Shown here: positions 1-53,383 of the stretch, piece by piece | Layout: each line of letters starts with the position of its first letter | How positions within the stretch are numbered: position 1 is the stretch's first letter | From: Escherichia phage FXie-2024a | Length of the DNA stretch: 53,383 bases | Direction: 5' to 3' (one strand) | Sequence record: PP107930.1 | Notes under the pieces: model-generated | Database searches by the model: none | What the model was told of the DNA's origin: nothing | What the model saw: the letters and a program-made list of their open reading frames with translations, nothing else | Made by a program: the position numbers and the translations under genes

Positions 1-127
1 TTATAATATTGCCACAATTCTAGTCTCGTTAATATTGAACAAATTCGAGTCTCCAATATCGTAACAATTCTAGTCTCTTTAATTCTGTAGCAATATTCGA
101 AATAAAAAAAAAATTATAAAAAAAAAA
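1..127. repeat. Left copy of 127-bp terminal direct repeat
   Basis: Bases 1..127 are identical to 53257..53383. Contains internal sub-repeats (CAATTCTAGTCTC twice) and two A-runs. Could be a true terminal redundancy or an assembly overlap. Confidence 0.6.
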
Positions 128-170
128 TTATTTCATAGTCGGATTTCTGTTCGAACAAATTTCGGCGAGA

Positions 171-221
171 TACAGTTGACCGACCGTGAACGAATCTATA
201 TCCAGGTACAGTTGACCGACC
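171..221. repeat. Subterminal direct repeat, TACAGTTGACCGACC x2
   Basis: Perfect 15-bp copies at 171..185 and 207..221, just inside the left terminal repeat. Confidence 0.5.
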
Positions 222-400
222 ATGTACCATTTGGTTTTGAACTTTACGCATTCCTAATATTACTCTTAATATTGTAGCAATATTGGGAATAAGTAATATT
301 TAACTTACTTATTTTATTCTAGCTTAAAGAGAAACGACGCTAACGCATCGAATCTCTTCTCGCATATTAACTGGCAAACGTCAGCCTTCACCATATCCAA

Positions 401-1510
401 TCATAATTCAAATCCACCTAGAGCATCGGTATCAACTTCGGAATCAATCTGCCCGACAAGGTACGAACTAATCTCTGTTTCTTGTGGAGCAACTTGTACA
501 GCATCCGAATTCAACCATGCGTTAATCCAAGGAATCGGGTTAGTTGCACCTTTGAATGGAGCATCCAATCCAACAGCTTGCATACGAATATTCGTGATGT
601 ATTCCACATATCCAGACAAAATTTGCTTGTTTAAGCCAATCATTGAGCCATCTTTGAACAAATAATCAGCCCATTCTTTCTCTTGTTGGGCCACATTTTC
701 GAACATTTCTTGGCACTCTTGACGGCATTCTTTGGCAATTTCTGCCATTTCTGGGTCATCAACGCCGCTTGCAAGAAGGTTCAGCATGTGCTGAGTTCCA
801 GTCAAATGGAGTGCTTCATCACGAGCAATTAAGCGGATAATCTTGGCATTTCCTTCCATCAACTTACGTTCAGCGAAGGCAAATGAGCAAGCAAAGCTGA
901 CATAGAAGCGAATTGCTTCCAGTGCATTGATGGACATGAGGCATAAATATAGCTTCTTCTTAAGCTCATGCAGACTAACTCCGTTGTTGCCTTCTCCGTA
1001 GAGATGCCACAAGGAAGATAGTTCCTGAAGCTCGTCATAATATTGTGAGATGCCAATTGCACGAGAACGAATATGCTCATTCTCTACAATTTCATCAAAG
1101 ATGGCGCTTGGGTCTGTAACAATATTACGAATAATATGAGTGTAAGAACGGGAGTGAATTGTCTCTGAGAAGGACCAAGTTTCAATCCAAGTTTCCAGTT
1201 CAGGAATGCTCACAATTGGCAGCAAAACTGTAGTTGGTCCACGTCCCTGAATGGAATCAAGTAAGATTTGGTATCGTAAATTACTGGTGAAGATGTGTTT
1301 CTCACACTCAGGCAGACCAGCATAGTCAATTCGGTCCTGGCTAACATCAACCTCTTCAGGTCGCCAAAAGAATGATAACTGCTTCTCGATTAACTTCTCG
1401 AATATGCTGTACTTCTGTTGGTCATATCGAGCAACGTTAACGTTCTGACCAAAGAACATTGGTTCTAATAGTTGGTTATTCTTGGTTTGTGAAAAGGTAG
1501 TGTAAGCCAT
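401..1510 (-). CDS. nrdB: Ribonucleotide reductase class Ia beta (R2) subunit
   Basis: 369 aa, near full-length resemblance to E. coli NrdB as recalled from memory ([11 protein letters not shown]..., ferritin-like diiron core, C-terminal NrdA-binding tail). Confidence 0.9.
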
Positions 1511-2064
1511 TACAGATTTCCTAGATACTCATAGAATTTATGTCCACCATAGCGGCCCAGACCTTTGACATTCTTGAAGTTGCACTTCTCTGATGCTGTA
1601 CAAAAGTGAGTTGCTTTGGTGACAGAGGGTTGATTAAATAGTACAAAAGAGATTGCAACATTAATGGTGTCCAGAACTTGTTGTTGTTCCGTGGCATAAT
1701 TAATCTTTGCTACATGCTTCCATTGAGCATTCTTCTTCTTTGCTTCTCGTGTCCATGCAAATTGATTGCGTTGATAGACAACATTACAAACGGTGTTAGC
1801 GAATGGCTTCCCGAACTCTGTTCTATTACGGACGACATTAGCTACCAGAATCTTTCCATGTTTATCTTCACCACGAGCTTCGTACCAGATTACTTTAGTA
1901 TAGCATTCTAGCTCTTTGCGTTGTGAAGAAGATAGTTTCAGACTTCCATTTAAATAGGAATGACTTGCAAAATCTGTAATAGCAGAATTCACTGCCCCAA
2001 CCGAAGCTGGGGCGTTGATGTGAACTAAAGCTGTCAGAAGTGCAAGAACTTTGAATGATAGCAT
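1510..2064 (-). CDS. Cell wall hydrolase (SleB family) endolysin with N-terminal signal or signal-anchor
   Basis: 184 aa; hydrophobic N-terminus [24 protein letters not shown]; SleB-like motifs [17 protein letters not shown]. Confidence 0.6.
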
Positions 2065-2081
2065 TCGAGTTCCTTATCATT

Positions 2082-2423
2082 TCATCGTGCCTTCTTGAAC
2101 CACGTCAAAGGATTAAGTTGTTTGATTGCGCCAGAGAAACTTTCCCTGACAGTTGTAATAATGAGGTTAGCACCGATGACACCAATCACAATAGCCAATA
2201 CTAACTGCATAGTGACGTTAGTCGTGAAAGTCTCAAATGTGCCAGCGACCTGAAATGCAAACAGGCCGATTAAGCTGCATAGCGTCGCATCCAGCAACGC
2301 CTTGCTTAAACCCTCACTCTCGTATGCCCCACGGATTAAAGCCGTCAGGCCAGCCAGCAATCCATGCCAAACGCCATATTGGTGCATGAGGTCGAGAAAC
2401 ATCTGGATAGATAAGCGTTCCAT
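2082..2423 (-). CDS. Putative holin
   Basis: 113 aa with three hydrophobic helices and a charged C-terminus (KKAR), immediately upstream of the endolysin. Confidence 0.45.
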   Translation of the reverse strand: MERLSIQMFLDLMHQYGVWHGLLAGLTALIRGAYESEGLSKALLDATLCSLIGLFAFQVAGTFETFTTNVTMQLVLAIVIGVIGANLIITTVRESFSGAIKQLNPLTWFKKAR

Positions 2424-2430
2424 GATTTCC

Positions 2431-3477
2431 TTAAGCCACTCGTTTCCAGAGGGCGTAGTAGTGAACGGAGTTGGTTACATCAAATGCCGTACCGCTTCCG
2501 GTTGAGGTTGTGGTGTTATTATTTGGGCCACCTGTAGTGAGGGCAGTCCCACCAGTGTTAGCAGCACTAGAGCCACCTGACGTGCCTTTAAAGTTGGGCA
2601 AGTCTACCTGGTGGAAGTGTACCCCACTTTCGCTAGCCGTACCATCCATGTCATGGTAGTGGTCGCCAGCCCACTCAACGTTACGCGTACCCACAGAGCC
2701 AGAGTTGGAGCCAGCAAACAGTACAGGACTGACGTTAGCGTTGTTACCAAACGTAGCTGCGTGGGTGTGGTTCCCGTTAGTTGTGGTACGTCCCGTCACT
2801 GCGTGGGAGTGTGCACCGTTGGGCGTTGAGTTGTGAAGTGGATGCTTGTGGTCTATGGCATGAGTATGCGTCATAGAGTGGGTGTGAGAGGCAATACCGT
2901 GCGTGTGGTTCTGCATTCCGTGAGTGTGTCCAGGAATGTTTGGCACAGCAAGAGTTACAGTATCAGAGCCACCAGTTGAGCCAATCTGACCTTCGGTTGT
3001 ACCAGCTTCGGCAGAGGTAGCAGCACGGACAGAACGACCATCGACAATTTGTTCCCACACAGTTCCTGTGAAGGAGTTGTTTGGGTTGGTGGCATTCTCG
3101 AACTTTAACACAATTCCAATTGGGTAGATGGCGTTGTAGATATTGTTGGCATTAATCAGTTCTCTCCACGGGGTCCAAGTCCGGACCCCAGCTCCCTGGT
3201 CTTGAGAACGAATCCACATACGGAGGTTGCCGAAGTTTGTATATCTCTGTATACAGTTGTCAGAAGTACCGGCATGGGTGAGAAGAACTTCCAAGTTGCC
3301 AGCTTCGGCACCAGCAGGGTATCCATTTGCCACTGTTGCGTTTGCGTTCTGGTTCTGGGGGAACGTACCTACATTATCTCTTCCCCACATATCGTTGATG
3401 TTCTTGGTCCCCAAGGAATCTACACTTTTAGCATAGTGTTCCTGGACCAGCGCATCTAAAGAATAACCTTTAGCCAT
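2431..3477 (-). CDS. Tail fiber protein, distal tip with His-x-His repeats
   Basis: 348 aa; run of HTHGMQNHTHGIASHTHSMTHTHAIDHKH resembling metal-binding HxH motifs of T4-type fiber tips; Gly/Thr-rich C-terminus. Confidence 0.6.
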   Translation of the reverse strand: MAKGYSLDALVQEHYAKSVDSLGTKNINDMWGRDNVGTFPQNQNANATVANGYPAGAEAGNLEVLLTHAGTSDNCIQRYTNFGNLRMWIRSQDQGAGVRTWTPWRELINANNIYNAIYPIGIVLKFENATNPNNSFTGTVWEQIVDGRSVRAATSAEAGTTEGQIGSTGGSDTVTLAVPNIPGHTHGMQNHTHGIASHTHSMTHTHAIDHKHPLHNSTPNGAHSHAVTGRTTTNGNHTHAATFGNNANVSPVLFAGSNSGSVGTRNVEWAGDHYHDMDGTASESGVHFHQVDLPNFKGTSGGSSAANTGGTALTTGGPNNNTTTSTGSGTAFDVTNSVHYYALWKRVA

Positions 3478-3485
3478 TTTGAATC

Positions 3486-4868
3486 CTATAAAGTTGAAAC
3501 TTGCTCATCTGTCAGTGCAGAGTTCCACATTCTGAACGAGCGTAGTGCAAACTCGGAGCTTGTGGCACTCAACAGTGACCAAGCTGATAAAGTAGGTCTG
3601 CGGTTATTTATACCTAATGCTGGCAAAGTATGTTGGATAAGCAGAACACCATCTATGAATATTCTTGCATAACCCCCGGATACAACTACACAGACCCTAA
3701 ACCACTTCCCTGTTCCCGGGGCACCAATCACCTTGTAAGTGTTGTTCAATACACCGTCTTGCCTTCTGTATCGCAGAACTATTCCACCATCGTAGCAAAC
3801 CAAAACCTTAAGAACTTCCATACCAAATCCGCACTGCCAGTTCCCATCTGCTGTTCCAGTGTGTGAGATACGCTGAAAGTCTGCACAAATGGTAAATTTA
3901 CCATTTGTGTCTGCTATCTGAGTGTTATTGTACCAGTTAAACCCGTTGCCTGTGGGGTTCGCATAGGACAGCACCCCACCCAAAGCTTCGTTATAATTTG
4001 GTACGTGATCGAAAGAGTTAAACACGCCATTACCCCGAATAATGTTCAAAGATTTAATCAAGGACATTTCGTATGACGGAGGTACGTGTGCATAGTTTGG
4101 TTCTTGTGCAGCCTTCAAACCTGGGAAGGTAAGCTCTGTAACAATCTTAGACTTACTTGAAGTGGTTCCAGTCTCGGCAAATCCTGTTGTATCATTGATA
4201 CCTATCAGGTAGTTACCATTCTTCAACCACAATCCATCACCGCGCAGTATTTGAGCAGTCTTGGACTCGTTGAAGTATGCAGTTGGCATAGTCACCGGAC
4301 CAGTATATGTCCCGCCAGTAACAGGAACAGCACCAACCTGAACAGCAGTCAGTTTGTGTGGGTTGTTGTAATCTGTTACGTGGGCCTGTACAAGAGCACG
4401 GTAGCTTGCAACTAGTGAGTCCATTTCTGCTCGGTTATATGTTCCAACCTGTGCAGCAGTTACTTGGTGTGGGTTTGCTCGGTTTGCAATATGACTGTTA
4501 ATTGCAGATACAATAGAATCATAGTTTGCACGAGATACCTGAATGGCGCTCGGACTCCATTGAGATGGGTTGGCACTTGGTGCCAGAGTCTTGCTTGGGT
4601 TTGTTACAGTACAAACATAAATAGTTTTGTTTGTTTCGTCCCAAGCCAAACTGCCAACACCGTAAGAAACATCACCACCCCATTCGAAGATTCCACGCTC
4701 TGCCTGAGCAAGCATTGTGGTATCAACTTTGTATTGGAGATAGTTTAAAACTTGGTAGGTTGGTATTTCAGCAACCCAACCTTGGAGATACTTCGCATCT
4801 CCTGGGTCACGTCTGGCTACACTGTTATTTGAAGTCCATACGCGGTTTAGTTTAGGACGTAATGCCAT
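3486..4868 (-). CDS. Tail fiber protein
   Basis: 460 aa; fiber-type repeats (NPHQVTAAQVG, NPHKLTAVQVG, GGTYTGPVTM) shared with the adjacent 381-aa protein. Confidence 0.55.
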   Translation of the reverse strand: MALRPKLNRVWTSNNSVARRDPGDAKYLQGWVAEIPTYQVLNYLQYKVDTTMLAQAERGIFEWGGDVSYGVGSLAWDETNKTIYVCTVTNPSKTLAPSANPSQWSPSAIQVSRANYDSIVSAINSHIANRANPHQVTAAQVGTYNRAEMDSLVASYRALVQAHVTDYNNPHKLTAVQVGAVPVTGGTYTGPVTMPTAYFNESKTAQILRGDGLWLKNGNYLIGINDTTGFAETGTTSSKSKIVTELTFPGLKAAQEPNYAHVPPSYEMSLIKSLNIIRGNGVFNSFDHVPNYNEALGGVLSYANPTGNGFNWYNNTQIADTNGKFTICADFQRISHTGTADGNWQCGFGMEVLKVLVCYDGGIVLRYRRQDGVLNNTYKVIGAPGTGKWFRVCVVVSGGYARIFIDGVLLIQHTLPALGINNRRPTLSAWSLLSATSSEFALRSFRMWNSALTDEQVSTL

Positions 4869-6014
4869 TTATGGCCTCATTAGCATTGATTGTTGATATG
4901 CGGTAAGTGTTGGGTAACAAATAATCTCTTCCACATACACAGCATTTGTAAAGCTCATGTTGGTAAGAAGGGTATTCATTGATGTGTATCCAGCAGACGG
5001 GGCCATTATAGACCTTGCCATAATGGCATTGCCAGATGCATCTCTCCCATACATGATTACTGATGTTGGACAGCTTACGTCAAAGCCTGTGAAAGTTACT
5101 GTGTTGTCATCCACCTTAAGCCCACCAGAGTTATGGAATACTGGTGTCCCTGAGGTAAATATTTTCCACCCACGTACAGAATACCCATCGTTCAAACTCC
5201 TCGACATGTTCATTCTGAGGTATGGTGTGGGTAGTGCGAATCTGTTTCCCCAACGAATCTGGAACTCACTGTAGTTGAGTTCTGTCATCACTTGGTACTC
5301 CACACCTCCAACACTCCAGGCCACATTGCCGAGGGCATCAATAGATAGAACCAAGTTACCACTTCTGAATTCGACTCGTCCAGTAGTACCATCCATGCTT
5401 ATTTTCTTGTTCGCTGCAAGAAGCATCCCATCAAGGAAAGTTACAGGGCCAGTGAACGTACCACCAGATGTTGGAAGAGTCCCAACCTGTTCTGGAGTTT
5501 CCTGGTGAACCTTACCTTCCTGTAGCTTATGATGTATGATAGTCTGTGGGTCGGTTGGACTTCCGAAAGCAGTATCTATATACTCTTTAGTCCGACTTTT
5601 GTCGGTGAGCGTTTCCACAGTATCTTGGTGTGGGTTTGTTGCTGCCATATGATTATCATAAATAAGTTTCAATGCTGAAACATCATTCAGATAATCAACA
5701 GTCTTCATGTCTAGGATTTGTTCCCATCCAGAGGCAACCTTGATTTGCACAACACCATTAAGAACAGACACTGCACCAGTTTGATAAGTAACACTGCTAT
5801 CAAACTCTGCCACACCAGAGAAGAGTAAAGATATAATCTTTAAATCACTAATCTGGGAAAGGAAGTTTTGCCACTCATTTGGTGGCTTCTCGACTTCCCA
5901 GCCCATGTCTGCATATCGGTTTGCAACATAACTTATGTTTGTTGTGTCCAAATCAGGGTCAGCAACTTCACCGTCTTGCGCCCAAGGGAATTTAAATGTT
6001 AAACGATTAGCCAT
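4869..6014 (-). CDS. Tail fiber protein (proximal)
   Basis: 381 aa; shares NPHQ and GGTFTGPVTF motifs with the 460-aa fiber; follows baseplate genes. Confidence 0.5.
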   Translation of the reverse strand: MANRLTFKFPWAQDGEVADPDLDTTNISYVANRYADMGWEVEKPPNEWQNFLSQISDLKIISLLFSGVAEFDSSVTYQTGAVSVLNGVVQIKVASGWEQILDMKTVDYLNDVSALKLIYDNHMAATNPHQDTVETLTDKSRTKEYIDTAFGSPTDPQTIIHHKLQEGKVHQETPEQVGTLPTSGGTFTGPVTFLDGMLLAANKKISMDGTTGRVEFRSGNLVLSIDALGNVAWSVGGVEYQVMTELNYSEFQIRWGNRFALPTPYLRMNMSRSLNDGYSVRGWKIFTSGTPVFHNSGGLKVDDNTVTFTGFDVSCPTSVIMYGRDASGNAIMARSIMAPSAGYTSMNTLLTNMSFTNAVYVEEIICYPTLTAYQQSMLMRP

Positions 6015-6655
6015 TATGTCTCCGGCGGATAGTCTTTAGAACTGAACACCAGGTCGATAACGCCATTGTTATCTTTAAGTGTTACAGTGATTCCAACGGG
6101 TTTAAATCTCGGAATCATGTGGGCCAGCATAACCTTGTCAGCAACTGACAAACTCTCATGAACTATGTAATCCATGCGCTTAAACCCTTCCTTAATCTCA
6201 AGGTCTAAGTCACGTCCAATTATAAGTTCAAGGTAAGTTATGATTTGTTCAATGTTGCAGTTGCCAGTTATCTTCGTAATCCTGGCATGTATTGCATTCT
6301 TAAGTTGCTCATCAGTACGGACAAAGTCCCCAGAGTCTCTGTCGTAGTCTGACTTCAAGATGCCGCCAACATCAGGATTATTATCATCCCCAGCTGGAAA
6401 TGCAGATGGCTCACGGTAGAAGCCAAAGTACCCAAGTGGCTTGGCACCAATTATGACACGCTCAGTTCCGACAATGTATGCAATATCGTCAACCATTACG
6501 CCAAACGAATCTGCTAGGTAACGATACTTAACAGAATCGGACATGGCTTGTTTAACTTCAGCAAACTCTTCTATGAAGATTGAGATATATTTCTTTAAGT
6601 TTGGTGAGTTGTAATACTGAGATAACAACATCCCCAAGCCATGTTTAATAGCCAT
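6014..6655 (-). CDS. Baseplate or tail-fiber attachment protein
   Basis: 213 aa; position between the baseplate J-like gene and the fibers. Confidence 0.35.
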   Translation of the reverse strand: MAIKHGLGMLLSQYYNSPNLKKYISIFIEEFAEVKQAMSDSVKYRYLADSFGVMVDDIAYIVGTERVIIGAKPLGYFGFYREPSAFPAGDDNNPDVGGILKSDYDRDSGDFVRTDEQLKNAIHARITKITGNCNIEQIITYLELIIGRDLDLEIKEGFKRMDYIVHESLSVADKVMLAHMIPRFKPVGITVTLKDNNGVIDLVFSSKDYPPET

Positions 6656-6656
6656 G

Positions 6657-7814
6657 TTACACCGTTATGTCAGTGAATGTGATATTAGCTTCCAGACCTT
6701 GAGCACGTTTATCAATGTCGAGTTCTATTGTTGCAGTACTTGTCGGATTTGCAGACAGGCCAATGAACAATGATTCAACCTCAATATATTGTACGGCAGA
6801 CATAATTGGTCCAAACATGTTTGACCAAACTACATCATCGCCAGGTTGTAGGCTATTCAAGTAACTTATCGCAGCAGCCTGTAATCTTTGTGCAGCATCG
6901 TTGGAACTAATGTTTGCAGAAGCCCTGCGACGGAAAGTACCTTTGACAAAGATTGGAGTACGAACTGGACGACTAAACTTGATTGGGTGTGGGTAGCCAC
7001 GAGAGTCGTTGATTGTGATTTCAATGTCACCATGAGTAGGAACACCACCAGTTTTGGCATTATAAATGCGTCGAGCAATGTCGTTACTCGTGCCACCATC
7101 AACTACAACAAAGACAGTGCCTGGAGGCTGACTGCCAATAGCAGCATCGGTATCATTATCACGAACACGAATGTAATCAATATCGAGGTCAGCGAGTGAA
7201 GCATAGATGGCTTCTGCCGTTGTGGCCGAATTGACTGCCGTTGTTTTGTCACGGCGTGCTCGGAGTTCTGGGTCAGACTCATAGTCTATTCCTGTTGTCC
7301 CAATTGTTGGGTTGGTTACAGAAGTCCAACCTGCAATAGGAGTCAGAATGTTAATGATTGTGTCGGCAGCAATGTAGTATTCACCAGGTTCAGTTGCAAC
7401 AGCAGTAACATCACCAGGCAGGGTTACATCTGTATCCAGCCTGAATTGACGACTGCCATCACTTACAAGCGAGCCAGCAGGAACCAGAGTGCCAGCAGTA
7501 CCATCGCAATACACAGTTGCTTGGGATGGCTTATTAACATATCGCTTAGTATTGGTAAGTTCGCAAACATTATCAAGTCCGACTCCTTCAACAGCGCCAG
7601 GTCGATATGCGTTGAACACTTGCTGGGCTTGTTCCCAACACGATGCAATCTCGTCTGATACTATCCCGATAACCTGCCCATCTGGGGACTCAGGACTTAC
7701 ATCAAAGTTGGCACCAAACGCTGCAATGAATTTGTTATTAAGGCTTTTAACAACTTCTGTGACGGGCTTTCTTACAAACCCGTCCTCTGTTACACCATAT
7801 TGTATTGTAGCCAT
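6657..7814 (-). CDS. Baseplate J-like protein
   Basis: 385 aa; size and position match baseplate J family of contractile-tail phages. Confidence 0.5.
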   Translation of the reverse strand: MATIQYGVTEDGFVRKPVTEVVKSLNNKFIAAFGANFDVSPESPDGQVIGIVSDEIASCWEQAQQVFNAYRPGAVEGVGLDNVCELTNTKRYVNKPSQATVYCDGTAGTLVPAGSLVSDGSRQFRLDTDVTLPGDVTAVATEPGEYYIAADTIINILTPIAGWTSVTNPTIGTTGIDYESDPELRARRDKTTAVNSATTAEAIYASLADLDIDYIRVRDNDTDAAIGSQPPGTVFVVVDGGTSNDIARRIYNAKTGGVPTHGDIEITINDSRGYPHPIKFSRPVRTPIFVKGTFRRRASANISSNDAAQRLQAAAISYLNSLQPGDDVVWSNMFGPIMSAVQYIEVESLFIGLSANPTSTATIELDIDKRAQGLEANITFTDITV

Positions 7815-8161
7815 GTTACAGTTTCCGAAATATCGCCATAGTCAGAGATGGCTACGAATGAAATATTAAGTTGGCGAGTCCTGAAATCAGCATCAATGTC
7901 AATAGACAAGAGTTGCTGAACACCCTCAGTACCACGGATAATGTTTGCAACTGCCGACTCTATGTCAGATACACGGACCTGCTTAGTGAAAATGGATTCA
8001 TACCAAGGAAGACCAATAGTGTCATCCAAAGCCCACTCACCAAATAATGTCAACAGTCTGCACTTAACCAACTGGGCCACCTGAGCGGCCCCTGATATAC
8101 GTGTTGCACCACGCCCAATAATAATGTCGTGGTTTGAATCTAAAGCTAAATTACCAGCCAT
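7790..8161 (-). CDS. Baseplate wedge protein (GPW/gp25-like)
   Basis: 123 aa; small protein immediately upstream of the J-like gene. Confidence 0.45.
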   Translation of the reverse strand: MAGNLALDSNHDIIIGRGATRISGAAQVAQLVKCRLLTLFGEWALDDTIGLPWYESIFTKQVRVSDIESAVANIIRGTEGVQQLLSIDIDADFRTRQLNISFVAISDYGDISETVTWLQYNMV

Positions 8162-8976
8162 TATTTCATCGGCCCAACATCGCCGCCTTCTGGGTTAGTG
8201 TGGGTGTGACCATCAACCTTAATACCATTAAGAGTGAGGGAGCCAGTTTGAGTCATGTTGCCGTCCATCTTGAAGTTGCCAGTGAACGTTGCAGTAGAAC
8301 CATCTTTAGTTCCAGATACAGCCATGCCACCTAAAACAGTTAAGGATTTGGTGACTGTTGTGTCGCCGTCCAATGTAATCTGCGGCGCTTTAACTGTTGC
8401 TTGCGACGTAACTTCAATTAAAATCTCCGAATCTTTCGTGATTTGAATCTTGGCAGCACCCGTAATGATTTCAATTAAACCACTTGAGTGCATTGTCAGT
8501 CGCTGGCTTCTGTCTGCGTTACGAAGTTCTGTAACCTCGCCAGCAAATCCGGCAATAACTTTTGGAATTGGTTGAGTACCAATTGTGCATACGGCAGCAT
8601 TGTGTGAGAACAATTGGCTGAATGCTGGTGAAGGTCTTGAACCAATCATGCCAGCAACATCTTTGTTCTCTGATAACCAGTGGTCGATGCCACGTTGTGA
8701 GAAGTGTACATAACATGGAGTGCCATCAGGAACAGGGTGGGTTAAACTCCAACCACCACCCTGAATAAACTGAACAGGAACTCCCTGCAATCTCTGCTTA
8801 GGTTGTAATGTATATGCTTCTGCATAACCAACAAATAAGTTTTCAATTGCAAGCTGCACTTCACACGTTTGTGTTACGGCATCGAAATTGTAAATATGCC
8901 CTGGATAACTGGTATTAATATCTGGAGCATTTTGATTGTTGTTATGACTAGCCACGTTCAAGAACACTCGCATCAA
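8161..8976 (-). CDS. Baseplate spike or hub protein (gpV-like)
   Basis: 271 aa; beta-rich C-terminus with GHTHT motif; position in baseplate cluster. Confidence 0.45.
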   Translation of the reverse strand: MMRVFLNVASHNNNQNAPDINTSYPGHIYNFDAVTQTCEVQLAIENLFVGYAEAYTLQPKQRLQGVPVQFIQGGGWSLTHPVPDGTPCYVHFSQRGIDHWLSENKDVAGMIGSRPSPAFSQLFSHNAAVCTIGTQPIPKVIAGFAGEVTELRNADRSQRLTMHSSGLIEIITGAAKIQITKDSEILIEVTSQATVKAPQITLDGDTTVTKSLTVLGGMAVSGTKDGSTATFTGNFKMDGNMTQTGSLTLNGIKVDGHTHTNPEGGDVGPMK

Positions 8977-9316
8977 TAACGAACAGTGAGAGTTGCTTGT
9001 AGCTTACAACCTCTTGTCCAGGGAATACCGTATTTGTTGCATACATGTTCGGAAGTGGCGTCGAGTATTGTTCAAGAATATCAACACCACAACGGATAGG
9101 GATTCCGAATATTTTATTCGTTGCTCCCCAAGCCAAATCAAACATGTAGCAGTTCAAATACGAGTTTAAATAAAGGGCAGACATTTTAACTGTGACGCCA
9201 GAGAACTCAAAGGATACATCCTTGGAAACATCAAACGGGACAGTCTTCACATAGCCTGTGGGAAGTAGGCTAATGATTTCATTAAATGCCTGTGCTTGTG
9301 TTTCAGCGTTTGTCAC
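8948..9316 (-). CDS. Hypothetical tail/baseplate protein
   Basis: 122 aa ORF in the tail operon; overlaps neighbours in operon style. Confidence 0.35.
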   Translation of the reverse strand: MTNAETQAQAFNEIISLLPTGYVKTVPFDVSKDVSFEFSGVTVKMSALYLNSYLNCYMFDLAWGATNKIFGIPIRCGVDILEQYSTPLPNMYATNTVFPGQEVVSYKQLSLFVIDASVLERG

Positions 9317-10215
9317 AGGAGAACACCCTTAACAGAAGATATTGGAGAATTAAGTAACTCAAGTTTGCCCTTGAGGTTGGCAAGTTGTGTCACAGAAGAT
9401 ACACCAAATACATCACCCAATCCTGGGAGAGGGACGCCACCAAGCGCACCCATACCTAAGTTTGTTGCAGTCTTGGCAAAGTCGGAATAGTCGTACATTG
9501 ATTCCATTGCCTTTCTTGCTTCCACCGCCAAGGCATCCGTGCCTATTGTTTGAAGCTCCTCCAACAGAATCTCAACTGCCAGCATTGACGAAGTGTTCTT
9601 GTCGTGCTTCGCCTTAATGGACGTCACTACACAGTTCAGGTACGGGCCGAGTATTGTGGAAATGTAGAGCTTCTTTCCCGTTGTTCGGAAATTGTTAAAC
9701 AAATCGTAGGTTGATTGAATTCGGTTGCTTGTTTCAAATGTTGAAGCAACAGCGCCAATTGCACTACCCATAACAGACAAAGCTGGGGAGTTGAAGATTG
9801 CACCAGTTGCTACAGACAAGCCTTGTAGTGAAGCAGACCACATTGAAGAGTTTTGCATGTTGACAGCAACAGCAGTCAGCTTCAAGACCCGGTTCTGTTT
9901 AATAACATGGTCACTGACAAGAAAGTTAGAGCTTACAGGGAACTTGGTTACAGTTGATGCGGCTTCGTGTTCCTCACTAACCATTGCATCAAATTTAAAA
10001 GAACTAAAACTTTCTGGAAGAGAATCGCCAACAAGCGGGATACTTTCCAGTGCACGAGATATGCCACCAGTTATGCTACCAAGGAAAGAGTCATCATCTT
10101 CCTTTTGGTCAACTTCTCCGTTGGACCACATAATAATTGAAGGGTGATGCCCATAGCTAAAGTTCTTTAGAACACCAGACGCACTCTCAATTAAGTTTGT
10201 ATCGAAAATAGACAT
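9313..10215 (-). CDS. Hypothetical tail/baseplate protein
   Basis: 300 aa ORF in the tail operon; 4-nt overlap with the downstream gene. Confidence 0.4.
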   Translation of the reverse strand: MSIFDTNLIESASGVLKNFSYGHHPSIIMWSNGEVDQKEDDDSFLGSITGGISRALESIPLVGDSLPESFSSFKFDAMVSEEHEAASTVTKFPVSSNFLVSDHVIKQNRVLKLTAVAVNMQNSSMWSASLQGLSVATGAIFNSPALSVMGSAIGAVASTFETSNRIQSTYDLFNNFRTTGKKLYISTILGPYLNCVVTSIKAKHDKNTSSMLAVEILLEELQTIGTDALAVEARKAMESMYDYSDFAKTATNLGMGALGGVPLPGLGDVFGVSSVTQLANLKGKLELLNSPISSVKGVLL

Positions 10216-11309
10216 TAGAATGACTCCATAGCCATGCCACTATTGGCATACATTTCTTGCCACGCAGCCTCTTTACCACCCATCATAGTATTGCCACCGA
10301 TTATTGCAGTGATGGAAGTCTTATAATCGATGGCGTGTGTAGAACCTTTATGAACAACTTCCATGATGAAGTATTTATCTTCAACAGCCCAACGAAATAC
10401 TGATTGGTCAGTGTTGAGAACAATGCCATCACCTTGTATTGCAGTCACACCATTTGCAAGGAGTTTTGTTCCCAGAAGTGGTGACACATCCAGAATCATA
10501 CCTGGTTGGTATGTTGGGTTCAGGAAGGTGTTAAGTGTGTAGGTACAGATTCCAGCGACAGGGTTCCCAATAACGGAGTTGGCATCCAACTTGATTGGTT
10601 CACGGTCTTTGGACATTCTGTTTACTGCATCTTTATCCCCAAACGTATCTGGGAATATTTGAATCTCACCAGTGGTTACAGAGAACAGGAGATTGTACTC
10701 TCCTAACATTGCACGAAACTCAATCAAGAATGTATCATGGAACACACGACCACGAGGCATAACTTGATTCATTACTCCATCTTCTACTCCAAACGTGGAA
10801 ATGGTATTAAAGCCATAGTCCAAACACATAGAGCGAATAGCATCCTTCAAGGTTGACCCAGGGGGAATCGCTTTCATTTGGGAGAATTTAGTTGATGCAC
10901 CATACGCTTTCGAAATACAGAATAATTGCGTAACATGTTCAGGGGGCTTTCTATAGCCAACTGCGTTAGTAATTACACCAGAGAAAATCGTAGGTAGTGA
11001 AGTATTTACTTCGATAACATTGCTGGAAGATTCTGACCTTCGGTAGTTCTTAACGCCACCAGAAGAAGCACTACGTTCATCTTCCGCATACCCTGCACGA
11101 ATTTCGATATACATACCTCCGTAGGACTTATCCTGCAAGAACTTAACTTCTTCCAAAGACAAGTTGAACAGAGTTACGTTTGCCGTATCGGCGGGCCACC
11201 CAACAGTAGAGCGAACTTCGAAATCAATTCGATGTGATTTGAATATCGTTTGCACACTTGGGTCATCTTTACGAGAAACAATTATCTCAACTCTGCGCAT
11301 CCACGGCAT
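10215..11309 (-). CDS. Tail protein (hub or late-control-type)
   Basis: 364 aa ORF immediately downstream of the tape measure gene. Confidence 0.4.
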   Translation of the reverse strand: MPWMRRVEIIVSRKDDPSVQTIFKSHRIDFEVRSTVGWPADTANVTLFNLSLEEVKFLQDKSYGGMYIEIRAGYAEDERSASSGGVKNYRRSESSSNVIEVNTSLPTIFSGVITNAVGYRKPPEHVTQLFCISKAYGASTKFSQMKAIPPGSTLKDAIRSMCLDYGFNTISTFGVEDGVMNQVMPRGRVFHDTFLIEFRAMLGEYNLLFSVTTGEIQIFPDTFGDKDAVNRMSKDREPIKLDANSVIGNPVAGICTYTLNTFLNPTYQPGMILDVSPLLGTKLLANGVTAIQGDGIVLNTDQSVFRWAVEDKYFIMEVVHKGSTHAIDYKTSITAIIGGNTMMGGKEAAWQEMYANSGMAMESF

Positions 11310-11382
11310 TGCGATATACCTATTGAAATTAATACACGTTCAACTAATGTAAAAGGAAAGCTGGGGATTTCTCCCCAACTCC

Positions 11383-14300
11383 TTATCTTCTTTGTTGCGC
11401 ACCATTGTGCATGTTCATTTGCTGAGTCACAGTCTGACCGCCAGGAACAGCTACAGTGGCAGATGCAGTTTGGTTATTAACCTTCGCATCAATCTTCACG
11501 TTAACAGTGGTTTGAGTTTGACCATAGGAGATACCATTCCGTGTGAATCCAGTCGCACCTTCATCCAAGCCTTTGGAAGACTTAGCCCAATCACGATACG
11601 CTTTAACACGTTTCTGAGCCTGAGCCGGGACAGCACTGAGCCAATCCATTCCAAACTTATCGACAGCCTTGTCAACAGTTCCAGCACCATCCGTATAAGC
11701 AGCCATCGCTTTCTCATGGTCGCCACCGAATCGTTTATACATTGCATCATAGTATTCACGACCAACACGAGCATCCTCTTTAGGACTTCCGTCAGAAGGT
11801 TTGATTCCATAACCTGGGTCACGGGCAGTAGAAGGAAGAACCTGCATGATTCCACGAGCACCAGTTGGGCTTGTAACTCGTGTACCATCCTTGTTATATT
11901 CCTTGCCACCAGACTCTTCACCAGCAATGAAATCATAAACGTTTGCAGCAACTTGTCGGGCTTGACTGTAGCCAGAGTTAGCAGCACCAGCAGCAGTGCT
12001 TCCAGCTTCGAACAGTGCAGCACCATGAGATAACACACTTTGTGGCACGTTATACCCTGGCAGAAGCTGTGCGCGCTCCACCTGCAACATTTCTGACTGA
12101 GCCATACCTTCGGCAAAGTCGGAGTTTCTACCGCTTTCTACCACCGAACCTGCTCGCTCATGGCTGTATTCCGTGCGGTCGAAGGCACGGGCCATGCCAT
12201 CCAGCCCAGCCATCTGCGCAGCACCAGCGATACGGGCCTGACTCCAGCCACGTTCCTTGCCTCTTTCCTGCATGATGCGAGCGAGGGCCACAGGGTCGCC
12301 GCCAGTCGAGCGAATATCACCTATGGTGAGCAATCCCCTACTGCCACGAACAATGTTCACAGCGGCGCTGGGGTCGCCGTTAAGCATGGTGTTGTAGGCA
12401 CTATGTGTGGTTTGATTCAAACGGCTAGCTTGCTGGGAGTTTAGCCCCAACATTTCCAAGCCTTGTGACATGGAAGAGTATTCATTTGGATTAGCTACGC
12501 CAGCATCAAGAGATTGACCAATGTAGTCATTCATGAAGCCAGCAGCTTCGTTACCAATCTGAATTGCACCAATACCAACTGCCGCCATACGTCCAGCAGG
12601 AGTTGCCATCAATGCTTGCATCACACCGTTTGATGCAGAAGATAAACTCCCACCAGCGATGCCAGAAGCAAGTGCACCACCTGCCTTTCCGAAGTCATCA
12701 CTAAAGTTTCCACCCGCCGAGAAATATCCTCGACCACCGCCGCCACCACTGCCGCCACCATTTGCTGCATCGAAACGTTCCTGATTCCAACCAACAGTGG
12801 AATCTTGTTTGCCATCGAAATCGGCATCTACGCCAGAGATACCTTTCTGTTTGTTCTCTTCCTGAGCAGCTAAGATACCACGCTTAACAGAAAGGGCCAT
12901 TGAGTCATTACTTCCATCACCAACTGTGGCCGGGAAGTTCTGCTCGTGCATAACAAAGTTTGGTTTGTAGTCAGAAGTGCCGCCAGGATTTGGGTCGAAA
13001 GAAGAACGAGAACCAATGAATGGGTCTTCTGACGTACCAGCAGCAGGACTAAACCCACGATTAGAGCGTTGCTTAACATCCTTCCAGATGCCATCACCCA
13101 TCACTGCACTACGAGCACCAGCGACAAGTTCTTCTCGGTCTAGTGAAGGATTGTTTCTAACAAACTCTCGCCCAGCATCAAGGCGACCAAGCACAGAATC
13201 AAGACGATTTCGGTTTCTTTCGTACCATCCTTCGTCTTTCTCAATCCATTGCGAACGGGTTTCGTTGTTGATAGTTTGAGAGAACAGAGCGCGGTTACGA
13301 CCAGATACATGCATACCAAATTGAACTTGGTCCATGTAGTCTGGATGGTCGCCACTAAGAAGGTCAGCAAACTTACCAGCCCTTTGCGGATTCTTATGCT
13401 CCCAAATGGCGTCATCACCAATAAGGCCGTCAGGAGAATACATAAAGGCGGGATAGTTATCATTTGTTATAGCGCCAGTTTGAGCAATATTGAATCCAAA
13501 TTCCTTACTTACGCGAGCGCGTGCTTCTTCTTCCGTTCTGTGACCATCAGCGAACATCTTCTTAGTGAAATCGCTTGGCTCTTTACTTCTGGATATTCCA
13601 AGTTTGTCAACCATCCCAGCCCAAGGTCGGGTGTATGCGTTGTTACCAAGGAACGTACCAACTGTAGAGCCAGTTACGTCGTACTGCTTACGAAAGTCTA
13701 ACCACTCTTGACTACCTTGCTCAAGGTCATGGAACTTGACTGGGGACTCGGACTTTCCAGTTCCGTAGTCTGATACATCCCTGAATCCTGCACTATCCAT
13801 GTTTGCAATCGCAAGTTCTTCACGACGCATTCTAGCAGAGTTCCAGTTGGTTGCTTCACCAAGTTGTGCAGTAAACTCTGTAGAAGTTGATTGTGCATCC
13901 TTAACAATCTTCTGTGACGCAGACTTCATTTCTGGAATGCGAATAGGTTCAGCATCCATTTTGTCATAAGTGTTTTCGAGAATTGTTCGAACACTTGATG
14001 CAGAATATGAAGGTTCGTCAGCAAGCTCTGATTTAAGGTTGGCATACCCACTACGAGCTTCTTCCAAATCTGCATAACGAGTAGCAGAATCCATAATCAT
14101 GTCACGGTCAGATACTTCATGACGCGTGTTGTTCATTCCGGTTTTGCCAGAGTAAACTTTAGCAGCAGACTTAACAGCCTCGCTGATAGATGAATACAAT
14201 GCCTTGCTTGGTTCGCTCCAGCCAGTGCCACCAGTTAATGATGCAGTGAGTGAGTATTCTGGATTGATGCCAGAACCATAAGAACCAAGAGGTAAGCCAG

Positions 14301-15102
14301 ACGCGTTAAGAGGTTGGCGAGGATGTGAGATGCCAGAAACAATTGTCGGAGAACCAATTTGCGGAAGTGCATCCATGTATGAAATATGTGGAGCCGATTT
14401 ATTTCCTACATTAGAGGCAGCGGTATACCCAATCTCCTTAAAGGAGGGAGGCAACTCTTGTTCCAGACGTTTGGCAACTCGACTAATGTCTCTTGCGTAT
14501 AATTCATGACTTGCATATTTCTCACGGTCAACATACATGTGGGCCATGTAGTTATAAGAGTCAGCAATGTTTCCACGGTTGGTGGAGTATTCTGCCATAA
14601 TATCACCAGTGTAATGTCCTGGGATTTCCGGCATAATATCTTGATGCCCTTGCAAAGTATCTCGCATATAGGCATTAAGCATGTTGAAGTTGCCTTGCGG
14701 CAAGTCTGGATTGGCTTTCGGCATGTGCATCCACACATCATCTGTGTTGACACCAAGCCTCTCCATATATGCATGAACTGCTTCTACATGGTGTTGCGGA
14801 CCGTTCATTGCATTGTGAAACGCTTCTGTGTAACCAGCGCTTGAAAGCATCTGAGCTACATGAGCAGCGTCTGAAATCATGGATGAATCACCAAAAGATT
14901 CTGTATAAACTTCACCAGTGTCTTCGAATGTTCCACCCATTAATTCTGCATTTGTTTCCATCCATCCAGAAGCAGCACTCGCACTAAGTTGTTGAACCAT
15001 GTGCGACTTCTTCATACCAGCATGGAAAGTCAGACCGCTCTGTGCACCAAGAGCAATTAACTCGCTAGTGCCTAACTTCATTAAATCTTTTTGATTAGCC
15101 AT
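11383..15102 (-). CDS. Tail tape measure protein with lytic transglycosylase domain
   Basis: 1239 aa; largest ORF; SLT-like segment GIMQVLPSTARDPGYGIK near the N-terminus; Gly-rich linker; located after sheath, tube and chaperone. Confidence 0.7.
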   Translation of the reverse strand: MANQKDLMKLGTSELIALGAQSGLTFHAGMKKSHMVQQLSASAASGWMETNAELMGGTFEDTGEVYTESFGDSSMISDAAHVAQMLSSAGYTEAFHNAMNGPQHHVEAVHAYMERLGVNTDDVWMHMPKANPDLPQGNFNMLNAYMRDTLQGHQDIMPEIPGHYTGDIMAEYSTNRGNIADSYNYMAHMYVDREKYASHELYARDISRVAKRLEQELPPSFKEIGYTAASNVGNKSAPHISYMDALPQIGSPTIVSGISHPRQPLNASGLPLGSYGSGINPEYSLTASLTGGTGWSEPSKALYSSISEAVKSAAKVYSGKTGMNNTRHEVSDRDMIMDSATRYADLEEARSGYANLKSELADEPSYSASSVRTILENTYDKMDAEPIRIPEMKSASQKIVKDAQSTSTEFTAQLGEATNWNSARMRREELAIANMDSAGFRDVSDYGTGKSESPVKFHDLEQGSQEWLDFRKQYDVTGSTVGTFLGNNAYTRPWAGMVDKLGISRSKEPSDFTKKMFADGHRTEEEARARVSKEFGFNIAQTGAITNDNYPAFMYSPDGLIGDDAIWEHKNPQRAGKFADLLSGDHPDYMDQVQFGMHVSGRNRALFSQTINNETRSQWIEKDEGWYERNRNRLDSVLGRLDAGREFVRNNPSLDREELVAGARSAVMGDGIWKDVKQRSNRGFSPAAGTSEDPFIGSRSSFDPNPGGTSDYKPNFVMHEQNFPATVGDGSNDSMALSVKRGILAAQEENKQKGISGVDADFDGKQDSTVGWNQERFDAANGGGSGGGGGRGYFSAGGNFSDDFGKAGGALASGIAGGSLSSASNGVMQALMATPAGRMAAVGIGAIQIGNEAAGFMNDYIGQSLDAGVANPNEYSSMSQGLEMLGLNSQQASRLNQTTHSAYNTMLNGDPSAAVNIVRGSRGLLTIGDIRSTGGDPVALARIMQERGKERGWSQARIAGAAQMAGLDGMARAFDRTEYSHERAGSVVESGRNSDFAEGMAQSEMLQVERAQLLPGYNVPQSVLSHGAALFEAGSTAAGAANSGYSQARQVAANVYDFIAGEESGGKEYNKDGTRVTSPTGARGIMQVLPSTARDPGYGIKPSDGSPKEDARVGREYYDAMYKRFGGDHEKAMAAYTDGAGTVDKAVDKFGMDWLSAVPAQAQKRVKAYRDWAKSSKGLDEGATGFTRNGISYGQTQTTVNVKIDAKVNNQTASATVAVPGGQTVTQQMNMHNGAQQRR

Positions 15103-15270
15103 TGTCTTCTTCTACTGGTTCGAGTTTCTTACGCAAATCGAGAATGTCATGGAATAACAACAAATCTATTAAAGAATAAGTTCCATCTTGTAACTCACGA
15201 AGAGTACAGAGGGAACTATCTTCAATAATAGGACGATGCAGAAAATACTTTATGTCTGGGAACAGGGATA

Positions 15271-15729
15271 CTAAACTGTCTCCGGACTCGAATTCTTCTG
15301 CTCTGCCAGCTTGGATGCTTCCTCCGCCTCCAACCGTCTCTGTTCGTTGATTTCGAGCCCTTGCTTGAAAAAATCAAGGAAGTTTGCTTCAAGAACAAAT
15401 GCAAAGACGTGGCAAGATAACATTAATTCGCCGTTGAATTGCATATCATATAAAGCTGGTTTGATTTCTTGACCATCTTTAGACGACTGCATACTGATAA
15501 CACGTTTGAATAATTCTGTGAATACGGTATGCTCTACTTGCTGCATCAGGTAGATAATATCAGCGAAGTTATATTTGCCTTCGATGAATGGAAATACCCG
15601 AGAGCCAATCTTGCTTACCAACTCCGCGTGAAGAGACAGTGCAGCCGAAGCCGACAATTGTCGAACAACGACTAGCACTGGTTCACCTTTGGAGTTTGTG
15701 AATTCACGTTGTAGCAATTCACAAGCCAT
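15271..15729 (-). CDS. Tail assembly chaperone (putative)
   Basis: 152 aa acidic protein between the tube and tape measure genes. Confidence 0.4.
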   Translation of the reverse strand: MACELLQREFTNSKGEPVLVVVRQLSASAALSLHAELVSKIGSRVFPFIEGKYNFADIIYLMQQVEHTVFTELFKRVISMQSSKDGQEIKPALYDMQFNGELMLSCHVFAFVLEANFLDFFKQGLEINEQRRLEAEEASKLAEQKNSSPETV

Positions 15730-15744
15730 GATTACTCCAAATAA

Positions 15745-16200
15745 TTAAACGCCAATTTCAGGATAAGAACCAGTCTTAATCTGAAGACGTTCTACAAAGA
15801 TAGCCCACACGTTAGACGTGAAGCTAACGCCACGCTGGATAGCGGGCTGTTGCAGAATTGCGCCGTTAACACCGTTAACAAGAACATCACCCATCTTGTC
15901 AACAATCTGAATCTGGAGCGGAGTCCAAAGAGATTTGTTGCCAGATAAGCCAGTTGCTTGAGTGAGCTGAGCACGGTTGTACAGAATCTCGTTCCAGTCT
16001 GCGGTTTGCAGAAGAGGGAACGTGATAGTACCAGACAAGTCAGCCGTGGTAGCCACAGCCAACTTACCATATGCATCAATCACTGGCAGGTGTTGAGGTG
16101 CGTTACGACGAGCAGTGATGATGGCATTACCAGAAGTAAAACCATCTACACGAGCACCGTCGATAATGAGGTCGGTATTATAGAAAGAATATTGTTTCAC
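15745..16200 (-). CDS. Tail tube protein
   Basis: 151 aa ORF immediately downstream of the sheath-like gene. Confidence 0.5.
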   Translation of the reverse strand: MKQYSFYNTDLIIDGARVDGFTSGNAIITARRNAPQHLPVIDAYGKLAVATTADLSGTITFPLLQTADWNEILYNRAQLTQATGLSGNKSLWTPLQIQIVDKMGDVLVNGVNGAILQQPAIQRGVSFTSNVWAIFVERLQIKTGSYPEIGV

Positions 16201-16211
16201 TTATCGCACCC

Positions 16212-17660
16212 TTACTGAACGAAGTTGCCGGAGATAACTGCACCCTGCAATGCGCCAGAGCCAATTGCAATGAAGGAAGTACCTTCCCAGATTCGAGCAC
16301 CTTTCTGCGACTGCATCAGTGCCAAATCGGTAGACAATACTTTGTAACCATCTGCGTAGAAGGTTCCTTCGTTGTCATAACCTGGGGCGATTAAGCCATT
16401 GGTTACAGCCAGTTCCAGTGCCAGAGTTACTTGCTGGTTGACCAGAGCAACACCAGTGTCCGTCCAAGGAATCTTGGTAGTGGAGGTGTAGAACAGATTG
16501 AACACGTTCGCGCGAATCTTAGCAGTCAGCCAAGACACACCCTGAACAGTATCGAACCAAGTACCGTCAGCCATTTTGCCGTTGTAGAACATAGTGTTCC
16601 CACCAACGTTGATGAATGCGTTACCATTTACACGTTCGAGAGCAGCAAGCTGGTTCGGCGACAGGTCAGCAGTCTTGATAGCCGGACCTTGTTTGAATGC
16701 CAGAACAAGCGCAGAGTTTGCAACGTTAAAGTTGACAGTCGATGCACGACCCAGGATAGAGATTTCTGGATACTCGTCACCATTATCAGATGCATCATAA
16801 ACCAGCAGAGTACGCTGGAGGTTCTGTTCTTTGGCACGCTTGAAGCTGGAGTCTGCGCCAACAACAAGAATGTTCGGGTCATTATCGGCCCAACCAAACA
16901 CCTTCTCGTTTGCTTCTGCCCACTTAGCCACAGTCATCTGGTTATCGCCTGCAGCACTGCCGCGATATTTGCGGTCGATAGCTACGAAGAAGAAGTCGAA
17001 AGTTGAGTCCAGAATTGCAGACAGGTCAGAGCCGATAGACTTCTCGTCAATACCCTGAACAAATACAGGATTGGAAGCCGAATCCAGCTTGAATGCAGAA
17101 GCAGCAGAACCATACACACCACCGATTGAAGAGGTGCTTCCAGTGCTCATCGCAGAAATCTTGAACGTACCAGTGGTCTGGGACATAGTTGCTTCAATAC
17201 CAGCAGTTGCAAATGCAGCATTGACCATTGAGGCAACAGCATTAAAGTCGTTGGCAGAAGAGAAGTTGATAGGTGCAGTGCTTAAGTCTTTGCCATCAAT
17301 GTTGATAGAGATGACACCAGAAGTCAGTGCCTTAATCGTATCAAGGGTTGCAGCAGAGGATGCAGTCACAGTACCGTGAGTTGCAGGAACCGAAGTTTCA
17401 TTGGTAATTGCACCTACCAGGAAATACTTCGGAGTGGGTTTTTGAGAATACCACGCCAAAGCTGCATTATAAATTTCACCAGACGGGAAATCCGCAGACA
17501 CCGCAGCCATGCTCGTATATTGACGAACAGGAACTACTTCAGCAGCAGTCGGTGAAAACTCCTTCGAAAGAAAGAGTAGAGGACCAAAACCTTCCACAGC
17601 AACAGCGTTCGGACTAACCGCGATGTTAACTTGGATGATATCGGAAATTGGAATTGCCAT
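16212..17660 (-). CDS. Tail sheath protein
   Basis: 482 aa; size and position before the tube gene match a contractile sheath. Confidence 0.55.
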   Translation of the reverse strand: MAIPISDIIQVNIAVSPNAVAVEGFGPLLFLSKEFSPTAAEVVPVRQYTSMAAVSADFPSGEIYNAALAWYSQKPTPKYFLVGAITNETSVPATHGTVTASSAATLDTIKALTSGVISINIDGKDLSTAPINFSSANDFNAVASMVNAAFATAGIEATMSQTTGTFKISAMSTGSTSSIGGVYGSAASAFKLDSASNPVFVQGIDEKSIGSDLSAILDSTFDFFFVAIDRKYRGSAAGDNQMTVAKWAEANEKVFGWADNDPNILVVGADSSFKRAKEQNLQRTLLVYDASDNGDEYPEISILGRASTVNFNVANSALVLAFKQGPAIKTADLSPNQLAALERVNGNAFINVGGNTMFYNGKMADGTWFDTVQGVSWLTAKIRANVFNLFYTSTTKIPWTDTGVALVNQQVTLALELAVTNGLIAPGYDNEGTFYADGYKVLSTDLALMQSQKGARIWEGTSFIAIGSGALQGAVISGNFVQ

Positions 17661-18173
17661 TTAGATTCCCTTTATGAGGATGGGTTCGTTGCCATCATAG
17701 AATATGCCGCCAACACTGGCATCAGACATTGTACCGATTGGCATAACATCTTCACGAAGAACATTAAATTTCATTTGGATTCCTTCACGGAATTCCCAAT
17801 TCGTTTCAAGTGTTGTCGAGGCAAGATTCAATTGTGTTTTGTCCAGTGCAGCAAAGCCTTTGCTCTTAAGCATGGCCAGTACATCAGGACGGAAGAAGGA
17901 ATTATCAAACTTCACATACTCACTCCCGCGACGCGAGAAGAGAATATAGAAAGTCAGTATTCGAATTCCTCTTGTTACAAATACTTCCTCGCCATTACGA
18001 ACTTCGATACGAGTTTCATCGAAGCCAGGGTTAACAGATGACGCACATTTAATTGCGGCATAGTTATCGGCAGGTCGAGGTGCGTTTAATTGCATCTCAT
18101 AAGAGAAGCGTGGAATGCCAACGCAAACATCCACAATATCTTTCATTGCCTGAATGTCGTCGTCATAAGTCAT
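17661..18173 (-). CDS. Head-tail joining or tail terminator protein (putative)
   Basis: 170 aa ORF between head and tail modules. Confidence 0.35.
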   Translation of the reverse strand: MTYDDDIQAMKDIVDVCVGIPRFSYEMQLNAPRPADNYAAIKCASSVNPGFDETRIEVRNGEEVFVTRGIRILTFYILFSRRGSEYVKFDNSFFRPDVLAMLKSKGFAALDKTQLNLASTTLETNWEFREGIQMKFNVLREDVMPIGTMSDASVGGIFYDGNEPILIKGI

Positions 18174-18583
18174 TTCTCTAACTCCTTGGCAGCAATTACT
18201 TCATAAAAGCCAGCGGCATTGTAGTCAGAGACTGAGACAACTTTGTAGCGTATGCCGTAGATAATCAACACAGACTTCATCGGCATTTCGGTTCGGGAAT
18301 GTACTTGCATGAATGCTGGTTGGCGTTCACCAATTTCCGTGGCCTTCAATGTTTGACCACTTACACCAGAATCACGGTCGCCGTAAGGTATGGGAGTACA
18401 TCGGATTGGTTTGGCAGGTGCAAAAGTATCTCCTACCCAATTATTCTTATCGTCGTAATGCCCCTCTTGATAAACTTCGAGAAGCATTCGTGTTGTTGTG
18501 TAGCGATTAAATGCTCGACGTTGGTTAATCAAAACTGGAACCCAGGAGAAACCCTCGGCCCAGCAAATGCCATACGCCGCCAT
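18170..18583 (-). CDS. Head-tail connector or neck protein (putative)
   Basis: 137 aa ORF; 4-nt overlap with the downstream gene; true start may be internal. Confidence 0.35.
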   Translation of the reverse strand: MAAYGICWAEGFSWVPVLINQRRAFNRYTTTRMLLEVYQEGHYDDKNNWVGDTFAPAKPIRCTPIPYGDRDSGVSGQTLKATEIGERQPAFMQVHSRTEMPMKSVLIIYGIRYKVVSVSDYNAAGFYEVIAAKELEK

Positions 18584-18918
18584 TGAATGTAACGTTGTCC
18601 GTAGACAGTTGACATGAAATCTGCTTCAACATACGGAATCGTTGAAATGATTCGGTCGCTAAATTCTACCTGTACATCGTCAACATCTGTACGACTTACA
18701 GGCATTGCTGGCATAGCAGCATCACCAGGCATTAGGTCATCAATTGTTGCAGACCAATGCGCTACCAGTGATGCCATTGCAGGGTCATAAAACCCACACC
18801 AACGCGATTCGATTGTACCCATTAGAAGTTTTGCATCTTCAACTAAGATATCAAAACGGTCTTGGGTCATGTCAGCCATTGCCGGATAACGCTTAACCAA
18901 ATCGGTTAGTGTTATCAT
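18529..18918 (-). CDS. Head-tail adaptor protein (putative)
   Basis: 129 aa ORF downstream of the head genes. Confidence 0.35.
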   Translation of the reverse strand: MITLTDLVKRYPAMADMTQDRFDILVEDAKLLMGTIESRWCGFYDPAMASLVAHWSATIDDLMPGDAAMPAMPVSRTDVDDVQVEFSDRIISTIPYVEADFMSTVYGQRYIQWRRMAFAGPRVSPGFQF

Positions 18919-19359
18919 TTACGCCAACTTATCGTAGAGGGCCAGTTTAGCATCGTCGGACATGTCTTTAGTCGAGATACCATTTTCAGCGAGAACTTTC
19001 TCAACTTCTGGCATACCAACTTTAGCACGCTCAACAATAGAAAGAGTACCTTTCTTGATTGCTTCGAGGACCAGGTTTACTTTACGAGTTTCACCAGTAT
19101 TGTAATACTCTTTAATTACAAGAGCTTCCTTACCAGTCTTAACATCAGCACCGATGTTGGAGTCATCCAGCGGAACTACTTCTTCACGCATTACTTCAAC
19201 TTCAGTTACAGAAGAGGTCAGTGCTTTATACACTGGGTCATCCAGTTCTACAGTAGCGCCACCAGGAATGTGTACGAAATCCAGTACAGCCTGTCCAGCC
19301 TTGTCTTTCTTGTAGAAGAAGAATTGAAGGTTACGTGTTTCGTTGTTCTTAATCTGCAT
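18919..19359 (-). CDS. Hypothetical head/neck structural protein
   Basis: 146 aa ORF immediately after the capsid gene. Confidence 0.35.
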   Translation of the reverse strand: MQIKNNETRNLQFFFYKKDKAGQAVLDFVHIPGGATVELDDPVYKALTSSVTEVEVMREEVVPLDDSNIGADVKTGKEALVIKEYYNTGETRKVNLVLEAIKKGTLSIVERAKVGMPEVEKVLAENGISTKDMSDDAKLALYDKLA

Positions 19360-19370
19360 TACTATTTCTC

Positions 19371-19390
19371 TTAGAGTTGTGGGCGAGATT
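19371..19390 (-). terminator. GC-rich hairpin downstream of capsid gene
   Basis: GGGCGAGATTGCTCCCGCCC lies 18 nt after the capsid stop; no clear U-run, so possibly a stabilizer or attenuator. Confidence 0.3.
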
Positions 19391-19407
19391 GCTCCCGCCC
19401 TGATTTA

Positions 19408-20418
19408 TTAGATGCCGGAGTTGATGCTGATTGCAGCCGGATACATGGTCTGGAAGCCAGCGAAACGACCACGGCCAGGGACTTCATAAATCAGACCGTG
19501 CAGCTGAACTGGTTGCCAAGTCAGAGCCAGCGGCTCACGCAGACGGAAAGTACGGTTGCCCATTGCTTGACGGCATACAACTACGAAGCAGTCAGAACCT
19601 GCATCACCATGACCTTTAATCGCGTTCAGACCTTTAATCTTCTCGCGGGAGTTGATGAACTGGTTGTTGTCAATGAAGAACTGACCAATCGTCTTGTCAG
19701 ACTGTACAGAACGTGCAGTGTTGAAGATGTACTGTTCATGTTCAACAGGCATCCAGATTTCGTCAGGACGCATAATCTTCAGGGTAGAAGCATACATTGC
19801 AGACACAGCAGTGGTCAGGTCAGCAATAACTTCGGTCGGAGTCTTGTCAACCCACTTGGTAGAACCGCCAACAGCAGCAGCAGCTACAGTAGCTTTGGTA
19901 ATGTCTGGATTCTCGAAGAAGCCAACGAAGCCGTTAGCAGCATCGCCGTACCATGCAGCAGAGTTTACATACTGTTCGTAACCACGGATAGCAGCGTTTG
20001 CTTTACGAGTTTCCAGCGGCAGACCAGTTACAGCAGCAGCGGCAACTTCGTCAATGTCGTAGTCGAATGCAGTACCAACTGACTTAACAGTTACGCTGTA
20101 TTCTTTACCAGAAATGCTGGACTTCGGCAGGTCGGTTGCACGAGCGTTGATTACCTGTGCTTTACCAACATGGTTGTATGAACGGTAGGTCAGGGTGTTA
20201 ACACCTGGGCCGCCAGTTGTATCTACGCCGAAAGCTGCACGAGCTTCCAGTTCAGGATACAGGGTGTCGTAAGTTTGAGCTTCAATGAACTCAAGCTGAC
20301 GTTGAAAGAACACTGCGTCGTCGTCATTCAAAACAACGGTGCCAGAGTCCTGGATACGGGTGATGGCATCATTCAGTTCAAATTCAGAACCGTCGGCCAG
20401 TTTAATCATCTTTGGCAT
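19408..20418 (-). CDS. Major capsid protein
   Basis: 336 aa; size and position after scaffold and decoration-like genes. Confidence 0.6.
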   Translation of the reverse strand: MPKMIKLADGSEFELNDAITRIQDSGTVVLNDDDAVFFQRQLEFIEAQTYDTLYPELEARAAFGVDTTGGPGVNTLTYRSYNHVGKAQVINARATDLPKSSISGKEYSVTVKSVGTAFDYDIDEVAAAAVTGLPLETRKANAAIRGYEQYVNSAAWYGDAANGFVGFFENPDITKATVAAAAVGGSTKWVDKTPTEVIADLTTAVSAMYASTLKIMRPDEIWMPVEHEQYIFNTARSVQSDKTIGQFFIDNNQFINSREKIKGLNAIKGHGDAGSDCFVVVCRQAMGNRTFRLREPLALTWQPVQLHGLIYEVPGRGRFAGFQTMYPAAISINSGI

Positions 20419-20461
20419 TAAATTATTCCATTAGGCGCAGATTATTCTACGCCAATTAAAC

Positions 20462-21228
20462 TTAAGGGTGCGTAATGGTGATTGCTTTAGTAGCAGTTAC
20501 ACCAGATGCAGTCTTATGGGTTGCTTTGATTGTTGCAGAGGTCGCAGTACCAATCGTCGCAGTTGCAACAGTTACAGTACCATTGGCCGCCACAGAGACT
20601 CCAGTGACCGCTGGGTCAACAGTGAAGTTGTAGTCGCTAGCAACAGAGTTTGCAAACGTAAACAGTTTATCAACAGTTACGGTAGCATTTGTAGTTGAAG
20701 CATCAGCAGTCACAGCCGCCGCTACCGCAGTAACGGTTGGTGCTGGAGGTGGCGTTACGACTTTGGGACGACGTTAATCATGACCGGAACAACTTCACCA
20801 GCAGCAGCCGGATAACGAAGTGCAGTCAGGTTGGTTGCCTTAGTATAGCCAGCACCAACGCCACCGAATTGACCAGTAGCAGATACGCCAATGTTCTTAT
20901 CAGTGATTGCAGTTACCAGTTTGACCATGATTGGACCAGACAGCATAACGCCCAGAGGCCAGCCAGCTTTGATAGCAACAGTGCCATCGCCAGGACGGGT
21001 AGCAGATTCGAGGTTAATCTGGCGCATAGTAATGCCCAGAACAGTACCGTCAGAACCAATACCAGGCTTAACCTGATTGTCAGCAGTACCTTGAACAACG
21101 GCCAGACCAAAGTTTGCCATTTCTACTTCGGCATTGTAGGTCAGACGCTGGGAGTTAGTGGTAGCAAGACCGTACTGCTCACCCGCGTAAGCTGCACCAG
21201 TATTGATAGACCATTCTTGTTTTGGCAT
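20462..21228 (-). CDS. Putative -1 frameshift fusion: decoration-like protein plus Ig-like (Big_2-type) domain
   Basis: Slippery heptamer C_CCA_AAG at 20761..20767 (minus-strand reading). The -1 frame is open from there through a Pro/Ala/Thr linker (KVVTPPPAPTVTAVAAAV) into the 83-aa Ig-like ORF ending at 20462. Confidence 0.6.
20755..21228 (-). CDS. Head decoration-like structural protein (zero-frame product)
   Basis: 157 aa Gly/Ala/Val-rich protein between scaffold and capsid genes; ends with slippery CCCAAAG. Confidence 0.5.
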   Translation of the reverse strand: MPKQEWSINTGAAYAGEQYGLATTNSQRLTYNAEVEMANFGLAVVQGTADNQVKPGIGSDGTVLGITMRQINLESATRPGDGTVAIKAGWPLGVMLSGPIMVKLVTAITDKNIGVSATGQFGGVGAGYTKATNLTALRYPAAAGEVVPVMINVVPKS

Positions 21229-21237
21229 TGTATTACC

Positions 21238-22377
21238 TTATAAAGAGTTGAAGCGTTCTAAACGACGTTTGTTTGCTTCGTCTGAAATAGATACTTTAGG
21301 TTTGCTATCTTCAGCAGCCTTCTTAGCAGAGAACTGCATAGACTGGTTCAGGGCATCACCCAGAGTAATGGAATCGCAGTCTTCAAGTGCTGCATCGAAA
21401 CGAGCAGAGATATAATCTTCACTCTTATCGCTGAAGTCCTTGTCATGCAACTTATTAACTACAGCCAACTTAACTTGTGCATCGGTCTTGCCAGCAAAGT
21501 CTAGTTGTGAGAATTCGTCACCCAGGCGAGCAACATCAATTAACAGTGCAGTACGAGCAACCACACGCTTGTCTACCTCAGCCTGAATAGCTTCATCGGA
21601 TAGGCGTGCAGATTCAGCATCTGCCAGTTTCTGCTCAAGTGCAGTAACCTTGTCAATTGCAGCATCACGTTCTGCTTCAACTACATCAAACGTGGCTTTA
21701 TCTACGATGGCAATCTCTTCACCAGAGTCGCCGATACGAGTTGTTTGAGCACGGCCACGAACTACAATAGCAGCGTGGTTAGGGATGATGCGAACTTTAT
21801 CAAAGTCTGCATCTGCATCTTGGCTTACTGCCAGTTCTGCATTGTGCCCTAAAGAGATTTGGTCAACGCCAGAATCAACTAATCGAATGGCTTGCTCGTC
21901 ATTTAAAACGATTGATGCAGCCAAGAAAGAACCGTCAGCAACTGGACGACCTTCGATAAAGCCTTTCTGCAACTCTTTGTTGTTCTTAATGCTCACATCA
22001 TCTTTCGGATGGCCGATAGTTACCGGAATTGAGCGACAACCTTCGATGGTTGCTTCATCAAATAATACTTCCGGCTTGGTGCGAACACGGCAAATAGATT
22101 CTGGGTCCAAATGCTTAGCAATGTCACCTAATTCTTTTGCTTTGTACAGCATGATGCCAGTACGAGCAATGGTGCATTCTGCAATCATTTCGCCAGAGTC
22201 ACGTAAACGGCGAGTCGTAAGTGTTGCTTTATCCGTTAACAGGACAACTTCACTTACAGTATCTTCGTCGTTAAGCTGAACCAGGTTTTGGTTTTGCTTC
22301 ACTTGCGTTACCCTTTTGTATGTTTGGTGGTTTAGGATTTGGCTTACCAAGGTCACACGTCCCGAACACTCCTGCAT
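21238..22377 (-). CDS. Scaffolding protein or prohead protease (putative)
   Basis: 379 aa acidic, coiled-coil-rich protein between portal and capsid genes; annotated start overlaps the portal end, so the true start is probably internal. Confidence 0.45.
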   Translation of the reverse strand: MQECSGRVTLVSQILNHQTYKRVTQVKQNQNLVQLNDEDTVSEVVLLTDKATLTTRRLRDSGEMIAECTIARTGIMLYKAKELGDIAKHLDPESICRVRTKPEVLFDEATIEGCRSIPVTIGHPKDDVSIKNNKELQKGFIEGRPVADGSFLAASIVLNDEQAIRLVDSGVDQISLGHNAELAVSQDADADFDKVRIIPNHAAIVVRGRAQTTRIGDSGEEIAIVDKATFDVVEAERDAAIDKVTALEQKLADAESARLSDEAIQAEVDKRVVARTALLIDVARLGDEFSQLDFAGKTDAQVKLAVVNKLHDKDFSDKSEDYISARFDAALEDCDSITLGDALNQSMQFSAKKAAEDSKPKVSISDEANKRRLERFNSL

Positions 22378-23590
22378 GGAACATTACATCGTTTGCAACT
22401 TCGGTTGTTATGGTGCCATTGTTAACCAACAGGTCAACAGCGAATGCCAAATCTTTGGCTCGCTTCGCTTTCTCAACATTGGATTCAGGGAAGATGTCCA
22501 ACCATTCATAGTCGTATTCTTCAATGCCAAAGTGCGCCTGAACAATCTTGTCTACCACATCTAAACGAGGGTCGAAGACAGATGTTTGCAAGCCAGTCAA
22601 CAAGTCGATATAGTTTACGAGGTCAGATTCGCCCGTAGCATTCATACCGTCTGGAGATGCAGAAAGGAAACGTGTTGCCGGAATACCTACAGCAGCAGCT
22701 ACAATCTTCAAGTATTCCCAAATCAAGTCTTTCACACCAGATAGTGCAATTGATTTGGTGTCATATTTCTCAGTGTTGTCGAGAATTAAAACATTATAAA
22801 TACTCTTTGCCAGCTTCATGAGTTTGAAGCGTTTCATCACAGCAGCTTCACCTTCCGATGATGTAAGCAGAGATTGTAAACCTTCGACAGTTACCACATC
22901 AATTGTGGCTTCTTGAGCAAGGCTGGCAGCAGCAGCGGCAGTTGTGTAAAACTGGTCAATCGTTTTCAGCAACGGGATAAGTACCGAATCAGAGTACCAC
23001 ATGTTACGTTGAAATTCGAACAGTGGGAGTTCAGTACCCTCGAATCGAAGAAAACGAGTGTAATGGATATAGCCGGGATACCCAGCCAAAGTGTAGAACT
23101 CTGGCAAACCATAGTGAGGACTCAAGGGGTCCAGAACCATAGTCCCTGCGGCAAATAAGCGTGAGCGGTCAATAACTCTCATGGATTTAATACATCCAGT
23201 CTTCAAGTTATCCAGACGTAATGGCGTATCAAGTTTGCCCGTCCCTTTCAGGTCGAGCAGAACAAATGAAGTCCCGTACAGTCTGGCCCATTGATATGCT
23301 TCACGGAACAGTTTACGGATTCGAAGTTTCTTATCCGCTTTACGCCCTTCTTCAGAATCAATATGCCGCCACTTACGCGTCATGTCTTGAGGTATTACAG
23401 TGCAAACCTTCTGGCTTACCCAATCCTCGCGGAAGCGGTTCATCAGTTCGCGATAGTTCGCGTTCTTATTTGAGAAAGTCCACTGGTTAAAAGTAGACTT
23501 ATCCGCTTGACCTCCTAAACCTGTTACAAGGTTCTCAAGGCCATCTGTAACCTTTACGGTTAAATTATTCTTTTTATCTTTGGAAGCCAT
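22271..23590 (-). CDS. Portal protein
   Basis: 439 aa; position between large terminase and scaffold. Confidence 0.55.
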   Translation of the reverse strand: MASKDKKNNLTVKVTDGLENLVTGLGGQADKSTFNQWTFSNKNANYRELMNRFREDWVSQKVCTVIPQDMTRKWRHIDSEEGRKADKKLRIRKLFREAYQWARLYGTSFVLLDLKGTGKLDTPLRLDNLKTGCIKSMRVIDRSRLFAAGTMVLDPLSPHYGLPEFYTLAGYPGYIHYTRFLRFEGTELPLFEFQRNMWYSDSVLIPLLKTIDQFYTTAAAAASLAQEATIDVVTVEGLQSLLTSSEGEAAVMKRFKLMKLAKSIYNVLILDNTEKYDTKSIALSGVKDLIWEYLKIVAAAVGIPATRFLSASPDGMNATGESDLVNYIDLLTGLQTSVFDPRLDVVDKIVQAHFGIEEYDYEWLDIFPESNVEKAKRAKDLAFAVDLLVNNGTITTEVANDVMFHAGVFGTCDLGKPNPKPPNIQKGNASEAKPKPGSA

Positions 23591-23802
23591 TATTTCTTCC
23601 TTAAGATTGTTCCGTTACCTTTAACAATTTGAATATTGTCGGAGGTATGGATACGCAGATTAGATTCGTGTTTCAATTTAACACAATCATTTTCCACGGT
23701 TGATACAGCCTCAACCACGCAGAGAATGTTGCCATCCAAATCTTGAATCTGGAGGGAATTGTTCTTACGTGAGCGGGCATCTAAGCGAGTGATAACCGCC
23801 AT
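23590..23802 (-). CDS. Small hypothetical protein (about 70 aa)
   Basis: ATG at 23800..23802 sits one base after the terminase stop (23804..23806); the longer 120-aa frame overlaps the terminase. Confidence 0.35.
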   Translation of the reverse strand: MAVITRLDARSRKNNSLQIQDLDGNILCVVEAVSTVENDCVKLKHESNLRIHTSDNIQIVKGNGTILRKK

Positions 23803-23803
23803 A

Positions 23804-25849
23804 TTACATCCATGCCGAGTAGTTGGCACTTGGGCCGGAGAATTCGATTGCAACCATATCTGAGACGTTATCGACGCAATCGTCGTGCCCAGTACCGCTA
23901 CCCAAAGAAGTGAATCCAAGTATTTCACGTCTAACGTGGTCGATGTGTTCATGACCAGCAGGGAAGAATATTCTCTTTTGTGAGAAATATGGGATTGCGT
24001 TAAGGAATCGAGTTACCTTGTCGTTACCATTTACACCATCACGGGGTAGAGGTAAGACTCGGACACTCCCATCTCTAATAAATTGTTGGTTCAAGAATTG
24101 TCCAGCAGACTTATCTTCCATGTACAATGCACGAGGAATACAGCCTACACACTTCAAGTCCAACTTGTTGCATTTGTTCCAGAAGTCGATGATAGCAGTC
24201 TTGAGTTCTGGAGTTTCAAACTTACCAAGCATGATATCTAAACAATAAACATCTCGCTCTTTAGTCACGCCCCAATGCTTCAGGACCGAATAATCAGAAT
24301 AAGATTTGGCAGTTGATGCCGTATCCGCTGTGATAAAACTTCTGACTATGCGACTTCTGTCGAAAGCATCCGGTTCATACTCTTGCCACCAATCTTCTTT
24401 AACGAGGCCGTGGCCTTGTGCAGATGGGTCGCCAGCATACTGTGAATTGTATGTGTATGGGTTGGACTCTTTCATTGCCTCCAGAGAATCTAAACTCTTA
24501 CGTGAAGGCCACAATGCAGACTTCTCTTCCTTCCTATTCAAATCATACAGAATCGGGATAGCATGAGTGTAGTTCTGCTTCTTAATTAACTTGTCATACC
24601 ACTGAGCACTCCCAACTCCTTTCTCGATAATGGCTGGGATGTTGAGATAGTGGTACTTATCAGACGAGCCACCACGAAGTATATATCCAACTAAATCTTG
24701 GTCATGCACCCTCTGCATAATGATAACCATTGGTGTACGAGCACACTTAATTTGATTACCACGAGAGTCGGTTATGCAACCATCATTCGCAAGACGGGAC
24801 ATAAAGGTGTTATCGAATCGGTCGTTAATCTCCGCTCGAACTGTGTCTGAATATGCATCTTTAGGCTTGATTACGTCATCGACCACGAAGCAGCCGGAAT
24901 AGTTTGCAACCAACAGGCCAGCACCTTTACCAGTTAGTTTACCACCAGTAGGAACAGCGTGCATTACACCAGCTTTGGTCGTACCCCAACGCTCAAGAGA
25001 ACGTTTGTTCGGGTCTATTCTCACCTTCGGGAATATGCGTTGGAACAGTGGGTCCATCATTACTGCACGGATATAACCACTTGATTCAAGAACAACGTCT
25101 TCTGCATACGAGGTGATAATGTTATGGCTTGATTCATTGTGGCAAAATGAATACAAGGGCAATGCAATACTCATAAGCTGGGTCTTAGAGTGTCGTGGAG
25201 GAATGGTCACTATTAAGCGGTCAATCTCACCATCAACAACCTTCTGACCAACACTGAATATTACATCGTGAAAGTCTTGTGCCTGGAATGGGAATCCCAT
25301 TTGAATATGGAACTGCCATTTACCAAAGGCTTCGAAACTTTTCATCAAGATTTTGCGAACACGTTCTGCAACCTTGGCAGGGATTACAGTTGGGTCCACG
25401 TTGTGTGGGTCATGCAGAATCTTGTCTACAAGTTCTTCGGTGTTATCGTGTTCAGAGTTTGGCTCCTCTAATGTGGAACCTGCAACACGGTCAGTAACAC
25501 CTGCTTGAATACCTTTCTTCAACTCGTCTGCATAGGCAGTTGAGTCTTTCTTATCGCCAGAGCGAAGACGCTCAAGTTGTGCTTTGAAAACGGAACGAAG
25601 AACCGCATCGTTTTCCAGACCCTGGCCTTCTAACTCTGCTTGAATTTGTTCTTCATAGCTGTCAACTATTGCAGTATTTTCTGAAATATATCGACGGAGC
25701 AATGGCAAAGATAGAATACAGAATCTCTCTCTTGAGACTTTTAAAACGTCACCATAGTTCTTAACGAGATAGCTGGCAACTGTATCGTTAAACTCTGGTC
25801 CGAGGTCATCAGTCTTTGACATTGATTCGTTCTCTTTGGTTTTAATCAC
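23804..25849 (-). CDS. Terminase large subunit
   Basis: 681 aa; deviant Walker A-like PPRHSKT; C-terminal Asp-rich nuclease-like region (GHDDCVDNVSD); upstream of portal. Confidence 0.6.
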   Translation of the reverse strand: MIKTKENESMSKTDDLGPEFNDTVASYLVKNYGDVLKVSRERFCILSLPLLRRYISENTAIVDSYEEQIQAELEGQGLENDAVLRSVFKAQLERLRSGDKKDSTAYADELKKGIQAGVTDRVAGSTLEEPNSEHDNTEELVDKILHDPHNVDPTVIPAKVAERVRKILMKSFEAFGKWQFHIQMGFPFQAQDFHDVIFSVGQKVVDGEIDRLIVTIPPRHSKTQLMSIALPLYSFCHNESSHNIITSYAEDVVLESSGYIRAVMMDPLFQRIFPKVRIDPNKRSLERWGTTKAGVMHAVPTGGKLTGKGAGLLVANYSGCFVVDDVIKPKDAYSDTVRAEINDRFDNTFMSRLANDGCITDSRGNQIKCARTPMVIIMQRVHDQDLVGYILRGGSSDKYHYLNIPAIIEKGVGSAQWYDKLIKKQNYTHAIPILYDLNRKEEKSALWPSRKSLDSLEAMKESNPYTYNSQYAGDPSAQGHGLVKEDWWQEYEPDAFDRSRIVRSFITADTASTAKSYSDYSVLKHWGVTKERDVYCLDIMLGKFETPELKTAIIDFWNKCNKLDLKCVGCIPRALYMEDKSAGQFLNQQFIRDGSVRVLPLPRDGVNGNDKVTRFLNAIPYFSQKRIFFPAGHEHIDHVRREILGFTSLGSGTGHDDCVDNVSDMVAIEFSGPSANYSAWM

Positions 25850-26027
25850 AATCCACTAATGGCAAAGTTTGCACGGGATTAATGCGAATGATGCTGCCTA
25901 AACCAGAATCAGCCTTTAAGTACAGGCGGTTTAGTGGCATGTATGAATCACAGATAGGACATTGTTGCGTTATGAAATCATCTTCAGCAATTTCATAATG
26001 ACAGTTAGGACATTGTATTGTGCGCAT
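25842..26027 (-). CDS. Zinc-ribbon protein
   Basis: 61 aa with CPNC...CPIC. Confidence 0.4.
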   Translation of the reverse strand: MRTIQCPNCHYEIAEDDFITQQCPICDSYMPLNRLYLKADSGLGSIIRINPVQTLPLVDCD

Positions 26028-26081
26028 AAGCGACTCCGAATAAGATAGGAGGCCAGATAGCCTCCCTATTATGCGTGCCGC

Positions 26082-26411
26082 TTAATATTTAATATCGCTC
26101 CAGGCCATATCTTTATAGAAATCTTCAAGATATGCTTGGGTAGAACCAACAACCACCACAATCTTAAATGGCAGTATCAGCGGCTTAACAGCCGACATTA
26201 AATCTTCGCGCCCACGCTTGATACGTTCGACGTTCTTGATTGTGTTTTCACCACGAGGAAGCATGAAAACGATAACATCCGCACCTGTTTCGTTGCGAAC
26301 TGCAAGTGCACGGGTGAGATAAGTCCCGCCACCAGTGGAGGTGACTTTAGACTTGAGATATGCAAACTTAACTTTGCGGTTATTTACTACAACAGGTGAG
26401 GACAGTTTCAT
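26082..26411 (-). CDS. Hypothetical protein
   Basis: 109 aa ORF with STGGGT-containing segment; function unassigned. Confidence 0.4.
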   Translation of the reverse strand: MKLSSPVVVNNRKVKFAYLKSKVTSTGGGTYLTRALAVRNETGADVIVFMLPRGENTIKNVERIKRGREDLMSAVKPLILPFKIVVVVGSTQAYLEDFYKDMAWSDIKY

Positions 26412-26412
26412 T

Positions 26413-26769
26413 TCAGATAGGTTTCCAGGTAGTTACTGTAACTGTTTCGGTGACTTTGTGTACCTTAAAGATTTCACTTACAGAATCCCAATAGATGCCG
26501 TTAGAATAATCTTGAGTACACTCCATCATCCAAGTTCCTACAAGTTGCTCTGGAGTCAATGACGTACCTTTAAAGCAGTCAAGAATCTCCTTAGCCAATT
26601 CCAAGTCAATCTCCTGAATATACTTTACAAAGCATTCAGAGTATTTCCTGTGAACAGACTCAACTTCTGTAGGGTCTTCAAAGATATTACGAACAAAGGA
26701 TTTAAACTGCGCAGACGTAACATCTGCACCGTATTTTTTAATCTTCATTGGATGCTCCGCGAAGGCCAT
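26413..26769 (-). CDS. Hypothetical protein
   Basis: 118 aa ORF tightly packed between dUTPase and the 109-aa gene. Confidence 0.4.
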   Translation of the reverse strand: MAFAEHPMKIKKYGADVTSAQFKSFVRNIFEDPTEVESVHRKYSECFVKYIQEIDLELAKEILDCFKGTSLTPEQLVGTWMMECTQDYSNGIYWDSVSEIFKVHKVTETVTVTTWKPI

Positions 26770-27362
26770 TACTTATAAAGTTCAGCGCCGTGGGTGTGGG
26801 CACCGATTGAAGTTGTGCCTGAAACAAAGGCCGTTGTGCCTTCGCCAACGACAGAGAGGCTGTGTGAGTGTGAACCGTCAGGAATATGCGGCCTTTCATG
26901 TTGTCCAAGTTCCACACGACCAGTTGAGCCAAACCCACCTTCGCCACGACCAGTTGCATTCAGGCGGTCAACTTCAACGAAATGGTGTTGAGTAGCTTTA
27001 CTAACTTGCACCTGACAAATACGTTCACCTGGCTGAACCACAAAGGCTGTGTCCGAATCGTTGTGCAACTTAACCATAAGATTACCACGATAATCGGAGT
27101 CCAGAATTCCTGTACAGTTTGCCAGGCGAATACCAGACTTAAAGCCATGACCAGAACGGCTATGCACTTTGAGTTCGTATCCAATTGGAACCTCGAACTG
27201 GAGGCCAGTATCGAAAACAGCAGAGCAGCCGGGATTGATAACAACAGTGCTATCGGAGATAGTGCAAACGTCAGCAGCAGCAGCGCCAGCAGTAGCGTAC
27301 ACAGGTAATTTCGCATGAGGATGCACTCGCTTTACAGCAACAACTTGAGTCATACAAGACAT
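26769..27362 (-). CDS. dut: dUTP diphosphatase with C-terminal extension
   Basis: dUTPase motifs HSRSGHGFK, GILDSDYRGN, RGEGGFGSTGR; frame continues about 45 aa past the usual end. Confidence 0.8.
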   Translation of the reverse strand: MSCMTQVVAVKRVHPHAKLPVYATAGAAAADVCTISDSTVVINPGCSAVFDTGLQFEVPIGYELKVHSRSGHGFKSGIRLANCTGILDSDYRGNLMVKLHNDSDTAFVVQPGERICQVQVSKATQHHFVEVDRLNATGRGEGGFGSTGRVELGQHERPHIPDGSHSHSLSVVGEGTTAFVSGTTSIGAHTHGAELYK

Positions 27363-27364
27363 GA

Positions 27365-28093
27365 TTATTTCTCTACTTGATGAGTTACGCGCTCAATCCA
27401 GTTGAACACTTTGAATACAGAATCACCCACTTTACCATCAATTAGATGTTCATCCACTGTTACGCGGGTAGGTGTGTTTGGGAGTTCGATGTATCTGCGA
27501 GAATCGCCCTTGAAATCATAACCATCACGATGCAAACGCACAATGATAACAAAATCATAAGCAGACTCAATGGCAACGACTTCATCGCCAAAACCGCCAT
27601 CGGGATAAATGACATTAACAACGCCACCCATACGCCCCGTGAGTTCTTTAACACGAGCCGCTTCAACTTGACCAAAATAGTCTTGTCCGTGGCGAGGCTT
27701 ACATACATCTTCGCTAACATGAATAAGAGCTTGACGAGGTGTTCTGCCACCAAGACCTGCAAGGGAGATAGAGTCTTTGAGGTCACGGTCCGAAGCATAG
27801 TGAATAAACTTGTCCACATCGACTTGGAAGTGTTTGGCAGTGTGCTCATACAGTGCATCCTTAAACTGGTGTTTAATGAATTTGCGTCTGCCAAGGAAGT
27901 AGGGTTCCTCAGCAGCAACAATCTTATTTGCAATGGTGTCTTTACCACAGCCAGGAGGTCCATTAAGAATTACAGCTAGTCGCTTAATCAAAACTTTCCT
28001 CACTCTTGTCTGCACGTAAACGAACGAGTGACGGGAACCGGAACTTTCCAGCTTCTGTTTTCTCGCGATAACGAACTTGCATAATCGAACCAA
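27365..28093 (-). CDS. P-loop kinase, dNMP kinase-like
   Basis: Walker A GPPGCGKDT; annotated start overlaps the ligase end, so the true start is probably internal. Confidence 0.45.
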   Translation of the reverse strand: MVRLCKFVIARKQKLESSGSRHSFVYVQTRVRKVLIKRLAVILNGPPGCGKDTIANKIVAAEEPYFLGRRKFIKHQFKDALYEHTAKHFQVDVDKFIHYASDRDLKDSISLAGLGGRTPRQALIHVSEDVCKPRHGQDYFGQVEAARVKELTGRMGGVVNVIYPDGGFGDEVVAIESAYDFVIIVRLHRDGYDFKGDSRRYIELPNTPTRVTVDEHLIDGKVGDSVFKVFNWIERVTHQVEK

Positions 28094-28739
28094 TCAGCTC
28101 GTGACGGTGTTCCCACAACCACTTGCGAATCAATGGGTTAGACTCAGGAATACCGTGGTCTGCCAGACAATCTTTCACCATTGAACCAGCACTGCCGTAG
28201 TTCGAGGAAATAGAACCACACATACCTTTAAGAGCACCAGTACCTTCTTTCATACCAGTAATCTTTACATCGGCGTATTTGTATGGTACAATTTTCCACC
28301 ATTTACCTTTTGCATCACGGACAATAATACCTTCATGACCAAGCGCCAGATATTTATCCATCAATGCCTTAAGGTTTTCATTGCTTGGGTCCTTGCACCA
28401 GCCGATGTACAGGCGTGGGTCAACAGCACCATCGCTCAACTCGTAAACATTTTCTTGCGATAGCGGTACGGTCGGAGGGTCGATACGCCCAAGGATAGAT
28501 GAAGTCTCGTTCCAGGAACCGCGAAAGATTTCTGCATCTTTAAATTCGAGATGGTCGCAGTGAGGGAGAGGTTTAGAGTTGCGGCTCCATACCTTACCAG
28601 AAGCATTACGAATCGCTCGTATGCCGTCAATTTTGATGTACAGTTCACATCGACCACGAATAAGACAGTCTGGGTCTTCCCAATCATGTGCGTGGGCCTT
28701 TGTGTAGCGTGTACCATCGTCGAGGAGCTTAATAGACAT
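27984..28739 (-). CDS. ATP-dependent DNA ligase
   Basis: 251 aa; adenylation motif KIDGIR (KxDGxR). Confidence 0.65.
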   Translation of the reverse strand: MSIKLLDDGTRYTKAHAHDWEDPDCLIRGRCELYIKIDGIRAIRNASGKVWSRNSKPLPHCDHLEFKDAEIFRGSWNETSSILGRIDPPTVPLSQENVYELSDGAVDPRLYIGWCKDPSNENLKALMDKYLALGHEGIIVRDAKGKWWKIVPYKYADVKITGMKEGTGALKGMCGSISSNYGSAGSMVKDCLADHGIPESNPLIRKWLWEHRHELIGSIMQVRYREKTEAGKFRFPSLVRLRADKSEESFD

Positions 28740-29253
28740 TAAGATTCTTTCTCAGATATTCTCGAACAGCATTCTTGCGTCCGATTTTGGTTTTAGGAAC
28801 TGGCTCTATTTTGGCAAGATTGCACTTGGCAATTTGCTCTTCGTCAGTTAGTTTGGCAAATGCAATACACTTCTTCTCAATGACTGCATCACGACGTGAC
28901 ACACCATATCGTTCCATGTATGTGATAATGCTGTGACAATCTTTACACAGCAGTTCCAAATCTTCTGGCTGAACCAATAGTAGGTTGTCCACAAAGCGGT
29001 GTAAATCTTCCAACTTAAGGAGGCCACCAACTTGAACTTTGTGGTTTACTTCAATATCTTTGAGCTTATACAACTTCTTGCAATGGTAACATTGAATGTG
29101 GAAGATTGGTTTCTTTGAGTCACCGACCTTCAATGCAATGCGACGAGATTGTATCAGCGAAAGTTTGCTTGGGTGTTTAGACCAAACACTTCGAATAGCA
29201 GATTGGAGCCAAGATACGAACTTGGCTTCCGTTCCACAATAACCGTAAGCCAT
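28729..29253 (-). CDS. HNH endonuclease
   Basis: 174 aa; CYHC...EVNHK...CKDCH pattern. Confidence 0.6.
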   Translation of the reverse strand: MAYGYCGTEAKFVSWLQSAIRSVWSKHPSKLSLIQSRRIALKVGDSKKPIFHIQCYHCKKLYKLKDIEVNHKVQVGGLLKLEDLHRFVDNLLLVQPEDLELLCKDCHSIITYMERYGVSRRDAVIEKKCIAFAKLTDEEQIAKCNLAKIEPVPKTKIGRKNAVREYLRKNLNVY

Positions 29254-29264
29254 TTCAACTCCAA

Positions 29265-30302
29265 TTATTTCTGGAGGTACTCTTCTTGAGTGAGGATACG
29301 ATTCTCTTTAAGGTCAAAGTATTCGTTAATGTTCTTGTAATGCCACAAGCGAACACAATTTCCCTTTTCAACTTGATGGTGCATGTAAACAAGACGACCC
29401 ACTTTGAGCAGCTCCTGTTCCCAACCATCTCCGAAGCGCATAATAAATGCACCAATAACTTTCTTCAAACCTTCTGCATAGGAGGTTGTACCATCCAGCA
29501 TCTCGAATGAAGCAACTGCACCAACGCCATCACGACGGAAATAAGTTTCTCCGGCTTTGGCACCAGTTTTGTAAATCTTTTCTTCAAGAACACCGCAACC
29601 CATAACGTTATCCGTTGAGTCGCCAATAAGCAATTGATGCAGGAAGAATTTGGGGCCATTGCCTTTAACTTCTTTCTTCTTCGTTTTGCCATTGTCCTTG
29701 ATTATTAATTTGAGTTCACCATAATCTTTAGGGATTATAATTTTCTCACCAATGCCCTGGGTTTCACGTTCCCATTGGTAATGCTTGATTACCGGACCAA
29801 CACAACCGTTCTGCCCGATTTGGCGCAAGTCTTTGTCCAACGATGCAATCCAGACTTCATCATATGTGCACGGACCAATACGAGTGAGGCTCTTAATCTC
29901 ATTACGTTTACCCATTGTCATGTCGTATTCATGACGTGCGAATACTGCGAGAAGGTCATCTGCTTCCAGACCTTTCATCCACACACCGTTCCAAGCAACC
30001 ATGAGATGTGCTTTCGCATTCTTCAAGTTCTCTGGTCGCCAAACATTATCACGGTTGCCTTTGTAGTCTTCGGCAAGAACGTTACGCAATGTTTTGGATG
30101 GTGAAATGCAGGTAATTACTTCTGTGGCTCCTGCACGTTTCGCAAGGAATTCCATCTTGGAATCCATTGACATTTGAATCTTAGCAAAGTTAATATCTTC
30201 TGCATCTTTGCCGTATTCTTCAGCAGCACAGTGACTGAATGCAACCATGTCGCCGTCAACCAGCAACAATACTCGTTTCTTACTCACTTTGGTAAGCTCC
30301 AA
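29265..30302 (-). CDS. 5'-3' exonuclease (FEN-like)
   Basis: 345 aa; LLLVDGDMVAFS and LEADDLLA acidic clusters typical of FEN/Pol I 5'-nuclease fold. Confidence 0.7.
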   Translation of the reverse strand: MELTKVSKKRVLLLVDGDMVAFSHCAAEEYGKDAEDINFAKIQMSMDSKMEFLAKRAGATEVITCISPSKTLRNVLAEDYKGNRDNVWRPENLKNAKAHLMVAWNGVWMKGLEADDLLAVFARHEYDMTMGKRNEIKSLTRIGPCTYDEVWIASLDKDLRQIGQNGCVGPVIKHYQWERETQGIGEKIIIPKDYGELKLIIKDNGKTKKKEVKGNGPKFFLHQLLIGDSTDNVMGCGVLEEKIYKTGAKAGETYFRRDGVGAVASFEMLDGTTSYAEGLKKVIGAFIMRFGDGWEQELLKVGRLVYMHHQVEKGNCVRLWHYKNINEYFDLKENRILTQEEYLQK

Positions 30303-30334
30303 AATTAAAGGCTCCCGAAGGAGCCATATTACAG

Positions 30335-31201
30335 TTAGAACGGCATACCCGTACCGCCAGCAGCACCACCTTCAGCTTCACGCTGTGCTTTCGCAGCAGC
30401 TTGTGCTTCCAGTTCAGCTTTCATGGCTGCATCAACTTCTTCATCAGAAGCCTGATTCGGTACAGCACCATCATCAGCAGGTTTGCCACCTAACAGAGCA
30501 GACAGCTTGGTCTTGTAGAAATCAACACCGGAAGTAATACGGTTCTTGATTGCATACGGAGATTCGCCACCAGGCAGCTTGTTGAATACTTCCAGGTCTG
30601 GCTCAGACATGTCGAAGAAGACAGTCGGGTTCACCAGAGCTTTAGCTTCTTTCTTCTCTTTGGACTTCATCGGAGAGAAGGTAGCAACCTTGTTCGCAAC
30701 CTGACCAGCATTCTTGCCGGACTGCTTGGTGTATTGAACAATGCCAACAACCAGAGGTTCGGTCAACCAATCTGGAAGGTTCTTGGCAGGATGGCCCTGA
30801 ATACCTTGTTCCAGGTTAGGTTTAACTTCCAGTGCATCAATCGCTTTAGCGAATTTGTAGATGTGGGAGTTGTCACCCATGAAGCCATCGGCATTGTAGG
30901 TAAACTCAAAGTCAAACCAGCGTGGCTTGTCTTCAAGATTCTTCGCCATCATGATGCCGTCATCTTCGTCTGGGTCTTGAACCATGACCATTTTACCTTC
31001 GCCATCAACTTCTTTCATATACTCATCGAGCAGCTCGAAAGTAACCAGAAGTTTCAGAGACGGGGTAGGATATTTAGCAGAACCAGGCTGTAAGCCCAGG
31101 TCGATAATACGGCAAACACGAGCAGGATAACCACCCGCTTCCAGTAATGGTGCAGCAGAAGGAGTCTTGTTCGAGGCCAGGGTAGGAGCAGCAAATGCCA
31201 T
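30335..31201 (-). CDS. Hypothetical protein, possible ssDNA-binding or annealing protein
   Basis: 288 aa; acidic Ala-rich C-terminus ending in F; sits between DNA polymerase and exonuclease. Confidence 0.3.
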   Translation of the reverse strand: MAFAAPTLASNKTPSAAPLLEAGGYPARVCRIIDLGLQPGSAKYPTPSLKLLVTFELLDEYMKEVDGEGKMVMVQDPDEDDGIMMAKNLEDKPRWFDFEFTYNADGFMGDNSHIYKFAKAIDALEVKPNLEQGIQGHPAKNLPDWLTEPLVVGIVQYTKQSGKNAGQVANKVATFSPMKSKEKKEAKALVNPTVFFDMSEPDLEVFNKLPGGESPYAIKNRITSGVDFYKTKLSALLGGKPADDGAVPNQASDEEVDAAMKAELEAQAAAKAQREAEGGAAGGTGMPF

Positions 31202-31229
31202 TTTGAGTACCTTTAAGTTTCAGTTTTGG

Positions 31230-31502
31230 TTAATCGACTTGCAACATTGCAAGACGGAAGTCATATCCAACTAATGCTTCGGACAGCTCTTCAATTGAAG
31301 TTGTTGCCGAGATTAAAGTTTGGAGGTTTTTAAATGTCTCATCGTTAAATGCTTGAGACTGTGTGTCGGACGAATAGAATACTTTGTCCTTAATCTTTTC
31401 AAGGAACGCCATTACAGCGTCCTTTGCGAGAACTTCGGAATCGGTAGCAAACATATGGTGCTCTGATTCCTGCACATCAAAAATAGAATATACAGTTTGC
31501 AT
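31230..31502 (-). CDS. Hypothetical protein
   Basis: 90 aa ORF directly downstream of the DNA polymerase gene. Confidence 0.4.
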   Translation of the reverse strand: MQTVYSIFDVQESEHHMFATDSEVLAKDAVMAFLEKIKDKVFYSSDTQSQAFNDETFKNLQTLISATTSIEELSEALVGYDFRLAMLQVD

Positions 31503-33436
31503 TAGTGAATCTCTGCGTAGTTATCGCCAAATTGTACATCACATGCACAATCACGATTGAGTTTAAGTTCTTTGTTGGTCCGGTCCATTGCTTCATTAAG
31601 CAAGTCCGTCCACAAATCACGGAAACCTTTCTTAACTTGGAGAATCAATTCATCATGGAATTGTCCAGACAGAAGCGGGTCACAGCCCCAACGTTCATTA
31701 CAAATTGCGATAATGTTGTTACACCAAATATCAAACACATATGCACCAGTACCCTGACACAATGTGGAGAAGCGGTCTTTCTCTGTACGCAATGAATACC
31801 AGAATTTGTTTACTGGATTCTGTTGCCACATCTGACCATCAACTGTGATAACTTTAGTGTTAGCAGCAATTTCTTTGATGGACCAGTTCAAGTCCCAATA
31901 TGCTTTATGCAGTCGTGCAGCAGTGGCCTGGTCACAGTCAGCAGAACGGGCAACTGTTGGAATACCAGCACCATACTGACAAGCATAGTTTGTGGTCTTA
32001 AACATTGGACGTTGCTTACATTTCTGTATGCCGTCTTTGTGGTCCTGAGATTCTTTCTCTGTGATAAATCCACCGATTACGCCAATTGCAAGGTGGGCAT
32101 CATAGTCTGGTGCCAACTGCTTCTTAACATATTCAGGGTCATACATCCATTGGAAGTGGTGTTTACAACGGTCTTCCAAGGAACACAAGTCAGAACCTAA
32201 CTGTTCGTAGTCTTCGCGAAACGCTTCCAACATTGAACGCAGTTCTTCACCGCCAAATACACGAATAGAAGGGAGGTTAACAAGTTCGCGATGTTTAAGG
32301 CGTAAAGTATTGGTAAGGCCACCGCATCGTGCAGTAAGGTATCCGTCTTCATCGACGTCGCGAAGAAAACCATTAACAACAGAGAGACGGTGTTTATACA
32401 CGCCCATCCCAATAAGATGTTGAATACCAGATTCGGGGTTTCTTTCTGCCAACTTATGGAGGCTTGGACATATTTCAGGATTGCCATCTTCATCCTTAAC
32501 AGTGATTTGAGGAATCTGGCGAGTCTCACCTGTTTCCTTGTTGCGGTCGAACTTAAATGTTTCTGGCACCCAGCCTAAGCTGAACAACCAATCTTTAATC
32601 TGTACGTGAGAACCGGCGTTTGGTTCTTTATAACCCTTCAAGACTTTGATAGCTAAGTCTGGGTCTTTCCAGTCTAAACCGTTTGCATCACAAACAGCTT
32701 TCCACTTAATACCAGTGGAAGACAATTGTCCGTTTAGCTTGTGGCATTTAGCTGGACGGGTCTTGATTACATATTCAGGAATACGTGGCATTGATGCTTC
32801 CAATGCGTCCGTCTTCTCTTTAATCATTGGTTCCAGCTTGGCCTTAAATGCCAATGCCTTCTCGATGTTCAACTTCCAACGAGTACGTTGCTGAATAACC
32901 TGTTGGCGAGCTTTCGTCATCAAGTATTCAATGAAGCGTTTGACTTCAGATGGAGTCTTATAAATCTTGAGTAACTGGATGTACTGTTGTTCCCACAATT
33001 TGTGCTGAATCTTACAGTCTTCCAGTACACGATGGTTGTATTCTTCTTGTGTTTGGTTTTCCCAATCATCAATGACTGGTTTAGGCACACCAAACTCTTC
33101 ACCATAACCTTCAAGTCCATGCTTAACACGACGAGGTTGGAGATACCAACTGATAAATAGCGTATCAATCAGAGTACATTTTGAAACGTCATAACCAAGG
33201 AACTTCAATGCTTCAAAGTCAAAGGTTGCGCCGTTGTGCATGATTAGTGTTGGACCTGTGTCCAGAAAGTCTTGAATGGATTTTCGTTGCGTCCACTCAA
33301 TTACAGTTTCTTCACGAGTTTGAACATCAATGTATCCAATGTTGTGAAGACGTGGTGCAGCCTGTTTCTTCATCTGCTCCAACAAACCAGTTGTTTCAAT
33401 GTCACTGGCATACATATTTTCCCAAGGATACAACAC
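31502..33436 (-). CDS. DNA polymerase, family A, with 3'-5' exonuclease domain
   Basis: 644 aa; exo motif DIETTGL; motif B-like KTTNYACQYGAG; motif C-like QFHDELILQV. Confidence 0.75.
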   Translation of the reverse strand: MLYPWENMYASDIETTGLLEQMKKQAAPRLHNIGYIDVQTREETVIEWTQRKSIQDFLDTGPTLIMHNGATFDFEALKFLGYDVSKCTLIDTLFISWYLQPRRVKHGLEGYGEEFGVPKPVIDDWENQTQEEYNHRVLEDCKIQHKLWEQQYIQLLKIYKTPSEVKRFIEYLMTKARQQVIQQRTRWKLNIEKALAFKAKLEPMIKEKTDALEASMPRIPEYVIKTRPAKCHKLNGQLSSTGIKWKAVCDANGLDWKDPDLAIKVLKGYKEPNAGSHVQIKDWLFSLGWVPETFKFDRNKETGETRQIPQITVKDEDGNPEICPSLHKLAERNPESGIQHLIGMGVYKHRLSVVNGFLRDVDEDGYLTARCGGLTNTLRLKHRELVNLPSIRVFGGEELRSMLEAFREDYEQLGSDLCSLEDRCKHHFQWMYDPEYVKKQLAPDYDAHLAIGVIGGFITEKESQDHKDGIQKCKQRPMFKTTNYACQYGAGIPTVARSADCDQATAARLHKAYWDLNWSIKEIAANTKVITVDGQMWQQNPVNKFWYSLRTEKDRFSTLCQGTGAYVFDIWCNNIIAICNERWGCDPLLSGQFHDELILQVKKGFRDLWTDLLNEAMDRTNKELKLNRDCACDVQFGDNYAEIH

Positions 33437-33502
33437 AGTATGGCTCCAATGGATTTAAGGAGGGCCGCGCTGGTGGGCGAACCATGCAGCGCAGCAGCTC
33501 TG

Positions 33503-35266
33503 TTATTGGTGTGGACCGTTCTTCTTAGTAAGTTGAACAATCTCTTTAGTTTCGAACAGCGAGTCTTCCCAAGAACGTTGAATGATTCGACCTGAGTCTG
33601 TGTCATAGTACGTCTTGAAGCCTTCTGTTTTACCACTCTTACGAGCTTTGATGGAACGAATAATAGAACAGTTTGGGTCTACTGCCTGACTATTACGTTC
33701 AAAGCCAAACATACCATGAGAATACTTAGCAGCAGCACGAGAGCCAGTAAAGTCTGACTTCTTGATACGTCCACCATCTTCATGAGGTCGCTGACCTTTT
33801 GCCACAGGGTTAAGGTGCGACAGAATATTAACGTGGAACTGGTACTGGTCTGCTAACTTTGTAATGTCTGCATACAGCTTACCTAAGAAGTCGTTCTTCT
33901 CTGAGGCAGAAATCCCTTCCGATAAGTAGGTTAAGTTATCAAGAACAAACATATCAATGTCTGGACCAATCTGACGAAGAATCGTCTTCAACCCATCCCA
34001 AGTTTCATAAGGGTCTTCTCCAGCTTGCTTGCGGTCCCAAATCTCCATGTTACGAAGCATCTTCGCAGCAGTTTGACGGAACTTCACTTCATCGTATCGA
34101 GGGTCTTCACGAGTAAACGCAGGTTCCCAATACGGCAAGTTGTCATTAAGGCCAGCCATACGGCGTAATGTTTCCGCAGGAGTTTCTTCCATGTATGCAG
34201 TAAACACTCCCCAATCATGCTGAATAATATTGTGATGCACAATCTGACGAGAAAGTGTAGTCTTACCACCACCTTCTGCACCACCGATTGAGATAACTTC
34301 GGCACGACGTTGACCAAACATTAAGTCGGTTAACTTAGTCCAGGGATAGTCCACACCCTGTTCAACTTCGTCATCAAGCTCTTCCATAAGAAGTTCTTTA
34401 TCGACAAGAGCTGTGGGCAGAGGTCGGGCAGCACGGAATACAACAGCAGATTGAGTAGCTTTAAGCAAGCCACGCTTCAGACAATCGTTGGCATCATTAG
34501 CTGGAAGAGTTGCAATCATTGCACCAGGCAACAATCGGCACGCTTCCTTAGCAGCTTTACGCCCAGGTTCATCATCATCAAATACGATAACAACCTGCTC
34601 CCAACGTTGCTTAATTTCTTCTGCAACTGGTGACAAACATTTGTGTACGGAATCGCTTCCATCACTCAAACTAATTACAGCAAAATCCAAATCTTCATAT
34701 GCACCACCACGGTTCATGGTCTTCAAGATTTGACGCAATGCGATACAGTCTTCTTCACCTTCTGTGATGAACAGTGTCTTACCGCCAATTGCTTTTGCGG
34801 CCATCCAGTTGTAAGGGTCGTTACCCTGGGTGTCGCCAACCGACCACATAACTTTCTTGTTCAGAAGTTTAATCTTCCAACGAACAAGTTTACCATTTTT
34901 GGTGTAGCCATGTGCCAGAGCATTTGGAGTCTTTCCATCATACTCTGAATACAGAAGTCGGACACCAGCAGCTTTCCAGAAATCTGGTTCAATACTGCGA
35001 TGGTCTAAATCAAACGGAGGACAAGCAGTGACTTCATCAATTTCTTCCTGAATTTCTTCTGGAGTTTTGACTTTAATCTCTGGAATGTTCTCCGGATTAT
35101 TGCCATAAGGATTTGGTACTAGAACGCCACATGCAAAGCAGTAACCAGAAAAGTTCTTATTACCAGCTTCATCGACATTCAACCAAACCTGTAAAGACTT
35201 GCCAGATGTGGATTTACAGTCTGGTACATCGTGCTTAATCTTAGCCACACATTGCTTGACGTTCAT
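33503..35266 (-). CDS. Primase-helicase (T7 gp4-like)
   Basis: 587 aa; N-terminal Cys-rich zinc-binding region; helicase Walker A GGAEGGGKTT. Confidence 0.75.
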   Translation of the reverse strand: MNVKQCVAKIKHDVPDCKSTSGKSLQVWLNVDEAGNKNFSGYCFACGVLVPNPYGNNPENIPEIKVKTPEEIQEEIDEVTACPPFDLDHRSIEPDFWKAAGVRLLYSEYDGKTPNALAHGYTKNGKLVRWKIKLLNKKVMWSVGDTQGNDPYNWMAAKAIGGKTLFITEGEEDCIALRQILKTMNRGGAYEDLDFAVISLSDGSDSVHKCLSPVAEEIKQRWEQVVIVFDDDEPGRKAAKEACRLLPGAMIATLPANDANDCLKRGLLKATQSAVVFRAARPLPTALVDKELLMEELDDEVEQGVDYPWTKLTDLMFGQRRAEVISIGGAEGGGKTTLSRQIVHHNIIQHDWGVFTAYMEETPAETLRRMAGLNDNLPYWEPAFTREDPRYDEVKFRQTAAKMLRNMEIWDRKQAGEDPYETWDGLKTILRQIGPDIDMFVLDNLTYLSEGISASEKNDFLGKLYADITKLADQYQFHVNILSHLNPVAKGQRPHEDGGRIKKSDFTGSRAAAKYSHGMFGFERNSQAVDPNCSIIRSIKARKSGKTEGFKTYYDTDSGRIIQRSWEDSLFETKEIVQLTKKNGPHQ

Positions 35267-35270
35267 TTAT

Positions 35271-35921
35271 TTATTCCTGGTTGGTCAGAGCCTTCCAACA
35301 AATTGGGAACAGTTCTGACATAATTTTATTCACTTCTTCCGCAAACAAGCGAACTTCATATTGCGCATGTTCGGAGGAACGTTGATTATACATAGATGCC
35401 CAGCCATAAAGTGAGCCAGTCCAAATCCATTCAGTCATCATGGATTGTGGAAGAACCATGCGAGCTTGCTCTGGGGCAATCCCCAAACCAATTAACGTTT
35501 CATACTCTGCAATGCAAGCCTTGTTGTGGCTTTCCATGCGATAATGAATGTCATCAGCAAAATCTTGCGGCAACGGTTGTGCAGTCTGAGTCATCAACTT
35601 CTCAGGACGACCGAATACAACACCTGGTACAAAGCATTCAATCGAGATTGCTTCACCATCTTTGTAACGACGGCTAACCTCATTCCAACTAAAGCCAGTT
35701 TGGTGTTTGCCAAGCTGACGTGCAATGAAGATTGGGGCCTTGCAGCGAAGAGTTACCTGTGCGTGACGAAATGGAGTAATGTGCTTATGCTTTGCAAGAA
35801 ACTCAATCAGCTTCTCGTCTCGCAAGGACATTTCATGCGACTCTGCACCATAGGAAACTCGTGCAGCATTAACAGTTGTAAGGTCGTCGCCCATGCGGTC
35901 GACAAGTGTTGCAGTAATCAT
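35271..35921 (-). CDS. ThyX-family protein with altered nucleotide-binding motif
   Basis: 216 aa; aligns along its length with flavin-dependent thymidylate synthase as recalled (AARVSY, KAPIFIARQ, SEHAQYE), but the RHR motif reads KHQ. Confidence 0.65.
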   Translation of the reverse strand: MITATLVDRMGDDLTTVNAARVSYGAESHEMSLRDEKLIEFLAKHKHITPFRHAQVTLRCKAPIFIARQLGKHQTGFSWNEVSRRYKDGEAISIECFVPGVVFGRPEKLMTQTAQPLPQDFADDIHYRMESHNKACIAEYETLIGLGIAPEQARMVLPQSMMTEWIWTGSLYGWASMYNQRSSEHAQYEVRLFAEEVNKIMSELFPICWKALTNQE

Positions 35922-35977
35922 TTGCTCTCCGGTTCATATGGTGGGAGATTAATTAGCTCCGCACCATAACAATGGTA

Positions 35978-36208
35978 TTATTTTAATGACGCCTGGATTT
36001 CTTTCATAGACGCATTTAGTACAGAACGCTTTTCATATTCGCGTTGATTGTACGTGTTTGTCAGTGCTTCCGCAGCTTCTATTGACAAGATTGCAAAACC
36101 ACCAAAGGCATTGCGAACTTCTTCAATATCCATGTGCAGGACTTCACTTGTGATTTGGCTTGCTATTACGGCCTTATAAATCTCTTCGGCAATTTCAGCA
36201 GTTTTCAT
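35978..36208 (-). CDS. Hypothetical protein
   Basis: 76 aa ORF. Confidence 0.4.
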   Translation of the reverse strand: MKTAEIAEEIYKAVIASQITSEVLHMDIEEVRNAFGGFAILSIEAAEALTNTYNQREYEKRSVLNASMKEIQASLK

Positions 36209-36605
36209 GTTTCTCTCCAGTTAAAATTTAAGTAAGTGTCCTGACGTGAACTGTTACAAAACACTTATTAAATTTGATTCGAACCGCCCAAGTGAATCAG
36301 CCTTGTTTATGGGGGACCATCGGGGAAAAGTATAAACCCGCTTAATGCTCGCATCATGTTTGAACATTAAGAACCCTCGACTTGCATATTTCATGTGTAT
36401 AGGAACATAGTCTGGATTTTGAATCCAGCTAACTTCGGATGAGGAGTAACCCAAATAAAAGCCTGAACTTTCTTTCTGCACAACACAATCAGCGCAACTA
36501 AGCCGTATCGCTACGGTATGCCAGACGCTCGCTTGAGCCTTTTGAACAGAGGCATAACTGTTGGAGGAAAATGGTAGCCGATACGTTGGCCAGACGCTGT
36601 GATAT

Positions 36606-36806
36606 TTAACAAGGGTCACTATCAGGTTCTGTCAACTTCTTGCGAAGGAATGTGTCTTCTGCGTTATACAGAAATGCGTAATAAAGCTGCTTTGCCTTAT
36701 GTCGGCTACAACCTAGAGCTACCTGAATTTCTTGATACTGATATGTACGCACCTCATTATTAATGATTGCGTTACGAATGATTGCACGAATGCTAATTTT
36801 GTCCAT
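36606..36806 (-). CDS. Hypothetical small protein
   Basis: 66 aa ORF preceded by AAGGTAG ribosome-binding site. Confidence 0.3.
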   Translation of the reverse strand: MDKISIRAIIRNAIINNEVRTYQYQEIQVALGCSRHKAKQLYYAFLYNAEDTFLRKKLTEPDSDPC

Positions 36807-37417
36807 AGAAGACTACCTTATATGTGATTGAGGTTGCGGCCTTTACGCGGCCAACGTGCCATTAATGCTGGCAAGACAGAGCTAACGTTCTCAAGCACTT
36901 TGGCGAGGATGTTCTCGGACACTGTTTTAGGAAGTGACCACCTGAACGTCTCGTGTTCATTACGTTGACTTTACGGAGTCATCGGAGCTTCGTTCTCAAG
37001 CACGCCGTTTTCTTCTTTGGCCGGAGTCAAGCCGCAAGCCTTTGTCTCGGTGGACTAACCTTCTCACACTAACGATGTGTAGCGGGACGTTCCAATCCTA
37101 GGAGGCAGCAATTTTAATTGTTATGCCCAGAGCAACGTGCGGGCTTTCACCGACTTCCTCGAAAGGTTGGGTTCACGTTATTTATAGTCGCGCATCCCAC
37201 TCGACTGCCAAATGTTGTTGATGCGATGGCGAGCATTTGTTTCACTGTACTTGTTTATAGATGCAACAGGCTCATCTTGTTCACTCACTGTCGGGTAAGT
37301 TTAGAACACTTTTGTGCCCACGTTTCATTGTGGACTAAAATCTGTGTTTTGGTTTCGCGTGACAAAACTTTTACTTCTGCAACATCCAAATAGATTGGTT
37401 GTGCAATCAAGCAGTAG

Positions 37418-37654
37418 TCACTTACGAACCCACTTTGAGAGCAACTCGTTATCGACATTGCTATCAGAACTGCTGCTAACTTCTTTCTGAACATGCGATT
37501 TAATCTCGATAGATTCTTTTAACGAATCGAATTGCTTCTCTTTGGCTTCCTGACGCTCCTCGGCTTTGCCTGAGCTTTTGCCTTTGAGGAACACTGCAAG
37601 GAGAATGCCCAATGCAGTCAAGACGCCAAGAAAGATTGACTTAAGCTGTTGCAT
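37418..37654 (-). CDS. Small membrane protein (N-terminal TM helix plus charged tail)
   Basis: 78 aa; hydrophobic IFLGVLTALGILLAVFL then a Lys/Glu-rich region. Confidence 0.45.
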   Translation of the reverse strand: MQQLKSIFLGVLTALGILLAVFLKGKSSGKAEERQEAKEKQFDSLKESIEIKSHVQKEVSSSSDSNVDNELLSKWVRK

Positions 37655-37661
37655 GAATCAC

Positions 37662-37802
37662 CTTAGATGGCGCACGCACCACTTGAGCAGTCGTTATCAC
37701 CAGCACCAGGAACGATTGCTTCTTCGTCCTGCTTCTTCTTGAGTTCTTCAATTGCTTCTTCGGCAGCACCGAAGTCCAAATTGTCTAATGCATCAAAATC
37801 CA
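37662..37802 (-). CDS. Unlisted 46-aa acidic peptide
   Basis: ATG at 37800..37802 to TAA at 37662..37664; MDFDALDNLDFGAAEEAIEELKKK...DCSSGACAI; between the tRNA-like element and the membrane-protein gene. Confidence 0.25.
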
Positions 37803-37831
37803 TGAGGACTCCATGTTTGTTGTTGAGAGTG

Positions 37832-37924
37832 GCGGACGAGGTTGGGTTCGAACCAACGACACATCTGTCTTACAGATTGCTCTACCTGACTAAGCTCTGG
37901 AGCAGACCTTCTGAGCTACTCGTC
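37832..37924 (-). tRNA. tRNA-like element with non-canonical D region
   Basis: 7-bp acceptor pairing (GGACGAG / CTCGTCC), canonical T arm GTTGG-TTCGAAC-CCAAC, discriminator G and encoded CCA. About 93 nt; D and anticodon arms do not fold canonically. Confidence 0.4.
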
Positions 37925-38305
37925 CAGAATAAGGTGGGGGGTTTTGGTAACGCAGGTTTTCCCAAACTGCGAGGCTTGTAGCAAGACAGTCGCATTACTT
38001 TGCGAATGCCAGCAGGATTGATGGTCCGACCGTCTTTGCTTAGGCAACCTGATTTAATCTACCTTTGTAGATACCATCGGTTAGAGTAGTTTATTTCCAT
38101 GCTCAGGGCAATTCACTTATGCGAATTAGGTTACGCAGTGCAGCTTCGAAGTCACTGCCACAGGTTTGAGGTTTCCTGTGTGGAGGGAAATCCAGAGGAG
38201 CACTTCCTCAAGGAGTTACGTTTCATATTGGCATAGCTTCTCACACTAAACCAATTGAAGACATTCCAGTGTGCTCGTCCGTCCTCTAGAAATATCCAAC
38301 TGCAT

Positions 38306-38465
38306 AATTAAGTTTGTACTCTGTCACATCCCCACGCGCACTGAGGGACTTAAGCCTGCATTGCATCGCAGAATACAAATTGATAATTAAGTTTGTACTC
38401 TGTCACACTGCATCGCCAAGATGTGCAGCCTAAGGTTATCGGTTCATCGCAGAATACAAATTAAT
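38306..38465 (-). repeat. Tandem pair of ~80-bp imperfect palindromic elements
   Basis: Two adjacent units with conserved ends (AAGTTTGTACTCTGTCACA ... CATCGCAGAATACAAATT) that are inverted repeats of each other, enclosing different ~45-nt cores. Confidence 0.5.
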
Positions 38466-38635
38466 TATTGCTCCGATTTATTAATCACATCTCGAAGCCA
38501 CAATGCGCCAAATTTGGTTACATGGGATTGGAAGACCACGGAGAGAACTTAAATCTAATTAAGCTGCAACTCGCATTTCAGAATCATTTGCACTTGTGTT
38601 TAGTGTTTAAAACAGTCGCATAATAACGAAATGAA

Positions 38636-38691
38636 AACTACTTCAATAACACCACTCGTAAGTAATGTTATTGAAGCCCTCTCGTAAGAGG
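38636..38691 (-). terminator. Putative intrinsic terminator (double hairpin)
   Basis: Immediately after the stop of the 38703..39041 gene: CCTCT-TACG-AGAGG hairpin, then a 10-bp stem CTTCAATAAC / GTTATTGAAG, then a U-rich tract. Confidence 0.4.
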
Positions 38692-38702
38692 ACTCCATTG
38701 TC

Positions 38703-39041
38703 TTAGAATACCGGAGCTTCTTCAACAGCAGCTTCGGCAGCTTCGGCAACACTTGCGTCAGCAACTTTAGCTTCTTTCGGAGTGTCGAACGCAACACGTT
38801 CAACTTCAGGACAACCAGCTTCAACCCACGGCAGGTAGAATGCCAGGAAGGATGCAACGGTGTTGCTCTGCATGGAGCGAGAACGGTCAACCAGTTTCAT
38901 GGTGTTAGCAAATGCTTCAACAGCTGCGTCGATTTTAGCACCGTTTTCCAGTTTAAAATCGTGTGCGTTACATTCTGCTTCGCTCAGGAACAGGGAACCA
39001 TCGTTAGCTTCGTACTGGGTTACGGTTACAATCTTAGCCAT
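38703..39041 (-). CDS. Hypothetical acidic protein
   Basis: 113 aa from MAKIVTV (ATG 39039..39041) with AAGGT ribosome-binding site; the annotated longer start overlaps an upstream motif. Confidence 0.45.
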   Translation of the reverse strand: MAKIVTVTQYEANDGSLFLSEAECNAHDFKLENGAKIDAAVEAFANTMKLVDRSRSMQSNTVASFLAFYLPWVEAGCPEVERVAFDTPKEAKVADASVAEAAEAAVEEAPVF

Positions 39042-39116
39042 TTGTATATACCTTATATTAAATAGTTTTGCACGCCACGGTGACGTGACTGTAGATAGAT
39101 TAAAGAGCCTTTCTCT

Positions 39117-39134
39117 TTTCACATCCAATTAATG
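39117..39134 (-). promoter_or_regulatory. Copy of recurrent 18-bp motif, about 76 nt upstream of the 38703..39041 gene
   Basis: Plus strand TTCACATCCAATTAATGT. Confidence 0.35.
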
Positions 39135-39164
39135 TGTCAGGACTGCTCTGATTTAACAAACAAC

Positions 39165-39839
39165 TCAATACATATTGAATCGTTCGATTGATTTAATCAC
39201 TAAATCCTTTGTCTCAGCGACAGTGAGTTCAGTTGTAATCGAGTCGTCAATGCCCTCGATTTGAATTGCAACAAAACGTCCCACACCTGTTACAGTCATG
39301 CGGTTGGTTCGGTCACGGATAATCACACCAGCTTCACCCTCAACAGCACGAAGCAGTTTCCAACGAAGTGTGCGATTCGGCACAGCAAAGCCCTTTGTCG
39401 AGAACAACTCTTTCATGAGTTCCCCAAGGCAAACAGCTTCAATGTTCATTCCTCTTCCAACTAATTCTTGCAACAGGCACAATGTCAACATTTCTAAATT
39501 GTTGAAGTGTCCAGCGCGCTCCAGATTAAAGAACTCTGGAGGAACAGTTGAGCGGGATTTAACAGCTTGCTTATATGCACGTTCTTCTTCTTGTGCAGCA
39601 AGCATGAGCATCTCTGGTTTGATGTATTTCATCGCAGAGAAGCCAGCGCGAGTGGCTTTAATGATTCGGCAAGCCTCTTTCATTTTGTAGCGTTGCCACT
39701 CACCGCGTTTAGATTCTGGATTAAAATGGACCCACATGATGATAACATCTTCCTTGGCAAGATAGACGGCATCATTATCATTGAGCCACTGCTTGCACGT
39801 AGAAAGTGCAATTTCTTTGTCATCATCATGATAAGACAT
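39165..39839 (-). CDS. Hypothetical protein
   Basis: 224 aa early ORF. Confidence 0.45.
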   Translation of the reverse strand: MSYHDDDKEIALSTCKQWLNDNDAVYLAKEDVIIMWVHFNPESKRGEWQRYKMKEACRIIKATRAGFSAMKYIKPEMLMLAAQEEERAYKQAVKSRSTVPPEFFNLERAGHFNNLEMLTLCLLQELVGRGMNIEAVCLGELMKELFSTKGFAVPNRTLRWKLLRAVEGEAGVIIRDRTNRMTVTGVGRFVAIQIEGIDDSITTELTVAETKDLVIKSIERFNMY

Positions 39840-39841
39840 TA

Positions 39842-40237
39842 TTAATGGCCTTGTAAGATTCGGTGATTTGCTTCTTCAGCAGGAATTCCCATATCAACTA
39901 ATTTCACCAAGCACTGCGAAATACGCTCTTGCGCCACTTTCTCAATGGTTTGGTAATCTTCGTTGTTTACTCCCAACACATTCTTGGCATGAATGAGTGT
40001 GGTCATAAGGCCATGACCTAAAGCAATGGCTTGCATTGCCTGGAGTTCAAAGTTAATCGTGATGCCAGCCAACTCATGTTCCTGGTCGGCAGCAGATTTG
40101 ATTTCACGAATTTGTTTGCGAAGCTTTTGCTTCAATGTTTTGCGAGCCACTAAAATAGTTCTCCATAAACTCGTTGATTTGACGTCCACTCGCGTGTTGC
40201 AATTTGAATGGACTTGTTTGGGCCGTGGTAGAAACAT
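39842..40237 (-). CDS. Hypothetical protein
   Basis: 131 aa early ORF; annotated start overlaps the upstream gene, so the true start is probably internal. Confidence 0.35.
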   Translation of the reverse strand: MFLPRPKQVHSNCNTRVDVKSTSLWRTILVARKTLKQKLRKQIREIKSAADQEHELAGITINFELQAMQAIALGHGLMTTLIHAKNVLGVNNEDYQTIEKVAQERISQCLVKLVDMGIPAEEANHRILQGH

Positions 40238-40491
40238 CTTTTTATTTCACCGAGGCTGAACTTTGGACCATCTTCGAGAATATATTTAATATCATATTCC
40301 CAAAAACCATCTTTGTGAGACTTACTCAAATAGTTTAATTTAGATGTGCCATTGTAATACCATGACCCACCAATAAGTACGAAGTGTAGTGTTTCTTCAA
40401 CATTATCACTAAAAGCTCTTTCAACATTTCTTAACGTCAAAACTTTAGCAGAATGCTTACGAACCATTTTGCAACTCCTTAATTTTGGCAA
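40150..40491 (-). CDS. Hypothetical protein
   Basis: 113 aa early ORF. Confidence 0.35.
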   Translation of the reverse strand: MPKLRSCKMVRKHSAKVLTLRNVERAFSDNVEETLHFVLIGGSWYYNGTSKLNYLSKSHKDGFWEYDIKYILEDGPKFSLGEIKRCFYHGPNKSIQIATREWTSNQRVYGELF

Positions 40492-40666
40492 TTAAGTCGC
40501 GCATAATTTTGGGTCCAATAGCCAAGTCACCAGTCATGTCACCAATGTCACTGCCTATTGCTTCCGCATTCATCTCCCAACCTTCAATAAGTTCTAACAA
40601 TTCTTCAATTGTGTAGCCTTTAAACTGAAAGTTTTCGTGATTAATTACACCATATTTTTGAACCAT
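40457..40666 (-). CDS. Hypothetical protein
   Basis: About 70 aa from MVQKYGV (ATG 40664..40666) with GGAGAG ribosome-binding site; the annotated longer N-terminus runs into the ORF-free structured region. Confidence 0.4.
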   Translation of the reverse strand: MVQKYGVINHENFQFKGYTIEELLELIEGWEMNAEAIGSDIGDMTGDLAIGPKIMRDLIAKIKELQNGS

Positions 40667-41310
40667 AGGAACTCTCCAATTTTCGATTCGGTGTTTGTGA
40701 CTTCTCTTCTCATCTTTTGGCCTATGAAACAGGCCACAGAGTAGCGCAGGAAGGCCGAAAATCGGACCACTGCCTACCGTTTGTGTCAATTCTGGATAAC
40801 TGCATTGGCGAAGGGTTACTCCCGTTAGGGTGCGACCCGCGCATCATAACTGCATAGCAGTCTGGCAAGCTGCGGAGGTCACAGAGGCTTTGCAACCCTT
40901 CCCAATACATTCACCCAACCTACCCGCTTTGGTATAGCTGGCGGCGCGGTTTTGTGCGGATTATGCCACTCTAAGCCCTGTTTGCCCGACTTCCTCGGAG
41001 CACCAGCAGCTTGTGGCACAAACCTATTTTCGAATGACTAACATAAGCATGAGGCACAACCCTCTAATTATTCAGCCCTAACAGCTTGCTTATTCAGTAC
41101 CAATTCATCCCAATACATCGCTATAACAAGTGAACAGCTTTCTGCGAAGAAGTATTCCGGCCCTTTGGCCTATGTTAAAAGTTAAATGTATGTGATGGAA
41201 ACATTCCATCGAAAAGAACTTTGTAGAACGAATCGAACGTTCTCACACGCCCTGGTACCAGACGGACTACCTAGTTACAAAGTTCTTATCTGATGTTGTT
41301 TCAATTCCAA

Positions 41311-41487
41311 CTAATGTCGAATGTCTTTCTTGCAAACAGGACAAGTGATAAATCTATATGCGAAATATCCTCGGTCATTCTTCCCTGTGTATATCTTTAA
41401 GTCTGAGAATTCATAAGACACAACAGAAGCACATAACCGACATTGGCGTGTGAAGGTTACTGTATCTTTTTCCAGAACTTTAATCAT
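41311..41487 (-). CDS. Zinc-ribbon protein
   Basis: 58 aa from MIKVLEKD; CRLC...CPVC; ribosome-binding GGAG lies inside the upstream 18-bp motif copy. Confidence 0.45.
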   Translation of the reverse strand: MIKVLEKDTVTFTRQCRLCASVVSYEFSDLKIYTGKNDRGYFAYRFITCPVCKKDIRH

Positions 41488-41713
41488 TTCATCTCCAATT
41501 AATGTTTCAGAATTATTCCAATATTCCAAATAAAAAGAATAATAAGAATAAATTAAATAAATGAAGAAAGTGCTTGACACCCATTTGGCGATAAGTGTAT
41601 AATGCCTTTCTTCCCTAAGAGGTCAGAATCAAATCCCACTAATGTTTCAGAATTACGCCGAAGGCCAATGCGAGCACAAAACCCGCTTGGCACTTCGACG
41701 GAACAGCTTGGAA

Positions 41714-41956
41714 CTATTCCAGAACCTTCCAGTCAGAGTCGAATAACTCCTTTGGTCGTGTGTAAATAGTAGAGGAATCAATACTCAAGAAAGTATGATT
41801 CCCATACTTCTTAACTTCCTGGTAAGCAAACCCATCTACCCAACTGCCGCAATGAGTTTTAATCTTTGTAGGCCCAAGAATACGATAGAAAGTGTTTCGA
41901 GGCTGGTGGTGGACAATCAATCCAGCCTCCAGCTCAGCAATATTTAAATCACGCAT
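41714..41956 (-). CDS. Hypothetical protein
   Basis: 80 aa early ORF. Confidence 0.4.
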   Translation of the reverse strand: MRDLNIAELEAGLIVHHQPRNTFYRILGPTKIKTHCGSWVDGFAYQEVKKYGNHTFLSIDSSTIYTRPKELFDSDWKVLE

Positions 41957-42566
41957 TTAAGAACAACACTCCTTCAGAGAAGATGTAGTCGCTGCCGAAG
42001 TCTTTTACAATTGCATCCCAATCAATGTACGGTGCAAGGCGGTCTGGAATATCCAGTGCTTCACTTTGCTTGAAGTAGTCTGCAATTGAGTCACAACGAG
42101 TAATGAACATGTCGTTCAAACTGTTCACAGTGAAAATATCAATTTCACCACTACGGAATGCAGCAAGAATTAAATCCAAGTCAGTGTCAACAAGTAGTTC
42201 ATTGAATTTATCATACTTGCGAATACTGAATAGGCCATTAGCAAAGCAAACTTCGGTAACATCTTCTTCGTTTGATTCAATTACGTCATGTGTACCGTCT
42301 TCTGGATAATCAATGCCGTATTCTTCATGCAAATACTCCCGCATGTCGAAATCATAGTGACGCCAAGACAGGCCATCAATCCACGCATCTACAAATTCAG
42401 AATTAGTTTCGCCTGTGTAGAAACGAACCAATAAGGTTTCATCTCTACGCCAGGACTTTAGCTGTTCTACTGCTTTAGTAATGTTATCGTTTTGCATTGA
42501 GTTTCTCCCACATACCTTGAAGTTCCGCATTAAGGATTTTGAGCTGTTCGATTCGCTCTTTTCCAC
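41949..42566 (-). CDS. Highly acidic protein (possible DNA mimic)
   Basis: 205 aa with dense Asp/Glu; early-region position. Confidence 0.4.
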   Translation of the reverse strand: MEKSESNSSKSLMRNFKVCGRNSMQNDNITKAVEQLKSWRRDETLLVRFYTGETNSEFVDAWIDGLSWRHYDFDMREYLHEEYGIDYPEDGTHDVIESNEEDVTEVCFANGLFSIRKYDKFNELLVDTDLDLILAAFRSGEIDIFTVNSLNDMFITRCDSIADYFKQSEALDIPDRLAPYIDWDAIVKDFGSDYIFSEGVLFLNA

Positions 42567-42774
42567 CCTTTACTAATATGTCTAAGATGGCGGTCTTCTC
42601 TTCGTATGTTACCGGATAGCAACAACCATCAACCGAAATCTCGTACCTTAGATTTCGAGAATCGTACACATAGTTTGACAAATGCTGGTGCAGTTCTGCC
42701 TCTGCACGAGACGTACGCGCTTGCATACGCTCTAACTCTTTCGGTATTTCCTGATATTCCATCGGATGCTCCAT
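42484..42774 (-). CDS. Hypothetical protein
   Basis: 96 aa early ORF. Confidence 0.35.
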   Translation of the reverse strand: MEHPMEYQEIPKELERMQARTSRAEAELHQHLSNYVYDSRNLRYEISVDGCCYPVTYEEKTAILDILVKGGKERIEQLKILNAELQGMWEKLNAKR

Positions 42775-42782
42775 TGATGAAG

Positions 42783-43199
42783 TTATGCTGGAAGTTCGAA
42801 GTGTGGCATATCAATCAGCTTCTTCTTACCTGGTGCGAGTGGTGGATACGGCTGATTTTCATCAATACGGCTCCAGTTTCCACCCCAACGAATGGTAATT
42901 CCAAGCTCTTTTGCAGCCTTGAACATGTGATGAGCTAAAACTTTGAATCGTTCGAGGTCATTCCAGTCAATTGGATATGGTGCAATGTCCAAAGCATTGC
43001 CTGACATGTGTCGGCTAACTGAAACTTTGGTTGCACCCTTCTTTAACAGCTCTTGCTGACGTTCATAGGAGCGTAAACCTTCAAGAACAGTTACATCAAA
43101 CGGCATTGTTTCACATGCACGCTTGAAAACCGCCACTAATGAAGGATTTACACCCTTTAATCTGTCAAGCGAGCGTTGGCCCAACTTAACATTAGACAT
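42783..43199 (-). CDS. Peptidase M15-like peptidoglycan peptidase
   Basis: 138 aa; VSRHMSGNALDIAP and C-terminal DMPHFEL resemble zinc D,D- or L,D-peptidase motifs. Confidence 0.55.
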   Translation of the reverse strand: MSNVKLGQRSLDRLKGVNPSLVAVFKRACETMPFDVTVLEGLRSYERQQELLKKGATKVSVSRHMSGNALDIAPYPIDWNDLERFKVLAHHMFKAAKELGITIRWGGNWSRIDENQPYPPLAPGKKKLIDMPHFELPA

Positions 43200-43458
43200 T
43201 GCTCAGCTCCTGGTCTAGTGTGGCTTGCAAAGTTTTCAGTAAACTCTCATAACTGGCGACTCGCTGTTCCAGTTCAGCCAAACGTTGGTCCTGAATCTCA
43301 ATAAACTGCTTGCGATTCATGGTAAACCAAATATTGTCTGTGAATAGTGAGATTTCCTCACCAGAGGGAAGTTCTTTAAGAACGCTAACACGTACAGAAT
43401 GTGTTGCAAGCTCTTTCTTTGCTGCCGCAAGGCGGTCTGCAAGTTCTTCAACTTTCAT
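43192..43458 (-). CDS. Hypothetical coiled-coil protein
   Basis: 88 aa; heptad-like Leu/Glu pattern. Confidence 0.4.
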   Translation of the reverse strand: MKVEELADRLAAAKKELATHSVRVSVLKELPSGEEISLFTDNIWFTMNRKQFIEIQDQRLAELEQRVASYESLLKTLQATLDQELSNV

Positions 43459-43697
43459 CGGAAGTTATTACCCTGTGGGTTGATGGTTAATTTAAAAGAA
43501 ACACGCTCTTTATTGATTGATGTGCTACCTTCAACGGTTGCTTCAAACAATACTGCGGTTGCTTTCCCTACACGCTCCAAATATTTTACAACTCGGTCGT
43601 GTATTACTGACCAATGGCGGTATTCGCAATTGGATTCGAGTAAGTATGGTACTCCATCAATGGTAAATTCGGCTGACGTCATTTTCTCTCCAAACAT
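43455..43697 (-). CDS. Hypothetical protein
   Basis: 80 aa; 4-nt overlap with the downstream gene. Confidence 0.4.
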   Translation of the reverse strand: MFGEKMTSAEFTIDGVPYLLESNCEYRHWSVIHDRVVKYLERVGKATAVLFEATVEGSTSINKERVSFKLTINPQGNNFR

Positions 43698-44020
43698 CTT
43701 AAACTATGTTGAGGCTGGTGGGCCTTATAGAAGTCATAATCGCGATAAATTTGCAGGAATAGCGAGCCATGATGGTCCATACCCATAACTGCAAGTTTGC
43801 TATTGACTATGTTGAATAGGTGGATGGTGTTTGAATCTCCACTTTCCGGAACTTCAACCCAAGTACCTGGCTCAAATGTGATTGATGCTACAATAGGCCT
43901 GTTTTCAAACTGGTCTAAAGTTACATCAAAGCCGTCACAACCAAATTTAACCTGTTTGGCTTCAGATTTAAAGGTTAAGACGCCGAAAAAGACAACTAAG
44001 AAGATATAAAACGTTTTCAT
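43679..44020 (-). CDS. Secreted or periplasmic small protein
   Basis: 113 aa; N-terminal signal-like MKTFYIFLVVFFGVLTFKSEA. Confidence 0.45.
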   Translation of the reverse strand: MKTFYIFLVVFFGVLTFKSEAKQVKFGCDGFDVTLDQFENRPIVASITFEPGTWVEVPESGDSNTIHLFNIVNSKLAVMGMDHHGSLFLQIYRDYDFYKAHQPQHSLRCLERK

Positions 44021-44250
44021 TTAAACCTCAAGCAATTAATAATTAATCGAGGCCACTCGAAGTGGAATGACCTCTGTTAATTACTGCTGGTTATTTTGCA
44101 TAACACACTGCGCACTTTCAACAACAAGTTTGCCATTTGCTTTTATGTTGTTAATTTGTTGTACGCACTCTTGATGGGAGATGTTTGGCACAACTGCCGT
44201 AGTCAACATATCCGAATAAGTTGCTGATAATATTAACAATAGTGTATACA

Positions 44251-45168
44251 TTACAGCTTCTTAGTCAGTTCAGACGCTTTGCTGTAGGCAACTTCCATTT
44301 CGTCTCGCGTTACCTTAACAACTGTTGCCTTATCAACACGAAACGATGTTTTTGCTACGGCAATCTTGCCATCTTCTCCTGGCTCAAGCAGGATTGCTTC
44401 TAGCATTTGTTCCAGCTTTTGCAGAAGAATACGTTGTGCTTCGATTGCATTTTGAATATTTAATGTTTCCATTACTGCTTTTACCTTTCTCGAATAAGTT
44501 CCATATAATGTCAGGAGCACTTGCAAACCTTTTACACCATCATGGTCAATATTGACTTTATTGTATTTGGAGTACGGATGCTTGTACGTAGTTGTAACAG
44601 TTGCCCAATTGCCCTTATACCAAATAACATCACCAACTTCTACATCAGCACCTTTAACATCCTCTTCGTCTGAGAATGGTTTCACTGCTTCTTCATATGG
44701 AAGGAATGTTGGATTTATTTGAGTATCGAACTTCACTGTGGGAGTTTCCTGTGCTGGTGGCGTATTAACAATGTGGACTATGCGGTTGGGTGAAAAGTCA
44801 AAGTATCCTGTTACATGGGTTAATCGAACTACATTTTCAGGTATTTCCCCAAGGTCTTTAACTTCCTTTATCTCAAAGAATCTGATTCCGTAAGATAAGA
44901 TGTTTCCAGGTCGTACTTCATGCGCCAATACTGCACGGGTTGTGGTAGGCTTTGTAAAAGATTCTGTAGTGGGACGTTTTTCCAATACTCTGACTATACG
45001 GCCCAACTCAAAATTAAAGAATCCGCCAGAGTATTGTAGCTGAACTACATCACTAAGTCTGTTGATGTGTACAATCGGATACCCTCTACCATCATGAAAT
45101 ACAATGTCGCCAGTTTTAACCAAGTTGGCAGGTATTTCGACAACCTTATTGTCCATGATATTCCTCAC
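44251..45168 (-). CDS. Hypothetical protein with internal repeats
   Basis: 305 aa; repeated beta-hairpin-like segments (GDIVFHDGRGYPIVHI, NRIVHIV, GDVIWYKGNWATV). Confidence 0.45.
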   Translation of the reverse strand: MRNIMDNKVVEIPANLVKTGDIVFHDGRGYPIVHINRLSDVVQLQYSGGFFNFELGRIVRVLEKRPTTESFTKPTTTRAVLAHEVRPGNILSYGIRFFEIKEVKDLGEIPENVVRLTHVTGYFDFSPNRIVHIVNTPPAQETPTVKFDTQINPTFLPYEEAVKPFSDEEDVKGADVEVGDVIWYKGNWATVTTTYKHPYSKYNKVNIDHDGVKGLQVLLTLYGTYSRKVKAVMETLNIQNAIEAQRILLQKLEQMLEAILLEPGEDGKIAVAKTSFRVDKATVVKVTRDEMEVAYSKASELTKKL

Positions 45169-45277
45169 GCATTGCTGAACAGTGTTTGCATACCCAAATG
45201 GTTACATAATCGTTTTCGTGTGAAATTTCCCAATTATGTAGCCCTATAAAACATAAAATTTTCATAGGGCATCTCCA

Positions 45278-45655
45278 TTAAAACGGAATGTCGTCGTCGA
45301 AGTCTTTCGGCTCATTTGGGTTGTATGTAGAATTACCCTGGGATTGCTGAGCAGGAGCTTGCTGTTGCTGAGTTGGCTGCTGACGTGGCTGTTGCTGTTG
45401 AGCGGCAGCTTGAGGTTGAGCTTTGGCTTTAGCTTTCTCTTCACGCTTACGCATCATTTCGTCAACTTGTTCCTGAGTCATGATGGTGAGTGCCAACGAG
45501 GTAAATTCGGTGTTGCCAGCTTTCTTATTCCAGCCAGACACCCAATACCAGATACCTTCTACGTTAATGCGGCCACGAACGTCTGGATGATTTTCAGCTT
45601 TCTTAAAGCCATTGGAACCTAGAATACCAGTGTTTAAATCGTTAAATTGTGCCAT
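45278..45655 (-). CDS. Small SSB-like protein with E. coli SSB C-terminal tail
   Basis: 125 aa; Gln/Pro/Ala-rich linker and terminal DFDDDIPF, matching the last eight residues of E. coli SSB as recalled. Confidence 0.55.
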   Translation of the reverse strand: MAQFNDLNTGILGSNGFKKAENHPDVRGRINVEGIWYWVSGWNKKAGNTEFTSLALTIMTQEQVDEMMRKREEKAKAKAQPQAAAQQQQPRQQPTQQQQAPAQQSQGNSTYNPNEPKDFDDDIPF

Positions 45656-45729
45656 GATTAAATTCTCTTTAAGTTAATTACAGTTTAAGTTTCAGTGACA
45701 TTGCTAACCACGGAATAGCTTTGTCTCTC

Positions 45730-45747
45730 TTCAAATCCAACTAATGT
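45730..45747 (-). promoter_or_regulatory. Copy of recurrent 18-bp motif, about 75 nt upstream of the SSB-like gene
   Basis: Plus strand TTCAAATCCAACTAATGT. Confidence 0.35.
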
Positions 45748-45789
45748 TAGATTAATCATGGACACCTACAGAAGATGCCCATTGTTAAT

Positions 45790-45972
45790 TTAACAGGATT
45801 TACAATATTTGGTAAAACTCCTGCGCAATTTGCGGATTTGCTTTTTGGTTGGCTTTACTGGAAGGTGTATTACCTGACAATTGTCTAAGTATGAGTTTCC
45901 AAAAGACTCTCTAAACCACAACGTCCAACCAGCCTCACCAACGGTATTATATAAACGAGTGGATATAATCAT
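45790..45972 (-). CDS. Hypothetical small protein
   Basis: 60 aa basic ORF. Confidence 0.3.
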   Translation of the reverse strand: MIISTRLYNTVGEAGWTLWFRESFGNSYLDNCQVIHLPVKPTKKQIRKLRRSFTKYCKSC

Positions 45973-46259
45973 TACATCACCTTTGAGATAGGAATTGGGT
46001 CTATTGATGATTCAGGTTTATACCAACTAACTTCACCAGAATCTTTCACAAGTTCCCAATTATCGGAGAATGTACGATAAGATAAATTGCGGTTATCATC
46101 ATTAACGACAAAACCCAAAGGAGATTGAATATACGCACCGAGTGTACCGTTGTTACGAGGAACTCCGTCACCACGACCTGCGACGATTTTGTACTTCTTA
46201 CCGTAGGTAAAGCTGTAATTAGTTTTACCAACATAACGCAAAATTGAATTCTTGTTCAT
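45972..46259 (-). CDS. Hypothetical protein
   Basis: 95 aa early ORF. Confidence 0.4.
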   Translation of the reverse strand: MNKNSILRYVGKTNYSFTYGKKYKIVAGRGDGVPRNNGTLGAYIQSPLGFVVNDDNRNLSYRTFSDNWELVKDSGEVSWYKPESSIDPIPISKVM

Positions 46260-46489
46260 TGCTTTAATTTCTCCAAAGCGGATAATACGGAATCGCCAGA
46301 ACCACTAATTACAAGCGTTTCTCCTGGAAGATTGTAAGAGATATAAGAGAACGTCCATTTTACAATAGTTCTCTGATATGATGAACTGTATCTATCAGAC
46401 AATTCAATATCTTGTCTTGCATCGTTTAGCAAGAACTCCTGCCCATTGATGGACAATCTCTTAAACATTTCGATATAATTCTTACCCAC
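46256..46489 (-). CDS. Hypothetical protein
   Basis: 77 aa; 4-nt overlap with the downstream gene. Confidence 0.4.
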   Translation of the reverse strand: MGKNYIEMFKRLSINGQEFLLNDARQDIELSDRYSSSYQRTIVKWTFSYISYNLPGETLVISGSGDSVLSALEKLKQ

Positions 46490-46772
46490 ACTTCACCTTC
46501 TCCCATTTGGATAATCCACCTTCAAGACTGAAGATGCGGTTACAACCAGAATCATCTTTAATGACGAACTGAGTTCCTGTTAACTGGATTGGCTCAAGAG
46601 AGCCAAACAAAACTTTAGGCTTTGATAAGCTGGTGGCAAGAACAACATAGGCTTTGCTTGGGCAAATATCAAAAGCAAAGTCACGAGTATAGACTAAGTC
46701 ACCAACTTTCAAATATGCTGGCAAGATACGACCTGTGGCTGGGTCACGTTGTAAACGAGTACACTGTTTCAT
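46482..46772 (-). CDS. Hypothetical protein
   Basis: About 97 aa from MKQCTRL (ATG 46770..46772, GGAG ribosome-binding site); the annotated longer start overlaps the upstream hairpin. Confidence 0.4.
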   Translation of the reverse strand: MKQCTRLQRDPATGRILPAYLKVGDLVYTRDFAFDICPSKAYVVLATSLSKPKVLFGSLEPIQLTGTQFVIKDDSGCNRIFSLEGGLSKWEKVKCG

Positions 46773-46802
46773 AAATGCTCCAAGTTGATTAATAATATTC
46801 AG

Positions 46803-46829
46803 CAACCACTCTCATTACAAAAGTGGTTG
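46803..46829 (-). terminator. Hairpin downstream of paralog A
   Basis: CAACCACT / AGTGGTTG stem 6 nt after the stop at 46836; same element repeated at 47101..47127. Confidence 0.35.
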
Positions 46830-46835
46830 AGGAAA

Positions 46836-47072
46836 TTATTTAACTTCTTCCCACACAAACAGGAATCCAACTACAGGCACATTTTCACCAATATTCCAAT
46901 ACGGACGGCCACGCCCATTGCTTCGCATTCGATTCCCACTATTGGTTATAGTAATGTATGGCTGTAATTCACCATTTACTTCAAGGTCAATCAAATCACC
47001 CTCAAGTTCATCTCCAACCTGAACTGATTTAGAACCTATTGGTGCTTTAATACAAACAAACTTCTTTGCCAT
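46836..47072 (-). CDS. Small paralogous protein A (78 aa)
   Basis: Shares PYWNIGE...VP...W.EEVK C-terminus with the 83-aa neighbour. Confidence 0.5.
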   Translation of the reverse strand: MAKKFVCIKAPIGSKSVQVGDELEGDLIDLEVNGELQPYITITNSGNRMRSNGRGRPYWNIGENVPVVGFLFVWEEVK

Positions 47073-47100
47073 TTTTGATACTCCGATTAATAATATTCAG

Positions 47101-47127
47101 CAACCACTCTCGCTATAAGAATGGTTG
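47101..47127 (-). terminator. Hairpin downstream of paralog B
   Basis: CAACCACT / ATGGTTG stem with the same flanks as 46803..46829. Confidence 0.35.
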
Positions 47128-47133
47128 AGGAAA

Positions 47134-47385
47134 TTATTTAACTTCTTCCCAGGTCCAAATACTACCTTTTAATGGGACTTTTTCGCCAATGTTCCAATAG
47201 GGTCTGCCATTGACAGCCATTCGGTTTCCAACATCCGAAATAATTATTCGAGTGTCGATTCCGTGTTTTCGCTGTATGTTGATAAGTTCTCCTTCAATCA
47301 CATCTCCAACTTTTGGAGTATGTTCGGATGAAGAGGTTGATTTCACACATTTAAACTTTGTCATTGCAATAAACCTTGTTCGCAA
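47134..47385 (-). CDS. Small paralogous protein B (83 aa)
   Basis: Paralog of 46836..47072 (KFKCV, VGNRMAVNGRPYWNIGEKVP, WTWEEVK). Confidence 0.5.
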   Translation of the reverse strand: MRTRFIAMTKFKCVKSTSSSEHTPKVGDVIEGELINIQRKHGIDTRIIISDVGNRMAVNGRPYWNIGEKVPLKGSIWTWEEVK

Positions 47386-47588
47386 ATGTCTGCAAACTCC
47401 GCACGATGGTCACGCTGCCATGTCCAGAATGCACCATTCATCGGAACGACAGCACCTTTACGGAATGCCGGAGAAATGCTTTCAGCAGATTTGGTTACTT
47501 TAAATTCCAAAGGCGAAATAGCTTCACCTTCAATGATTAAGCCAACTGGAACGTAGTCTTTGTTGGAAGCAACACATTTAAATTTCAT
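47361..47588 (-). CDS. Small paralogous protein C (75 aa)
   Basis: KFKCV start and W.W motif suggest a distant third paralog. Confidence 0.4.
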   Translation of the reverse strand: MKFKCVASNKDYVPVGLIIEGEAISPLEFKVTKSAESISPAFRKGAVVPMNGAFWTWQRDHRAEFADICEQGLLQ

Positions 47589-47590
47589 GG

Positions 47591-47773
47591 TTATCCTCTT
47601 GGTGGAATATTTCCACTGTTATCTATAAGTTTACCGCGATAAATATTTAAACCACAATCTACACAGAATGCGTTATCCAGAACTACGGGACCATACATTC
47701 CCACAGCTTCATGAGCCACATGGTCTACATTATTGCTGCCACACTTTGGGCAAACAACATCATCCTCATTCAT
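47591..47773 (-). CDS. Zinc-ribbon protein
   Basis: 60 aa; CPKC...CVDC. Confidence 0.4.
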   Translation of the reverse strand: MNEDDVVCPKCGSNNVDHVAHEAVGMYGPVVLDNAFCVDCGLNIYRGKLIDNSGNIPPRG

Positions 47774-48038
47774 GGTATAAAACTCCTAATTCAGATTTGA
47801 GGTTAAATTCACGAAAGAAATCCATTGTTACAAAACGGATTTTACCTTCATCATCAACTACGTTACAGGAGATTTCGGAGTGGACCATACGGCCCAACTT
47901 CAAAGCAACTTCTGACAGGTTTGCTTCACCAGTGCCAGAAATTACTTCATAGATTTTATATGGAGTAAAGCCGCTTAAAGAGTTATTACGGCTTGGGACA
48001 ATCATCATTCCGGTCTTAGTAGCCATAATAACTCCCAA
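47766..48038 (-). CDS. Hypothetical protein
   Basis: 90 aa early ORF. Confidence 0.4.
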   Translation of the reverse strand: MGVIMATKTGMMIVPSRNNSLSGFTPYKIYEVISGTGEANLSEVALKLGRMVHSEISCNVVDDEGKIRFVTMDFFREFNLKSELGVLYHE

Positions 48039-48041
48039 TTG

Positions 48042-48338
48042 TTATTTGGTTGGAGGTGTTAGCCTTTCGATTTCTTCAAGTGCATCTGCAAGCCGTTGTT
48101 GCAAATTGTTTCGGTCTTCTTGCAGAGCATCGTAAGATTTCTGGAACTCAATCAACACGTCTGCTCGACGGTCTGATTCAGTTTGTAAGTCATACACTTG
48201 CCTTTCAAGTACATTGATGTGCTCACCAGCCAAAGCCAGAATTGCAACATCAACACGCATTGAGGTGAGAATGTCGGGATTGCTTGGAATCGAATTCTTA
48301 GCAACGTTCGTTACATCAAGGAATTTCTGAATTGACAT
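48042..48338 (-). CDS. Hypothetical coiled-coil protein
   Basis: 98 aa; coiled-coil-like C-terminal half. Confidence 0.4.
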   Translation of the reverse strand: MSIQKFLDVTNVAKNSIPSNPDILTSMRVDVAILALAGEHINVLERQVYDLQTESDRRADVLIEFQKSYDALQEDRNNLQQRLADALEEIERLTPPTK

Positions 48339-48433
48339 TGAATTACCTTATTAAAAGATTAAGAAGCTGCCCACAACGAGCAGCACCAGAGGGAACATCA
48401 GAATACAGAATACGAGCTTCTTTACAATATCCA

Positions 48434-48610
48434 TTATTTCACCAGGAAGTAGAGAACAATAGCAACACCAACACATGCAATGATTGTTGGCATATAATTA
48501 TCAATTTTACGATATTGACGTTCGACTGGCTTCTTGCCTTTGATGGCATCCATCAGTTCTTGATGATTAATTTGCTGCATGAATGTGTTGAATTGCTGGT
48601 CATTCATCAT
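48434..48610 (-). CDS. Small tail-anchored membrane protein
   Basis: About 58 aa from MMNDQQ; C-terminal TM helix IIACVGVAIVLYFLV; ATGA-type overlap with the upstream ORF. Confidence 0.4.
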   Translation of the reverse strand: MMNDQQFNTFMQQINHQELMDAIKGKKPVERQYRKIDNYMPTIIACVGVAIVLYFLVK

Positions 48611-48789
48611 TTGTTCCTTAACTTTACATTCTTCCCAACAAGTGCACAATCTTTAAGCCATCGTGTTTTTAGACTTGCTGGGAACCAAGTTTTAAATTCT
48701 TCGGAGTAAACCTTTGTGAAATGGAACTCTGGTGTGGTCAGTATGAGCATCCCACCACCAGTTCTTAGTAGCAGATTCTCATAACTCAC
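48607..48789 (-). CDS. Hypothetical small protein
   Basis: 60 aa; stop overlaps the next start. Confidence 0.3.
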   Translation of the reverse strand: MSYENLLLRTGGGMLILTTPEFHFTKVYSEEFKTWFPASLKTRWLKDCALVGKNVKLRNK

Positions 48790-48950
48790 TTAATACTCCA
48801 AATATCCATAAATTGATTTAATGCGTCTTGCCACTTCACGAGCAGGCATACGTGGATTGGCCTCTTTAGCCATTTTCTTCAAACGTTTGTTTGAGCCACC
48901 GTAGGCAACAGCGTAAACACAGGATTTAAAAGATTTGAAATGAGATAGTT

Positions 48951-49139
48951 TCATTTTGCTTCCAGAATTTGATTTAATCCACTGAACACGATTTCTTCAT
49001 GTTCGTCAGTTGTACATGCGTTGATGTACTCAAAGTCATAGCCAACAAACTTCTCCGCCCACTCCTGTAAACGAAGTAAAGAATTGAAGTATAACCTTTG
49101 CTCTACACCATTTAATTTGAAGAAGACGATGAAGTCCAT
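48951..49139 (-). CDS. Hypothetical small protein
   Basis: 62 aa early ORF. Confidence 0.35.
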   Translation of the reverse strand: MDFIVFFKLNGVEQRLYFNSLLRLQEWAEKFVGYDFEYINACTTDEHEEIVFSGLNQILEAK

Positions 49140-49140
49140 A

Positions 49141-49383
49141 TTAACCTCTTACTTTCAGGAAATCTGGATGTGCGGCAGTTGCCACAACTTTGTGATGTTT
49201 GTCATTCTGGATTGCTTGCCAAACATATTCAGGATATGCGGCATTATTCCACACCAGCTTGTTTTCGTAAATTGATGTATAAGATATTAAGTCTGCCAAC
49301 ATTATTGCTCTGGTTTCAGTATTAACCAAAGCATGAGAAACAACACCATCACGATTGATGTATTGATACAGTGCATAATTCAT
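49141..49383 (-). CDS. Hypothetical protein
   Basis: 80 aa early ORF. Confidence 0.4.
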   Translation of the reverse strand: MNYALYQYINRDGVVSHALVNTETRAIMLADLISYTSIYENKLVWNNAAYPEYVWQAIQNDKHHKVVATAAHPDFLKVRG

Positions 49384-49632
49384 TTAGAATCCCTCGTTAT
49401 ACCCAGCAGTGTTACGAAGAGTCACTTCAACATCTTCGTCATCAGGAATTAATTCGACTTCAATATTGACAACAATATTGTCACTAAAAGTACATGCCTT
49501 ACTTGAATCAAAGAACTTTACAGCATTGTACTTATCTGACTCATTTACTTTAATCCACTTCACAGAACGAACAGTGAAGATTTGACCATCTTGCAGGTCT
49601 TTGAAACAAGCAGCTTTAATCACAGTATCCAT
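49384..49632 (-). CDS. First early protein after the iteron region
   Basis: About 82 aa from MDTVIK (ATG 49630..49632) with GGAG ribosome-binding site; preceded by a long hairpin leader. Confidence 0.4.
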   Translation of the reverse strand: MDTVIKAACFKDLQDGQIFTVRSVKWIKVNESDKYNAVKFFDSSKACTFSDNIVVNIEVELIPDDEDVEVTLRNTAGYNEGF

Positions 49633-49656
49633 TTTATTCTCCAAAGTTAAAGGAAA

Positions 49657-49722
49657 ACTCCCTACAGAACGATTGTGGAGGTCTTGTCTTACCTCAATCC
49701 ACCTTAAAGTTGTAGGGAGTAT
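49657..49722 (-). promoter_or_regulatory. Structured leader hairpin before the first early gene
   Basis: 10-bp inverted repeat ACTCCCTACA / TGTAGGGAGT enclosing an inner stem, followed by a U-run, a ribosome-binding site and the ATG. Confidence 0.35.
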
Positions 49723-49779
49723 GTGACACAACAAGTGCCGAAAACTACAATGATTAGCTTGGAGACATAATCTCTCTAA

Positions 49780-50650
49780 AATCTGTCACAGAATTTACAG
49801 AGATTTGGTCTTATTCACATGCAACTAATGATAAATGAACATGCTTAATTGCAACTAATTCATCTGCCAAATAGACGAATTTTGTCACAATCAAACATGC
49901 ATCATTAATTATAGGTTTACACCTATCTTGGAATGTATTTGGCACATCAAGAAGTGGCGCAATAGGTACGGAAAACCGACCATGTACAGCATAATAAAAC
50001 CAATTAAATAAAGGGTTTTATCCCAATATTGTCACAATATTTACATGCGATGATAAAGCCTTCGCTTGGCTGGAAGCCAGTATTCATGCGGGTTGCAAGA
50101 ATATTGGGTCATTGCTGATACAGCTATTACATGCGAAATTGGCACAAATACTGTTACAAAATTAACATGCCAGATTGGCAGACGATTGTATCTTCGAGGT
50201 GATTAGTCCTCTAACAATTCTGCCACATTCCAACATGCCAATTTGTAGCAATATTTACATGCCATACTGCGACGCAATTGTCACAATATTTGTTGCTCAA
50301 AATCGGGGCGGCTTCTGCGTGCAAACGAGAGGCTTAGTCCGACTTCTTCTCTTCTTTCGATTTCTGATTGAAAGAAAGAAGCATGTCCAAAAGTTCCAAT
50401 ATTACCAAAGTTATCTCCCGGCTTGTGGGTGGGCCTTTATAATAGGAGATGGAGCAATATTGTCGCAATTGAACATGCCATAGGTGAAGTACAAGTTTCG
50501 GATAGATATTCCTACTCTGTGTCATGGTTGCTGGAACTATAGGTGGCCTACCTAGGGAGTTCAATGATTGCCACATCATTACAACACTGTAACTCAAAGC
50601 TGACATGCTGAATGTTTCTAGAATGATTCAACATTACATGCGGAATATTT
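49780..50650. repeat. Iteron-like repeat cluster (candidate origin or promoter array)
   Basis: ORF-free ~0.9 kb with about 10 to 12 copies of a 18-19 bp motif near TTGTCACAATATTTACATGC (examples 49882..49900, 50029..50048, 50151..50170, 50221..50238, 50243..50262, 50460..50478). Confidence 0.55.
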
Positions 50651-50721
50651 CTCCGTATTCTTTTACTTCACATCCAACTAATGTAAGAGTTGTGTAACGA
50701 TATTGAAGACAGCTCTTAAAT

Positions 50722-50752
50722 TAATTGAAACAAGAAAAGGGAGCCGAAGCTC
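50722..50752 (-). terminator. Intrinsic terminator after the RNA polymerase operon
   Basis: Minus strand reads GGGAGCTTCGGCTCCC followed by TTTTCTTGTTTC, just after the 66-aa ORF stop at 50760. Confidence 0.5.
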
Positions 50753-50759
50753 CCAAGTA

Positions 50760-50960
50760 TCAGAACGGTATCTCTGTATCAAAGTACCCAGAATTGTGTA
50801 AGAATGAGTGCAATAATACATGCGATTCTTGCTTATATTCTGCTAACAATTCTAAGAAGTCTTTAGTCTCCTCCACTGTAGGACGAGATAAGTTGCTCAT
50901 GTCACAGGTGTGATGAGGATTGAAACAGTTTTCGATTTGATTGATTTGTTGAATGTTCAT
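50760..50960 (-). CDS. Hypothetical small protein
   Basis: 66 aa ORF immediately downstream of the RNA polymerase gene. Confidence 0.4.
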   Translation of the reverse strand: MNIQQINQIENCFNPHHTCDMSNLSRPTVEETKDFLELLAEYKQESHVLLHSFLHNSGYFDTEIPF

Positions 50961-51009
50961 TATAAGTCTCCAAGTTTGTGGTCATCCTTGACCCAATTAG
51001 TGTCACTGA

Positions 51010-52950
51010 TTATTGACAGAAGTAGTAAGCGTGTTCGCTCATCAGAAGCTCTTCAGTTACGATGTTCTCGTGATACATCTGAATGCCGCCAAGTTGCTTA
51101 GACAGATTCTCGAATTGATTGTTGGTTACAAAGATTTCAACATATGCTGCACGAATAACTTCCATCATACGTGGAGCATCAGCTAAGCAGCAACGGAAAC
51201 AATCATGGATTGAAGTGAAGCCACGAAGACCAGCTTCTTTAGCTTTAACTGCAACAGTACGAGCAACAAGTGCATCAATACCTTGAATGTAGTTAACAAC
51301 GAAGGTGCGTTTAAATTCTTCCTTAGTTGGATTGGATTCACGAATGGTCCAAGGCTTGTTCTCCTGAATCTGGCCAAAGATAACACGAGTTTGGCTGTCA
51401 ACACGGATGCTGAATGCCTCACAGATTTCACGAGATGGGAAGCAAGGCTTCATTACAACCTGACCATCAGTGTGACGATATGTGATGTACTCTTTGTTGA
51501 GTTCAACACAACGGTTGTATGCAGCATCAGCAGCTTTCTCGATGAACATGTTAATCTTAGCACCCAATGCGTTATGGATTGCTTCTACACACAGTTCAGC
51601 AAATGCCTCAGCTTTCTCCATAGGAATCTGGAGAGATGCAGTCATGTATGCAATGAAGTCAGAAGAACCAGTCAATGCAGCTTTACCACCACCGTATTGA
51701 ATAGCCATATACGGAGTTTTGATAAACTTACGACCAGCTTTCGGATTCAAGAATTCATCCATGATTTCAGGAGATGGTTTCATTGAAGAACGGTCGAGCA
51801 GCTTCAACAGTTCACGAAGACTCAACTGGTATGGGTCAGATGCTTTAGTCTCAGAATCAACCAGACCTGTTGCACGAGCCATTTCCATGTTACCAGCAAT
51901 GAATGCCAGATATTGAGTACCAGAACATTTAGCATCTAAACCAAAGCCTACACGAGAATCGCACTCACCTGTAGTCTCAAACTTGAACCAATCCAGAGCC
52001 AGACGAACATAAGTGAATGGCTTAGAAGGACGTTCAGATTTGTCCATGTTCATCATGCGAGCAAGTGAACCAGCTGGATTTGATGCAACATAAGTTAATC
52101 GCTTAGCAGAAGCCCATTCACCACCAGAAATATCTTCCAGCTCTGCCATGAACATGTTGTATGCAATGGTAGTAGAACCATCTTCGTTAAACTTCTTAAC
52201 GATGTTCTCAACATTGTGAGAATACAAGCAACGAGCAAAGTCAGATGATTGTGGGTTAGGACCAGCACATGCTACATGATACAGACGACCACGGTTATCA
52301 GCAAAGTAGTCAGAGTACAGTGTATCCTGAGTCATCATTGCTACAGCATTGTTCCAAACATGGAGTTCAGTCTGGATTGCTTCTGGCATCTGCAAGCCAC
52401 CATAAGTACGCTGCTCAATCATGGACTGGATGATGCGAACCATCTCAGTCTCCACATGGTACTCAGTATCTTGCAGGAATTCGATTGCAGCTTTCAGAGT
52501 CTTGGATGGCTTAACTTTGCCACCTTTAACGAAAGGCTTGCGACGAGATTCAGTGGTAACACGCTCAGTGAATGGCACTGAGGTATCTTTGGTTGTAACC
52601 AGCTCAACCCATGCATCAGTTTGTTGGAACGACTTATCTTCGTTCATGGTGATGAAGCCAAAGTGTTTAGCCAGACCAATCAGGTTGATAGCTGGGTCAA
52701 CATAGTGCATTGCTTTCAAATCGTTGTTATAACGGTTGGCATCAGCAATAGAAGCAGAAGCCAGTTCAACCATCGAGATGGCAGGTACAACATCGTCACG
52801 AGTGAAAGACGTCATCATCTTGAAGATGGCTAACGCAGCAATAGCACAAGTCTGAGGCTGCATATAGTTCTGTTTCTCTTTGGCACGGTATACCAGAGCA
52901 GTGATAGCAGGAACAACGGATTTGATAGTTTGAGTAGAGATAGTAGTCAT
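51010..52950 (-). CDS. Single-subunit DNA-dependent RNA polymerase, compact form
   Basis: 646 aa from MTTIST (GGAG ribosome-binding site). T7-RNAP-like motifs: DNRGRLY, motif A GLDAKCSG, motif B KTPYMAIQYGGGK, motif C SIHDCF. N-terminal domain much shorter than T7 RNAP. Confidence 0.8.
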   Translation of the reverse strand: MTTISTQTIKSVVPAITALVYRAKEKQNYMQPQTCAIAALAIFKMMTSFTRDDVVPAISMVELASASIADANRYNNDLKAMHYVDPAINLIGLAKHFGFITMNEDKSFQQTDAWVELVTTKDTSVPFTERVTTESRRKPFVKGGKVKPSKTLKAAIEFLQDTEYHVETEMVRIIQSMIEQRTYGGLQMPEAIQTELHVWNNAVAMMTQDTLYSDYFADNRGRLYHVACAGPNPQSSDFARCLYSHNVENIVKKFNEDGSTTIAYNMFMAELEDISGGEWASAKRLTYVASNPAGSLARMMNMDKSERPSKPFTYVRLALDWFKFETTGECDSRVGFGLDAKCSGTQYLAFIAGNMEMARATGLVDSETKASDPYQLSLRELLKLLDRSSMKPSPEIMDEFLNPKAGRKFIKTPYMAIQYGGGKAALTGSSDFIAYMTASLQIPMEKAEAFAELCVEAIHNALGAKINMFIEKAADAAYNRCVELNKEYITYRHTDGQVVMKPCFPSREICEAFSIRVDSQTRVIFGQIQENKPWTIRESNPTKEEFKRTFVVNYIQGIDALVARTVAVKAKEAGLRGFTSIHDCFRCCLADAPRMMEVIRAAYVEIFVTNNQFENLSKQLGGIQMYHENIVTEELLMSEHAYYFCQ

Positions 52951-53006
52951 TTGTAAGTCTCCAAGATTGTGTATGATTTGAATGAAACGGATTATAATAG
53001 CGTAGC

Positions 53007-53024
53007 CATTACACAATTCACGTC
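53007..53024 (-). promoter_or_regulatory. Copy of recurrent 18-bp motif, about 60 nt upstream of the RNA polymerase ATG
   Basis: Plus strand TTCACGTCCAACTAATAT; family consensus TTCACATCCAACTAATGT. Confidence 0.35.
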
Positions 53025-53181
53025 CAACTAATATCACAAACCTGTGCCATTGTTACAACAGCACGGAGACTTTGACCTTGACTCATAAGCGAAGCGCCTA
53101 ACTTGGTGTTGATTGAAAGCCGATAGGCTGTAGGAAAAAGTTGGGGTAGGGACCGTATTTTAAGTCCGATAGGACGTTGGG

Positions 53182-53240
53182 CTTCCCCTCCTCGGAGATA
53201 AAAATTTTAAAATAATAATGTTACAACTTCCCCTCCTCGC
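53182..53240. repeat. Subterminal direct repeat, CTTCCCCTCCTCG x2
   Basis: Perfect 13-bp copies at 53182..53194 and 53228..53240, just inside the right terminal repeat. Confidence 0.5.
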
Positions 53241-53256
53241 CGTCCCAAAAATAAAA

Positions 53257-53383
53257 TTATAATATTGCCACAATTCTAGTCTCGTTAATATTGAACAAAT
53301 TCGAGTCTCCAATATCGTAACAATTCTAGTCTCTTTAATTCTGTAGCAATATTCGAAATAAAAAAAAAATTATAAAAAAAAAA
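53257..53383. repeat. Right copy of 127-bp terminal direct repeat
   Basis: Identical to 1..127; the window ends exactly at the repeat end. Confidence 0.6.

What the first reader, a model, noticed from the sequence alone, without database searches (positions are those of the whole stretch)
1..127. 127-bp terminal repeat flanked by short subterminal direct repeats
Both ends carry the same 127 bp. Just inside each end there is a different short direct repeat (15 bp x2 at 171..221; 13 bp x2 at 53182..53240), reminiscent of the short repeat arrays flanking the T7 terminal repetition. However, 127 bp is exactly the overlap left by a common assembler k-mer setting, so the physical ends need confirming.
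Basis: partly seen in the sequence, partly recalled or inferred. Interest (0 to 1): 0.5.

Follow-up and report, generated by a model that had tools for sequence, protein, structure and literature searches.

The report
Assembler overlap, not a terminal repeat
The identical 127 bases at both ends are almost certainly the overlap an assembler leaves when it opens a circular assembly path, in an ordinary phiEcoM-GJ1-like E. coli phage whose real terminal repeat is probably about 2.8 kb and lies elsewhere.

Summary
The sequence facts hold. Window 1-127 equals 53257-53383 exactly and does not extend by one base. The 15-bp pair (171/207) and the 13-bp pair (53182/53227) are real and non-random. The T7-like interpretation does not hold. 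The window is a Chaseviridae (Carltongylesvirus-like) myophage whose large terminase is 99.3% identical to that of phage Mangalitsa. In this family the virion DNA carries long direct terminal repeats (DTRs) of 2.3-3.2 kb. The DTR boundaries recorded for Mangalitsa, 4HA13 and JL1 map to window 53163-53168 and 50336-50346. The experimentally derived boundaries of PYps23T map to 53022 and 50673. None of these coincides with 53257 or 127/128. With one copy of the 127 bp removed, the junction is collinear and single-copy in more than ten relatives. 127 is a standard top k-mer, and 127-bp SPAdes overlaps are a documented artefact. The overlap also ends exactly on the last A of one of the only two long homopolymers in the genome, which is where a de Bruijn graph would branch. 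The short repeats belong to a conserved, indel-prone intergenic region between nrdB and the RNA polymerase gene. Interest is low.

The parts
1..127 (.). Copy 1 of the 127-bp end overlap. It is the same genomic segment as 53257-53383 and should be counted once.
   Evidence: Exact identity with no extension. Single-copy and collinear in relatives.
53257..53383 (.). Copy 2 of the 127-bp end overlap.
118..127 (+). A10 homopolymer whose last base is the last base of the overlap (the same bases as 53374-53383). A second A10 lies at 104-113. These are the only homopolymers longer than 6 nt in the genome.
   Evidence: The 14-bp x2.1 tandem repeat at 102-131 crosses the boundary. The length of the A-runs varies among relatives.
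4..79 (.). Tandem array of ~25 bp x3 with unit TAATATTGnnACAATTCnAGTCTC (the same bases as 53260-53335). Copy number varies among relatives. One unit is homologous to the sigma70 promoter annotated in phiEcoM-GJ1.
171..221 (.). 15-bp direct repeat pair TACAGTTGACCGACC, 36 bp apart. It is conserved in Carltongylesvirus relatives. BSBP01 lacks one period. The pair lies inside a conserved small minus-strand ORF and encodes VGQLY twice.
53182..53239 (.). 13-bp direct repeat pair CTTCCCCTCCTCG, 45 bp apart, flanking a 45-bp indel polymorphism. Mangalitsa, flopper and BSBP01 have one copy.
53145..53180 (-). Conserved block GGGTAGGGACCGTATTTTAAG|TCCGATAGGACGTTGG. It contains the predicted true left genome end, at 53163 by Mangalitsa and 4HA13 and at 53168 by JL1.
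50336..50346 (-). Predicted inner (right) boundary of the long DTR. AGTCCGA occurs here and at 53163, which are two of only four occurrences on this strand.
50341..53163 (-). Predicted ~2.8-kb direct terminal repeat, collapsed to one copy in the assembly. It contains the RNA polymerase gene.
   Evidence: Homology to DTRs recorded for Mangalitsa (3,234 bp), 4HA13 (3,120 bp) and JL1 (2,995 bp, exact in the record). The ICTV profile supports this.
53017..53035 (-). Phage-RNAP-promoter-like motif GATATTAGTTGGA|CGTGAA. The left DTR boundary published for PYps23T maps to 53022.
50667..50685 (-). Phage promoter motif TACATTAGTTGGA|TGTGAA, equivalent to GJ1 'phage promoter 1'. The right DTR boundary published for PYps23T maps to 50673.
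51010..52950 (-). [quoted passage not shown]
401..1510 (-). nrdB, the last large gene in the canonical orientation. A terminator-like hairpin lies at 350-335 (minus strand).
23804..25849 (-). Large terminase subunit. It is 99.3% identical to Mangalitsa, 96.9% to the PYps3T group and 75.5% to PM1.

Best explanation
The 127-bp terminal repeat is an assembly artefact. The phage is a Chaseviridae myovirus whose virion DNA is linear with a long direct terminal repeat (DTR), predicted here to span about 50341-53163, roughly 2.8 kb. In a short-read de Bruijn assembly the two DTR copies collapse, so the path closes into a circle. An assembler running at k=127 prints that circle as a linear contig whose first and last 127 bases are the same k-mer. 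The circle was opened where a graph vertex survived. That vertex is the k-mer ending on the last A of an A10 run, where reads with A10 and A11 diverge. The physical ends are therefore not at 1, 127 or 53257. The short direct repeats are real features of the conserved, AT-rich, indel-prone intergenic region between the last gene (nrdB) and the first gene (RNA polymerase). That region holds promoter-like tandem units, a small conserved ORF and sequences adjoining the true left terminus. What is shown: the repeat, its single-copy status in relatives, the mapping of relatives' termini, the terminase identity and the homopolymer coincidence. What is inferred: the assembler used, the graph-vertex mechanism and the presence of the long DTR in this particular phage.
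For: (1) The repeat is exactly 127 bp, with perfect identity and no extension. Philipson et al. [quoted passage not shown] (2) Only two homopolymers longer than 6 nt exist in 53,256 bp, and the overlap ends exactly at the end of one of them. Counting two boundaries and four run ends, the chance is about 1.5e-4. A k-mer ending at the last base of a run is where paths of different run length diverge. The run lengths differ among relatives. (3) The SPAdes assembly of Mangalitsa also needed PCR closure across this same intergenic region. (4) With one copy removed, the junction aligns end to end as a single-copy stretch in EcoM1, TH29, BSBP01, MLP1, Bp10, Pel53, flopper and a metagenomic UViG. (5) Termini in relatives are as follows. 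Mangalitsa has a 3,234-bp DTR and 4HA13 a 3,120-bp DTR, both from PhageTerm, and position 1 of both records aligns to window 53163. The JL1 record carries an exact 2,995-bp repeat at both ends, mapping to 53168 and 50341. PYps23T has a 2,339-bp DTR established by restriction, ligation-PCR and sequencing. Myduc has a 3,202-bp DTR. [quoted passage not shown] (6) The large terminase is 99.3% identical to that of Mangalitsa, and the sequence blocks at both DTR boundaries are conserved in the window.
Against: No reads are available, so neither coverage nor read starts could be examined. The source of the window and the assembler used are unknown (searches found nothing). A genuine DTR would also be perfectly identical. 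Published boundaries in the family disagree with each other: the PhageTerm-type boundaries and the PYps23T boundaries differ by 140 bp on one side and about 330 bp on the other. The original phiEcoM-GJ1 paper proposed circular permutation. The long DTR is therefore the least secure step of the explanation.
Confidence: 0.88

Rival explanations
1. The overlap is still an artefact, but the phage packages by a headful mechanism and its DNA is circularly permuted, with no fixed ends, as first proposed for phiEcoM-GJ1.
For: PMC8762354 cites Jamalludeen et al. 2008 as proposing permutation for GJ1 and notes that the terminases resemble those of T1-like headful packagers. Outside the family the large terminase matches Rtp/T1-like terminases at 26-33% identity. 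A circular assembly fits this model equally well.
Against: PYps23T's terminase is 97% identical to GJ1's, yet restriction patterns show extra fragments consistent with a fixed DTR. Fixed termini are recorded for Mangalitsa, 4HA13 and Myduc by PhageTerm, and for JL1 in its record, at homologous conserved positions for the three E. coli phages. ICTV says 'non-permuted'.
Confidence: 0.07
2. The 127 bp is a genuine short T7-type direct terminal repeat of this particular phage, and the flanking short repeats act like the repeat arrays beside the T7 terminal repetition.
For: The copies are perfectly identical. The family has a T7-like RNA polymerase and all genes lie on one strand. Non-random short repeats lie on both sides.
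Against: The length equals a standard k-mer exactly. The right edge falls inside a homopolymer/tandem repeat, and both edges fall in stretches that carry indels among relatives, not conserved cut sites. A terminase 99.3% identical to that of a phage with a 3.2-kb DTR is unlikely to cut at different sites. The conserved terminus block at 53145-53180 is intact.
Confidence: 0.02
3. The overlap is an artefact, but the contig was opened there because a physical genome end, through adapter-bearing terminal reads, created the graph vertex. One true terminus would then lie at 127/128 or 53256/53257.
For: The break lies in the 1.3% of the genome that separates the last gene from the first, close to where relatives have their left end.
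Against: The termini of relatives map 94-99 bp (53163-53168) or 235 bp (53022) from 53257. The homopolymer coincidence explains the exact position without invoking an end. The sequence at 127/128 and 53256/53257 is poorly conserved.
Confidence: 0.03

Closest known systems
k-mer overlap left by de Bruijn assemblers (SPAdes/metaSPAdes at k=127) on circular or circularly closing contigs
   Same: The length is exactly 127, the identity is perfect with no extension, and removing one copy gives a junction collinear with relatives. It is documented as a routine artefact for phage genomes.
   Different: The break point is not arbitrary: it sits exactly at the end of an A10 run. The assembler used is not known.
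Long direct terminal repeats of Chaseviridae (Mangalitsa 3,234 bp; 4HA13 3,120 bp; JL1 2,995 bp; Myduc 3,202 bp; PYps23T 2,339 bp)
   Same: The phage belongs to the same family and has a near-identical terminase. The sequence blocks at both DTR boundaries are conserved in the window, and the RNA polymerase gene lies inside the predicted repeat.
   Different: The window carries only one copy of that region, and its DTR is inferred rather than observed. The predicted length of about 2.8 kb differs from each relative because of indels.
T7 160-bp terminal repetition with adjacent short-repeat arrays (recalled from Dunn and Studier 1983, not checked here)
   Same: A short exact repeat at both ends, short direct repeats nearby, and a T7-like RNA polymerase as an early gene.
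   Different: The repeat here is not physical. This is a myovirus with a different terminase lineage, and the family's real terminal repeat is 15-20 times longer.

Membership tests
Assembler k-mer overlap on a circularly closing contig | Repeat length equals the assembler's k (127 is a standard maximum k) | tested here: met
   The repeat is exactly 127 bp and no other prefix length equals the suffix. The 127-bp SPAdes artefact is documented.
Assembler k-mer overlap on a circularly closing contig | Removing one copy gives a junction that exists as contiguous single-copy DNA | tested here: met
   The junction aligns end to end and is found at one place per record in EcoM1, TH29, BSBP01, MLP1, flopper, Bp10, Pel53 and UViG 3300007747_000002.
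Assembler k-mer overlap on a circularly closing contig | The break point corresponds to a graph vertex or is arbitrary, not to a conserved cut site | tested here: met
   The overlap ends on the last base of one of only two A10 runs in the genome. Both edges lie in stretches that carry indels among relatives. The vertex mechanism itself is inferred.
Assembler k-mer overlap on a circularly closing contig | Reads span the junction at normal depth with no read-start pile-up at the contig ends | not testable with these tools
   No reads are available, and the source contig was not found.
T7-type short direct terminal repeat | Repeat edges are the physical ends of virion DNA | not testable with these tools
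   This needs reads or virion DNA. In relatives with determined ends, the ends map elsewhere.
T7-type short direct terminal repeat | Repeat edges are conserved sequence positions among close relatives | tested here: not met
   The 53256/53257 edge lies in a stretch deleted or replaced in TH29 and Pel53. The 127/128 edge lies in an A-run of variable length.
T7-type short direct terminal repeat | The packaging enzyme belongs to a lineage that makes short DTRs | tested here: not met
   The large terminase is 99.3% identical to that of Mangalitsa (3.2-kb DTR). Outside the family it is nearest to T1/Rtp-like terminases, not Autographiviridae ones.
Chaseviridae genome with long DTR | Membership of the family by sequence and gene order (T7-like RNAP first, nrdB last, all genes on one strand) | tested here: met
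   The window shows 79-93% nucleotide identity to Carltongylesvirus records over both ends. All long ORFs lie on the minus strand.
Chaseviridae genome with long DTR | The sequences at both DTR boundaries of relatives are present and conserved | tested here: met
   The left boundary block at 53145-53180 is nearly invariant, including in 4HA13, which belongs to another genus. The right boundary at 50336-50346 is conserved. AGTCCGA occurs at both.
Chaseviridae genome with long DTR | About 2x read depth across the repeat, with read-start peaks at its edges | not testable with these tools
   No reads are available.

The most novel reading that the evidence does not exclude
The conserved elements at and just outside the true left terminus could together form the concatemer-junction processing signal of Chaseviridae. 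These elements are the 13-bp G-rich pair, the two CCGATAGG mini-hairpins that bracket position 53163, and the AGTCCGA heptamer that recurs at the inner DTR boundary (50336). Under this reading, cleavage or nicking at the same short motif at both DTR boundaries would generate the 2.8-kb repeat. No packaging signal has been defined for this family.
Probability: 0.2. Interest if true: 0.4.

Novelty: not a real feature. Interest (0 to 1): 0.1.

Why it matters
The practical point is to trim one copy of the 127 bp, giving a unit length of 53,256 bp. The contig should not be annotated as having a short DTR, and completeness tools that flag 'DTR' should not be read as evidence about packaging. The virion DNA is predicted to be about 56.1 kb, with a repeat of about 2.8 kb containing the RNA polymerase gene. 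A secondary lead is the shared AGTCCGA/CGGAC motif at both predicted repeat boundaries. Together with the conflict between PhageTerm-type and PCR-derived boundaries in this family, it gives a concrete and cheap test of how Chaseviridae ends are cut.

Tried and rejected
(1) I looked for the source contig to learn which assembler was used. Exact-pattern scans of IMG/VR and JGI metagenome contigs found only Mangalitsa. Exact-protein look-ups for the RNA polymerase and NrdB found nothing. (2) Sigma70 and terminator consensus scans of the junction and of 49.3-50.75 kb were not above shuffled expectation. I therefore do not claim the 25-bp units are promoters, beyond their homology to the promoter annotated in GJ1. 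(3) No tRNA gene is present, so the junction is not an attachment-site or tRNA feature. (4) I considered whether the 15-bp repeats are protein-binding sites or coding sequence. A small ORF with in-frame indels is conserved, but it is too short for a substitution-rate test, so this is left open. (5) I considered that the PYps23T boundaries might be the real ones for the whole family. PYps23T keeps both CGGAC/CGGAG motifs at the homologous positions, so neither set of boundaries can be excluded without reads. (6) No paper on JL1 was found, so how its DTR was determined is unknown.

Full report
OBSERVATION. The first 127 bases of the window are identical to the last 127 (53257-53383). 127 is the only prefix length between 10 and 4999 that equals the suffix, so the repeat stops exactly there, and the 127-mer occurs nowhere else. 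TACAGTTGACCGACC lies at 171-185 and 207-221, and extends to 24 nt at 88% identity. CTTCCCCTCCTCG lies at 53182-53194 and 53227-53239. They are not chance. The genome has nine exact direct repeats of at least 12 bp within 120 bp of each other, against 0.38 expected from block shuffles. Three of the nine fall in the ~700-bp stretch around the junction. Tandem Repeats Finder adds a ~25-bp x3 array at 4-79 and a perfect 14-bp x2.1 repeat (ATAAAAAAAAAATT) at 102-131 that straddles the 127/128 edge.

WHAT THE WINDOW IS. Both ends match phiEcoM-GJ1-like E. coli myophages (Chaseviridae, Cleopatravirinae, Carltongylesvirus) at 79-93% nucleotide identity. Examples are Mangalitsa, SKA49, flopper, ST32 and GJ1. 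All long ORFs lie on the minus strand, so the window is the reverse complement of the conventional orientation. The T7-like RNA polymerase gene (51010-52950, minus strand) is the first gene in that orientation, and nrdB (401-1510, minus strand) is the last large one. The 127 bp lies in the ~700-bp non-coding stretch between them, which is 1.3% of the genome.

THE JUNCTION IS SINGLE-COPY IN RELATIVES. I joined the window's right end to its left end with the 127 bp counted once and searched the phage collection. The 736-bp junction aligns over 92-100% of its length, at one place per record, in relatives whose records happen to be opened elsewhere. These include EcoM1, TH29, BSBP01, TH33, TH28, MLP1, flopper, Ecp_YSF, Bp10, Pel53 and TH24. 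The multiple alignment confirms this. A metagenomic IMG/VR contig is likewise collinear across the junction.

WHERE THE REAL ENDS ARE IN THIS FAMILY. The ICTV profile describes Chaseviridae genomes as linear, terminally redundant and non-permuted, with long terminal repeats of about 3 kbp. Five relatives have recorded repeats:
- Mangalitsa: 3,234-bp DTR from PhageTerm.
- 4HA13: 3,120-bp DTR from PhageTerm.
- Myduc: 3,202-bp DTR.
- JL1: the record carries an exact 2,995-bp repeat at both ends.
- PYps23T: 2,339-bp DTR supported by restriction mapping, ligation-PCR and sequencing, and exact in its record.

Position 1 of both the Mangalitsa and 4HA13 records aligns to window 53163, and the JL1 end aligns to 53168. 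These ends sit in the block GGGTAGGGACCGTATTTTAAG|TCCGATAGGACGTTGG. That block is almost invariant even in 4HA13, which belongs to a different genus, while the flanking sequence diverges. The inner boundaries of the three repeats map to window 50346, 50336 and 50341. The PYps23T boundaries map instead to 53022 and 50673. None of these positions is 53257, 53383 or 127/128. The window's large terminase is 99.3% identical to that of Mangalitsa, 96.9% to the PYps3T group and 75.5% to PM1, so the same packaging chemistry is expected.

WHY EXACTLY THERE, AND WHY 127. [quoted passage not shown] From my own knowledge, not checked here, 127 is the largest k in common SPAdes and metaSPAdes settings. A linear genome of the form repeat-unique-repeat gives a de Bruijn graph that closes into a circle. 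The assembler then prints the loop with its start k-mer repeated at the end. The position of the break is informative. The genome has only two homopolymers longer than 6 nt, A10 at 104-113 and A10 at 118-127, and the overlap ends on the last A of the second. The k-mer that ends on the last base of a run is exactly where paths with A10 and A11 diverge. A surviving vertex there is what would fix the start of the loop. This step is inference. Counting two repeat edges and four run ends, the coincidence has a probability of about 1.5e-4. Two observations are consistent with it. The A-run lengths differ among relatives. The SPAdes assembly of Mangalitsa also had to be closed by PCR, with primers in the RNA polymerase 5' end and just downstream of nrdB, which is across this same region.

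THE SHORT REPEATS. The 13-bp pair brackets a 45-bp indel. Mangalitsa, flopper and BSBP01 carry one copy, while EcoM1, MLP1 and Bp10 carry two. This looks like gain or loss of a unit between direct repeats. The pair lies 19-76 bp outside the predicted left terminus. The ~25-bp units inside the 127 bp vary in number among relatives. One unit corresponds to the sigma70 promoter annotated in phiEcoM-GJ1, TTGACGAGACTAGAATTGTGGCGATATTAT, and it is the only minus-strand consensus hit upstream of the RNA polymerase gene (53288..53259). The scans are not above shuffled expectation, however. The 15-bp pair is conserved in the genus, and BSBP01 lacks exactly one 36-bp period. It lies within a small minus-strand ORF (MVGQLYLDIDSFTVGQLYLAEICSNRNPTMK) that stays open in nine relatives and carries in-frame indels of 36, 18 and 18 nt. 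Overlapping small ORFs are annotated there as hypothetical proteins in Mangalitsa, flopper and PYps23T. I cannot decide between a coding role and a binding-site role for these repeats.

RIVALS. A genuine 127-bp DTR is very unlikely (about 2%). The length equals a standard k, the edges fall in variable low-complexity sequence, the terminase is essentially Mangalitsa's, and the conserved terminus block lies elsewhere. A circularly permuted headful genome (about 7%) was the original proposal for GJ1, and the terminase is distantly T1/Rtp-like. The restriction data for PYps23T and three independent records with fixed ends at the same conserved site argue against it. Under that rival the 127 bp is still an artefact. 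A physical end exactly at the break (about 3%) is not needed, given the homopolymer explanation.

LEADS BEYOND THE FINDING. (a) The plus-strand heptamer AGTCCGA occurs four times in the genome, and two of those are exactly at the two predicted DTR boundaries, 53163 and 50336. A CGGA[CG] core sits at both boundaries in Mangalitsa, JL1 and 4HA13, and is retained at the homologous positions in PYps23T. (b) Two CCGATAGG mini-hairpins, the only two in the genome, bracket the left terminus at 53120 and 53166. (c) The published PYps23T boundaries both fall in the middle of the GJ1-type phage promoter motif ATTAGTTGGA|YGTGAA. This could be biology, or it could be PCR jumping between the two shared motifs. 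It is unresolved. (d) AATATTG/CAATATT is about threefold over-represented. It is concentrated in the junction and in the non-coding stretch 49461-50456 that contains the inner DTR boundary.

VERDICT. It is a k=127 assembly overlap on a collapsed long-DTR genome of an already well-described phage family. One copy should be trimmed, giving a unit genome of 53,256 bp. The predicted virion DNA is about 56.1 kb, with a terminal repeat of about 2.8 kb at roughly 50341-53163. Read mapping would settle this in minutes.

Noticed in passing
window 53163-53169 and 50336-50342 (+ strand AGTCCGA): The same heptamer sits exactly at both predicted boundaries of the long terminal repeat, and it has only four occurrences on this strand genome-wide. 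A CGGA[CG] core is present at both boundaries in Mangalitsa, JL1, 4HA13 and PYps23T. It may be a cleavage or nicking motif.
   Followed up: partly
window 53017-53035 and 50667-50685 (minus strand): The experimentally derived 2,339-bp DTR of Yersinia phage PYps23T begins and ends in the middle of two copies of the GJ1-type phage RNA polymerase promoter motif (ATTAGTTGGA|YGTGAA). These positions are 140 bp and about 330 bp from the PhageTerm-type boundaries of Mangalitsa, 4HA13 and JL1. This is either a real link between promoters and termini or PCR jumping at the shared motif.
   Followed up: partly
window 53118-53129 and 53164-53175: Two small hairpins, AGCC-GATA-GGCT and GTCC-GATA-GGAC, contain the only two CCGATAGG sites in the genome. 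They lie 46 bp apart and bracket the predicted left terminus. Both are conserved across genera.
   Followed up: partly
window 5-284 and 49461-50456: The AATATTG/CAATATT motif (core palindrome CAATATTG) has 33 sites against about 11 expected. It is clustered in the two non-coding regions next to the predicted DTR boundaries, often within larger units of the form GCATGT..AATATTGnnACAATATTG. It could mark early promoters or sites for a DNA-binding protein.
   Followed up: partly
window ~128-222 (minus strand): A small ORF, MVGQLYLDIDSFTVGQLYLAEICSNRNPTMK, is conserved in nine relatives with in-frame indels. Upstream, a 1-nt indel in some relatives changes the N-terminal extension.
   Followed up: partly
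window 53259-53288 (minus strand): The only sigma70-consensus hit upstream of the RNA polymerase gene is the homologue of the promoter annotated in GJ1, and it lies outside the predicted DTR. In virion DNA only the right-hand copy of the polymerase gene would be linked to it.
   Followed up: no
window 38304-38445 and 36886-37003: Further short-range exact direct repeats (25 bp and 18 bp about 80 bp apart, and 13 bp 105 bp apart) lie in a gene-poor stretch between about 36.6 and 38.6 kb. This corresponds to the GJ1 region that holds a tRNA and long non-coding gaps. No tRNA is present in this window.
   Followed up: no
PP952070.1 (L012): A record named Staphylococcus phage Pel53 (host Staphylococcus hyicus) is about 80-88% identical to these E. 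coli Chaseviridae across the matched regions. That is an unlikely host assignment for this family and may reflect contamination or mislabelling.
   Followed up: no

Follow-up and report, generated by a model that had tools for sequence, protein, structure and literature searches.

Escherichia phage FXie-2024a (PP107930.1) carries a gene for the beta subunit of class Ia ribonucleotide reductase (RNR), nrdB, directly after its lysis genes, and no gene for the alpha subunit, NrdA, was found beside it or elsewhere. What could a beta subunit alone do for a phage? The window analysed here is the whole sequence record of 53,383 nt. The features of the nrdB locus are the following.

401-1510, minus strand: nrdB, class Ia RNR beta subunit, ATG-initiated ORF of 369 aa, apparently intact.
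404-463, minus strand: C-terminal 20 codons of nrdB, by alignment the counterpart of the alpha-docking E. coli beta peptide 356-375.
1516-1522, minus strand: Shine-Dalgarno-like AGGAAAT upstream of the nrdB ATG, from direct reading of the sequence.
1510-2064, minus strand: endolysin (Hydrolase_2, PF07486, 2.5e-15; relatives annotate a (SAR) endolysin), directly upstream of nrdB.
2082-2423, minus strand: holin (PF05106, 6e-08).
322-363, minus strand: hairpin about 40 nt 3' of the nrdB stop, terminator-like site.

The nrdB product matched Pfam PF00268 (2e-49; 168.9 bits for a cut-off of 33.6) and the NCBIfam class Ia NrdB equivalog NF006576 (705.9 bits, cut-off 346), with 1-369 aligned to 1-376. 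PDB chains of E. coli R2 matched it end to end (E 1e-201). Alignment with E. coli NrdB over the full length gave 301 identities out of 376 (80%) and a single 7-residue deletion, in the loop at about residues 176-184; the length of this loop differs between phage orthologues, the FXie-2024a variant having 369 aa and others 366 or 372 aa. The phage protein belongs to the same fold family as E. coli NrdB (R2; PDB 1RIB/1MXR, holocomplex 6W4X), from which it differs in length by only 7 residues. The iron ligands D84, E115, H118, E204, E238 and H241, which include two ExxH motifs, are all kept in FXie-2024a and five orthologues, as are the radical-bearing Y122 and residues W48, D237, E350 and Y356 (6/6). 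The initial annotation had called the protein very close to E. coli NrdB. This stands for the protein, which is 80% identical across its whole length, but not for the DNA, which is only about 70% identical, with all Enterobacterales equally distant. Identity as an R2-like ligand-binding oxidase was rejected, as R2lox models reached only 18-23 bits against cut-offs of 194-286 and the RNR pathway residues are present. A 494-aa "NrdB" (P0004) was discarded as an assembly artefact with translated adapter repeats.

Taxonomy lines of the matches placed the phage in Carltongylesvirus (Chaseviridae), the phiEcoM-GJ1/Mangalitsa group. The closest genome is that of Mangalitsa, with 93.8% nucleotide identity over 25 kb, and the FXie-2024a genome is distinct from it. 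Plating of phages of this group is poor at 37 C (PMC6266442, PMC6753284). About 45 GenBank genomes, that is, all of the group, have a lone nrdB in their annotation; orthologues include phiEcoM-GJ1 gp75, ST32 ORF79, Mangalitsa gp81, flopper gp26 and PYps23T ORF080. These Carltongylesvirus orthologues share 91-96% protein identity, lie at the same position after the endolysin gene with the same 1-nt overlap, and none is accompanied by nrdA. In Table S1 of a survey from 2013, phiEcoM-GJ1 has the entry "nrdB only" (PMC3653736). The lone nrdB is not new but has been catalogued before, in a phage genus already known. Sister genera, including coliphage 4HA13, have no nrdB, and the gene is thus dispensable for this type of phage. 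A distant member of the Chaseviridae, Aeromonas phage pAh6-C, has its own nrdA-nrdB pair (gp78-gp80). Its NrdB is only 32% identical to that of FXie-2024a and is encoded at a different locus, indicating an independent acquisition. Phages T4, T5 and pAh6-C resemble FXie-2024a in carrying class I RNR genes for dNTP supply, but in these phages, unlike in FXie-2024a, the genes for both subunits are neighbours within the replication module.

The initial annotation had also described nrdB as the last gene before the left terminus, which proved incorrect. Positions 1-127 are identical to positions 53257-53383 (direct repeat D1, 127 nt, 100%). This repeat arises where the ends of a circularly assembled contig overlap, and one unit of the contig measures 53256 bp; the left end is therefore an assembly cut and the end of the sequence record is arbitrary. 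Mangalitsa has a direct terminal repeat of 3234 bp that carries the RNA polymerase gene (repeat_region annotation and PhageTerm statement), and a direct terminal repeat was experimentally shown for PYps23T (PMC8762354). The homologous region of the window and two genes of nucleotide metabolism are located as follows.

50330-53163, minus strand: region homologous to the Mangalitsa direct terminal repeat, from blastn mapping of the Mangalitsa ends (boundaries approximate, homology only).
51010-53037, minus strand: RNA polymerase gene, within the repeat-homologous region together with two small ORFs.
35271-35921, minus strand: ThyX, flavin-dependent thymidylate synthase (PF02511, 3.5e-42).
26769-27362, minus strand: dUTPase/dCTP-deaminase-like protein (PF00692, 1.1e-22; PF22769, 2.6e-09; phrog_135, 2e-61).

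By homology with Mangalitsa, virion DNA would have nrdB as its last unique gene of appreciable size, followed by the right copy of the repeat. With ThyX and the dUTPase/DCD-like protein, the genome invests in dNTP supply. ARAGORN and Rfam detected no tRNA or other RNA genes in the genome.

The gene order is holin, endolysin, then nrdB, and the location of nrdB after the lysis cassette, given in the initial annotation, is correct. In this respect the phage gene differs from E. coli nrdB, as it has no adjacent nrdA or yfaE and sits in a late lysis operon. The endolysin stop codon TAA (1510-1512) and the nrdB ATG have one base in common (TAATG), and nrdB is translationally coupled to the endolysin gene. 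Annotations of flopper, Pel53, GJ1 and PYps23T show this 1-nt overlap as well, and ST32 ORF79 is listed with an identical Shine-Dalgarno sequence (PMC6266442). Downstream, the hairpin region folds with -30.4 kcal/mol over 91 nt (z -3.9), and the hairpin core is invariant in five genomes (FXie-2024a, Mangalitsa, flopper, Pel53 and PYps23T); it is probably the end of the late/lysis transcription unit. A sigma-70 scan of positions 1-3600 for a promoter specific to nrdB was uninformative (7 sites for 6.1 expected), and the promoters of the phage RNA polymerase are not known for the family of FXie-2024a (PMC12842549). Judging from its position in the operon, nrdB would be expressed late. For a gene supporting replication, the end of a late lysis operon is unusual in both position and timing, and this counts against a role in dNTP supply.

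A gene at such a site could be a recently captured host gene or a neutral passenger with no role for the phage. The end of a lysis cassette is a spot where add-on genes accumulate and, as noted above, nrdB is missing from sister genera. The sequence comparisons make this reading very improbable, and the recent host acquisition put forward in the initial annotation is contradicted by them. At the DNA level, nrdB is 69.4-70.6% identical to all 5426 complete E. coli genomes, and synonymous sites are saturated relative to E. coli nrdB (pS 0.83-0.87). Its GC3 is 0.40, matching the phage, versus 0.645 for the host gene. The phage NrdBs form a separate long-branched clade, with up to 9% protein divergence inside it, which is as far from E. 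coli as from other Enterobacterales; the NJ tree placed this clade outside all Enterobacterales, where long-branch effects are likely. E. coli shares a larger part of its own atypical residues with the phage (12/34) than any other bacterium compared, which no more than hints at an Escherichia-like source of the capture. The retention of nrdB in about 45 genomes and a dN/dS of 0.02-0.08 among phage orthologues (dS up to 0.86) also speak against a passenger: phage nrdB is under strong purifying selection.

We then considered whether the genome encodes a large subunit of its own. Using tblastn, E. coli NrdA gave a best E of 0.79 in the genome, and E. coli and pAh6-C NrdA together gave no match at E<=0.05. 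Searches with phmmer/hmmsearch --max, including a two-sequence profile, reached E values of 0.3-0.4 at best on all 931 six-frame stop-to-stop segments. All ORFs of at least 400 aa are assigned to other functions. The largest ORFs with no family match have 288 and 305 aa; a 381-aa ORF of the tail-fibre cluster, "hypothetical" in the Mangalitsa annotation, lay outside the individual scan. The earlier statement that the genome has no alpha subunit is therefore confirmed at the level of these searches. The best NrdA-like match in the genome is a small ORF.

37663-37803, minus strand: acidic ORF of 46 aa, starting with MDFDALDNLDF and ending with GDNDCSSGACAI before the stop, with a C-terminus like the redox-shuttle tail of NrdA.

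This NrdA-like end could be taken as the trace of a phage large subunit too divergent or too split to be recognized, and split nrdA genes are known in phages (PMC3045599); the nrdA of pAh6-C is also apparently interrupted near its 3' end. We nevertheless consider an encoded large subunit extremely improbable, as no segment in any frame matched the catalytic barrel, the ORFs of at least 400 aa are otherwise assigned, and the genomes of relatives, of about 52 kb, are annotated without a large subunit. Searches with YfaE, TrxA, GrxA, NrdH and T4 NrdC gave nothing below E 0.09 (tblastn; queries other than YfaE entered by hand). Given this absence of NrdA, YfaE, thioredoxin, glutaredoxin and NrdH, NrdB would depend on proteins of the host if it functions as an RNR. 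The small CxxC proteins of the genome look like zinc ribbons.

Pairing of the phage protein with the host large subunit would run through its C-terminal tail. Residues ~366-372 of beta are a binding determinant (PMC11067019). The presence of a host-like tail, proposed in the initial annotation, was borne out, with 16 of the last 20 residues (80%) as in E. coli K-12. The tails of phage NrdBs end with [DN]ALGGFEL and retain L370, F373 and L375. Among the differences from E. coli, S371G, N372G and Q374E are found in bacterial NrdBs, naturally in Enterobacterales, and D369A is the sole tail change outside the variation of 114 bacterial NrdBs. By sequence, the docking tail is host-like and almost wholly inside natural enterobacterial variation.

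The best explanation for the locus is an anciently captured, catalytically competent class Ia beta2 that would pair with host NrdA, and we consider it rather likely. An ancestor of Carltongylesvirus would have captured nrdB long ago from an enterobacterial host, and the gene would have been appended to the late operon behind holin and endolysin. Its product would be a catalytically competent di-iron/tyrosyl-radical beta subunit. As the phage has no alpha subunit, we infer that phage beta2 docks on host NrdA (alpha2), which it could do via its host-like C-terminal tail, and the docked beta2 would then supply the radical for nucleotide reduction. Such a hybrid could raise or sustain dNTP synthesis during the shutdown of host expression and during phage DNA synthesis and packaging. 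That phage NrdB binds host NrdA, that the hybrid is active and that the phage benefits are all predictions, and the literature searched contained no report of binding or activity of NrdB with host NrdA, nor of a hybrid complex in any phage. The RNR subunits of T4 are reported not to cross-react with those of E. coli, and cross-species pairing of subunits is therefore not to be assumed.

A similar arrangement exists in eukaryotic viruses. Most chordopoxviruses encode R2 only, and the C-terminal residues of vaccinia F4 allow it to form functional hybrids with host R1 (PMC2900304). FXie-2024a is alike in that the virus encodes the small subunit alone, in a host-like form whose C-terminus by sequence matches the R1-binding peptide of the host subunit. 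In the eukaryotic poxvirus system, however, the hybrid and its requirement for replication were experimentally shown (PMC2900304), whereas the phage hybrid is a proposal from sequence.

Two other functions of phage beta2 were considered. In a regulatory hijack, phage beta2 would displace host beta2 on NrdA, and the gain would be a hybrid under different regulation rather than a larger amount of enzyme; for example, binding could be tighter, or the hybrid could resist alpha4beta4 inactivation by dATP or fail to respond to a control by the host or a competitor. This possibility, which we judge unlikely, draws on 17 fixed substitutions of the phage clade, all at positions with at least 95% conservation in 114 bacterial NrdBs; several lie in the alpha-contacting C-terminal region. 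Five changes in the C-terminal region (R328A, V340N, N343A, V351T and D369A) introduce residues absent from all 114 bacterial NrdBs, and D369A and the other C-terminal changes could alter docking on host alpha, as predicted from sequence, in either direction, a point that also tells against the pairing favoured above. Two further clade-specific substitutions, D302Q and Q306G, lie near I297; in the inactive ring, this residue of beta inserts into a pocket that dATP induces in alpha (PMC11447812). However, I297 and its immediate neighbours (SMIGL) are conserved, so there is no positive sign of lost ring formation, and long-branch drift of the phage gene could give the same substitution pattern. 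Escape from dATP inhibition was rejected as a specific proposal, as this key residue is unchanged.

Phage NrdB could also be a non-catalytic binder or decoy that blocks or sequesters NrdA or another host factor, or that decoys a defence system; in the dominant-negative version, sequestration of NrdA would shut down host dNTP synthesis. The retained docking tail would suit such a role, and R2 tail peptides have long been known to inhibit RNR assembly by competition. Vaccinia F4 without catalytic activity acts as a dominant negative (PMC2900304). What makes a plain binder quite improbable is that the residues needed only for cofactor assembly or radical transfer (iron ligands, Y122, W48, E350 and Y356), which a mere binder would not need, are under strong purifying selection. 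A lytic phase with the phage's own DNA polymerase also needs dNTPs, which argues in the same direction.

If pairing of phage beta2 with host NrdA is true, it would be the bacterial-virus counterpart of the poxvirus R2/host-R1 enzyme, and would imply that the radical-bearing subunit alone suffices to boost dNTP synthesis. It would also explain the "incomplete" RNR gene sets of surveys, whose function is so far unknown (PMC3653736). The hybrid would be very tractable, since no other RNR large subunit has been studied as thoroughly as that of E. coli, and the phage protein would offer a natural beta2 variant, 20% diverged and with substitutions specific to its clade in the tail that contacts alpha, to probe subunit docking, radical transfer and dATP inactivation.

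The 46-aa ORF was finally compared with the NrdA tail. Its end (GDNDCSSGACAI) and that of NrdA (QDDGCESGACKI) are identical at 9 of the last 17 residues in an ungapped alignment, and both have an acidic run followed by Cys-x4-Cys-x-Ile-COOH, which in E. coli NrdA contains the redox cysteines C754/C759. This match is anchored at the end and ranked 1 of ~190,000 positions; hhalign of the ORF against NrdA tails gave a P of 1.4e-4 and a probability of 53%. The ORF is conserved as a protein (pS 0.18-0.49, pN 0-0.03) and is present in 45 phage records, equal to the nrdB count; its homologues occur in phages with and without nrdB. NrdA has a catalytic barrel, whereas the ORF stands alone without one, and is therefore not an NrdA but at most a mimic or remnant.

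One may speculate, with considerable doubt, that the phage refits the host class Ia reductase with two trans-acting parts, beta2 and a 46-aa mimic of the redox tail. The small protein could shuttle reductant as an independent molecule, or serve as a decoy, either for thioredoxin/glutaredoxin or for the active site of NrdA. If this two-part refit is true, mini-proteins ending with CxxC-K-I would be phage RNR modulators of a class not described so far. The N-terminus of the ORF (DALDNLDF), a motif conserved within the mini-protein family, was compared with the docking tail of NrdB (DDLSNFQL), and mimicry of beta was not supported: in an unbiased 10-mer scan of 195,521 positions the 12 best scored 22-31, and DALDNLDF, scored by hand, reached 18 and was not among them. 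Related mini-proteins ending with CxxC-K-I were seen in Erwinia/Pantoea chaseviruses and in Serratia jumbo phages.

The product of nrdB was compared with protein families, solved structures and the host enzyme.
401..1510, - strand: nrdB, an ORF of 369 aa
It matched the Pfam family Ribonuc_red_sm (2e-49), the NCBIfam class Ia NrdB equivalog in an end-to-end alignment (705.9 bits, cut-off 346) and the solved E. coli R2 chains (E about 1e-201). BlastP against E. coli NrdB gave 301/376 identities (80%) and a single 7-residue deletion in the loop around residues 176-184; the length of this loop varies among phage orthologues, yielding proteins of 366, 369 or 372 aa. The six iron ligands, Tyr122, Trp48, Asp237, Glu350 and Tyr356 (E. 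coli numbering) are kept in this protein and in five orthologues. The last 20 residues carry four differences from E. coli, three of which are also present among 114 bacterial NrdBs, while D369A is absent from them.

The initial annotation had found no ORF resembling the large subunit (NrdA, alpha), and our searches agree. The best tblastn hit of E. coli NrdA in the window had an E-value of 0.79; with E. coli and Aeromonas phage pAh6-C NrdA as queries, neither the window nor Escherichia phage Mangalitsa gave a hit at E <= 0.05. Searches of all 931 six-frame stop-to-stop segments with phmmer and a small profile, all filters off, gave best E-values of 0.3-0.4. All ORFs of at least 400 aa are assigned otherwise (tail fibre, tape measure, sheath, portal, terminase, DNA polymerase, primase-helicase and RNA polymerase). 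The core observation, an nrdB gene without nrdA, therefore holds. No phage redoxin or YfaE was found in the window either.

The NrdB had also been described as very close to that of E. coli, and its gene as possibly a recent acquisition from the host. Closeness is seen in the protein, 80% identical over its whole length, but not in the DNA, which is only 69.4-70.6% identical to the nrdB genes in the full set of 5,426 complete E. coli genomes. Synonymous differences from E. coli nrdB are saturated (proportion 0.83-0.87), and GC3 is 0.40-0.44 in the phage nrdB genes versus 0.645 in E. coli. Among 5.8 billion proteins searched, the best NrdB matches were orthologues from related phages (91-95%), followed by an E. 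coli cluster (80%) and essentially all other Enterobacterales (76-78%). Enterobacterales NrdBs are 85-94% identical among themselves and 83-86% identical to one Pasteurellaceae sequence; the phage proteins form their own long branch, with 77-82% identity to all Enterobacterales and Pasteurellaceae NrdBs compared. The DNA identity, saturated synonymous sites, GC3 and separate long branch refute a recent acquisition. Within the phage clade, dS reaches 0.86 and dN/dS is 0.02-0.08. These comparisons indicate that nrdB is an old phage gene maintained by selection. E. coli has the largest fraction of its own atypical NrdB residues in common with the phage (12/34); there is thus a weak hint of a possible Escherichia-like source. 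Separately, part of the phage nrdB is matched at 202 sites in E. coli plasmid records. The one example listed, plasmid pEco_M21170_105 (3421..4302), is a partial match with 76.7% DNA identity, higher than the chromosomal gene; the plasmid nrdB is cut off by IS91 and neighbours genes for thymidylate synthase and dfrA51.

The window is a complete phage genome from a circular assembly, with essentially all genes on the - strand. Bases 1-127 exactly repeat 53257-53383, giving a unit length of 53,256 bp and making the window ends arbitrary; this repeat is the typical assembler overlap of a circularised contig and does not mark physical genome ends. The nearest record is Mangalitsa (93.8% nucleotide identity across 95% of the first 25 kb), followed by phiEcoM-GJ1, ST32, flopper, SKA49 and the group of Yersinia phage PYps23T. 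Taxonomy lines of these relatives read Chaseviridae; Cleopatravirinae; Carltongylesvirus, and the genome carries the family hallmarks: primase-helicase, family A DNA polymerase, ThyX, a dUTPase/DCD-like protein, myovirus structural genes and a holin-endolysin pair. The 1239-aa tape-measure-like protein (11383..15102, - strand) contains a YqaJ-like recombinase/exonuclease domain (1.3e-12) besides a lytic transglycosylase domain.

The endolysin stop codon and the nrdB start codon have one base in common (TAATG), and AGGAAAT precedes the ATG. Annotations of flopper, Pel53, phiEcoM-GJ1 and PYps23T show this arrangement too. A hairpin about 40 nt past the nrdB stop (fold z -3.9), invariant in five genomes, is the sole terminator-like site in window 1-3600. 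Given the overlap and the hairpin, nrdB looks like the last cistron of a late lysis operon. Its placement after the lysis cassette, as initially annotated, thus stands, but the left terminus assigned to it is not physical, as shown by the 127-bp overlap and the mapping of the Mangalitsa ends. In Mangalitsa, a direct terminal repeat of 3,234 bp bears the RNA polymerase gene (GenBank record), and a 2.3-kb terminal repeat of PYps23T has been shown experimentally. When the Mangalitsa ends are mapped onto the window, the boundary of the repeat falls near 53163, some 0.5 kb downstream of nrdB. A right-hand copy of the RNA polymerase gene would thus follow nrdB in the virion, as in the records of PYps23T and Erwinia phage Y2. 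The intergenic stretch after nrdB (window 1-400, - strand, into 53164-53256) is more conserved than nrdB synonymous sites and contains the repeated motifs AATATTGCTACA (twice), GGTCGGTCAACTGTA (twice) and GAGACTnGAATTGT (three times), plus two long T runs. Since the stretch adjoins the inferred repeat boundary, these motifs may be packaging or early-promoter signals. A 45-aa ORF within it (114..251) matched no PHROG family.

Gene integrity, selection, the absence of alpha and operon structure are all observed. On this basis we consider it fairly probable that the phage encodes a functional beta2, which would dock onto host NrdA through its host-like tail and supply the radical. As no phage redoxin or YfaE was found, the host would also take care of reduction and cofactor maintenance. 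Binding, activity, late expression and a benefit to the phage are predictions from sequence. A viral small subunit combined with a host large subunit is known for poxviruses (PMC2900304).

A non-catalytic decoy is unlikely, because residues required only for radical chemistry are strongly constrained. The proposed hybrid enzyme might be regulated differently from the native E. coli enzyme: the phage clade has 17 fixed substitutions where bacterial NrdBs are at least 95% conserved, with five of them in the alpha-contacting C-terminal region and two near I297. However, I297, the residue locking the dATP-inhibited ring (PMC11447812), is itself conserved, and we regard altered regulation as improbable.

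The lone nrdB has already been catalogued for this known phage genus, and poxviruses offer a well-known analogue. The gene has been annotated in GenBank records since 2007, was noted as the last ORF of ST32 and phiEcoM-GJ1 (PMC6266442), and phiEcoM-GJ1 is listed as "nrdB only" by Dwivedi et al. (Table S1, PMC3653736); no published test of the phage NrdB protein was found in the literature. The whole genome of Y2 has neither nrdB nor nrdA, with two tiny ORFs and then the terminal repeat after its endolysin, and Pectobacterium phage PM1 and coliphage 4HA13 have no nrdB after the endolysin, the genome end checked. In contrast, pAh6-C (Nefertitivirinae) has both genes of its own beside the terminase gene: nrdA, coding for 509 aa with a barrel domain (7e-58), and nrdB, whose product is 32% identical to the window NrdB. 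The lone host-like nrdB is therefore an addition specific to the genus, placed where add-on genes are typical, and it is independent of the family's complete reductase set. The pAh6-C pair (5281..8032) is annotated merely as hypothetical proteins; the start of its NrdA corresponds to E. coli NrdA residue 195 or thereabouts, so that the ATP cone is missing, and its last ~59 residues, with the Cys pair, lie in another frame (gp79), through either a frameshift or a sequencing error. The record of Pel53 (PP952070) names Staphylococcus hyicus as the host; its DNA is 85% identical to that of these coliphages, and both the endolysin-nrdB arrangement and the 46-aa ORF described below recur in it. The host label looks doubtful.

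The best NrdA match in the window, individually insignificant, is a small ORF.
37663..37803, - strand: 46-aa acidic ORF, MDFDALDNLDFGAAEEAIEELKKKQDEEAIVPGAGDNDCSSGACAI
Its last residues, GDNDCSSGACAI, are closely similar to those that end E. coli NrdA, QDDGCESGACKI (longer, LVPSIQDDGCESGACKI), where cysteines 754 and 759 serve as the redox shuttle. Gapless scans covered about 190,000 positions of the window and of other chasevirus loci; the ORF end ranked top both with the NrdA 11-mer (score 41, against 32 for the runner-up) and with the 17-mer (51 against 38), and among the listed top-scoring matches it alone was exactly anchored at a stop codon. Across six genomes pS is 0.18-0.49 and pN 0-0.03, and the ORF occurs in 45 phage records, the number having an nrdB at least 90% identical; it is a real gene under strong purifying selection. 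The same architecture is seen in a syntenic, unannotated 40-aa ORF of Y2 (16137..16259; ending EDESDCDGCKI), a 57-aa metagenomic homologue (ending GDNDCTSGACAI) and, in its C-terminal part, an 89-aa Serratia jumbo-phage protein (ending DDGDCEGCKI); homologues ending in CxxC-K-I also occur in other Erwinia/Pantoea chaseviruses. The Y2 protein weakly matches the very end of jumbo-phage reductase large subunits (E 6-8; end position confirmed for Kaldavass) and the C-terminal end of a reductase PHROG (E 0.18). With hhalign, the family aligned to three NrdA C-termini with both sides end-anchored (P = 1.4e-4, probability 53%). These statistics of resemblance were obtained post hoc, the mini-protein also occurs in Y2, which has no nrdB, and the 46-aa ORF adjoins spanin genes and not nrdB. 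We treat its possible kinship with the NrdA tail as a lead separate from the main finding; this mini-protein and the easily testable hybrid are the upside of an otherwise known feature. A likeness of its N-terminus to the NrdB tail was within chance in a scan.

Upstream of this ORF, window 37804-38702 (~0.9 kb) lacks any - strand ORF of at least 50 aa. The homologous spot of phiEcoM-GJ1 is annotated with a tRNA-Arg that may contain an intron, and a tRNA-Cys lies close by in PM1; neither ARAGORN nor Rfam found a tRNA in the whole window. Directly downstream of the 46-aa ORF, in the early/middle region ~35 kb from the holin-endolysin pair, lie two overlapping ORFs, an i-spanin-like one with an N-terminal membrane helix (37418..37654, - strand) and an o-spanin-like one with the lipobox ...ITSC (37285..37494, - strand). 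The same spanin layout is annotated in 4HA13 and PYps23T.

What the first reader, a model, noticed from the sequence alone, without database searches (positions are those of the whole stretch)
20462..21228. Probable programmed -1 frameshift adds an Ig-like domain to a head protein
The 157-aa head gene ends ...GUC GUC CCA AAG UCG UAA on the mRNA. C_CCA_AAG is a canonical X_XXY_YYZ slippery heptamer. The -1 frame is open from exactly this point (it is closed by a stop just upstream), runs through a Pro/Ala/Thr linker and continues into the 83-aa Ig-like ORF. A GUAACG...CGUUAC inverted repeat follows the slip site. This would give two forms of the protein, one carrying a surface Ig-like domain.
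Basis: partly seen in the sequence, partly recalled or inferred. Interest (0 to 1): 0.8.

Follow-up and report, generated by a model that had tools for sequence, protein, structure and literature searches.

The report
Frameshift adds Ig domain to capsid cement
A phage capsid "cement" gene ends in a slippery sequence that most likely lets some ribosomes slip back one base and add a surface Ig-like domain; this trick is known in other phages but is not annotated in any of the 26 related database records I inspected.

Summary
No experiment confirms it yet.

- **What the window is:** a phiEcoM-GJ1-like phage (family Chaseviridae). The 157-aa gene (20755-21228, minus strand) belongs to Pfam Phage_cement, the trimeric capsid cement proteins.
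- **The site:** C_CCA_AAG lies in frame at 20761-20767, one codon before the stop. The -1 frame runs from there for 99 codons into a confidently modelled Ig-like domain.
- **Conservation:** 30 related loci carry an extension. Of these, 27 have the identical in-frame CCCAAAG, one has C_CCA_AAA, one has G_GGA_AAA, and one has an imperfect G_GCA_AAG. All 13 relatives without an extension lack any in-frame heptamer.
- **Coding signal:** the extension evolves as protein in the -1 frame (dN/dS about 0.12). It contains no ATG, and in several phages no GTG or TTG until mid-domain.
- **Cassette exchange:** the Ig module has been swapped, duplicated or deleted behind the fixed slip site, and it always stays in the -1 frame.
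- **What failed:** No conserved stimulator was found, so efficiency is unknown.

Verdict: a new, unannotated member of a known kind.

The parts
20755..21228 (-). Zero-frame gene for the capsid cement/decoration protein (157 aa, 16.2 kDa)
   Evidence: ORF listed. Pfam PF22758 Phage_cement scores 62.3 bits against a cut-off of 27, and PHROG 563 'virion structural protein' matches. It lies between the DUF2213 protease/scaffold gene and the PF09950 major capsid gene. The phage 4HA13 orthologue had 100% coverage in virion LC-MS/MS (PMC9699118 Table S2).
20761..20767 (-). Slippery heptamer C_CCA_AAG in the 0-frame register (P-site CCA, A-site AAG)
   Evidence: The identical heptamer is in frame in 27 of 30 extension-bearing relatives. 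The third positions of CCA and AAG are invariant in 20 genomes, whereas only 10 of 155 codons have an invariant third base. The preceding codon always ends in C although it encodes V, L, A, G or I. This is the most efficient heptamer measured in E. coli (PMC4066793; PMC5009743).
20755..20757 (-). Zero-frame stop codon UAA, one codon after the heptamer
   Evidence: In all 27 CCCAAAG loci the 0-frame stop lies 0 or 1 codon after the heptamer. A stimulatory role is inferred, not tested.
20462..20761 (-). The -1 frame extension: 99 codons plus stop. With the cement part it gives a predicted 255-aa, 25.7-kDa transframe product, encoded by 21228..20761 (zero frame) joined to 20761..20462 (-1 frame) on the minus strand, base 20761 being read twice
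   Evidence: dN/dS is about 0.12. Variable sites by codon position are 42/39/93 of 96 codons in the -1 frame.
20714..20761 (-). Pro/Ala/Thr-rich linker (VVTPPPAPTVTAVAAA) upstream of the first possible start codon
   Evidence: The linker is conserved as protein (..VTPPPAPTV[TS]AVA..). Third-position variation is in excess: 9/9/17 of 19 codons. The -1 frame is closed 6 nt upstream of the heptamer. Ribosomes therefore have to enter this frame within about 8 codons around the heptamer.
20465..20737 (-). Ig-like beta-sandwich domain (extension residues about 9-99)
   Evidence: AlphaFold2 model with mean pLDDT 95 and nine strands. Foldseek hits are the T5 pb6 Ig-like domain (E 7.5e-4, TM 0.61), the phi29 gp8 Ig domain and Rib domains. 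PHROG 13745 'Ig domain containing protein' matches at E 5e-6.
20462..20713 (-). It is the 3' part of the extension, not a conserved independent gene
   Evidence: The GTG is absent at this position in most relatives. The first GTG/TTG falls at extension codons 51-79 in 2KOFFS, flopper, 4HA13, phiA050, Aioli, SNUABM27 and L032, and there is no ATG anywhere.
20730..20758 (-). It is present but not supported as a stimulator
   Evidence: -2.6 kcal/mol, 2-nt spacer, absent in 19 of 19 relatives. RNAalifold finds no conserved structure downstream of the slip site.
20434..20453 (-). GC-rich hairpin between the extension stop and the major capsid gene start. It marks the 3' boundary of the exchangeable cassette
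   Evidence: A hairpin is present at the same place in nearly all relatives, with different stem sequences that remain paired. Its function was not tested.

Best explanation
**Proposed mechanism.** The 157-aa gene encodes the trimeric capsid cement (decoration) protein of a Chaseviridae phage.

1. Most ribosomes terminate at UAA (20755-20757) and make the 16.2-kDa cement protein.
2. A minority slip back one base while decoding C_CCA_AAG. The tRNA-Pro re-pairs from CCA to CCC, and the tRNA-Lys re-pairs from AAG to AAA.
3. These ribosomes read on through a Pro/Ala/Thr linker and a 90-residue Ig-like domain. The result is a 25.7-kDa cement-Ig fusion that co-assembles into the capsid and displays the Ig-like domain on its surface.

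**Shown here:**
- the identity of the gene family;
- the site, its register and its conservation;
- the coding status of the -1 frame;
- the lack of a conserved start codon;
- the Ig-like fold (by model).

**Inferred:**
- that slippage really occurs, and at what rate (perhaps below 1% to a few per cent, since no stimulator was found beyond the nearby stop codon);
- that the fusion is incorporated into virions;
- that the domain acts as a weak surface adhesin, as proposed for other phage Ig-like domains.
For: 1. **The heptamer.** It is a canonical heptamer in the correct register at the gene's end. C_CCA_AAG is the most shift-prone heptamer measured in E. coli: 54% with a strong stimulator (PMC4066793) and described as 'highly shift-prone' (PMC5009743).
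2. **Conservation.** Of 30 extension-bearing loci, 27 have the identical in-frame CCCAAAG. One has C_CCA_AAA (L033) and one 40%-identical homologue has G_GGA_AAA (L037). These sequences have saturated synonymous divergence (dS above 1).
3. **Synonymous constraint.** Only 10 of 155 codons keep an invariant third base across 20 genomes. CCA and AAG are two of them, and the codon before always ends in C whatever amino acid it encodes.
4. **Natural controls.** All 13 relatives with no extension lack any in-frame heptamer. L047 keeps Pro-Lys but encodes it as CCT AAA.
5. **Coding signature.** The extension has dN/dS about 0.12 in the -1 frame, and this includes the linker that precedes any start codon.
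6. **No independent start.** There is no ATG in any extension. The first GTG/TTG sits at non-conserved positions, mid-domain in at least seven phages.
7. **Cassette exchange.** Three pairs of phages are 95-100% identical up to the heptamer and again from the capsid gene, but only 35-55% identical in between. At least two unrelated Ig families are involved. There is also a tandem duplication (flopper) and an internal deletion (PYps3T). The -1 relationship is kept in every case.
8. **No in-frame fusions.** None of the 80 closest protein clusters is an in-frame fusion; nearly all are about 157 aa, and 64 of 80 end in PK(x).
9. **Virion protein.** The cement orthologue is an abundant virion protein in phage 4HA13.
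10. **Precedent.** Ig-like C-terminal domains added by frameshifting are established in phages T3, A2, A118, A500 and PSA.
Against: - No transframe protein or junction peptide has been observed. The 4HA13 proteome table lists only the 16.5-kDa form, and the paper does not mention frameshifting.
- No conserved stimulatory RNA structure or upstream Shine-Dalgarno-like element was found.
- In reporter assays, heptamers without a stimulator gave only 2-10 times a background of about 0.05%. Efficiency could therefore be very low.
- In this particular genome, a GTG (20713) preceded by GGCGG has a predicted anti-SD pairing of -5.0 kcal/mol, no weaker than real genes here. Some independent initiation cannot be excluded for this phage alone.
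- One relative (Myduc) has an imperfect site, G_GCA_AAG.
- The sequences compared are phylogenetically related, so the counts are not independent events.
Confidence: 0.88

Rival explanations
1. The Ig-like ORF is an independent small gene. It would be translated from its own GTG (20713) or by termination-reinitiation after the cement gene's UAA, giving a free 83-aa Ig-like protein that binds the capsid as Hoc does.
For: The window has an in-frame GTG with a GGCGG motif upstream. Its predicted anti-SD pairing is -5.0 kcal/mol, comparable to real genes in this phage. Several GenBank records annotate separate small ORFs here, such as 'Ig domain containing protein'.
Against: - The annotated starts differ from phage to phage, giving products of 43 to 90 aa.
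- No extension contains an ATG.
- In phiA050, Aioli, SNUABM27, 2KOFFS, flopper, 4HA13 and L032 the first GTG/TTG lies at codons 51-79, inside the domain.
- The linker upstream of any start is conserved as protein.
- This model does not explain why CCCAAAG is invariant at synonymous sites, or why it disappears whenever the extension is absent.
Confidence: 0.05
2. The frame change happens by a different recoding route at the same place. Candidates are single-tRNA P-site slippage of tRNA-Lys on A_AAG while the ribosome waits at the adjacent stop codon, or transcriptional slippage by RNA polymerase, rather than classical tandem slippage.
For: The 0-frame stop is always 0-1 codon after the heptamer. 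Myduc has only A_AAG plus an immediate TAA with an imperfect P-site codon. A_AAG is the best tetramer motif in E. coli.
Against: The strict conservation of the first four bases (NNC CCA), including the wobble base of a variable preceding codon, argues that P-site re-pairing matters, which points to tandem slippage. By established knowledge of transcriptional slippage, runs of three A or three C are far too short for it.
Confidence: 0.06
3. The downstream ORF is a non-expressed remnant, or the frame difference is a sequencing or assembly artefact of an originally in-frame fusion.
For: PYps3T-type phages carry a truncated 50-aa remnant, which shows the domain is dispensable. No expression data exist.
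Against: The same -1 arrangement is present in 30 independently sequenced genomes and contigs. Purifying selection is strong, with dN/dS about 0.12 at dS above 1. No in-frame fusion appears among the 80 closest homologue clusters.
Confidence: 0.01

Closest known systems
Lactobacillus phage A2 major head protein gp5A/gp5B, and phage T3 capsid protein 10A/10B
   Same: A -1 ribosomal frameshift near the 3' end of a head gene yields a C-terminally extended second form bearing an Ig-like domain, so both forms come from one gene (PMC5009743).
   Different: In those phages the extended protein is the major capsid protein itself. Here it is the separate trimeric cement/decoration protein. From memory only, not checked here: A2 uses C_CCA_AAA with a downstream stem-loop. 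No conserved stimulator was found here.
Listeria phages A118/A500 (-1) and PSA (+1) capsid and tail proteins, the class described by Fraser et al. as Ig-like domains added by frameshifting
   Same: Ig-like domains are appended out of frame to virion structural proteins. The domains are thought to move by non-homologous recombination, with some landing out of frame. The cassette exchange seen here fits that picture.
   Different: The carrier protein and phage family differ. Here one slip site is retained across nearly all extension-bearing relatives examined while different Ig modules are exchanged behind it.
Phage lambda G/GT tail assembly chaperone frameshift (G_GGA_AAG)
   Same: It uses an X_XXA_AAG heptamer exploiting the shift-prone E. 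coli tRNA-Lys and produces a minor C-terminally extended product. The distant homologue L037 uses G_GGA_AAA.
   Different: Lambda's product is a tail assembly chaperone that is not in the virion. This product is predicted to be a structural surface protein.
Pam3 gp6 and E217 gp24 cement proteins (Pfam PF22758)
   Same: The N-terminal 157 aa match this family, and there is a Foldseek hit to the Pam3 capsid chain 8hdt_G. In those phages the cement protein forms trimers at the threefold and quasi-threefold axes. Pam3 has 140 trimers on a T=7 capsid holding a 54.5-kb genome, close to the genome sizes of this window's relatives.
   Different: Neither structural paper's passages on these proteins mention a frameshift or an Ig extension.
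T4 Hoc and other capsid decoration proteins with in-frame Ig-like domains
   Same: They display Ig-like domains on the capsid surface that are dispensable for growth. The Orgeat-type extension matches Hoc-like PHROGs.
   Different: Hoc is an independent gene with in-frame domains and its own capsid-binding domain. Here the Ig domain borrows the cement protein as its anchor through recoding.

Membership tests
Programmed -1 ribosomal frameshift site (tandem slippage, X_XXY_YYZ) | Slippery heptamer in the zero-frame register X_XXY_YYZ | tested here: met
   C_CCA_AAG lies at 20761-20767 in register. It is the most efficient heptamer in E. coli.
Programmed -1 ribosomal frameshift site (tandem slippage, X_XXY_YYZ) | The -1 ORF is open from the site and evolves as coding sequence | tested here: met
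   99 codons are open. dN/dS is about 0.12, with a third-position excess of 93 against 42 and 39.
Programmed -1 ribosomal frameshift site (tandem slippage, X_XXY_YYZ) | The heptamer is conserved at synonymous positions across diverged relatives and is absent where no transframe ORF exists | tested here: met
   29 of 30 extension-bearing loci have a perfect heptamer, and 0 of 13 loci without an extension do.
Programmed -1 ribosomal frameshift site (tandem slippage, X_XXY_YYZ) | A stimulatory element: a downstream stem-loop or pseudoknot at 5-9 nt, or an upstream SD-like sequence | tested here: inconclusive
RNAalifold finds no conserved structure. There is no Rfam match. Some individual genomes have local hairpins at 6-9 nt, for example Papaline and PYps3T. 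A stop codon 0-1 codon downstream is conserved. Pseudoknots were not searched for.
Programmed -1 ribosomal frameshift site (tandem slippage, X_XXY_YYZ) | The transframe protein is detected experimentally | not testable with these tools
   The only virion proteome found (4HA13) lists the short form only. The transframe sequence does not appear in its table of proteins with at least 50% coverage, and nothing shows it was searched.
Phage structural proteins with an Ig-like C-terminal domain added by frameshifting | The C-terminal extension adopts an Ig-like beta-sandwich fold | tested here: met
   The model has pLDDT 95. Foldseek hits include T5 pb6, phi29 gp8, Rib and metazoan Ig domains. Pfam Ig_2 scores above its cut-off for the L025-type extension. 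PHROG 13745 also matches.
Phage structural proteins with an Ig-like C-terminal domain added by frameshifting | The carrier is a virion structural protein | tested here: met
   Pfam Phage_cement matches. The orthologue was found in purified 4HA13 virions.
Pfam PF22758 Phage_cement (E217 gp24 / Pam3 gp6) | Profile match above the curated threshold over the full length | tested here: met
   62.3 bits against a cut-off of 27, covering residues 4-152 of 157. All 79 full-length homologue clusters carry PF22758.
Pfam PF22758 Phage_cement (E217 gp24 / Pam3 gp6) | Beta-tulip fold, with trimers at the capsid threefold axes | tested here: inconclusive
   The model of the N-terminal part had low confidence (pLDDT below 50 for residues 1-97). 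There is a weak Foldseek hit to the Pam3 capsid chain. Profile and sequence searches of the PDB found no relevant match: none with the profile and only an unrelated ribosomal protein at E 0.046 with the single sequence.
Independent Hoc-like decoration gene | Its own conserved start codon and ribosome-binding site | tested here: not met
   There is no ATG. GTG/TTG positions are not conserved and often fall mid-domain.

The most novel reading that the evidence does not exclude
The slip site plus the proline-rich linker may act as a fixed 'docking port' for interchangeable surface-display cassettes. Different Ig-like modules would be swapped by recombination between the heptamer and the hairpin in front of the capsid gene. 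The frameshift, tuned only by the heptamer and the adjacent stop codon with no RNA stimulator, would keep display sub-stoichiometric, so that cement trimers still pack and each capsid carries only a few adhesin domains. If so, this family would be a natural system for asking why phages keep Ig domains out of frame, and how display dosage affects fitness or host and mucus adherence.
Probability: 0.35. Interest if true: 0.6.

Novelty: new member of a known kind. Interest (0 to 1): 0.45.

Why it matters
- **Annotation.** None of the 26 database records I inspected annotates this recoding event. They leave the region blank or call arbitrary small 'hypothetical' ORFs. A joined CDS would correct the annotation of a virion protein across most of the subfamily Cleopatravirinae.
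- **Biology.** This extends frameshift-appended Ig-like domains to the cement/decoration class of capsid proteins. It also offers an unusually clean natural experiment: the same slip site carries exchanged, duplicated, truncated or absent domains in close relatives. That set could be used to test what these domains do and why their dosage is set by recoding.
- **Applications.** These are candidate therapeutic and biocontrol phages of E. coli, Erwinia, Yersinia and Pectobacterium. Their surface display domains may influence adherence and pharmacology.

Tried and rejected
- **Downstream stimulator.** A small hairpin about 24 nt downstream (ACNGU...GCNGU) looked as if it covaried. It is mostly forced by the Thr-Val-x-Ala-Val codons and is broken in several phages, so I dropped it.
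- **Shine-Dalgarno strength.** This did not separate the GTG from real starts, because genuine genes in this phage also pair weakly.
- **Pfam on the 255-aa fusion.** It returned nothing. The two parts had to be searched separately.
- **PDB sequence and profile searches.** They found no solved homologue.
- **Full-length structure model.** It was poor for the N-terminal half, so only the extension model was used for fold assignment.
- **Literature.** Searches on Chaseviridae or phiEcoM-GJ1 with 'frameshift', and on cement protein with frameshift and Ig-like, found no prior report of this site. The original phiEcoM-GJ1 paper is not held in the library.
- **Read-through and +1 shifting.** Read-through of the UAA is excluded because the zero frame stops again after 10 codons. 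The +1 frame is open for only about 24 codons.

Full report
**1. What the window is**

The region sits in the head-gene module of a phage on the minus strand. The gene order is:
- portal (22271-23590, Pfam Phage_portal_3);
- a DUF2213 protease/scaffold gene (ORF 21238-22377);
- the 157-aa gene (20755-21228);
- the 83-aa ORF (20462-20713);
- a PF09950 major capsid gene (19408-20418).

The DNA is 86-92% identical to Escherichia phages Mangalitsa, MLP1 and phiEcoM-GJ1 (family Chaseviridae, genus Carltongylesvirus).

**2. Checking the observation**

The mRNA reads ...AUU AAC GUC GUC CCA AAG UCG UAA. CCCAAAG occupies 20761-20767 in the C_CCA_AAG register, and the stop is at 20755-20757.

The -1 frame has a UAA two codons before the heptamer. 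It is then open for 99 codons, reading VVTPPPAPTVTAVAAAV and continuing through the 83-aa ORF to the stop at 20462-20464. The predicted products are 16.2 and 25.7 kDa.

The heptamer on its own is not unusual: there are 5 copies in the window against 6.9 expected. Only this copy lies in the reading frame of a real gene with a long -1 ORF behind it.

It gives only -2.6 kcal/mol, starts 2 nt after the heptamer, and is absent from all 19 GenBank relatives examined.

**3. What the two parts are**

The 157-aa protein matches Pfam PF22758 Phage_cement (E217 gp24 / Pam3 gp6) at 62.3 bits against a cut-off of 27. It also matches PHROG 563, 'virion structural protein'.

In Pam3 and E217 these proteins form beta-tulip trimers at the threefold and quasi-threefold axes. 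Pam3 has 140 trimers on a T=7 capsid that packages 54.5 kb, a genome size similar to the phages here. The orthologue in phage 4HA13 was recovered with 100% coverage from CsCl-purified virions (PMC9699118 Table S2).

The extension, modelled alone from an 18-sequence alignment, gives a nine-strand beta-sandwich with mean pLDDT 95. Its best structural matches are:
- the Ig-like domain of the T5 tail tube protein pb6 (E 7.5e-4, TM 0.61);
- the Ig-like domain of the phi29 capsid protein;
- Rib domains;
- many metazoan Ig domains.

It also matches PHROG 13745, 'Ig domain containing protein'. 'Ig-like' is therefore supported by fold, although no Pfam Ig family matches this particular sequence.

**4. 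Comparative test of the frameshift**

I fetched the homologous locus from 19 GenBank Chaseviridae, 10 further IMG/VR contigs, 7 more distant family members and 6 metagenomic contigs.

*Loci with an extension.* Thirty loci (this window plus 29 relatives) have an ORF between the cement gene and the capsid gene. [quoted passage not shown]
- 27 have the identical CCCAAAG in the C_CCA_AAG register, with the zero-frame stop 0 or 1 codon later.
- L033 has C_CCA_AAA.
- L037, whose cement protein is only 40% identical, has G_GGA_AAA five codons before its stop, leading into a different Ig/PKD-like domain.
- Proteus phage Myduc has an imperfect G_GCA_AAG followed directly by UAA.

*Loci without an extension.* All 13 relatives in which the capsid gene follows the cement gene directly lack any in-frame X_XXY_YYZ in their last 30 codons. 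L047 still ends ...Leu-Pro-Lys-Ala... but encodes it as CUG CCU AAA. This shows that the synonymous constraint disappears together with the extension.

*Synonymous-site constraint.* Across the 20 sequences of the first set (this window plus its 19 GenBank relatives), only 10 of 155 aligned codons keep an invariant third base, and three of those are Met codons. CCA and AAG are two of the ten. The codon before them always ends in C although it encodes Val, Leu, Ala, Gly or Ile.

**5. The -1 frame is translated, and not from its own start**

- Among 11 phages sharing this domain type, variable sites by codon position are 42/39/93 of 96 codons. Median dN/dS is 0.12 at dS about 1.3.
- The Pro-rich linker shows the same pattern: 9/9/17 of 19 codons.
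- No extension contains an ATG.
- The first GTG or TTG lies at different positions. It falls at codons 51-79, inside the domain, in 2KOFFS, flopper, 4HA13, phiA050, Aioli, SNUABM27 and L032.
- In the window the -1 frame is closed 6 nt upstream of the heptamer. Entry into the frame therefore has to occur within roughly eight codons that include the heptamer.
- GenBank annotators chose inconsistent starts (products of 43 to 90 aa) or left the region empty. None of the 26 records inspected annotates a joined CDS.

**6. The Ig module is an exchangeable cassette behind a fixed slip site**

Three pairs were compared: Aioli/EaPF9, Mauresque/Papaline and SSEM1/Orgeat. Each pair is mostly 90-100% identical through the cement gene up to the heptamer (one pair dips to about 72% in one stretch). 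Identity drops to about 25-55% for roughly 340 nt and returns to 95-100% at the capsid gene.

The modules belong to at least two unrelated Ig families. One is a D-x-LF family with three diverged subtypes. The other is an I-set/Hoc-like family that passes the Pfam Ig_2 threshold.

Flopper carries two tandem copies, and PYps3T carries an internally deleted 50-aa remnant. Several close relatives have lost the module altogether.

Among the 80 closest protein clusters in a database of 5.8 billion sequences, none is an in-frame fusion, and 64 end in Pro-Lys plus at most one residue. A single-base indel would create a constitutive fusion, yet none was seen. This suggests that the two-product arrangement itself is under selection. 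That step is inference.

**7. Mechanism and its weak point**

C_CC.A_AA.G is the most efficient -1 heptamer measured in E. coli, at 54% with the IS3 pseudoknot. Heptamers without stimulators gave only 2-10 times a background of about 0.05% in that reporter (PMC4066793).

I found no conserved stimulator:
- RNAalifold returns an empty consensus.
- Synonymous sites downstream are nearly all variable.
- There is no SD-like sequence upstream in the aligned sequences.
- Rfam gives nothing.

Some individual genomes have local hairpins 6-9 nt downstream. The only conserved flanking feature is the zero-frame stop codon 0-1 codon after the site. Established work on 'shifty stops' makes this a plausible but untested enhancer.

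Efficiency is therefore unknown. If it lies between 0.5% and 5%, and the capsid carries about 420 cement subunits as in Pam3, a virion would display roughly 2-20 Ig domains. This figure is an inference built on two assumptions.

**8. Rival explanations**

- *Independent initiation at GTG 20713.* It cannot be excluded for this genome alone, because its SD-like pairing (-5.0 kcal/mol) is no worse than that of real genes. It does not explain the family-wide data.
- *Single-tRNA slippage at A_AAG next to the stop.* This is a variant of the same idea. The conservation of NNC CCA argues for tandem slippage.
- *Artefact or pseudogene.* These are excluded by 30 independent sequences and by purifying selection.

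**9. Comparison with what is known**

Frameshift-appended Ig-like domains on phage structural proteins are well established: T3 10B, A2, A118/A500 and PSA. They have been explained by promiscuous recombination of Ig modules (PMC5009743).

This case is the same kind of feature. It differs in three ways:
- The carrier is a cement/decoration protein rather than a major capsid or tail protein.
- The slip site is conserved across nearly all extension-bearing relatives examined while the modules are exchanged behind it.
- No RNA stimulator is apparent.

I found no prior report for Chaseviridae in the searchable literature, but the library is incomplete.

**10. Verdict**

This is a new member of a known kind. 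It has moderate interest, and its main practical value is in correcting annotation and in serving as a natural test system.

Noticed in passing
window 20434-20453 (minus strand); homologous positions in L001-L019: A GC-rich hairpin without a U-tract sits between the extension stop and the major capsid gene start in nearly all relatives. The stem sequences differ but stay paired (GGCGUAG/CUGCGCC, GGCGCAA/UUGCGCC, GGUGUGGC/GUCACACC, CCGGGUGAC/GUUGCCCGG). Similar hairpins follow the cement gene in relatives without the extension. It could be an RNA processing or stability element, or an attenuator, in front of the capsid gene.
   Followed up: partly
L013 vs L019, L005 vs L014, L009 vs L015 (heptamer to capsid gene start): There are sharp recombination breakpoints. 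Identity of about 90-100% immediately upstream of the heptamer drops to about 25-55% right after it and recovers at the capsid gene. The Ig module has therefore been exchanged as a cassette at least three times among close relatives.
   Followed up: yes
L006 (Escherichia phage flopper) 1174-1761; also vB_EcoM_JL1: The extension is duplicated in tandem. It has two Ig-like domains, each preceded by a PPAPTVSAV linker, for 193 aa in total, still in the -1 frame behind CCCAAAG.
   Followed up: partly
L007 (Yersinia phage PYps3T) 1474-1632; PYps4T and PYps16T: An internal deletion leaves a 50-aa remnant of the extension while the heptamer stays intact. The domain therefore appears dispensable for these isolates.
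   Followed up: partly
L039 (Proteus phage Myduc) about 1462-1806: The site is imperfect: G_GCA_AAG followed directly by UAA, with a 110-aa Ig-like extension in the -1 frame that overlaps the capsid gene start. The depositors annotated ribosome-binding sites for the flanking genes but none for the downstream ORF.
   Followed up: partly
L037 (IMG/VR contig 3300036796_000019) about 1950-2297: A cement homologue only 40% identical uses a different heptamer, G_GGA_AAA, five codons before its stop. It leads into a PKD/He_PIG-like domain. This points to either independent origin or long persistence of the same strategy.
   Followed up: partly
window 21238-22377 (minus strand): The longest ORF for the DUF2213 protease/scaffold gene (379 aa) overlaps the portal gene by 107 nt, and its ATG has essentially no SD pairing (-0.6 kcal/mol). 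Relatives annotate a 355-aa version that starts further downstream, so the true start is probably internal.
   Followed up: no
PP952070.1: A record named 'Staphylococcus phage Pel53' (host Staphylococcus hyicus) is 86.5% identical over this 3-kb head region to these E. coli/Yersinia phages. The host label looks doubtful.
   Followed up: no
L003 (Shigella phage vB_Shi_2KOFFS) 2495-3501: The major capsid gene is annotated as two adjacent CDSs (2495-3094 and 3112-3501). It is a single gene in all relatives, so this is probably a sequencing error or a genuine disruption.
   Followed up: no

What the first reader, a model, noticed from the sequence alone, without database searches (positions are those of the whole stretch)
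36250..37400. About 1.1 kb ORF-poor block upstream of the tRNA-like element
The only long ORF (36254..36619) has a protein-unlike composition. The region carries a duplicated ACGTTCTCAAGCAC word, a GATTCGAACC T-loop-like motif and an anticodon-like hairpin CTGGATTTTGAATCCAG without a complete cloverleaf. It may hold degraded tRNA genes or other small stable RNAs, as seen in tRNA regions of other large phages.
Basis: seen in the sequence. Interest (0 to 1): 0.45.

Follow-up and report, generated by a model that had tools for sequence, protein, structure and literature searches.

The report
New structured phage RNA, not tRNA remnants
The "empty" kilobase holds a chain of conserved, folded RNA modules, chief among them a roughly 300-nt double-pseudoknotted RNA shared by a whole phage subfamily, matching no known RNA family and annotated in no genome record I inspected.

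Summary
The window is a Carltongylesvirus-like phage (Chaseviridae, Cleopatravirinae), with all genes on the minus strand. The ORF-poor block is real, but not empty and not decayed tRNA.

- **The 121-aa ORF is spurious.** It exists only in this genome. The longest open stretch in 20 relatives is 70 codons or fewer, and it has no Pfam or PHROG match.
- **Block A lies under that ORF.** It is a ~300-nt RNA at about 36270-36570(-), with two H-type pseudoknots, a long-range helix, a four-way junction and a GNRA hairpin.
- **The fold is supported by covariation.** Of 54 pairs, 24 change on both sides and 92.5% of cells are canonical. None of 500 shuffles reached these values.
- **The strand is minus.** G·U outnumbers A·C by 47 to 6 on that strand.
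The "T-loop" sits in pseudoknot PK2 and the "anticodon hairpin" is the variable helix P7.
- **36807-37284 holds shorter modules.** Modules C2, C1, D and B are conserved, covarying and shuffled between genomes. The duplicated word starts a small hairpin near the 3' end of B and D.
- **A real 66-aa gene separates the two stretches.**
- **Distribution.** Block A occurs across at least five genera, always upstream of thyX. It is absent from Rfam and from 185,579 bacterial genomes.

Function is unknown. I favour a processed, stable, trans-acting RNA.

The parts
36270..36570 (-). Block A: a structured RNA of about 300 nt. Helix positions below use r = 36591 minus the window coordinate, so this is r21-r321.
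   Evidence: It is 90-98% identical in about 45 Carltongylesvirus records and 72-77% identical in Faunus, 4HA13 and phiA050. Diverged homologs exist in Loessnervirus and the PM1 group. Covariation: 54 pairs, 24 with changes on both sides, 0 of 500 shuffles as high. No Rfam match.
36537..36561 (-). PK1, an H-type pseudoknot. Stem a is r30-33 with r42-45; stem b is r38-41 with r51-54.
   Evidence: Both stems are 100% canonical. Three and two pairs respectively change on both sides, for example ACAG/CUGU to GUGG/CCAC and GCCU/AGGC to UCUU/AAGA.
36379..36526 (-). P2, a long-range helix (r65-74 with r203-212) that encloses the central domain.
   Evidence: It is almost invariant. One pair changes on both sides, C71-G206 to U-A in 4 sequences. 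r66:r211 varies among U·U, U·G, U-A and, in Loessnervirus, C-G.
36503..36516 (-). P3, a hairpin CCGUA-GCGA-UACGG with a GNRA tetraloop on the minus strand.
   Evidence: 4HA13 carries GUGUA/UACAC, two compensatory pairs. Loessnervirus carries CUGGA/UCCAG. The loop reads GCGA only on the minus strand.
36394..36487 (-). P4 (r104-108 with r193-197) and P8 (r115-117 with r186-188). P8 closes a four-way junction with hairpins P5, P6 and P7.
   Evidence: P4 has A-U to U-A in 7 sequences, U-A to G-C in PM1, and GUUGC/GCAAC in Loessnervirus. P8 reads GAA/UUC, changed to GGG/CCC in TH23 and GAG/CUC in L025.
36457..36472 (-). P5, a hypervariable hairpin.
   Evidence: Unrelated sequences fold as hairpins at this position in 7 of the 8 distinct type-1 sequences tested. 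One gave no predicted fold, and the extraction pattern failed on 8 Loessnervirus-like sequences.
36433..36455 (-). P6, a hairpin with an 11-nt loop UUACUCCUCAU at 36439-36449 whose core CUCCU(C) is conserved.
   Evidence: Three stem pairs change on both sides. U138·G155 is a wobble in 19 of 21 sequences and would be A·C on the plus strand. The loop core CUCCU(C) is kept in all groups, Loessnervirus included.
36412..36428 (-). P7, a variable hairpin.
   Evidence: Replaced by GAGUA..UACUC in 4HA13, GAGUA..UGCUC in L017 and CUACAU..AUGUGG in L032. Absent in L025.
36311..36376 (-). The 3' domain: P9 (r215-217 with r278-280), P10 (hypervariable hairpin, r220-250) and P11 (r251-254 with r267-270).
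   Evidence: P10 shows 14 different sequences, 13 of which fold into a hairpin closing at this position; in L027 only the inner stem is predicted. Three of its pairs change on both sides. P11 switches between CGGG/CCCG and CAGG/CCUG. P9 is weak and barely varies.
36275..36305 (-). PK2, an H-type pseudoknot (r286-290 with r298-302; r292-297 with r311-316).
   Evidence: Stem variants include UGAUUC/GAAUCA, AGUCC/GGACU, GGUC/GACC and GAUUCC/GGAAUC. The other stem varies among CAAGG/CUUGG, GCAG/CUGU and GGAA/UUCC.
36234..36267 (-). Module Z remnant: a hairpin AAGUGUUUUG...CGUCAGGACACUU between block A and the 76-aa gene.
   Evidence: Relatives have a module about 44-110 nt longer, closed by the same helix. 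It reads AAGUGUCUUGGC/GUCAGGACACUU in GJ1 and GAGCAUCUUGGC/GUCAGGGUGCUC in Faunus, which is compensatory. These pairings are read by eye from the alignment.
36572..36591 (-). A mini-helix ending in ACCA (GGCCAACGUAUCGGCUACCA), directly 5' of block A.
   Evidence: TH23 has GACC..GGUC here, which is compensatory. In relatives a tRNA or tRNA-like element ending in CCA occupies this place.
36606..36806 (-). A real 66-aa gene, present only in some genomes.
   Evidence: phrog_9565, E=3.4e-26. Found only in JL1, PYps3T and L017 among the loci.
36860..36975 (-). Module B: three hairpins, the second with the loop UCCUAAAAC. A further small hairpin near its 3' end begins with the repeated word (copy 1, 36886-36898).
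   Evidence: Up to 94-96% identical in Erwinia phages. Six of 15 pairs change on both sides, and 0 of 500 shuffles are as high on four of five measures. The GAG..CUC hairpin becomes GGG..CCC in Faunus.
36964..37096 (-). Module D, present only in some genomes. It carries the second copy of the repeated word (36991-37003).
   Evidence: Present only in SKA49, Bp10 and 4HA13 among the loci. Its structure was not analysed.
37087..37138 (-). Module C1: a hairpin with the conserved loop CUCUGGGCAUAA, followed by AAAUUGCUGCCUCC.
   Evidence: Stem variants are GUUG/CAAU, AUUG/CAAU, GGUG/CACC and AGUG/CACU. It lies in the opposite order relative to C2 in Faunus and L017.
37132..37208 (-). Module C2: hairpin GUCG..CGAC whose loop pairs downstream (an H-type pseudoknot), then two further hairpins.
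   Evidence: The pseudoknot pairing is UGGG/CCCA, UGAG/CUCA, UGAAU/AUUCA or GGAGU/ACUCU in different phages. The 5' motif occurs once in the genome, so it is not a general promoter.

Best explanation
The ORF-poor block is part of an RNA island in a Cleopatravirinae phage. It is read on the same (minus) strand as every gene.

**What it contains.** A string of independently folding RNA modules runs in the order C2, C1, D, B, then a 66-aa gene, an ACCA mini-helix, block A and module Z. The core element is block A, a roughly 300-nt RNA. It has two H-type pseudoknots, a long-range helix, a four-way junction and a GNRA hairpin.

**What is shown.**
- The sequence is conserved across genera more strongly than the neighbouring genes are at DNA level.
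- The helices are maintained by compensatory changes.
- The strand is fixed by the excess of G·U over A·C pairs.
- The 121-aa ORF is not conserved.
- No known RNA family matches.

**What is inferred.**
- The island is transcribed as part of a long gene-strand transcript.
- The modules are cut out by host RNA-processing enzymes. The tRNA genes and CCA-ending tRNA-like elements between modules in relatives would act as punctuation.
- Block A then accumulates as a stable, trans-acting RNA. It might serve as an RNP scaffold or an RNA that binds a host or phage partner through its conserved exposed CU-rich loop UUACUCCUCAU.
- In this reading it is not a switch for the gene downstream.

The biochemical function is not known.
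For: **Conservation.**
- In Faunus, phiA050 and 4HA13, blastn aligned almost nothing but non-coding blocks (A, B, C1/C2 and T) over window 35900-39000. The one exception is a short stretch at the 3' end of the Rz1 ORF, 37289-37369.
- ThyX, by contrast, is only 68-73% identical at protein level in those phages.

**Structure.**
- Block A: 54 pairs, 92.5% canonical, 24 pairs and 68 cells changed on both sides, 0 of 500 shuffles as high. Controls with the 3' partner slid by 1-3 columns give 5-12 such pairs and 30-47% pairing.
- Hairpin P10 takes 14 unrelated sequences, 13 of which fold at the same place; P5 folds in 7 of the 8 sequences tested.
- Module B: 6 of 15 pairs change on both sides.
- Module C2: the pseudoknot has four different complementary versions.

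**Strand.**
- G·U 47 against A·C 6 on the minus strand.
- The GCGA tetraloop reads as GNRA only on the minus strand.
- All ORFs of these phages share one orientation.

**Not coding.**

**Not a known RNA.**

**Phage-restricted.** No match in 185,579 bacterial and archaeal genomes. IMG/VR and metagenome hits lie on Chaseviridae-sized contigs.

**In favour of a free RNA rather than a leader.**
- The ORF directly downstream differs between genera. In Calisson about 950 nt lie between block A and thyX, with two annotated ORFs.
- Another independent folded module (Z) separates block A from the next start codon.
- No terminator or SD-sequestering helix follows block A.
- tRNA genes abut block A in Calisson and lie among the modules in L025.
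- CCA-ending tRNA-like elements precede it in other phages.
Against: - No expression, end-mapping or stability data exist. No transcriptome of any Chaseviridae phage was found.
- Minimum-free-energy z-scores are not significant on either strand: +0.10 and +0.16 for block A, +1.03 and -0.06 for 36807-37290.
- Block A lies upstream of thyX and the replication genes in all 31 loci that extend far enough to show thyX. That also fits a cis-acting leader.
- No target for the CU-rich loop was found in the phage genome. CU-rich motifs are only mildly enriched in the island.
- The sequences are related, so shuffle controls overstate significance. Several helices (P2, P9) hardly vary.
- Processing at tRNA-like elements is an analogy, not a result.
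Confidence: 0.5

Rival explanations
1. Block A is a cis-acting leader (a riboswitch or protein-binding operator). It would control translation or transcription of the downstream small ORF, thyX and the primase/helicase replication operon, perhaps sensing a nucleotide or folate metabolite.
For: - Block A has a fixed position and orientation 330-960 nt upstream of thyX in every locus with enough flank.
- Pseudoknotted, junction-rich folds are typical of riboswitch aptamers.
- It is co-oriented with the genes.
Against: - The gene immediately downstream differs between genera, and two genes intervene in Calisson.
- A separate folded module Z and a 44-nt insertion/deletion lie between block A and the start codon.
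- No terminator or SD-sequestering alternative pairing was seen.
- About 300 nt with roughly 11 helices is larger than almost all known aptamers.
- No Rfam riboswitch matches.
Confidence: 0.25
2. One reading: the block holds degraded tRNA genes, and the T-loop-like and anticodon-like motifs are their remnants.
For: - True tRNAs and CCA-ending tRNA-like elements occur among the modules in relatives.
- A tRNA gene with a D-loop insert lies at 37833-37925(-).
- The tRNA gene is gained and lost between close relatives (PMC8762354).
Against: - ARAGORN and Rfam find no tRNA in 36250-37400, even when relaxed.
- The two motifs belong to covariation-supported helices of a different fold. They are not conserved as a T-loop or anticodon arm.
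- Decaying pseudogenes would not be 72-98% conserved across genera with compensatory changes.
Confidence: 0.04
3. The conserved folds act in single-stranded DNA rather than RNA. Candidates are a replication origin, a single-strand initiation signal, or hairpin promoters for the phage RNA polymerase, whose promoters are not yet identified.
For: - The block lies next to the replication module (thyX, primase/helicase).
- G·T wobbles are also tolerated in DNA hairpins, so the strand asymmetry does not exclude ssDNA.
- Promoters of this family are unidentified (PMC12842549).
Against: - Three- and four-base-pair helices, nested junctions and several H-type pseudoknots kept by covariation are typical of RNA tertiary folds, not of DNA signals.
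- There are no iterons and no AT-rich unwinding region.
- The C2 5' motif and the others are single-copy.
- The region is not a genome end. It lies 13-15 kb into the PYps23T record, whose zero point was set to match related phages and whose terminal repeats were determined experimentally.
Confidence: 0.06
4. Block A is one piece of an unconventional, split tmRNA-like system. It would work with the tag-encoding element T at 38450-38680(-) and the neighbouring tRNA-like, CCA-ending elements.
For: - T carries a start-less mini reading frame ANDSEMRVAA*. It is conserved with synonymous changes across genera and resembles the enterobacterial SsrA tag.
- The tag is followed by a stop-codon hairpin and two pseudoknots.
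- T and block A are the two non-coding elements found in every genus examined.
- The island is rich in pseudoknots and tRNA-like ends.
Against: - No tRNA-like domain with an alanine identity pair was found for T or block A.
- ARAGORN calls a tmRNA only at 80-90% of its thresholds, and then with tRNA halves taken from a coding gene or a neighbouring tRNA.
- Rfam tmRNA scores are 14-19 bits against thresholds of 47-50.
- No complementarity between block A and T was identified.
- Three protein genes separate them.
Confidence: 0.08
5. The 121-aa ORF 36254-36619(-) is a real protein gene.
For: It is the longest ORF in the interval and lies on the gene strand.
Against: - It is open only in this genome. 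In 20 relatives the longest open stretch is 70 codons or fewer.
- The frame depends on two 1-nt length differences in G runs.
- It has no Pfam or PHROG hit.
- It is left unannotated in almost all relatives.
Confidence: 0.01

Closest known systems
Large 'ornate' phage-associated RNAs of unknown function (ROOL, GOLLD). Comparison from my own knowledge of the literature; membership tested only through Rfam.
   Same: - A complex multi-helix, pseudoknotted fold kept by covariation.
- Encoded by phages, next to tRNA genes.
- No known biochemical function.
- No protein-coding capacity.
   Different: - No match to the Rfam models.
- Much smaller: about 300 nt against roughly 580 and 800 nt.
- Found in lytic phages of Gram-negative Enterobacterales and Aeromonas, not in prophages of Firmicutes or in lake and rumen samples.
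- Multimer or cage formation is unknown.
Small stable RNAs in the phage T4 tRNA gene cluster (species 1 and 2 RNAs).
   Same: - Non-tRNA stable RNAs encoded among phage tRNA genes.
- Released from a common transcript by tRNA-processing enzymes.
- Function unknown.
   Different: - No sequence relation was tested or seen.
- Block A is about twice as long and pseudoknotted.
- Processing is only inferred here.
Riboswitch or leader RNAs upstream of nucleotide-metabolism operons
   Same: - Lies upstream of thyX and the replication genes on the same strand.
- Conserved junctions and pseudoknots.
   Different: - No expression platform.
- The immediate downstream gene varies.
- It is larger than known aptamers.
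- No Rfam riboswitch hit.
tRNA genes and tRNA pseudogenes (RF00005)
   Same: - GGUUCGAAUC-like and stem-loop words are present.
- True tRNAs are neighbours in relatives.
   Different: - No cloverleaf, and the motifs are parts of other helices.
- ARAGORN and Rfam are negative.
tmRNA (SsrA)
   Same: - Several H-type pseudoknots.
- The neighbouring element T has an SsrA-like tag frame.
   Different: - Block A has no tag frame, no tRNA-like domain and no CCA end.
- Rfam tmRNA models do not hit it.

Membership tests
tRNA gene or pseudogene | Cloverleaf detectable by ARAGORN or the Rfam tRNA model | tested here: not met
   ARAGORN finds 0 genes in the window. At 70-90% thresholds it gives only scattered calls on both strands. 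Rfam at E<=10 gives no tRNA hit in 36240-37300.
tRNA gene or pseudogene | A T-arm (5-bp stem with a UUCRANY loop) followed by the acceptor strand, conserved in homologs | tested here: not met
   GGUUCGAAUC at 36276-36285 has no complementary stem. It is replaced by GGUUCGGAC, GAUUCGACC, GAUACGACC, AAGCCGAAA or GGUUAGGAA in relatives, and it forms the PK2 3' arm instead.
tRNA gene or pseudogene | An anticodon arm (5-bp stem, 7-nt loop) conserved in homologs | tested here: not met
   36412-36428 is a 7-bp stem with a 3-nt loop. It is replaced by unrelated hairpins, or absent, in relatives.
Protein-coding gene (121-aa ORF) | Reading frame kept open in relatives | tested here: not met
   The longest stop-free stretch is 70 codons or fewer in 20 relatives, against 111 in the window segment.
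Protein-coding gene (121-aa ORF) | Similarity to a protein family | tested here: not met
   No Pfam or PHROG family at E<=0.01. The large protein databases were not searched.
Any described RNA family (Rfam 15, 4227 models) | Covariance-model match | tested here: not met
   Gathering-threshold scans of the window and of 13 relatives and E<=10 scans of 36000-39200 and 36240-37300 give no credible hit in the interval.
Structured non-coding RNA (generic) | Helices maintained by compensatory substitutions beyond the controls | tested here: met
   Block A has 24 of 54 pairs changed on both sides, 0 of 500 shuffles as high, and 5-12 in the slid controls. Module B has 6 of 15. The C2 pseudoknot has four complementary versions.
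Structured non-coding RNA (generic) | Expressed as a discrete, stable transcript | not testable with these tools
   No transcriptome of a Chaseviridae phage was found.
Riboswitch or cis-regulatory leader | Constant position upstream of the same regulated gene | tested here: inconclusive
   thyX is downstream in all 31 loci that extend far enough to show it, but the first downstream ORF differs between genera and the distance ranges from 330 to 960 nt.
Riboswitch or cis-regulatory leader | An expression platform (terminator/antiterminator or SD sequestration) linked to the aptamer | tested here: not met
   No terminator-like site lies between block A and the 76-aa gene. The intervening hairpin Z is an independent, covarying module with no U-tract, and the SD is left free.
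Riboswitch or cis-regulatory leader | Ligand binding | not testable with these tools
   Needs in-line probing or ITC.
ROOL / GOLLD-type large phage RNAs | Match to the family models | tested here: not met
   No Rfam hit.
ROOL / GOLLD-type large phage RNAs | Phage-encoded and adjacent to tRNA genes | tested here: met
   All hits are phage records or phage-sized contigs. tRNAs abut block A or lie among the modules.
ROOL / GOLLD-type large phage RNAs | Homo-oligomeric cage architecture | not testable with these tools
   Needs cryo-EM or native gels.
tmRNA | A tRNA-like domain with a CCA end plus a tag reading frame within one RNA | tested here: not met
   Block A has neither. Element T has the tag frame but no convincing tRNA-like domain. 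Rfam scores are 14-19 bits against thresholds of 47-50.
Group I intron | Interrupts a gene, with a P3-P7 pseudoknot core | tested here: not met
   The flanking ORFs are complete and separate. The helix topology (PK1, P2 enclosing P3 and P4 with its junction, P9 enclosing P10 and P11, PK2) differs. No Rfam intron hit.

The most novel reading that the evidence does not exclude
Block A would be a new class of large functional RNA, either a ribozyme or the core of an RNP. It would belong to a phage 'translation-RNA island' that also carries tRNAs, tRNA-like CCA modules and a start-less SsrA-like tag element. In this reading, lytic Cleopatravirinae phages manipulate host translation or ribosome rescue with RNAs of their own.
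Probability: 0.15. Interest if true: 0.85.

Novelty: new variant of a known kind. Interest (0 to 1): 0.62.

Why it matters
Large RNAs with several pseudoknots and junctions kept by covariation are rare. From my own knowledge, those whose function has been worked out have usually turned out to be ribozymes, riboswitches or RNP cores.

- **Scale of the gap in annotation.** This RNA is present in about 80 sequenced phage records across at least five genera, including phages studied for biocontrol of E. coli, Erwinia, Pectobacterium and Yersinia. In most records it is left blank. In others it is covered by spurious small "hypothetical proteins", as under Y2 gp43-45 and the 121-aa ORF here.
- **Practical consequences.** Recognising it corrects those annotations. 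It also gives a defined target for RNA-seq, probing and deletion experiments.
- **A tractable model.** It offers a lytic-phage model in E. coli for the open question of what large phage-borne structured RNAs next to tRNA genes do.
- **The neighbouring element.** The SsrA-like tag element raises the testable possibility that these phages interfere with ribosome rescue.

Tried and rejected
- **Thermodynamic stability.** MFE z-scores for block A and for 36807-37290 are not significant on either strand. The case therefore rests on covariation.
- **RNAalifold on the mixed 27-sequence MAFFT alignment.** It returned only 8 pairs, because the Loessnervirus group is misaligned. A naive all-against-all stem finder was dominated by alignment artefacts. 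I used a 21-sequence alignment with a manually derived structure instead.
- **Genome terminus or terminal repeat.** Three records (BSBP01, Ecp_YSF, 2KOFFS) start in or near this region. In PYps23T, whose terminal repeats were mapped experimentally, the region lies 13-15 kb into a record whose zero point was set to match related phages. Rejected.
- **The conserved 5' motif of C2 as a phage-polymerase promoter.** It occurs once in the genome, and its loop takes part in a covarying pseudoknot. Rejected.
- **A target for the P6 loop.** The complement ATGAGGAGTAA has no better-than-chance match elsewhere in the genome. CU-rich pentamers are only mildly enriched in the island, about 5 per kb against 1.8, with similar densities in other bins. 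The anti-Shine-Dalgarno-mimic idea stays a weak speculation.
- **Block A as tmRNA, RNase P RNA or a group I intron.** No model hit, and the topology differs.
- **Plus-strand reading.** The idea was SD-like GGAGG plus a start codon downstream of the pseudoknot. It is rejected by the G·U to A·C asymmetry and by hairpins with variable loops where a plus-strand ORF would lie.
- **MAFFT alignment of C2.** It was offset in the pseudoknot, so the count of structure pairs was not run on it. Pairings were extracted sequence by sequence instead.
- **Literature.** The GJ1 genome paper could not be read. No paper mentioning a non-coding RNA in these phages was found.
- **Not used.** Structure prediction and the large protein databases.
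Full report
**Context.** The window is a complete Carltongylesvirus-like genome (Chaseviridae, Cleopatravirinae). Its closest relatives are JL1, SKA49, GJ1, ST32 and the Yersinia PYps phages. The first 127 nt equal the last 127 nt, which is an assembly overlap.

All genes near the finding lie on the minus strand:

| Feature | Coordinates |
|---|---|
| primase/helicase | 33503-35266 |
| thyX | 35271-35921 |
| 76-aa gene | 35978-36208 |
| 121-aa ORF | 36254-36619 |
| 66-aa ORF | 36606-36806 |
| gap | 36807-37284 |
| Rz1-like and Rz-like spanins | 37285-37654 |
| 46-aa ORF | 37663-37803 |
| tRNA with a 24-nt D-loop insert | 37833-37925 |

Published descriptions state that all ORFs of these phages share one orientation.

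**Checking the observation.** GATTCGAACC is at 36276 and CTGGATTTTGAATCCAG at 36412. The exact repeat is the 13-mer CGTTCTCAAGCAC at 36886 and 36991, and the 14-mer differs at its first base.

- The interval is not uniformly empty. The 66-aa ORF is a real phage family (phrog_9565, E=3.4e-26). The last 115 nt of the interval belong to an Rz1-like spanin.
- The 121-aa ORF has no family. It is open only here: over the same segment, 20 relatives have at most 70 stop-free codons. The frame is created by two single-base length differences in G runs relative to all relatives. These could be sequencing errors.
- No tRNA is found in the interval by ARAGORN, by ARAGORN at relaxed thresholds (noise on both strands), or by Rfam at E<=10.

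**Conservation.** A region of roughly 0.9-1.5 kb is left largely unannotated between the small gene after thyX and the spanins. This holds in GJ1, Faunus, 4HA13, ST32, Bp10, Aioli, Fifi44 and Calisson.

- Window 36209-36610 is 90-98% identical in about 45 records. It is 72-77% identical in Erwinia phage Faunus, Sabourvirus 4HA13 and Aeromonas phage phiA050.
- In those three distant phages, blastn aligned almost nothing but non-coding blocks over window 35900-39000. The one exception is a short stretch at the 3' end of the Rz1 ORF, 37289-37369. ThyX, by comparison, is 68-73% identical at protein level.
- Profile searches and motif scans added diverged homologs from several sources: Loessnervirus (the Y2 group and Pantoea SSEM1), the Pectobacterium PM1/PP101 group, IMG/VR and metagenomes. 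This gave 27 distinct sequences.
- No match exists in 185,579 bacterial and archaeal genomes.

**Block A is a structured RNA.** Alignments show invariant stretches separated by hairpins whose sequences differ completely while staying complementary. Positions are given as r, where r = 36591 minus the window coordinate. The model is:

| Element | Pairing | Note |
|---|---|---|
| PK1 | r30-33:r42-45 and r38-41:r51-54 | H-type pseudoknot |
| P2 | r65-74:r203-212 | long-range helix |
| P3 | r75-79:r84-88 | GCGA tetraloop |
| P4 | r104-108:r193-197 | |
| P8 | r115-117:r186-188 | closes a four-way junction with P5, P6 and P7 |
| P6 | | conserved CU-rich loop UUACUCCUCAU |
| P9 | | encloses P10 and P11 |
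| PK2 | r286-290:r298-302 and r292-297:r311-316 | H-type pseudoknot |

- On a 21-sequence alignment, 54 pairs are 92.5% canonical. Twenty-four pairs (68 cells) change on both sides, and 0 of 500 shuffles reach these values. Sliding the 3' partner by 1-3 columns gives 30-47% pairing and 5-12 such pairs.
- P10 takes 14 unrelated sequences, 13 of which fold into a hairpin at the same place. P5 folds in 7 of the 8 sequences tested.
- The Loessnervirus versions keep PK1, P2, P3, P4 (GUUGC/GCAAC in place of UGUGU/ACACA) and the CUCCUC loop.

**Strand.** Over these helices there are 47 G·U against 6 A·C cells on the minus strand. Many of the G·U cells come from one position, U138·G155. Independent cases occur in PK1b, P8, P6, P9 and P10. 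P3's loop is a GNRA tetraloop only on the minus strand. This is the gene strand.

GATTCGAACC is the PK2 3' arm and loop, and it is not kept as a T-loop in relatives. The "anticodon hairpin" is P7. Relatives carry unrelated stems there, and it is absent in L025.

**The second non-coding stretch, 36807-37284.** In RNA order it consists of modules C2, C1, D and B.

- Their presence and order differ between genomes. C1 and C2 are swapped in Faunus and L017. D is present only in SKA49, Bp10 and 4HA13.
- Individual modules are nevertheless up to 92-96% identical between Escherichia and Erwinia phages.
- Module B has three hairpins. Six of 15 pairs change on both sides, and 0 of 500 shuffles are as high on four of five measures.
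- The duplicated 13-mer is the 5' half of a small hairpin (UGAG-loop-CUC) near the 3' end of both B and D. In Faunus it becomes GGG..CCC.
- C2 is an H-type pseudoknot with four different complementary versions, followed by two covarying hairpins.
- C1 is a hairpin with a conserved 12-nt loop and four stem versions.
- Between block A and the 76-aa gene lies the remnant of a further module, Z. Its closing helix covaries between GJ1 and Faunus.

**Links to tRNAs.** In Calisson a tRNA (Rfam, 32.5 bits) abuts the 5' edge of block A. In L025 a tRNA (46 bits) lies between module B and block A. In other phages the sequence just 5' of block A ends in CCA after an acceptor-like helix, with a T-arm in phiA050 and Aioli. 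In the window it is a mini-helix ending in ACCA at 36572-36591. These pairings were read by eye and not tested statistically.

**What it is not.** It is not in Rfam, for the window or for relatives. It is not a genome end. It is not a repeated promoter. It is not thermodynamically unusual. No paper found mentions it.

**How it most likely works.** The following is shown:
- a conserved, covarying, gene-strand RNA fold;
- a modular arrangement with tRNA genes interspersed in relatives;
- a constant position upstream of thyX, at 330-960 nt in all 31 loci with enough flank to show thyX, with a variable first downstream ORF;
- no expression platform.

From this I infer that the island is transcribed with the genes. 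The modules would be released by RNA processing, with tRNA-like elements as punctuation. Block A would then act in trans as a stable RNA through its conserved exposed loop. Confidence is 0.5.

The main rival is a cis-acting leader for the thyX and replication operon (0.25). Minor rivals are a piece of a split tmRNA-like system (0.08), an ssDNA signal (0.06), decayed tRNAs (0.04) and a protein gene (0.01).

The idea that the CU-rich loops mimic the anti-Shine-Dalgarno sequence has only weak support.

**Seen in passing.** A second non-coding element present in all genera examined, T (about 38450-38680, minus strand), carries a start-less mini-frame GCA AAU GAU UCU GAA AUG CGA GUU GCA GCU UAA, which translates as ANDSEMRVAA*.

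- It is conserved across genera with synonymous changes. Variants are ANDSEMRMVA, ANDSEIRVAA, ANDNEMRAVA and ANDNEMRAAA.
- It resembles the enterobacterial SsrA tag ANDENYALAA (that tag sequence is from my own knowledge).
- It is followed by a hairpin holding the stop codon and by two covarying pseudoknots.
- No convincing tRNA-like domain was found. Rfam tmRNA scores are far below threshold.

**Verdict.** The "degraded tRNA" reading is not supported. The "other stable RNAs" reading is supported at the level of sequence evidence. The region contains a previously undescribed family of structured RNA.

Noticed in passing
window 38450-38680 (-); tag frame 38560-38592 (-): A conserved element carries a start-less mini reading frame, ANDSEMRVAA*, resembling the SsrA (tmRNA) tag. 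The frame is kept with synonymous changes in all genera examined. It is preceded by an A/U-rich stretch and a small hairpin, and followed by a hairpin holding the stop codon and two covarying pseudoknots. No convincing tRNA-like domain was found. ARAGORN calls it only at 80-90% of its thresholds, and Rfam tmRNA scores are 14-19 bits.
   Followed up: partly
window 37833-37925 (-): This tRNA has a 24-nt insert in the D-loop (Rfam 39.2 bits; missed by default ARAGORN). Its anticodon loop differs between close relatives: GUUCGAC (UCG, Arg) in most, GUAAGAC (AAG) in this window, and GUUAGGC (UAG) in JL1. The D-loop insert comes in two sequence versions. The gene is precisely absent from PYps3T.
   Followed up: partly
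window 38280-38257 (-) and 37925 (-): The tRNA's 5' acceptor strand GGACGAG occurs a second time 355 nt upstream, in the context GGACGAGCACACUGGAAUGUCUUC. That copy is conserved in relatives, including PYps3T, which lacks the tRNA. ARAGORN at low threshold joins it to the tRNA 3' half as a 'tmRNA'.
   Followed up: partly
window 38294-38470: Three direct repeats of about 80 nt (89-92% identical cores) lie between element T and the tRNA. Their function is unknown.
   Followed up: no
window 39119-39145, 41299, 41489, 41627, 45729, 49813, 50666 (minus-strand sense ACATTAGTTGGA): A motif of about 23 nt is repeated at least 7 times in the early-gene region. It matches the sequence annotated as 'putative phage promoter 7' in GJ1. 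The ICTV profile says promoters of this family are not yet identified.
   Followed up: no
window 1-127 and 53257-53383: The two ends are identical over 127 nt. This is an assembly overlap, so the window is a circularised whole-genome contig and not the physical ends. The family is reported to have terminal repeats of 2.3-3 kb.
   Followed up: no
window 36311-36315 and 36437-36438: Two single-base length differences in homopolymer runs, relative to all 20 relatives, open the spurious 121-aa ORF. One of them shortens helix P6 by a base pair. They may be sequencing errors.
   Followed up: partly
L001 2170-2276, L008 and L009 about 3005-3130 (relatives; absent from the window): JL1, MLP1 and TH23 carry an extra element of about 100 nt between the ACCA mini-helix and block A. 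It has a 7-bp acceptor-like stem (GGAUUCG/CGAAUCC), an atypical hairpin in place of a T-arm, and a CCA end. It is not recognised as a tRNA by Rfam.
   Followed up: partly
Erwinia phage Y2 record, about 17409-17763 (HQ728264): The block A homolog in Y2 is covered by three small annotated genes (gp43-45). In other records it is covered by 'hypothetical proteins'. These are probably mis-annotations of the RNA.
   Followed up: no
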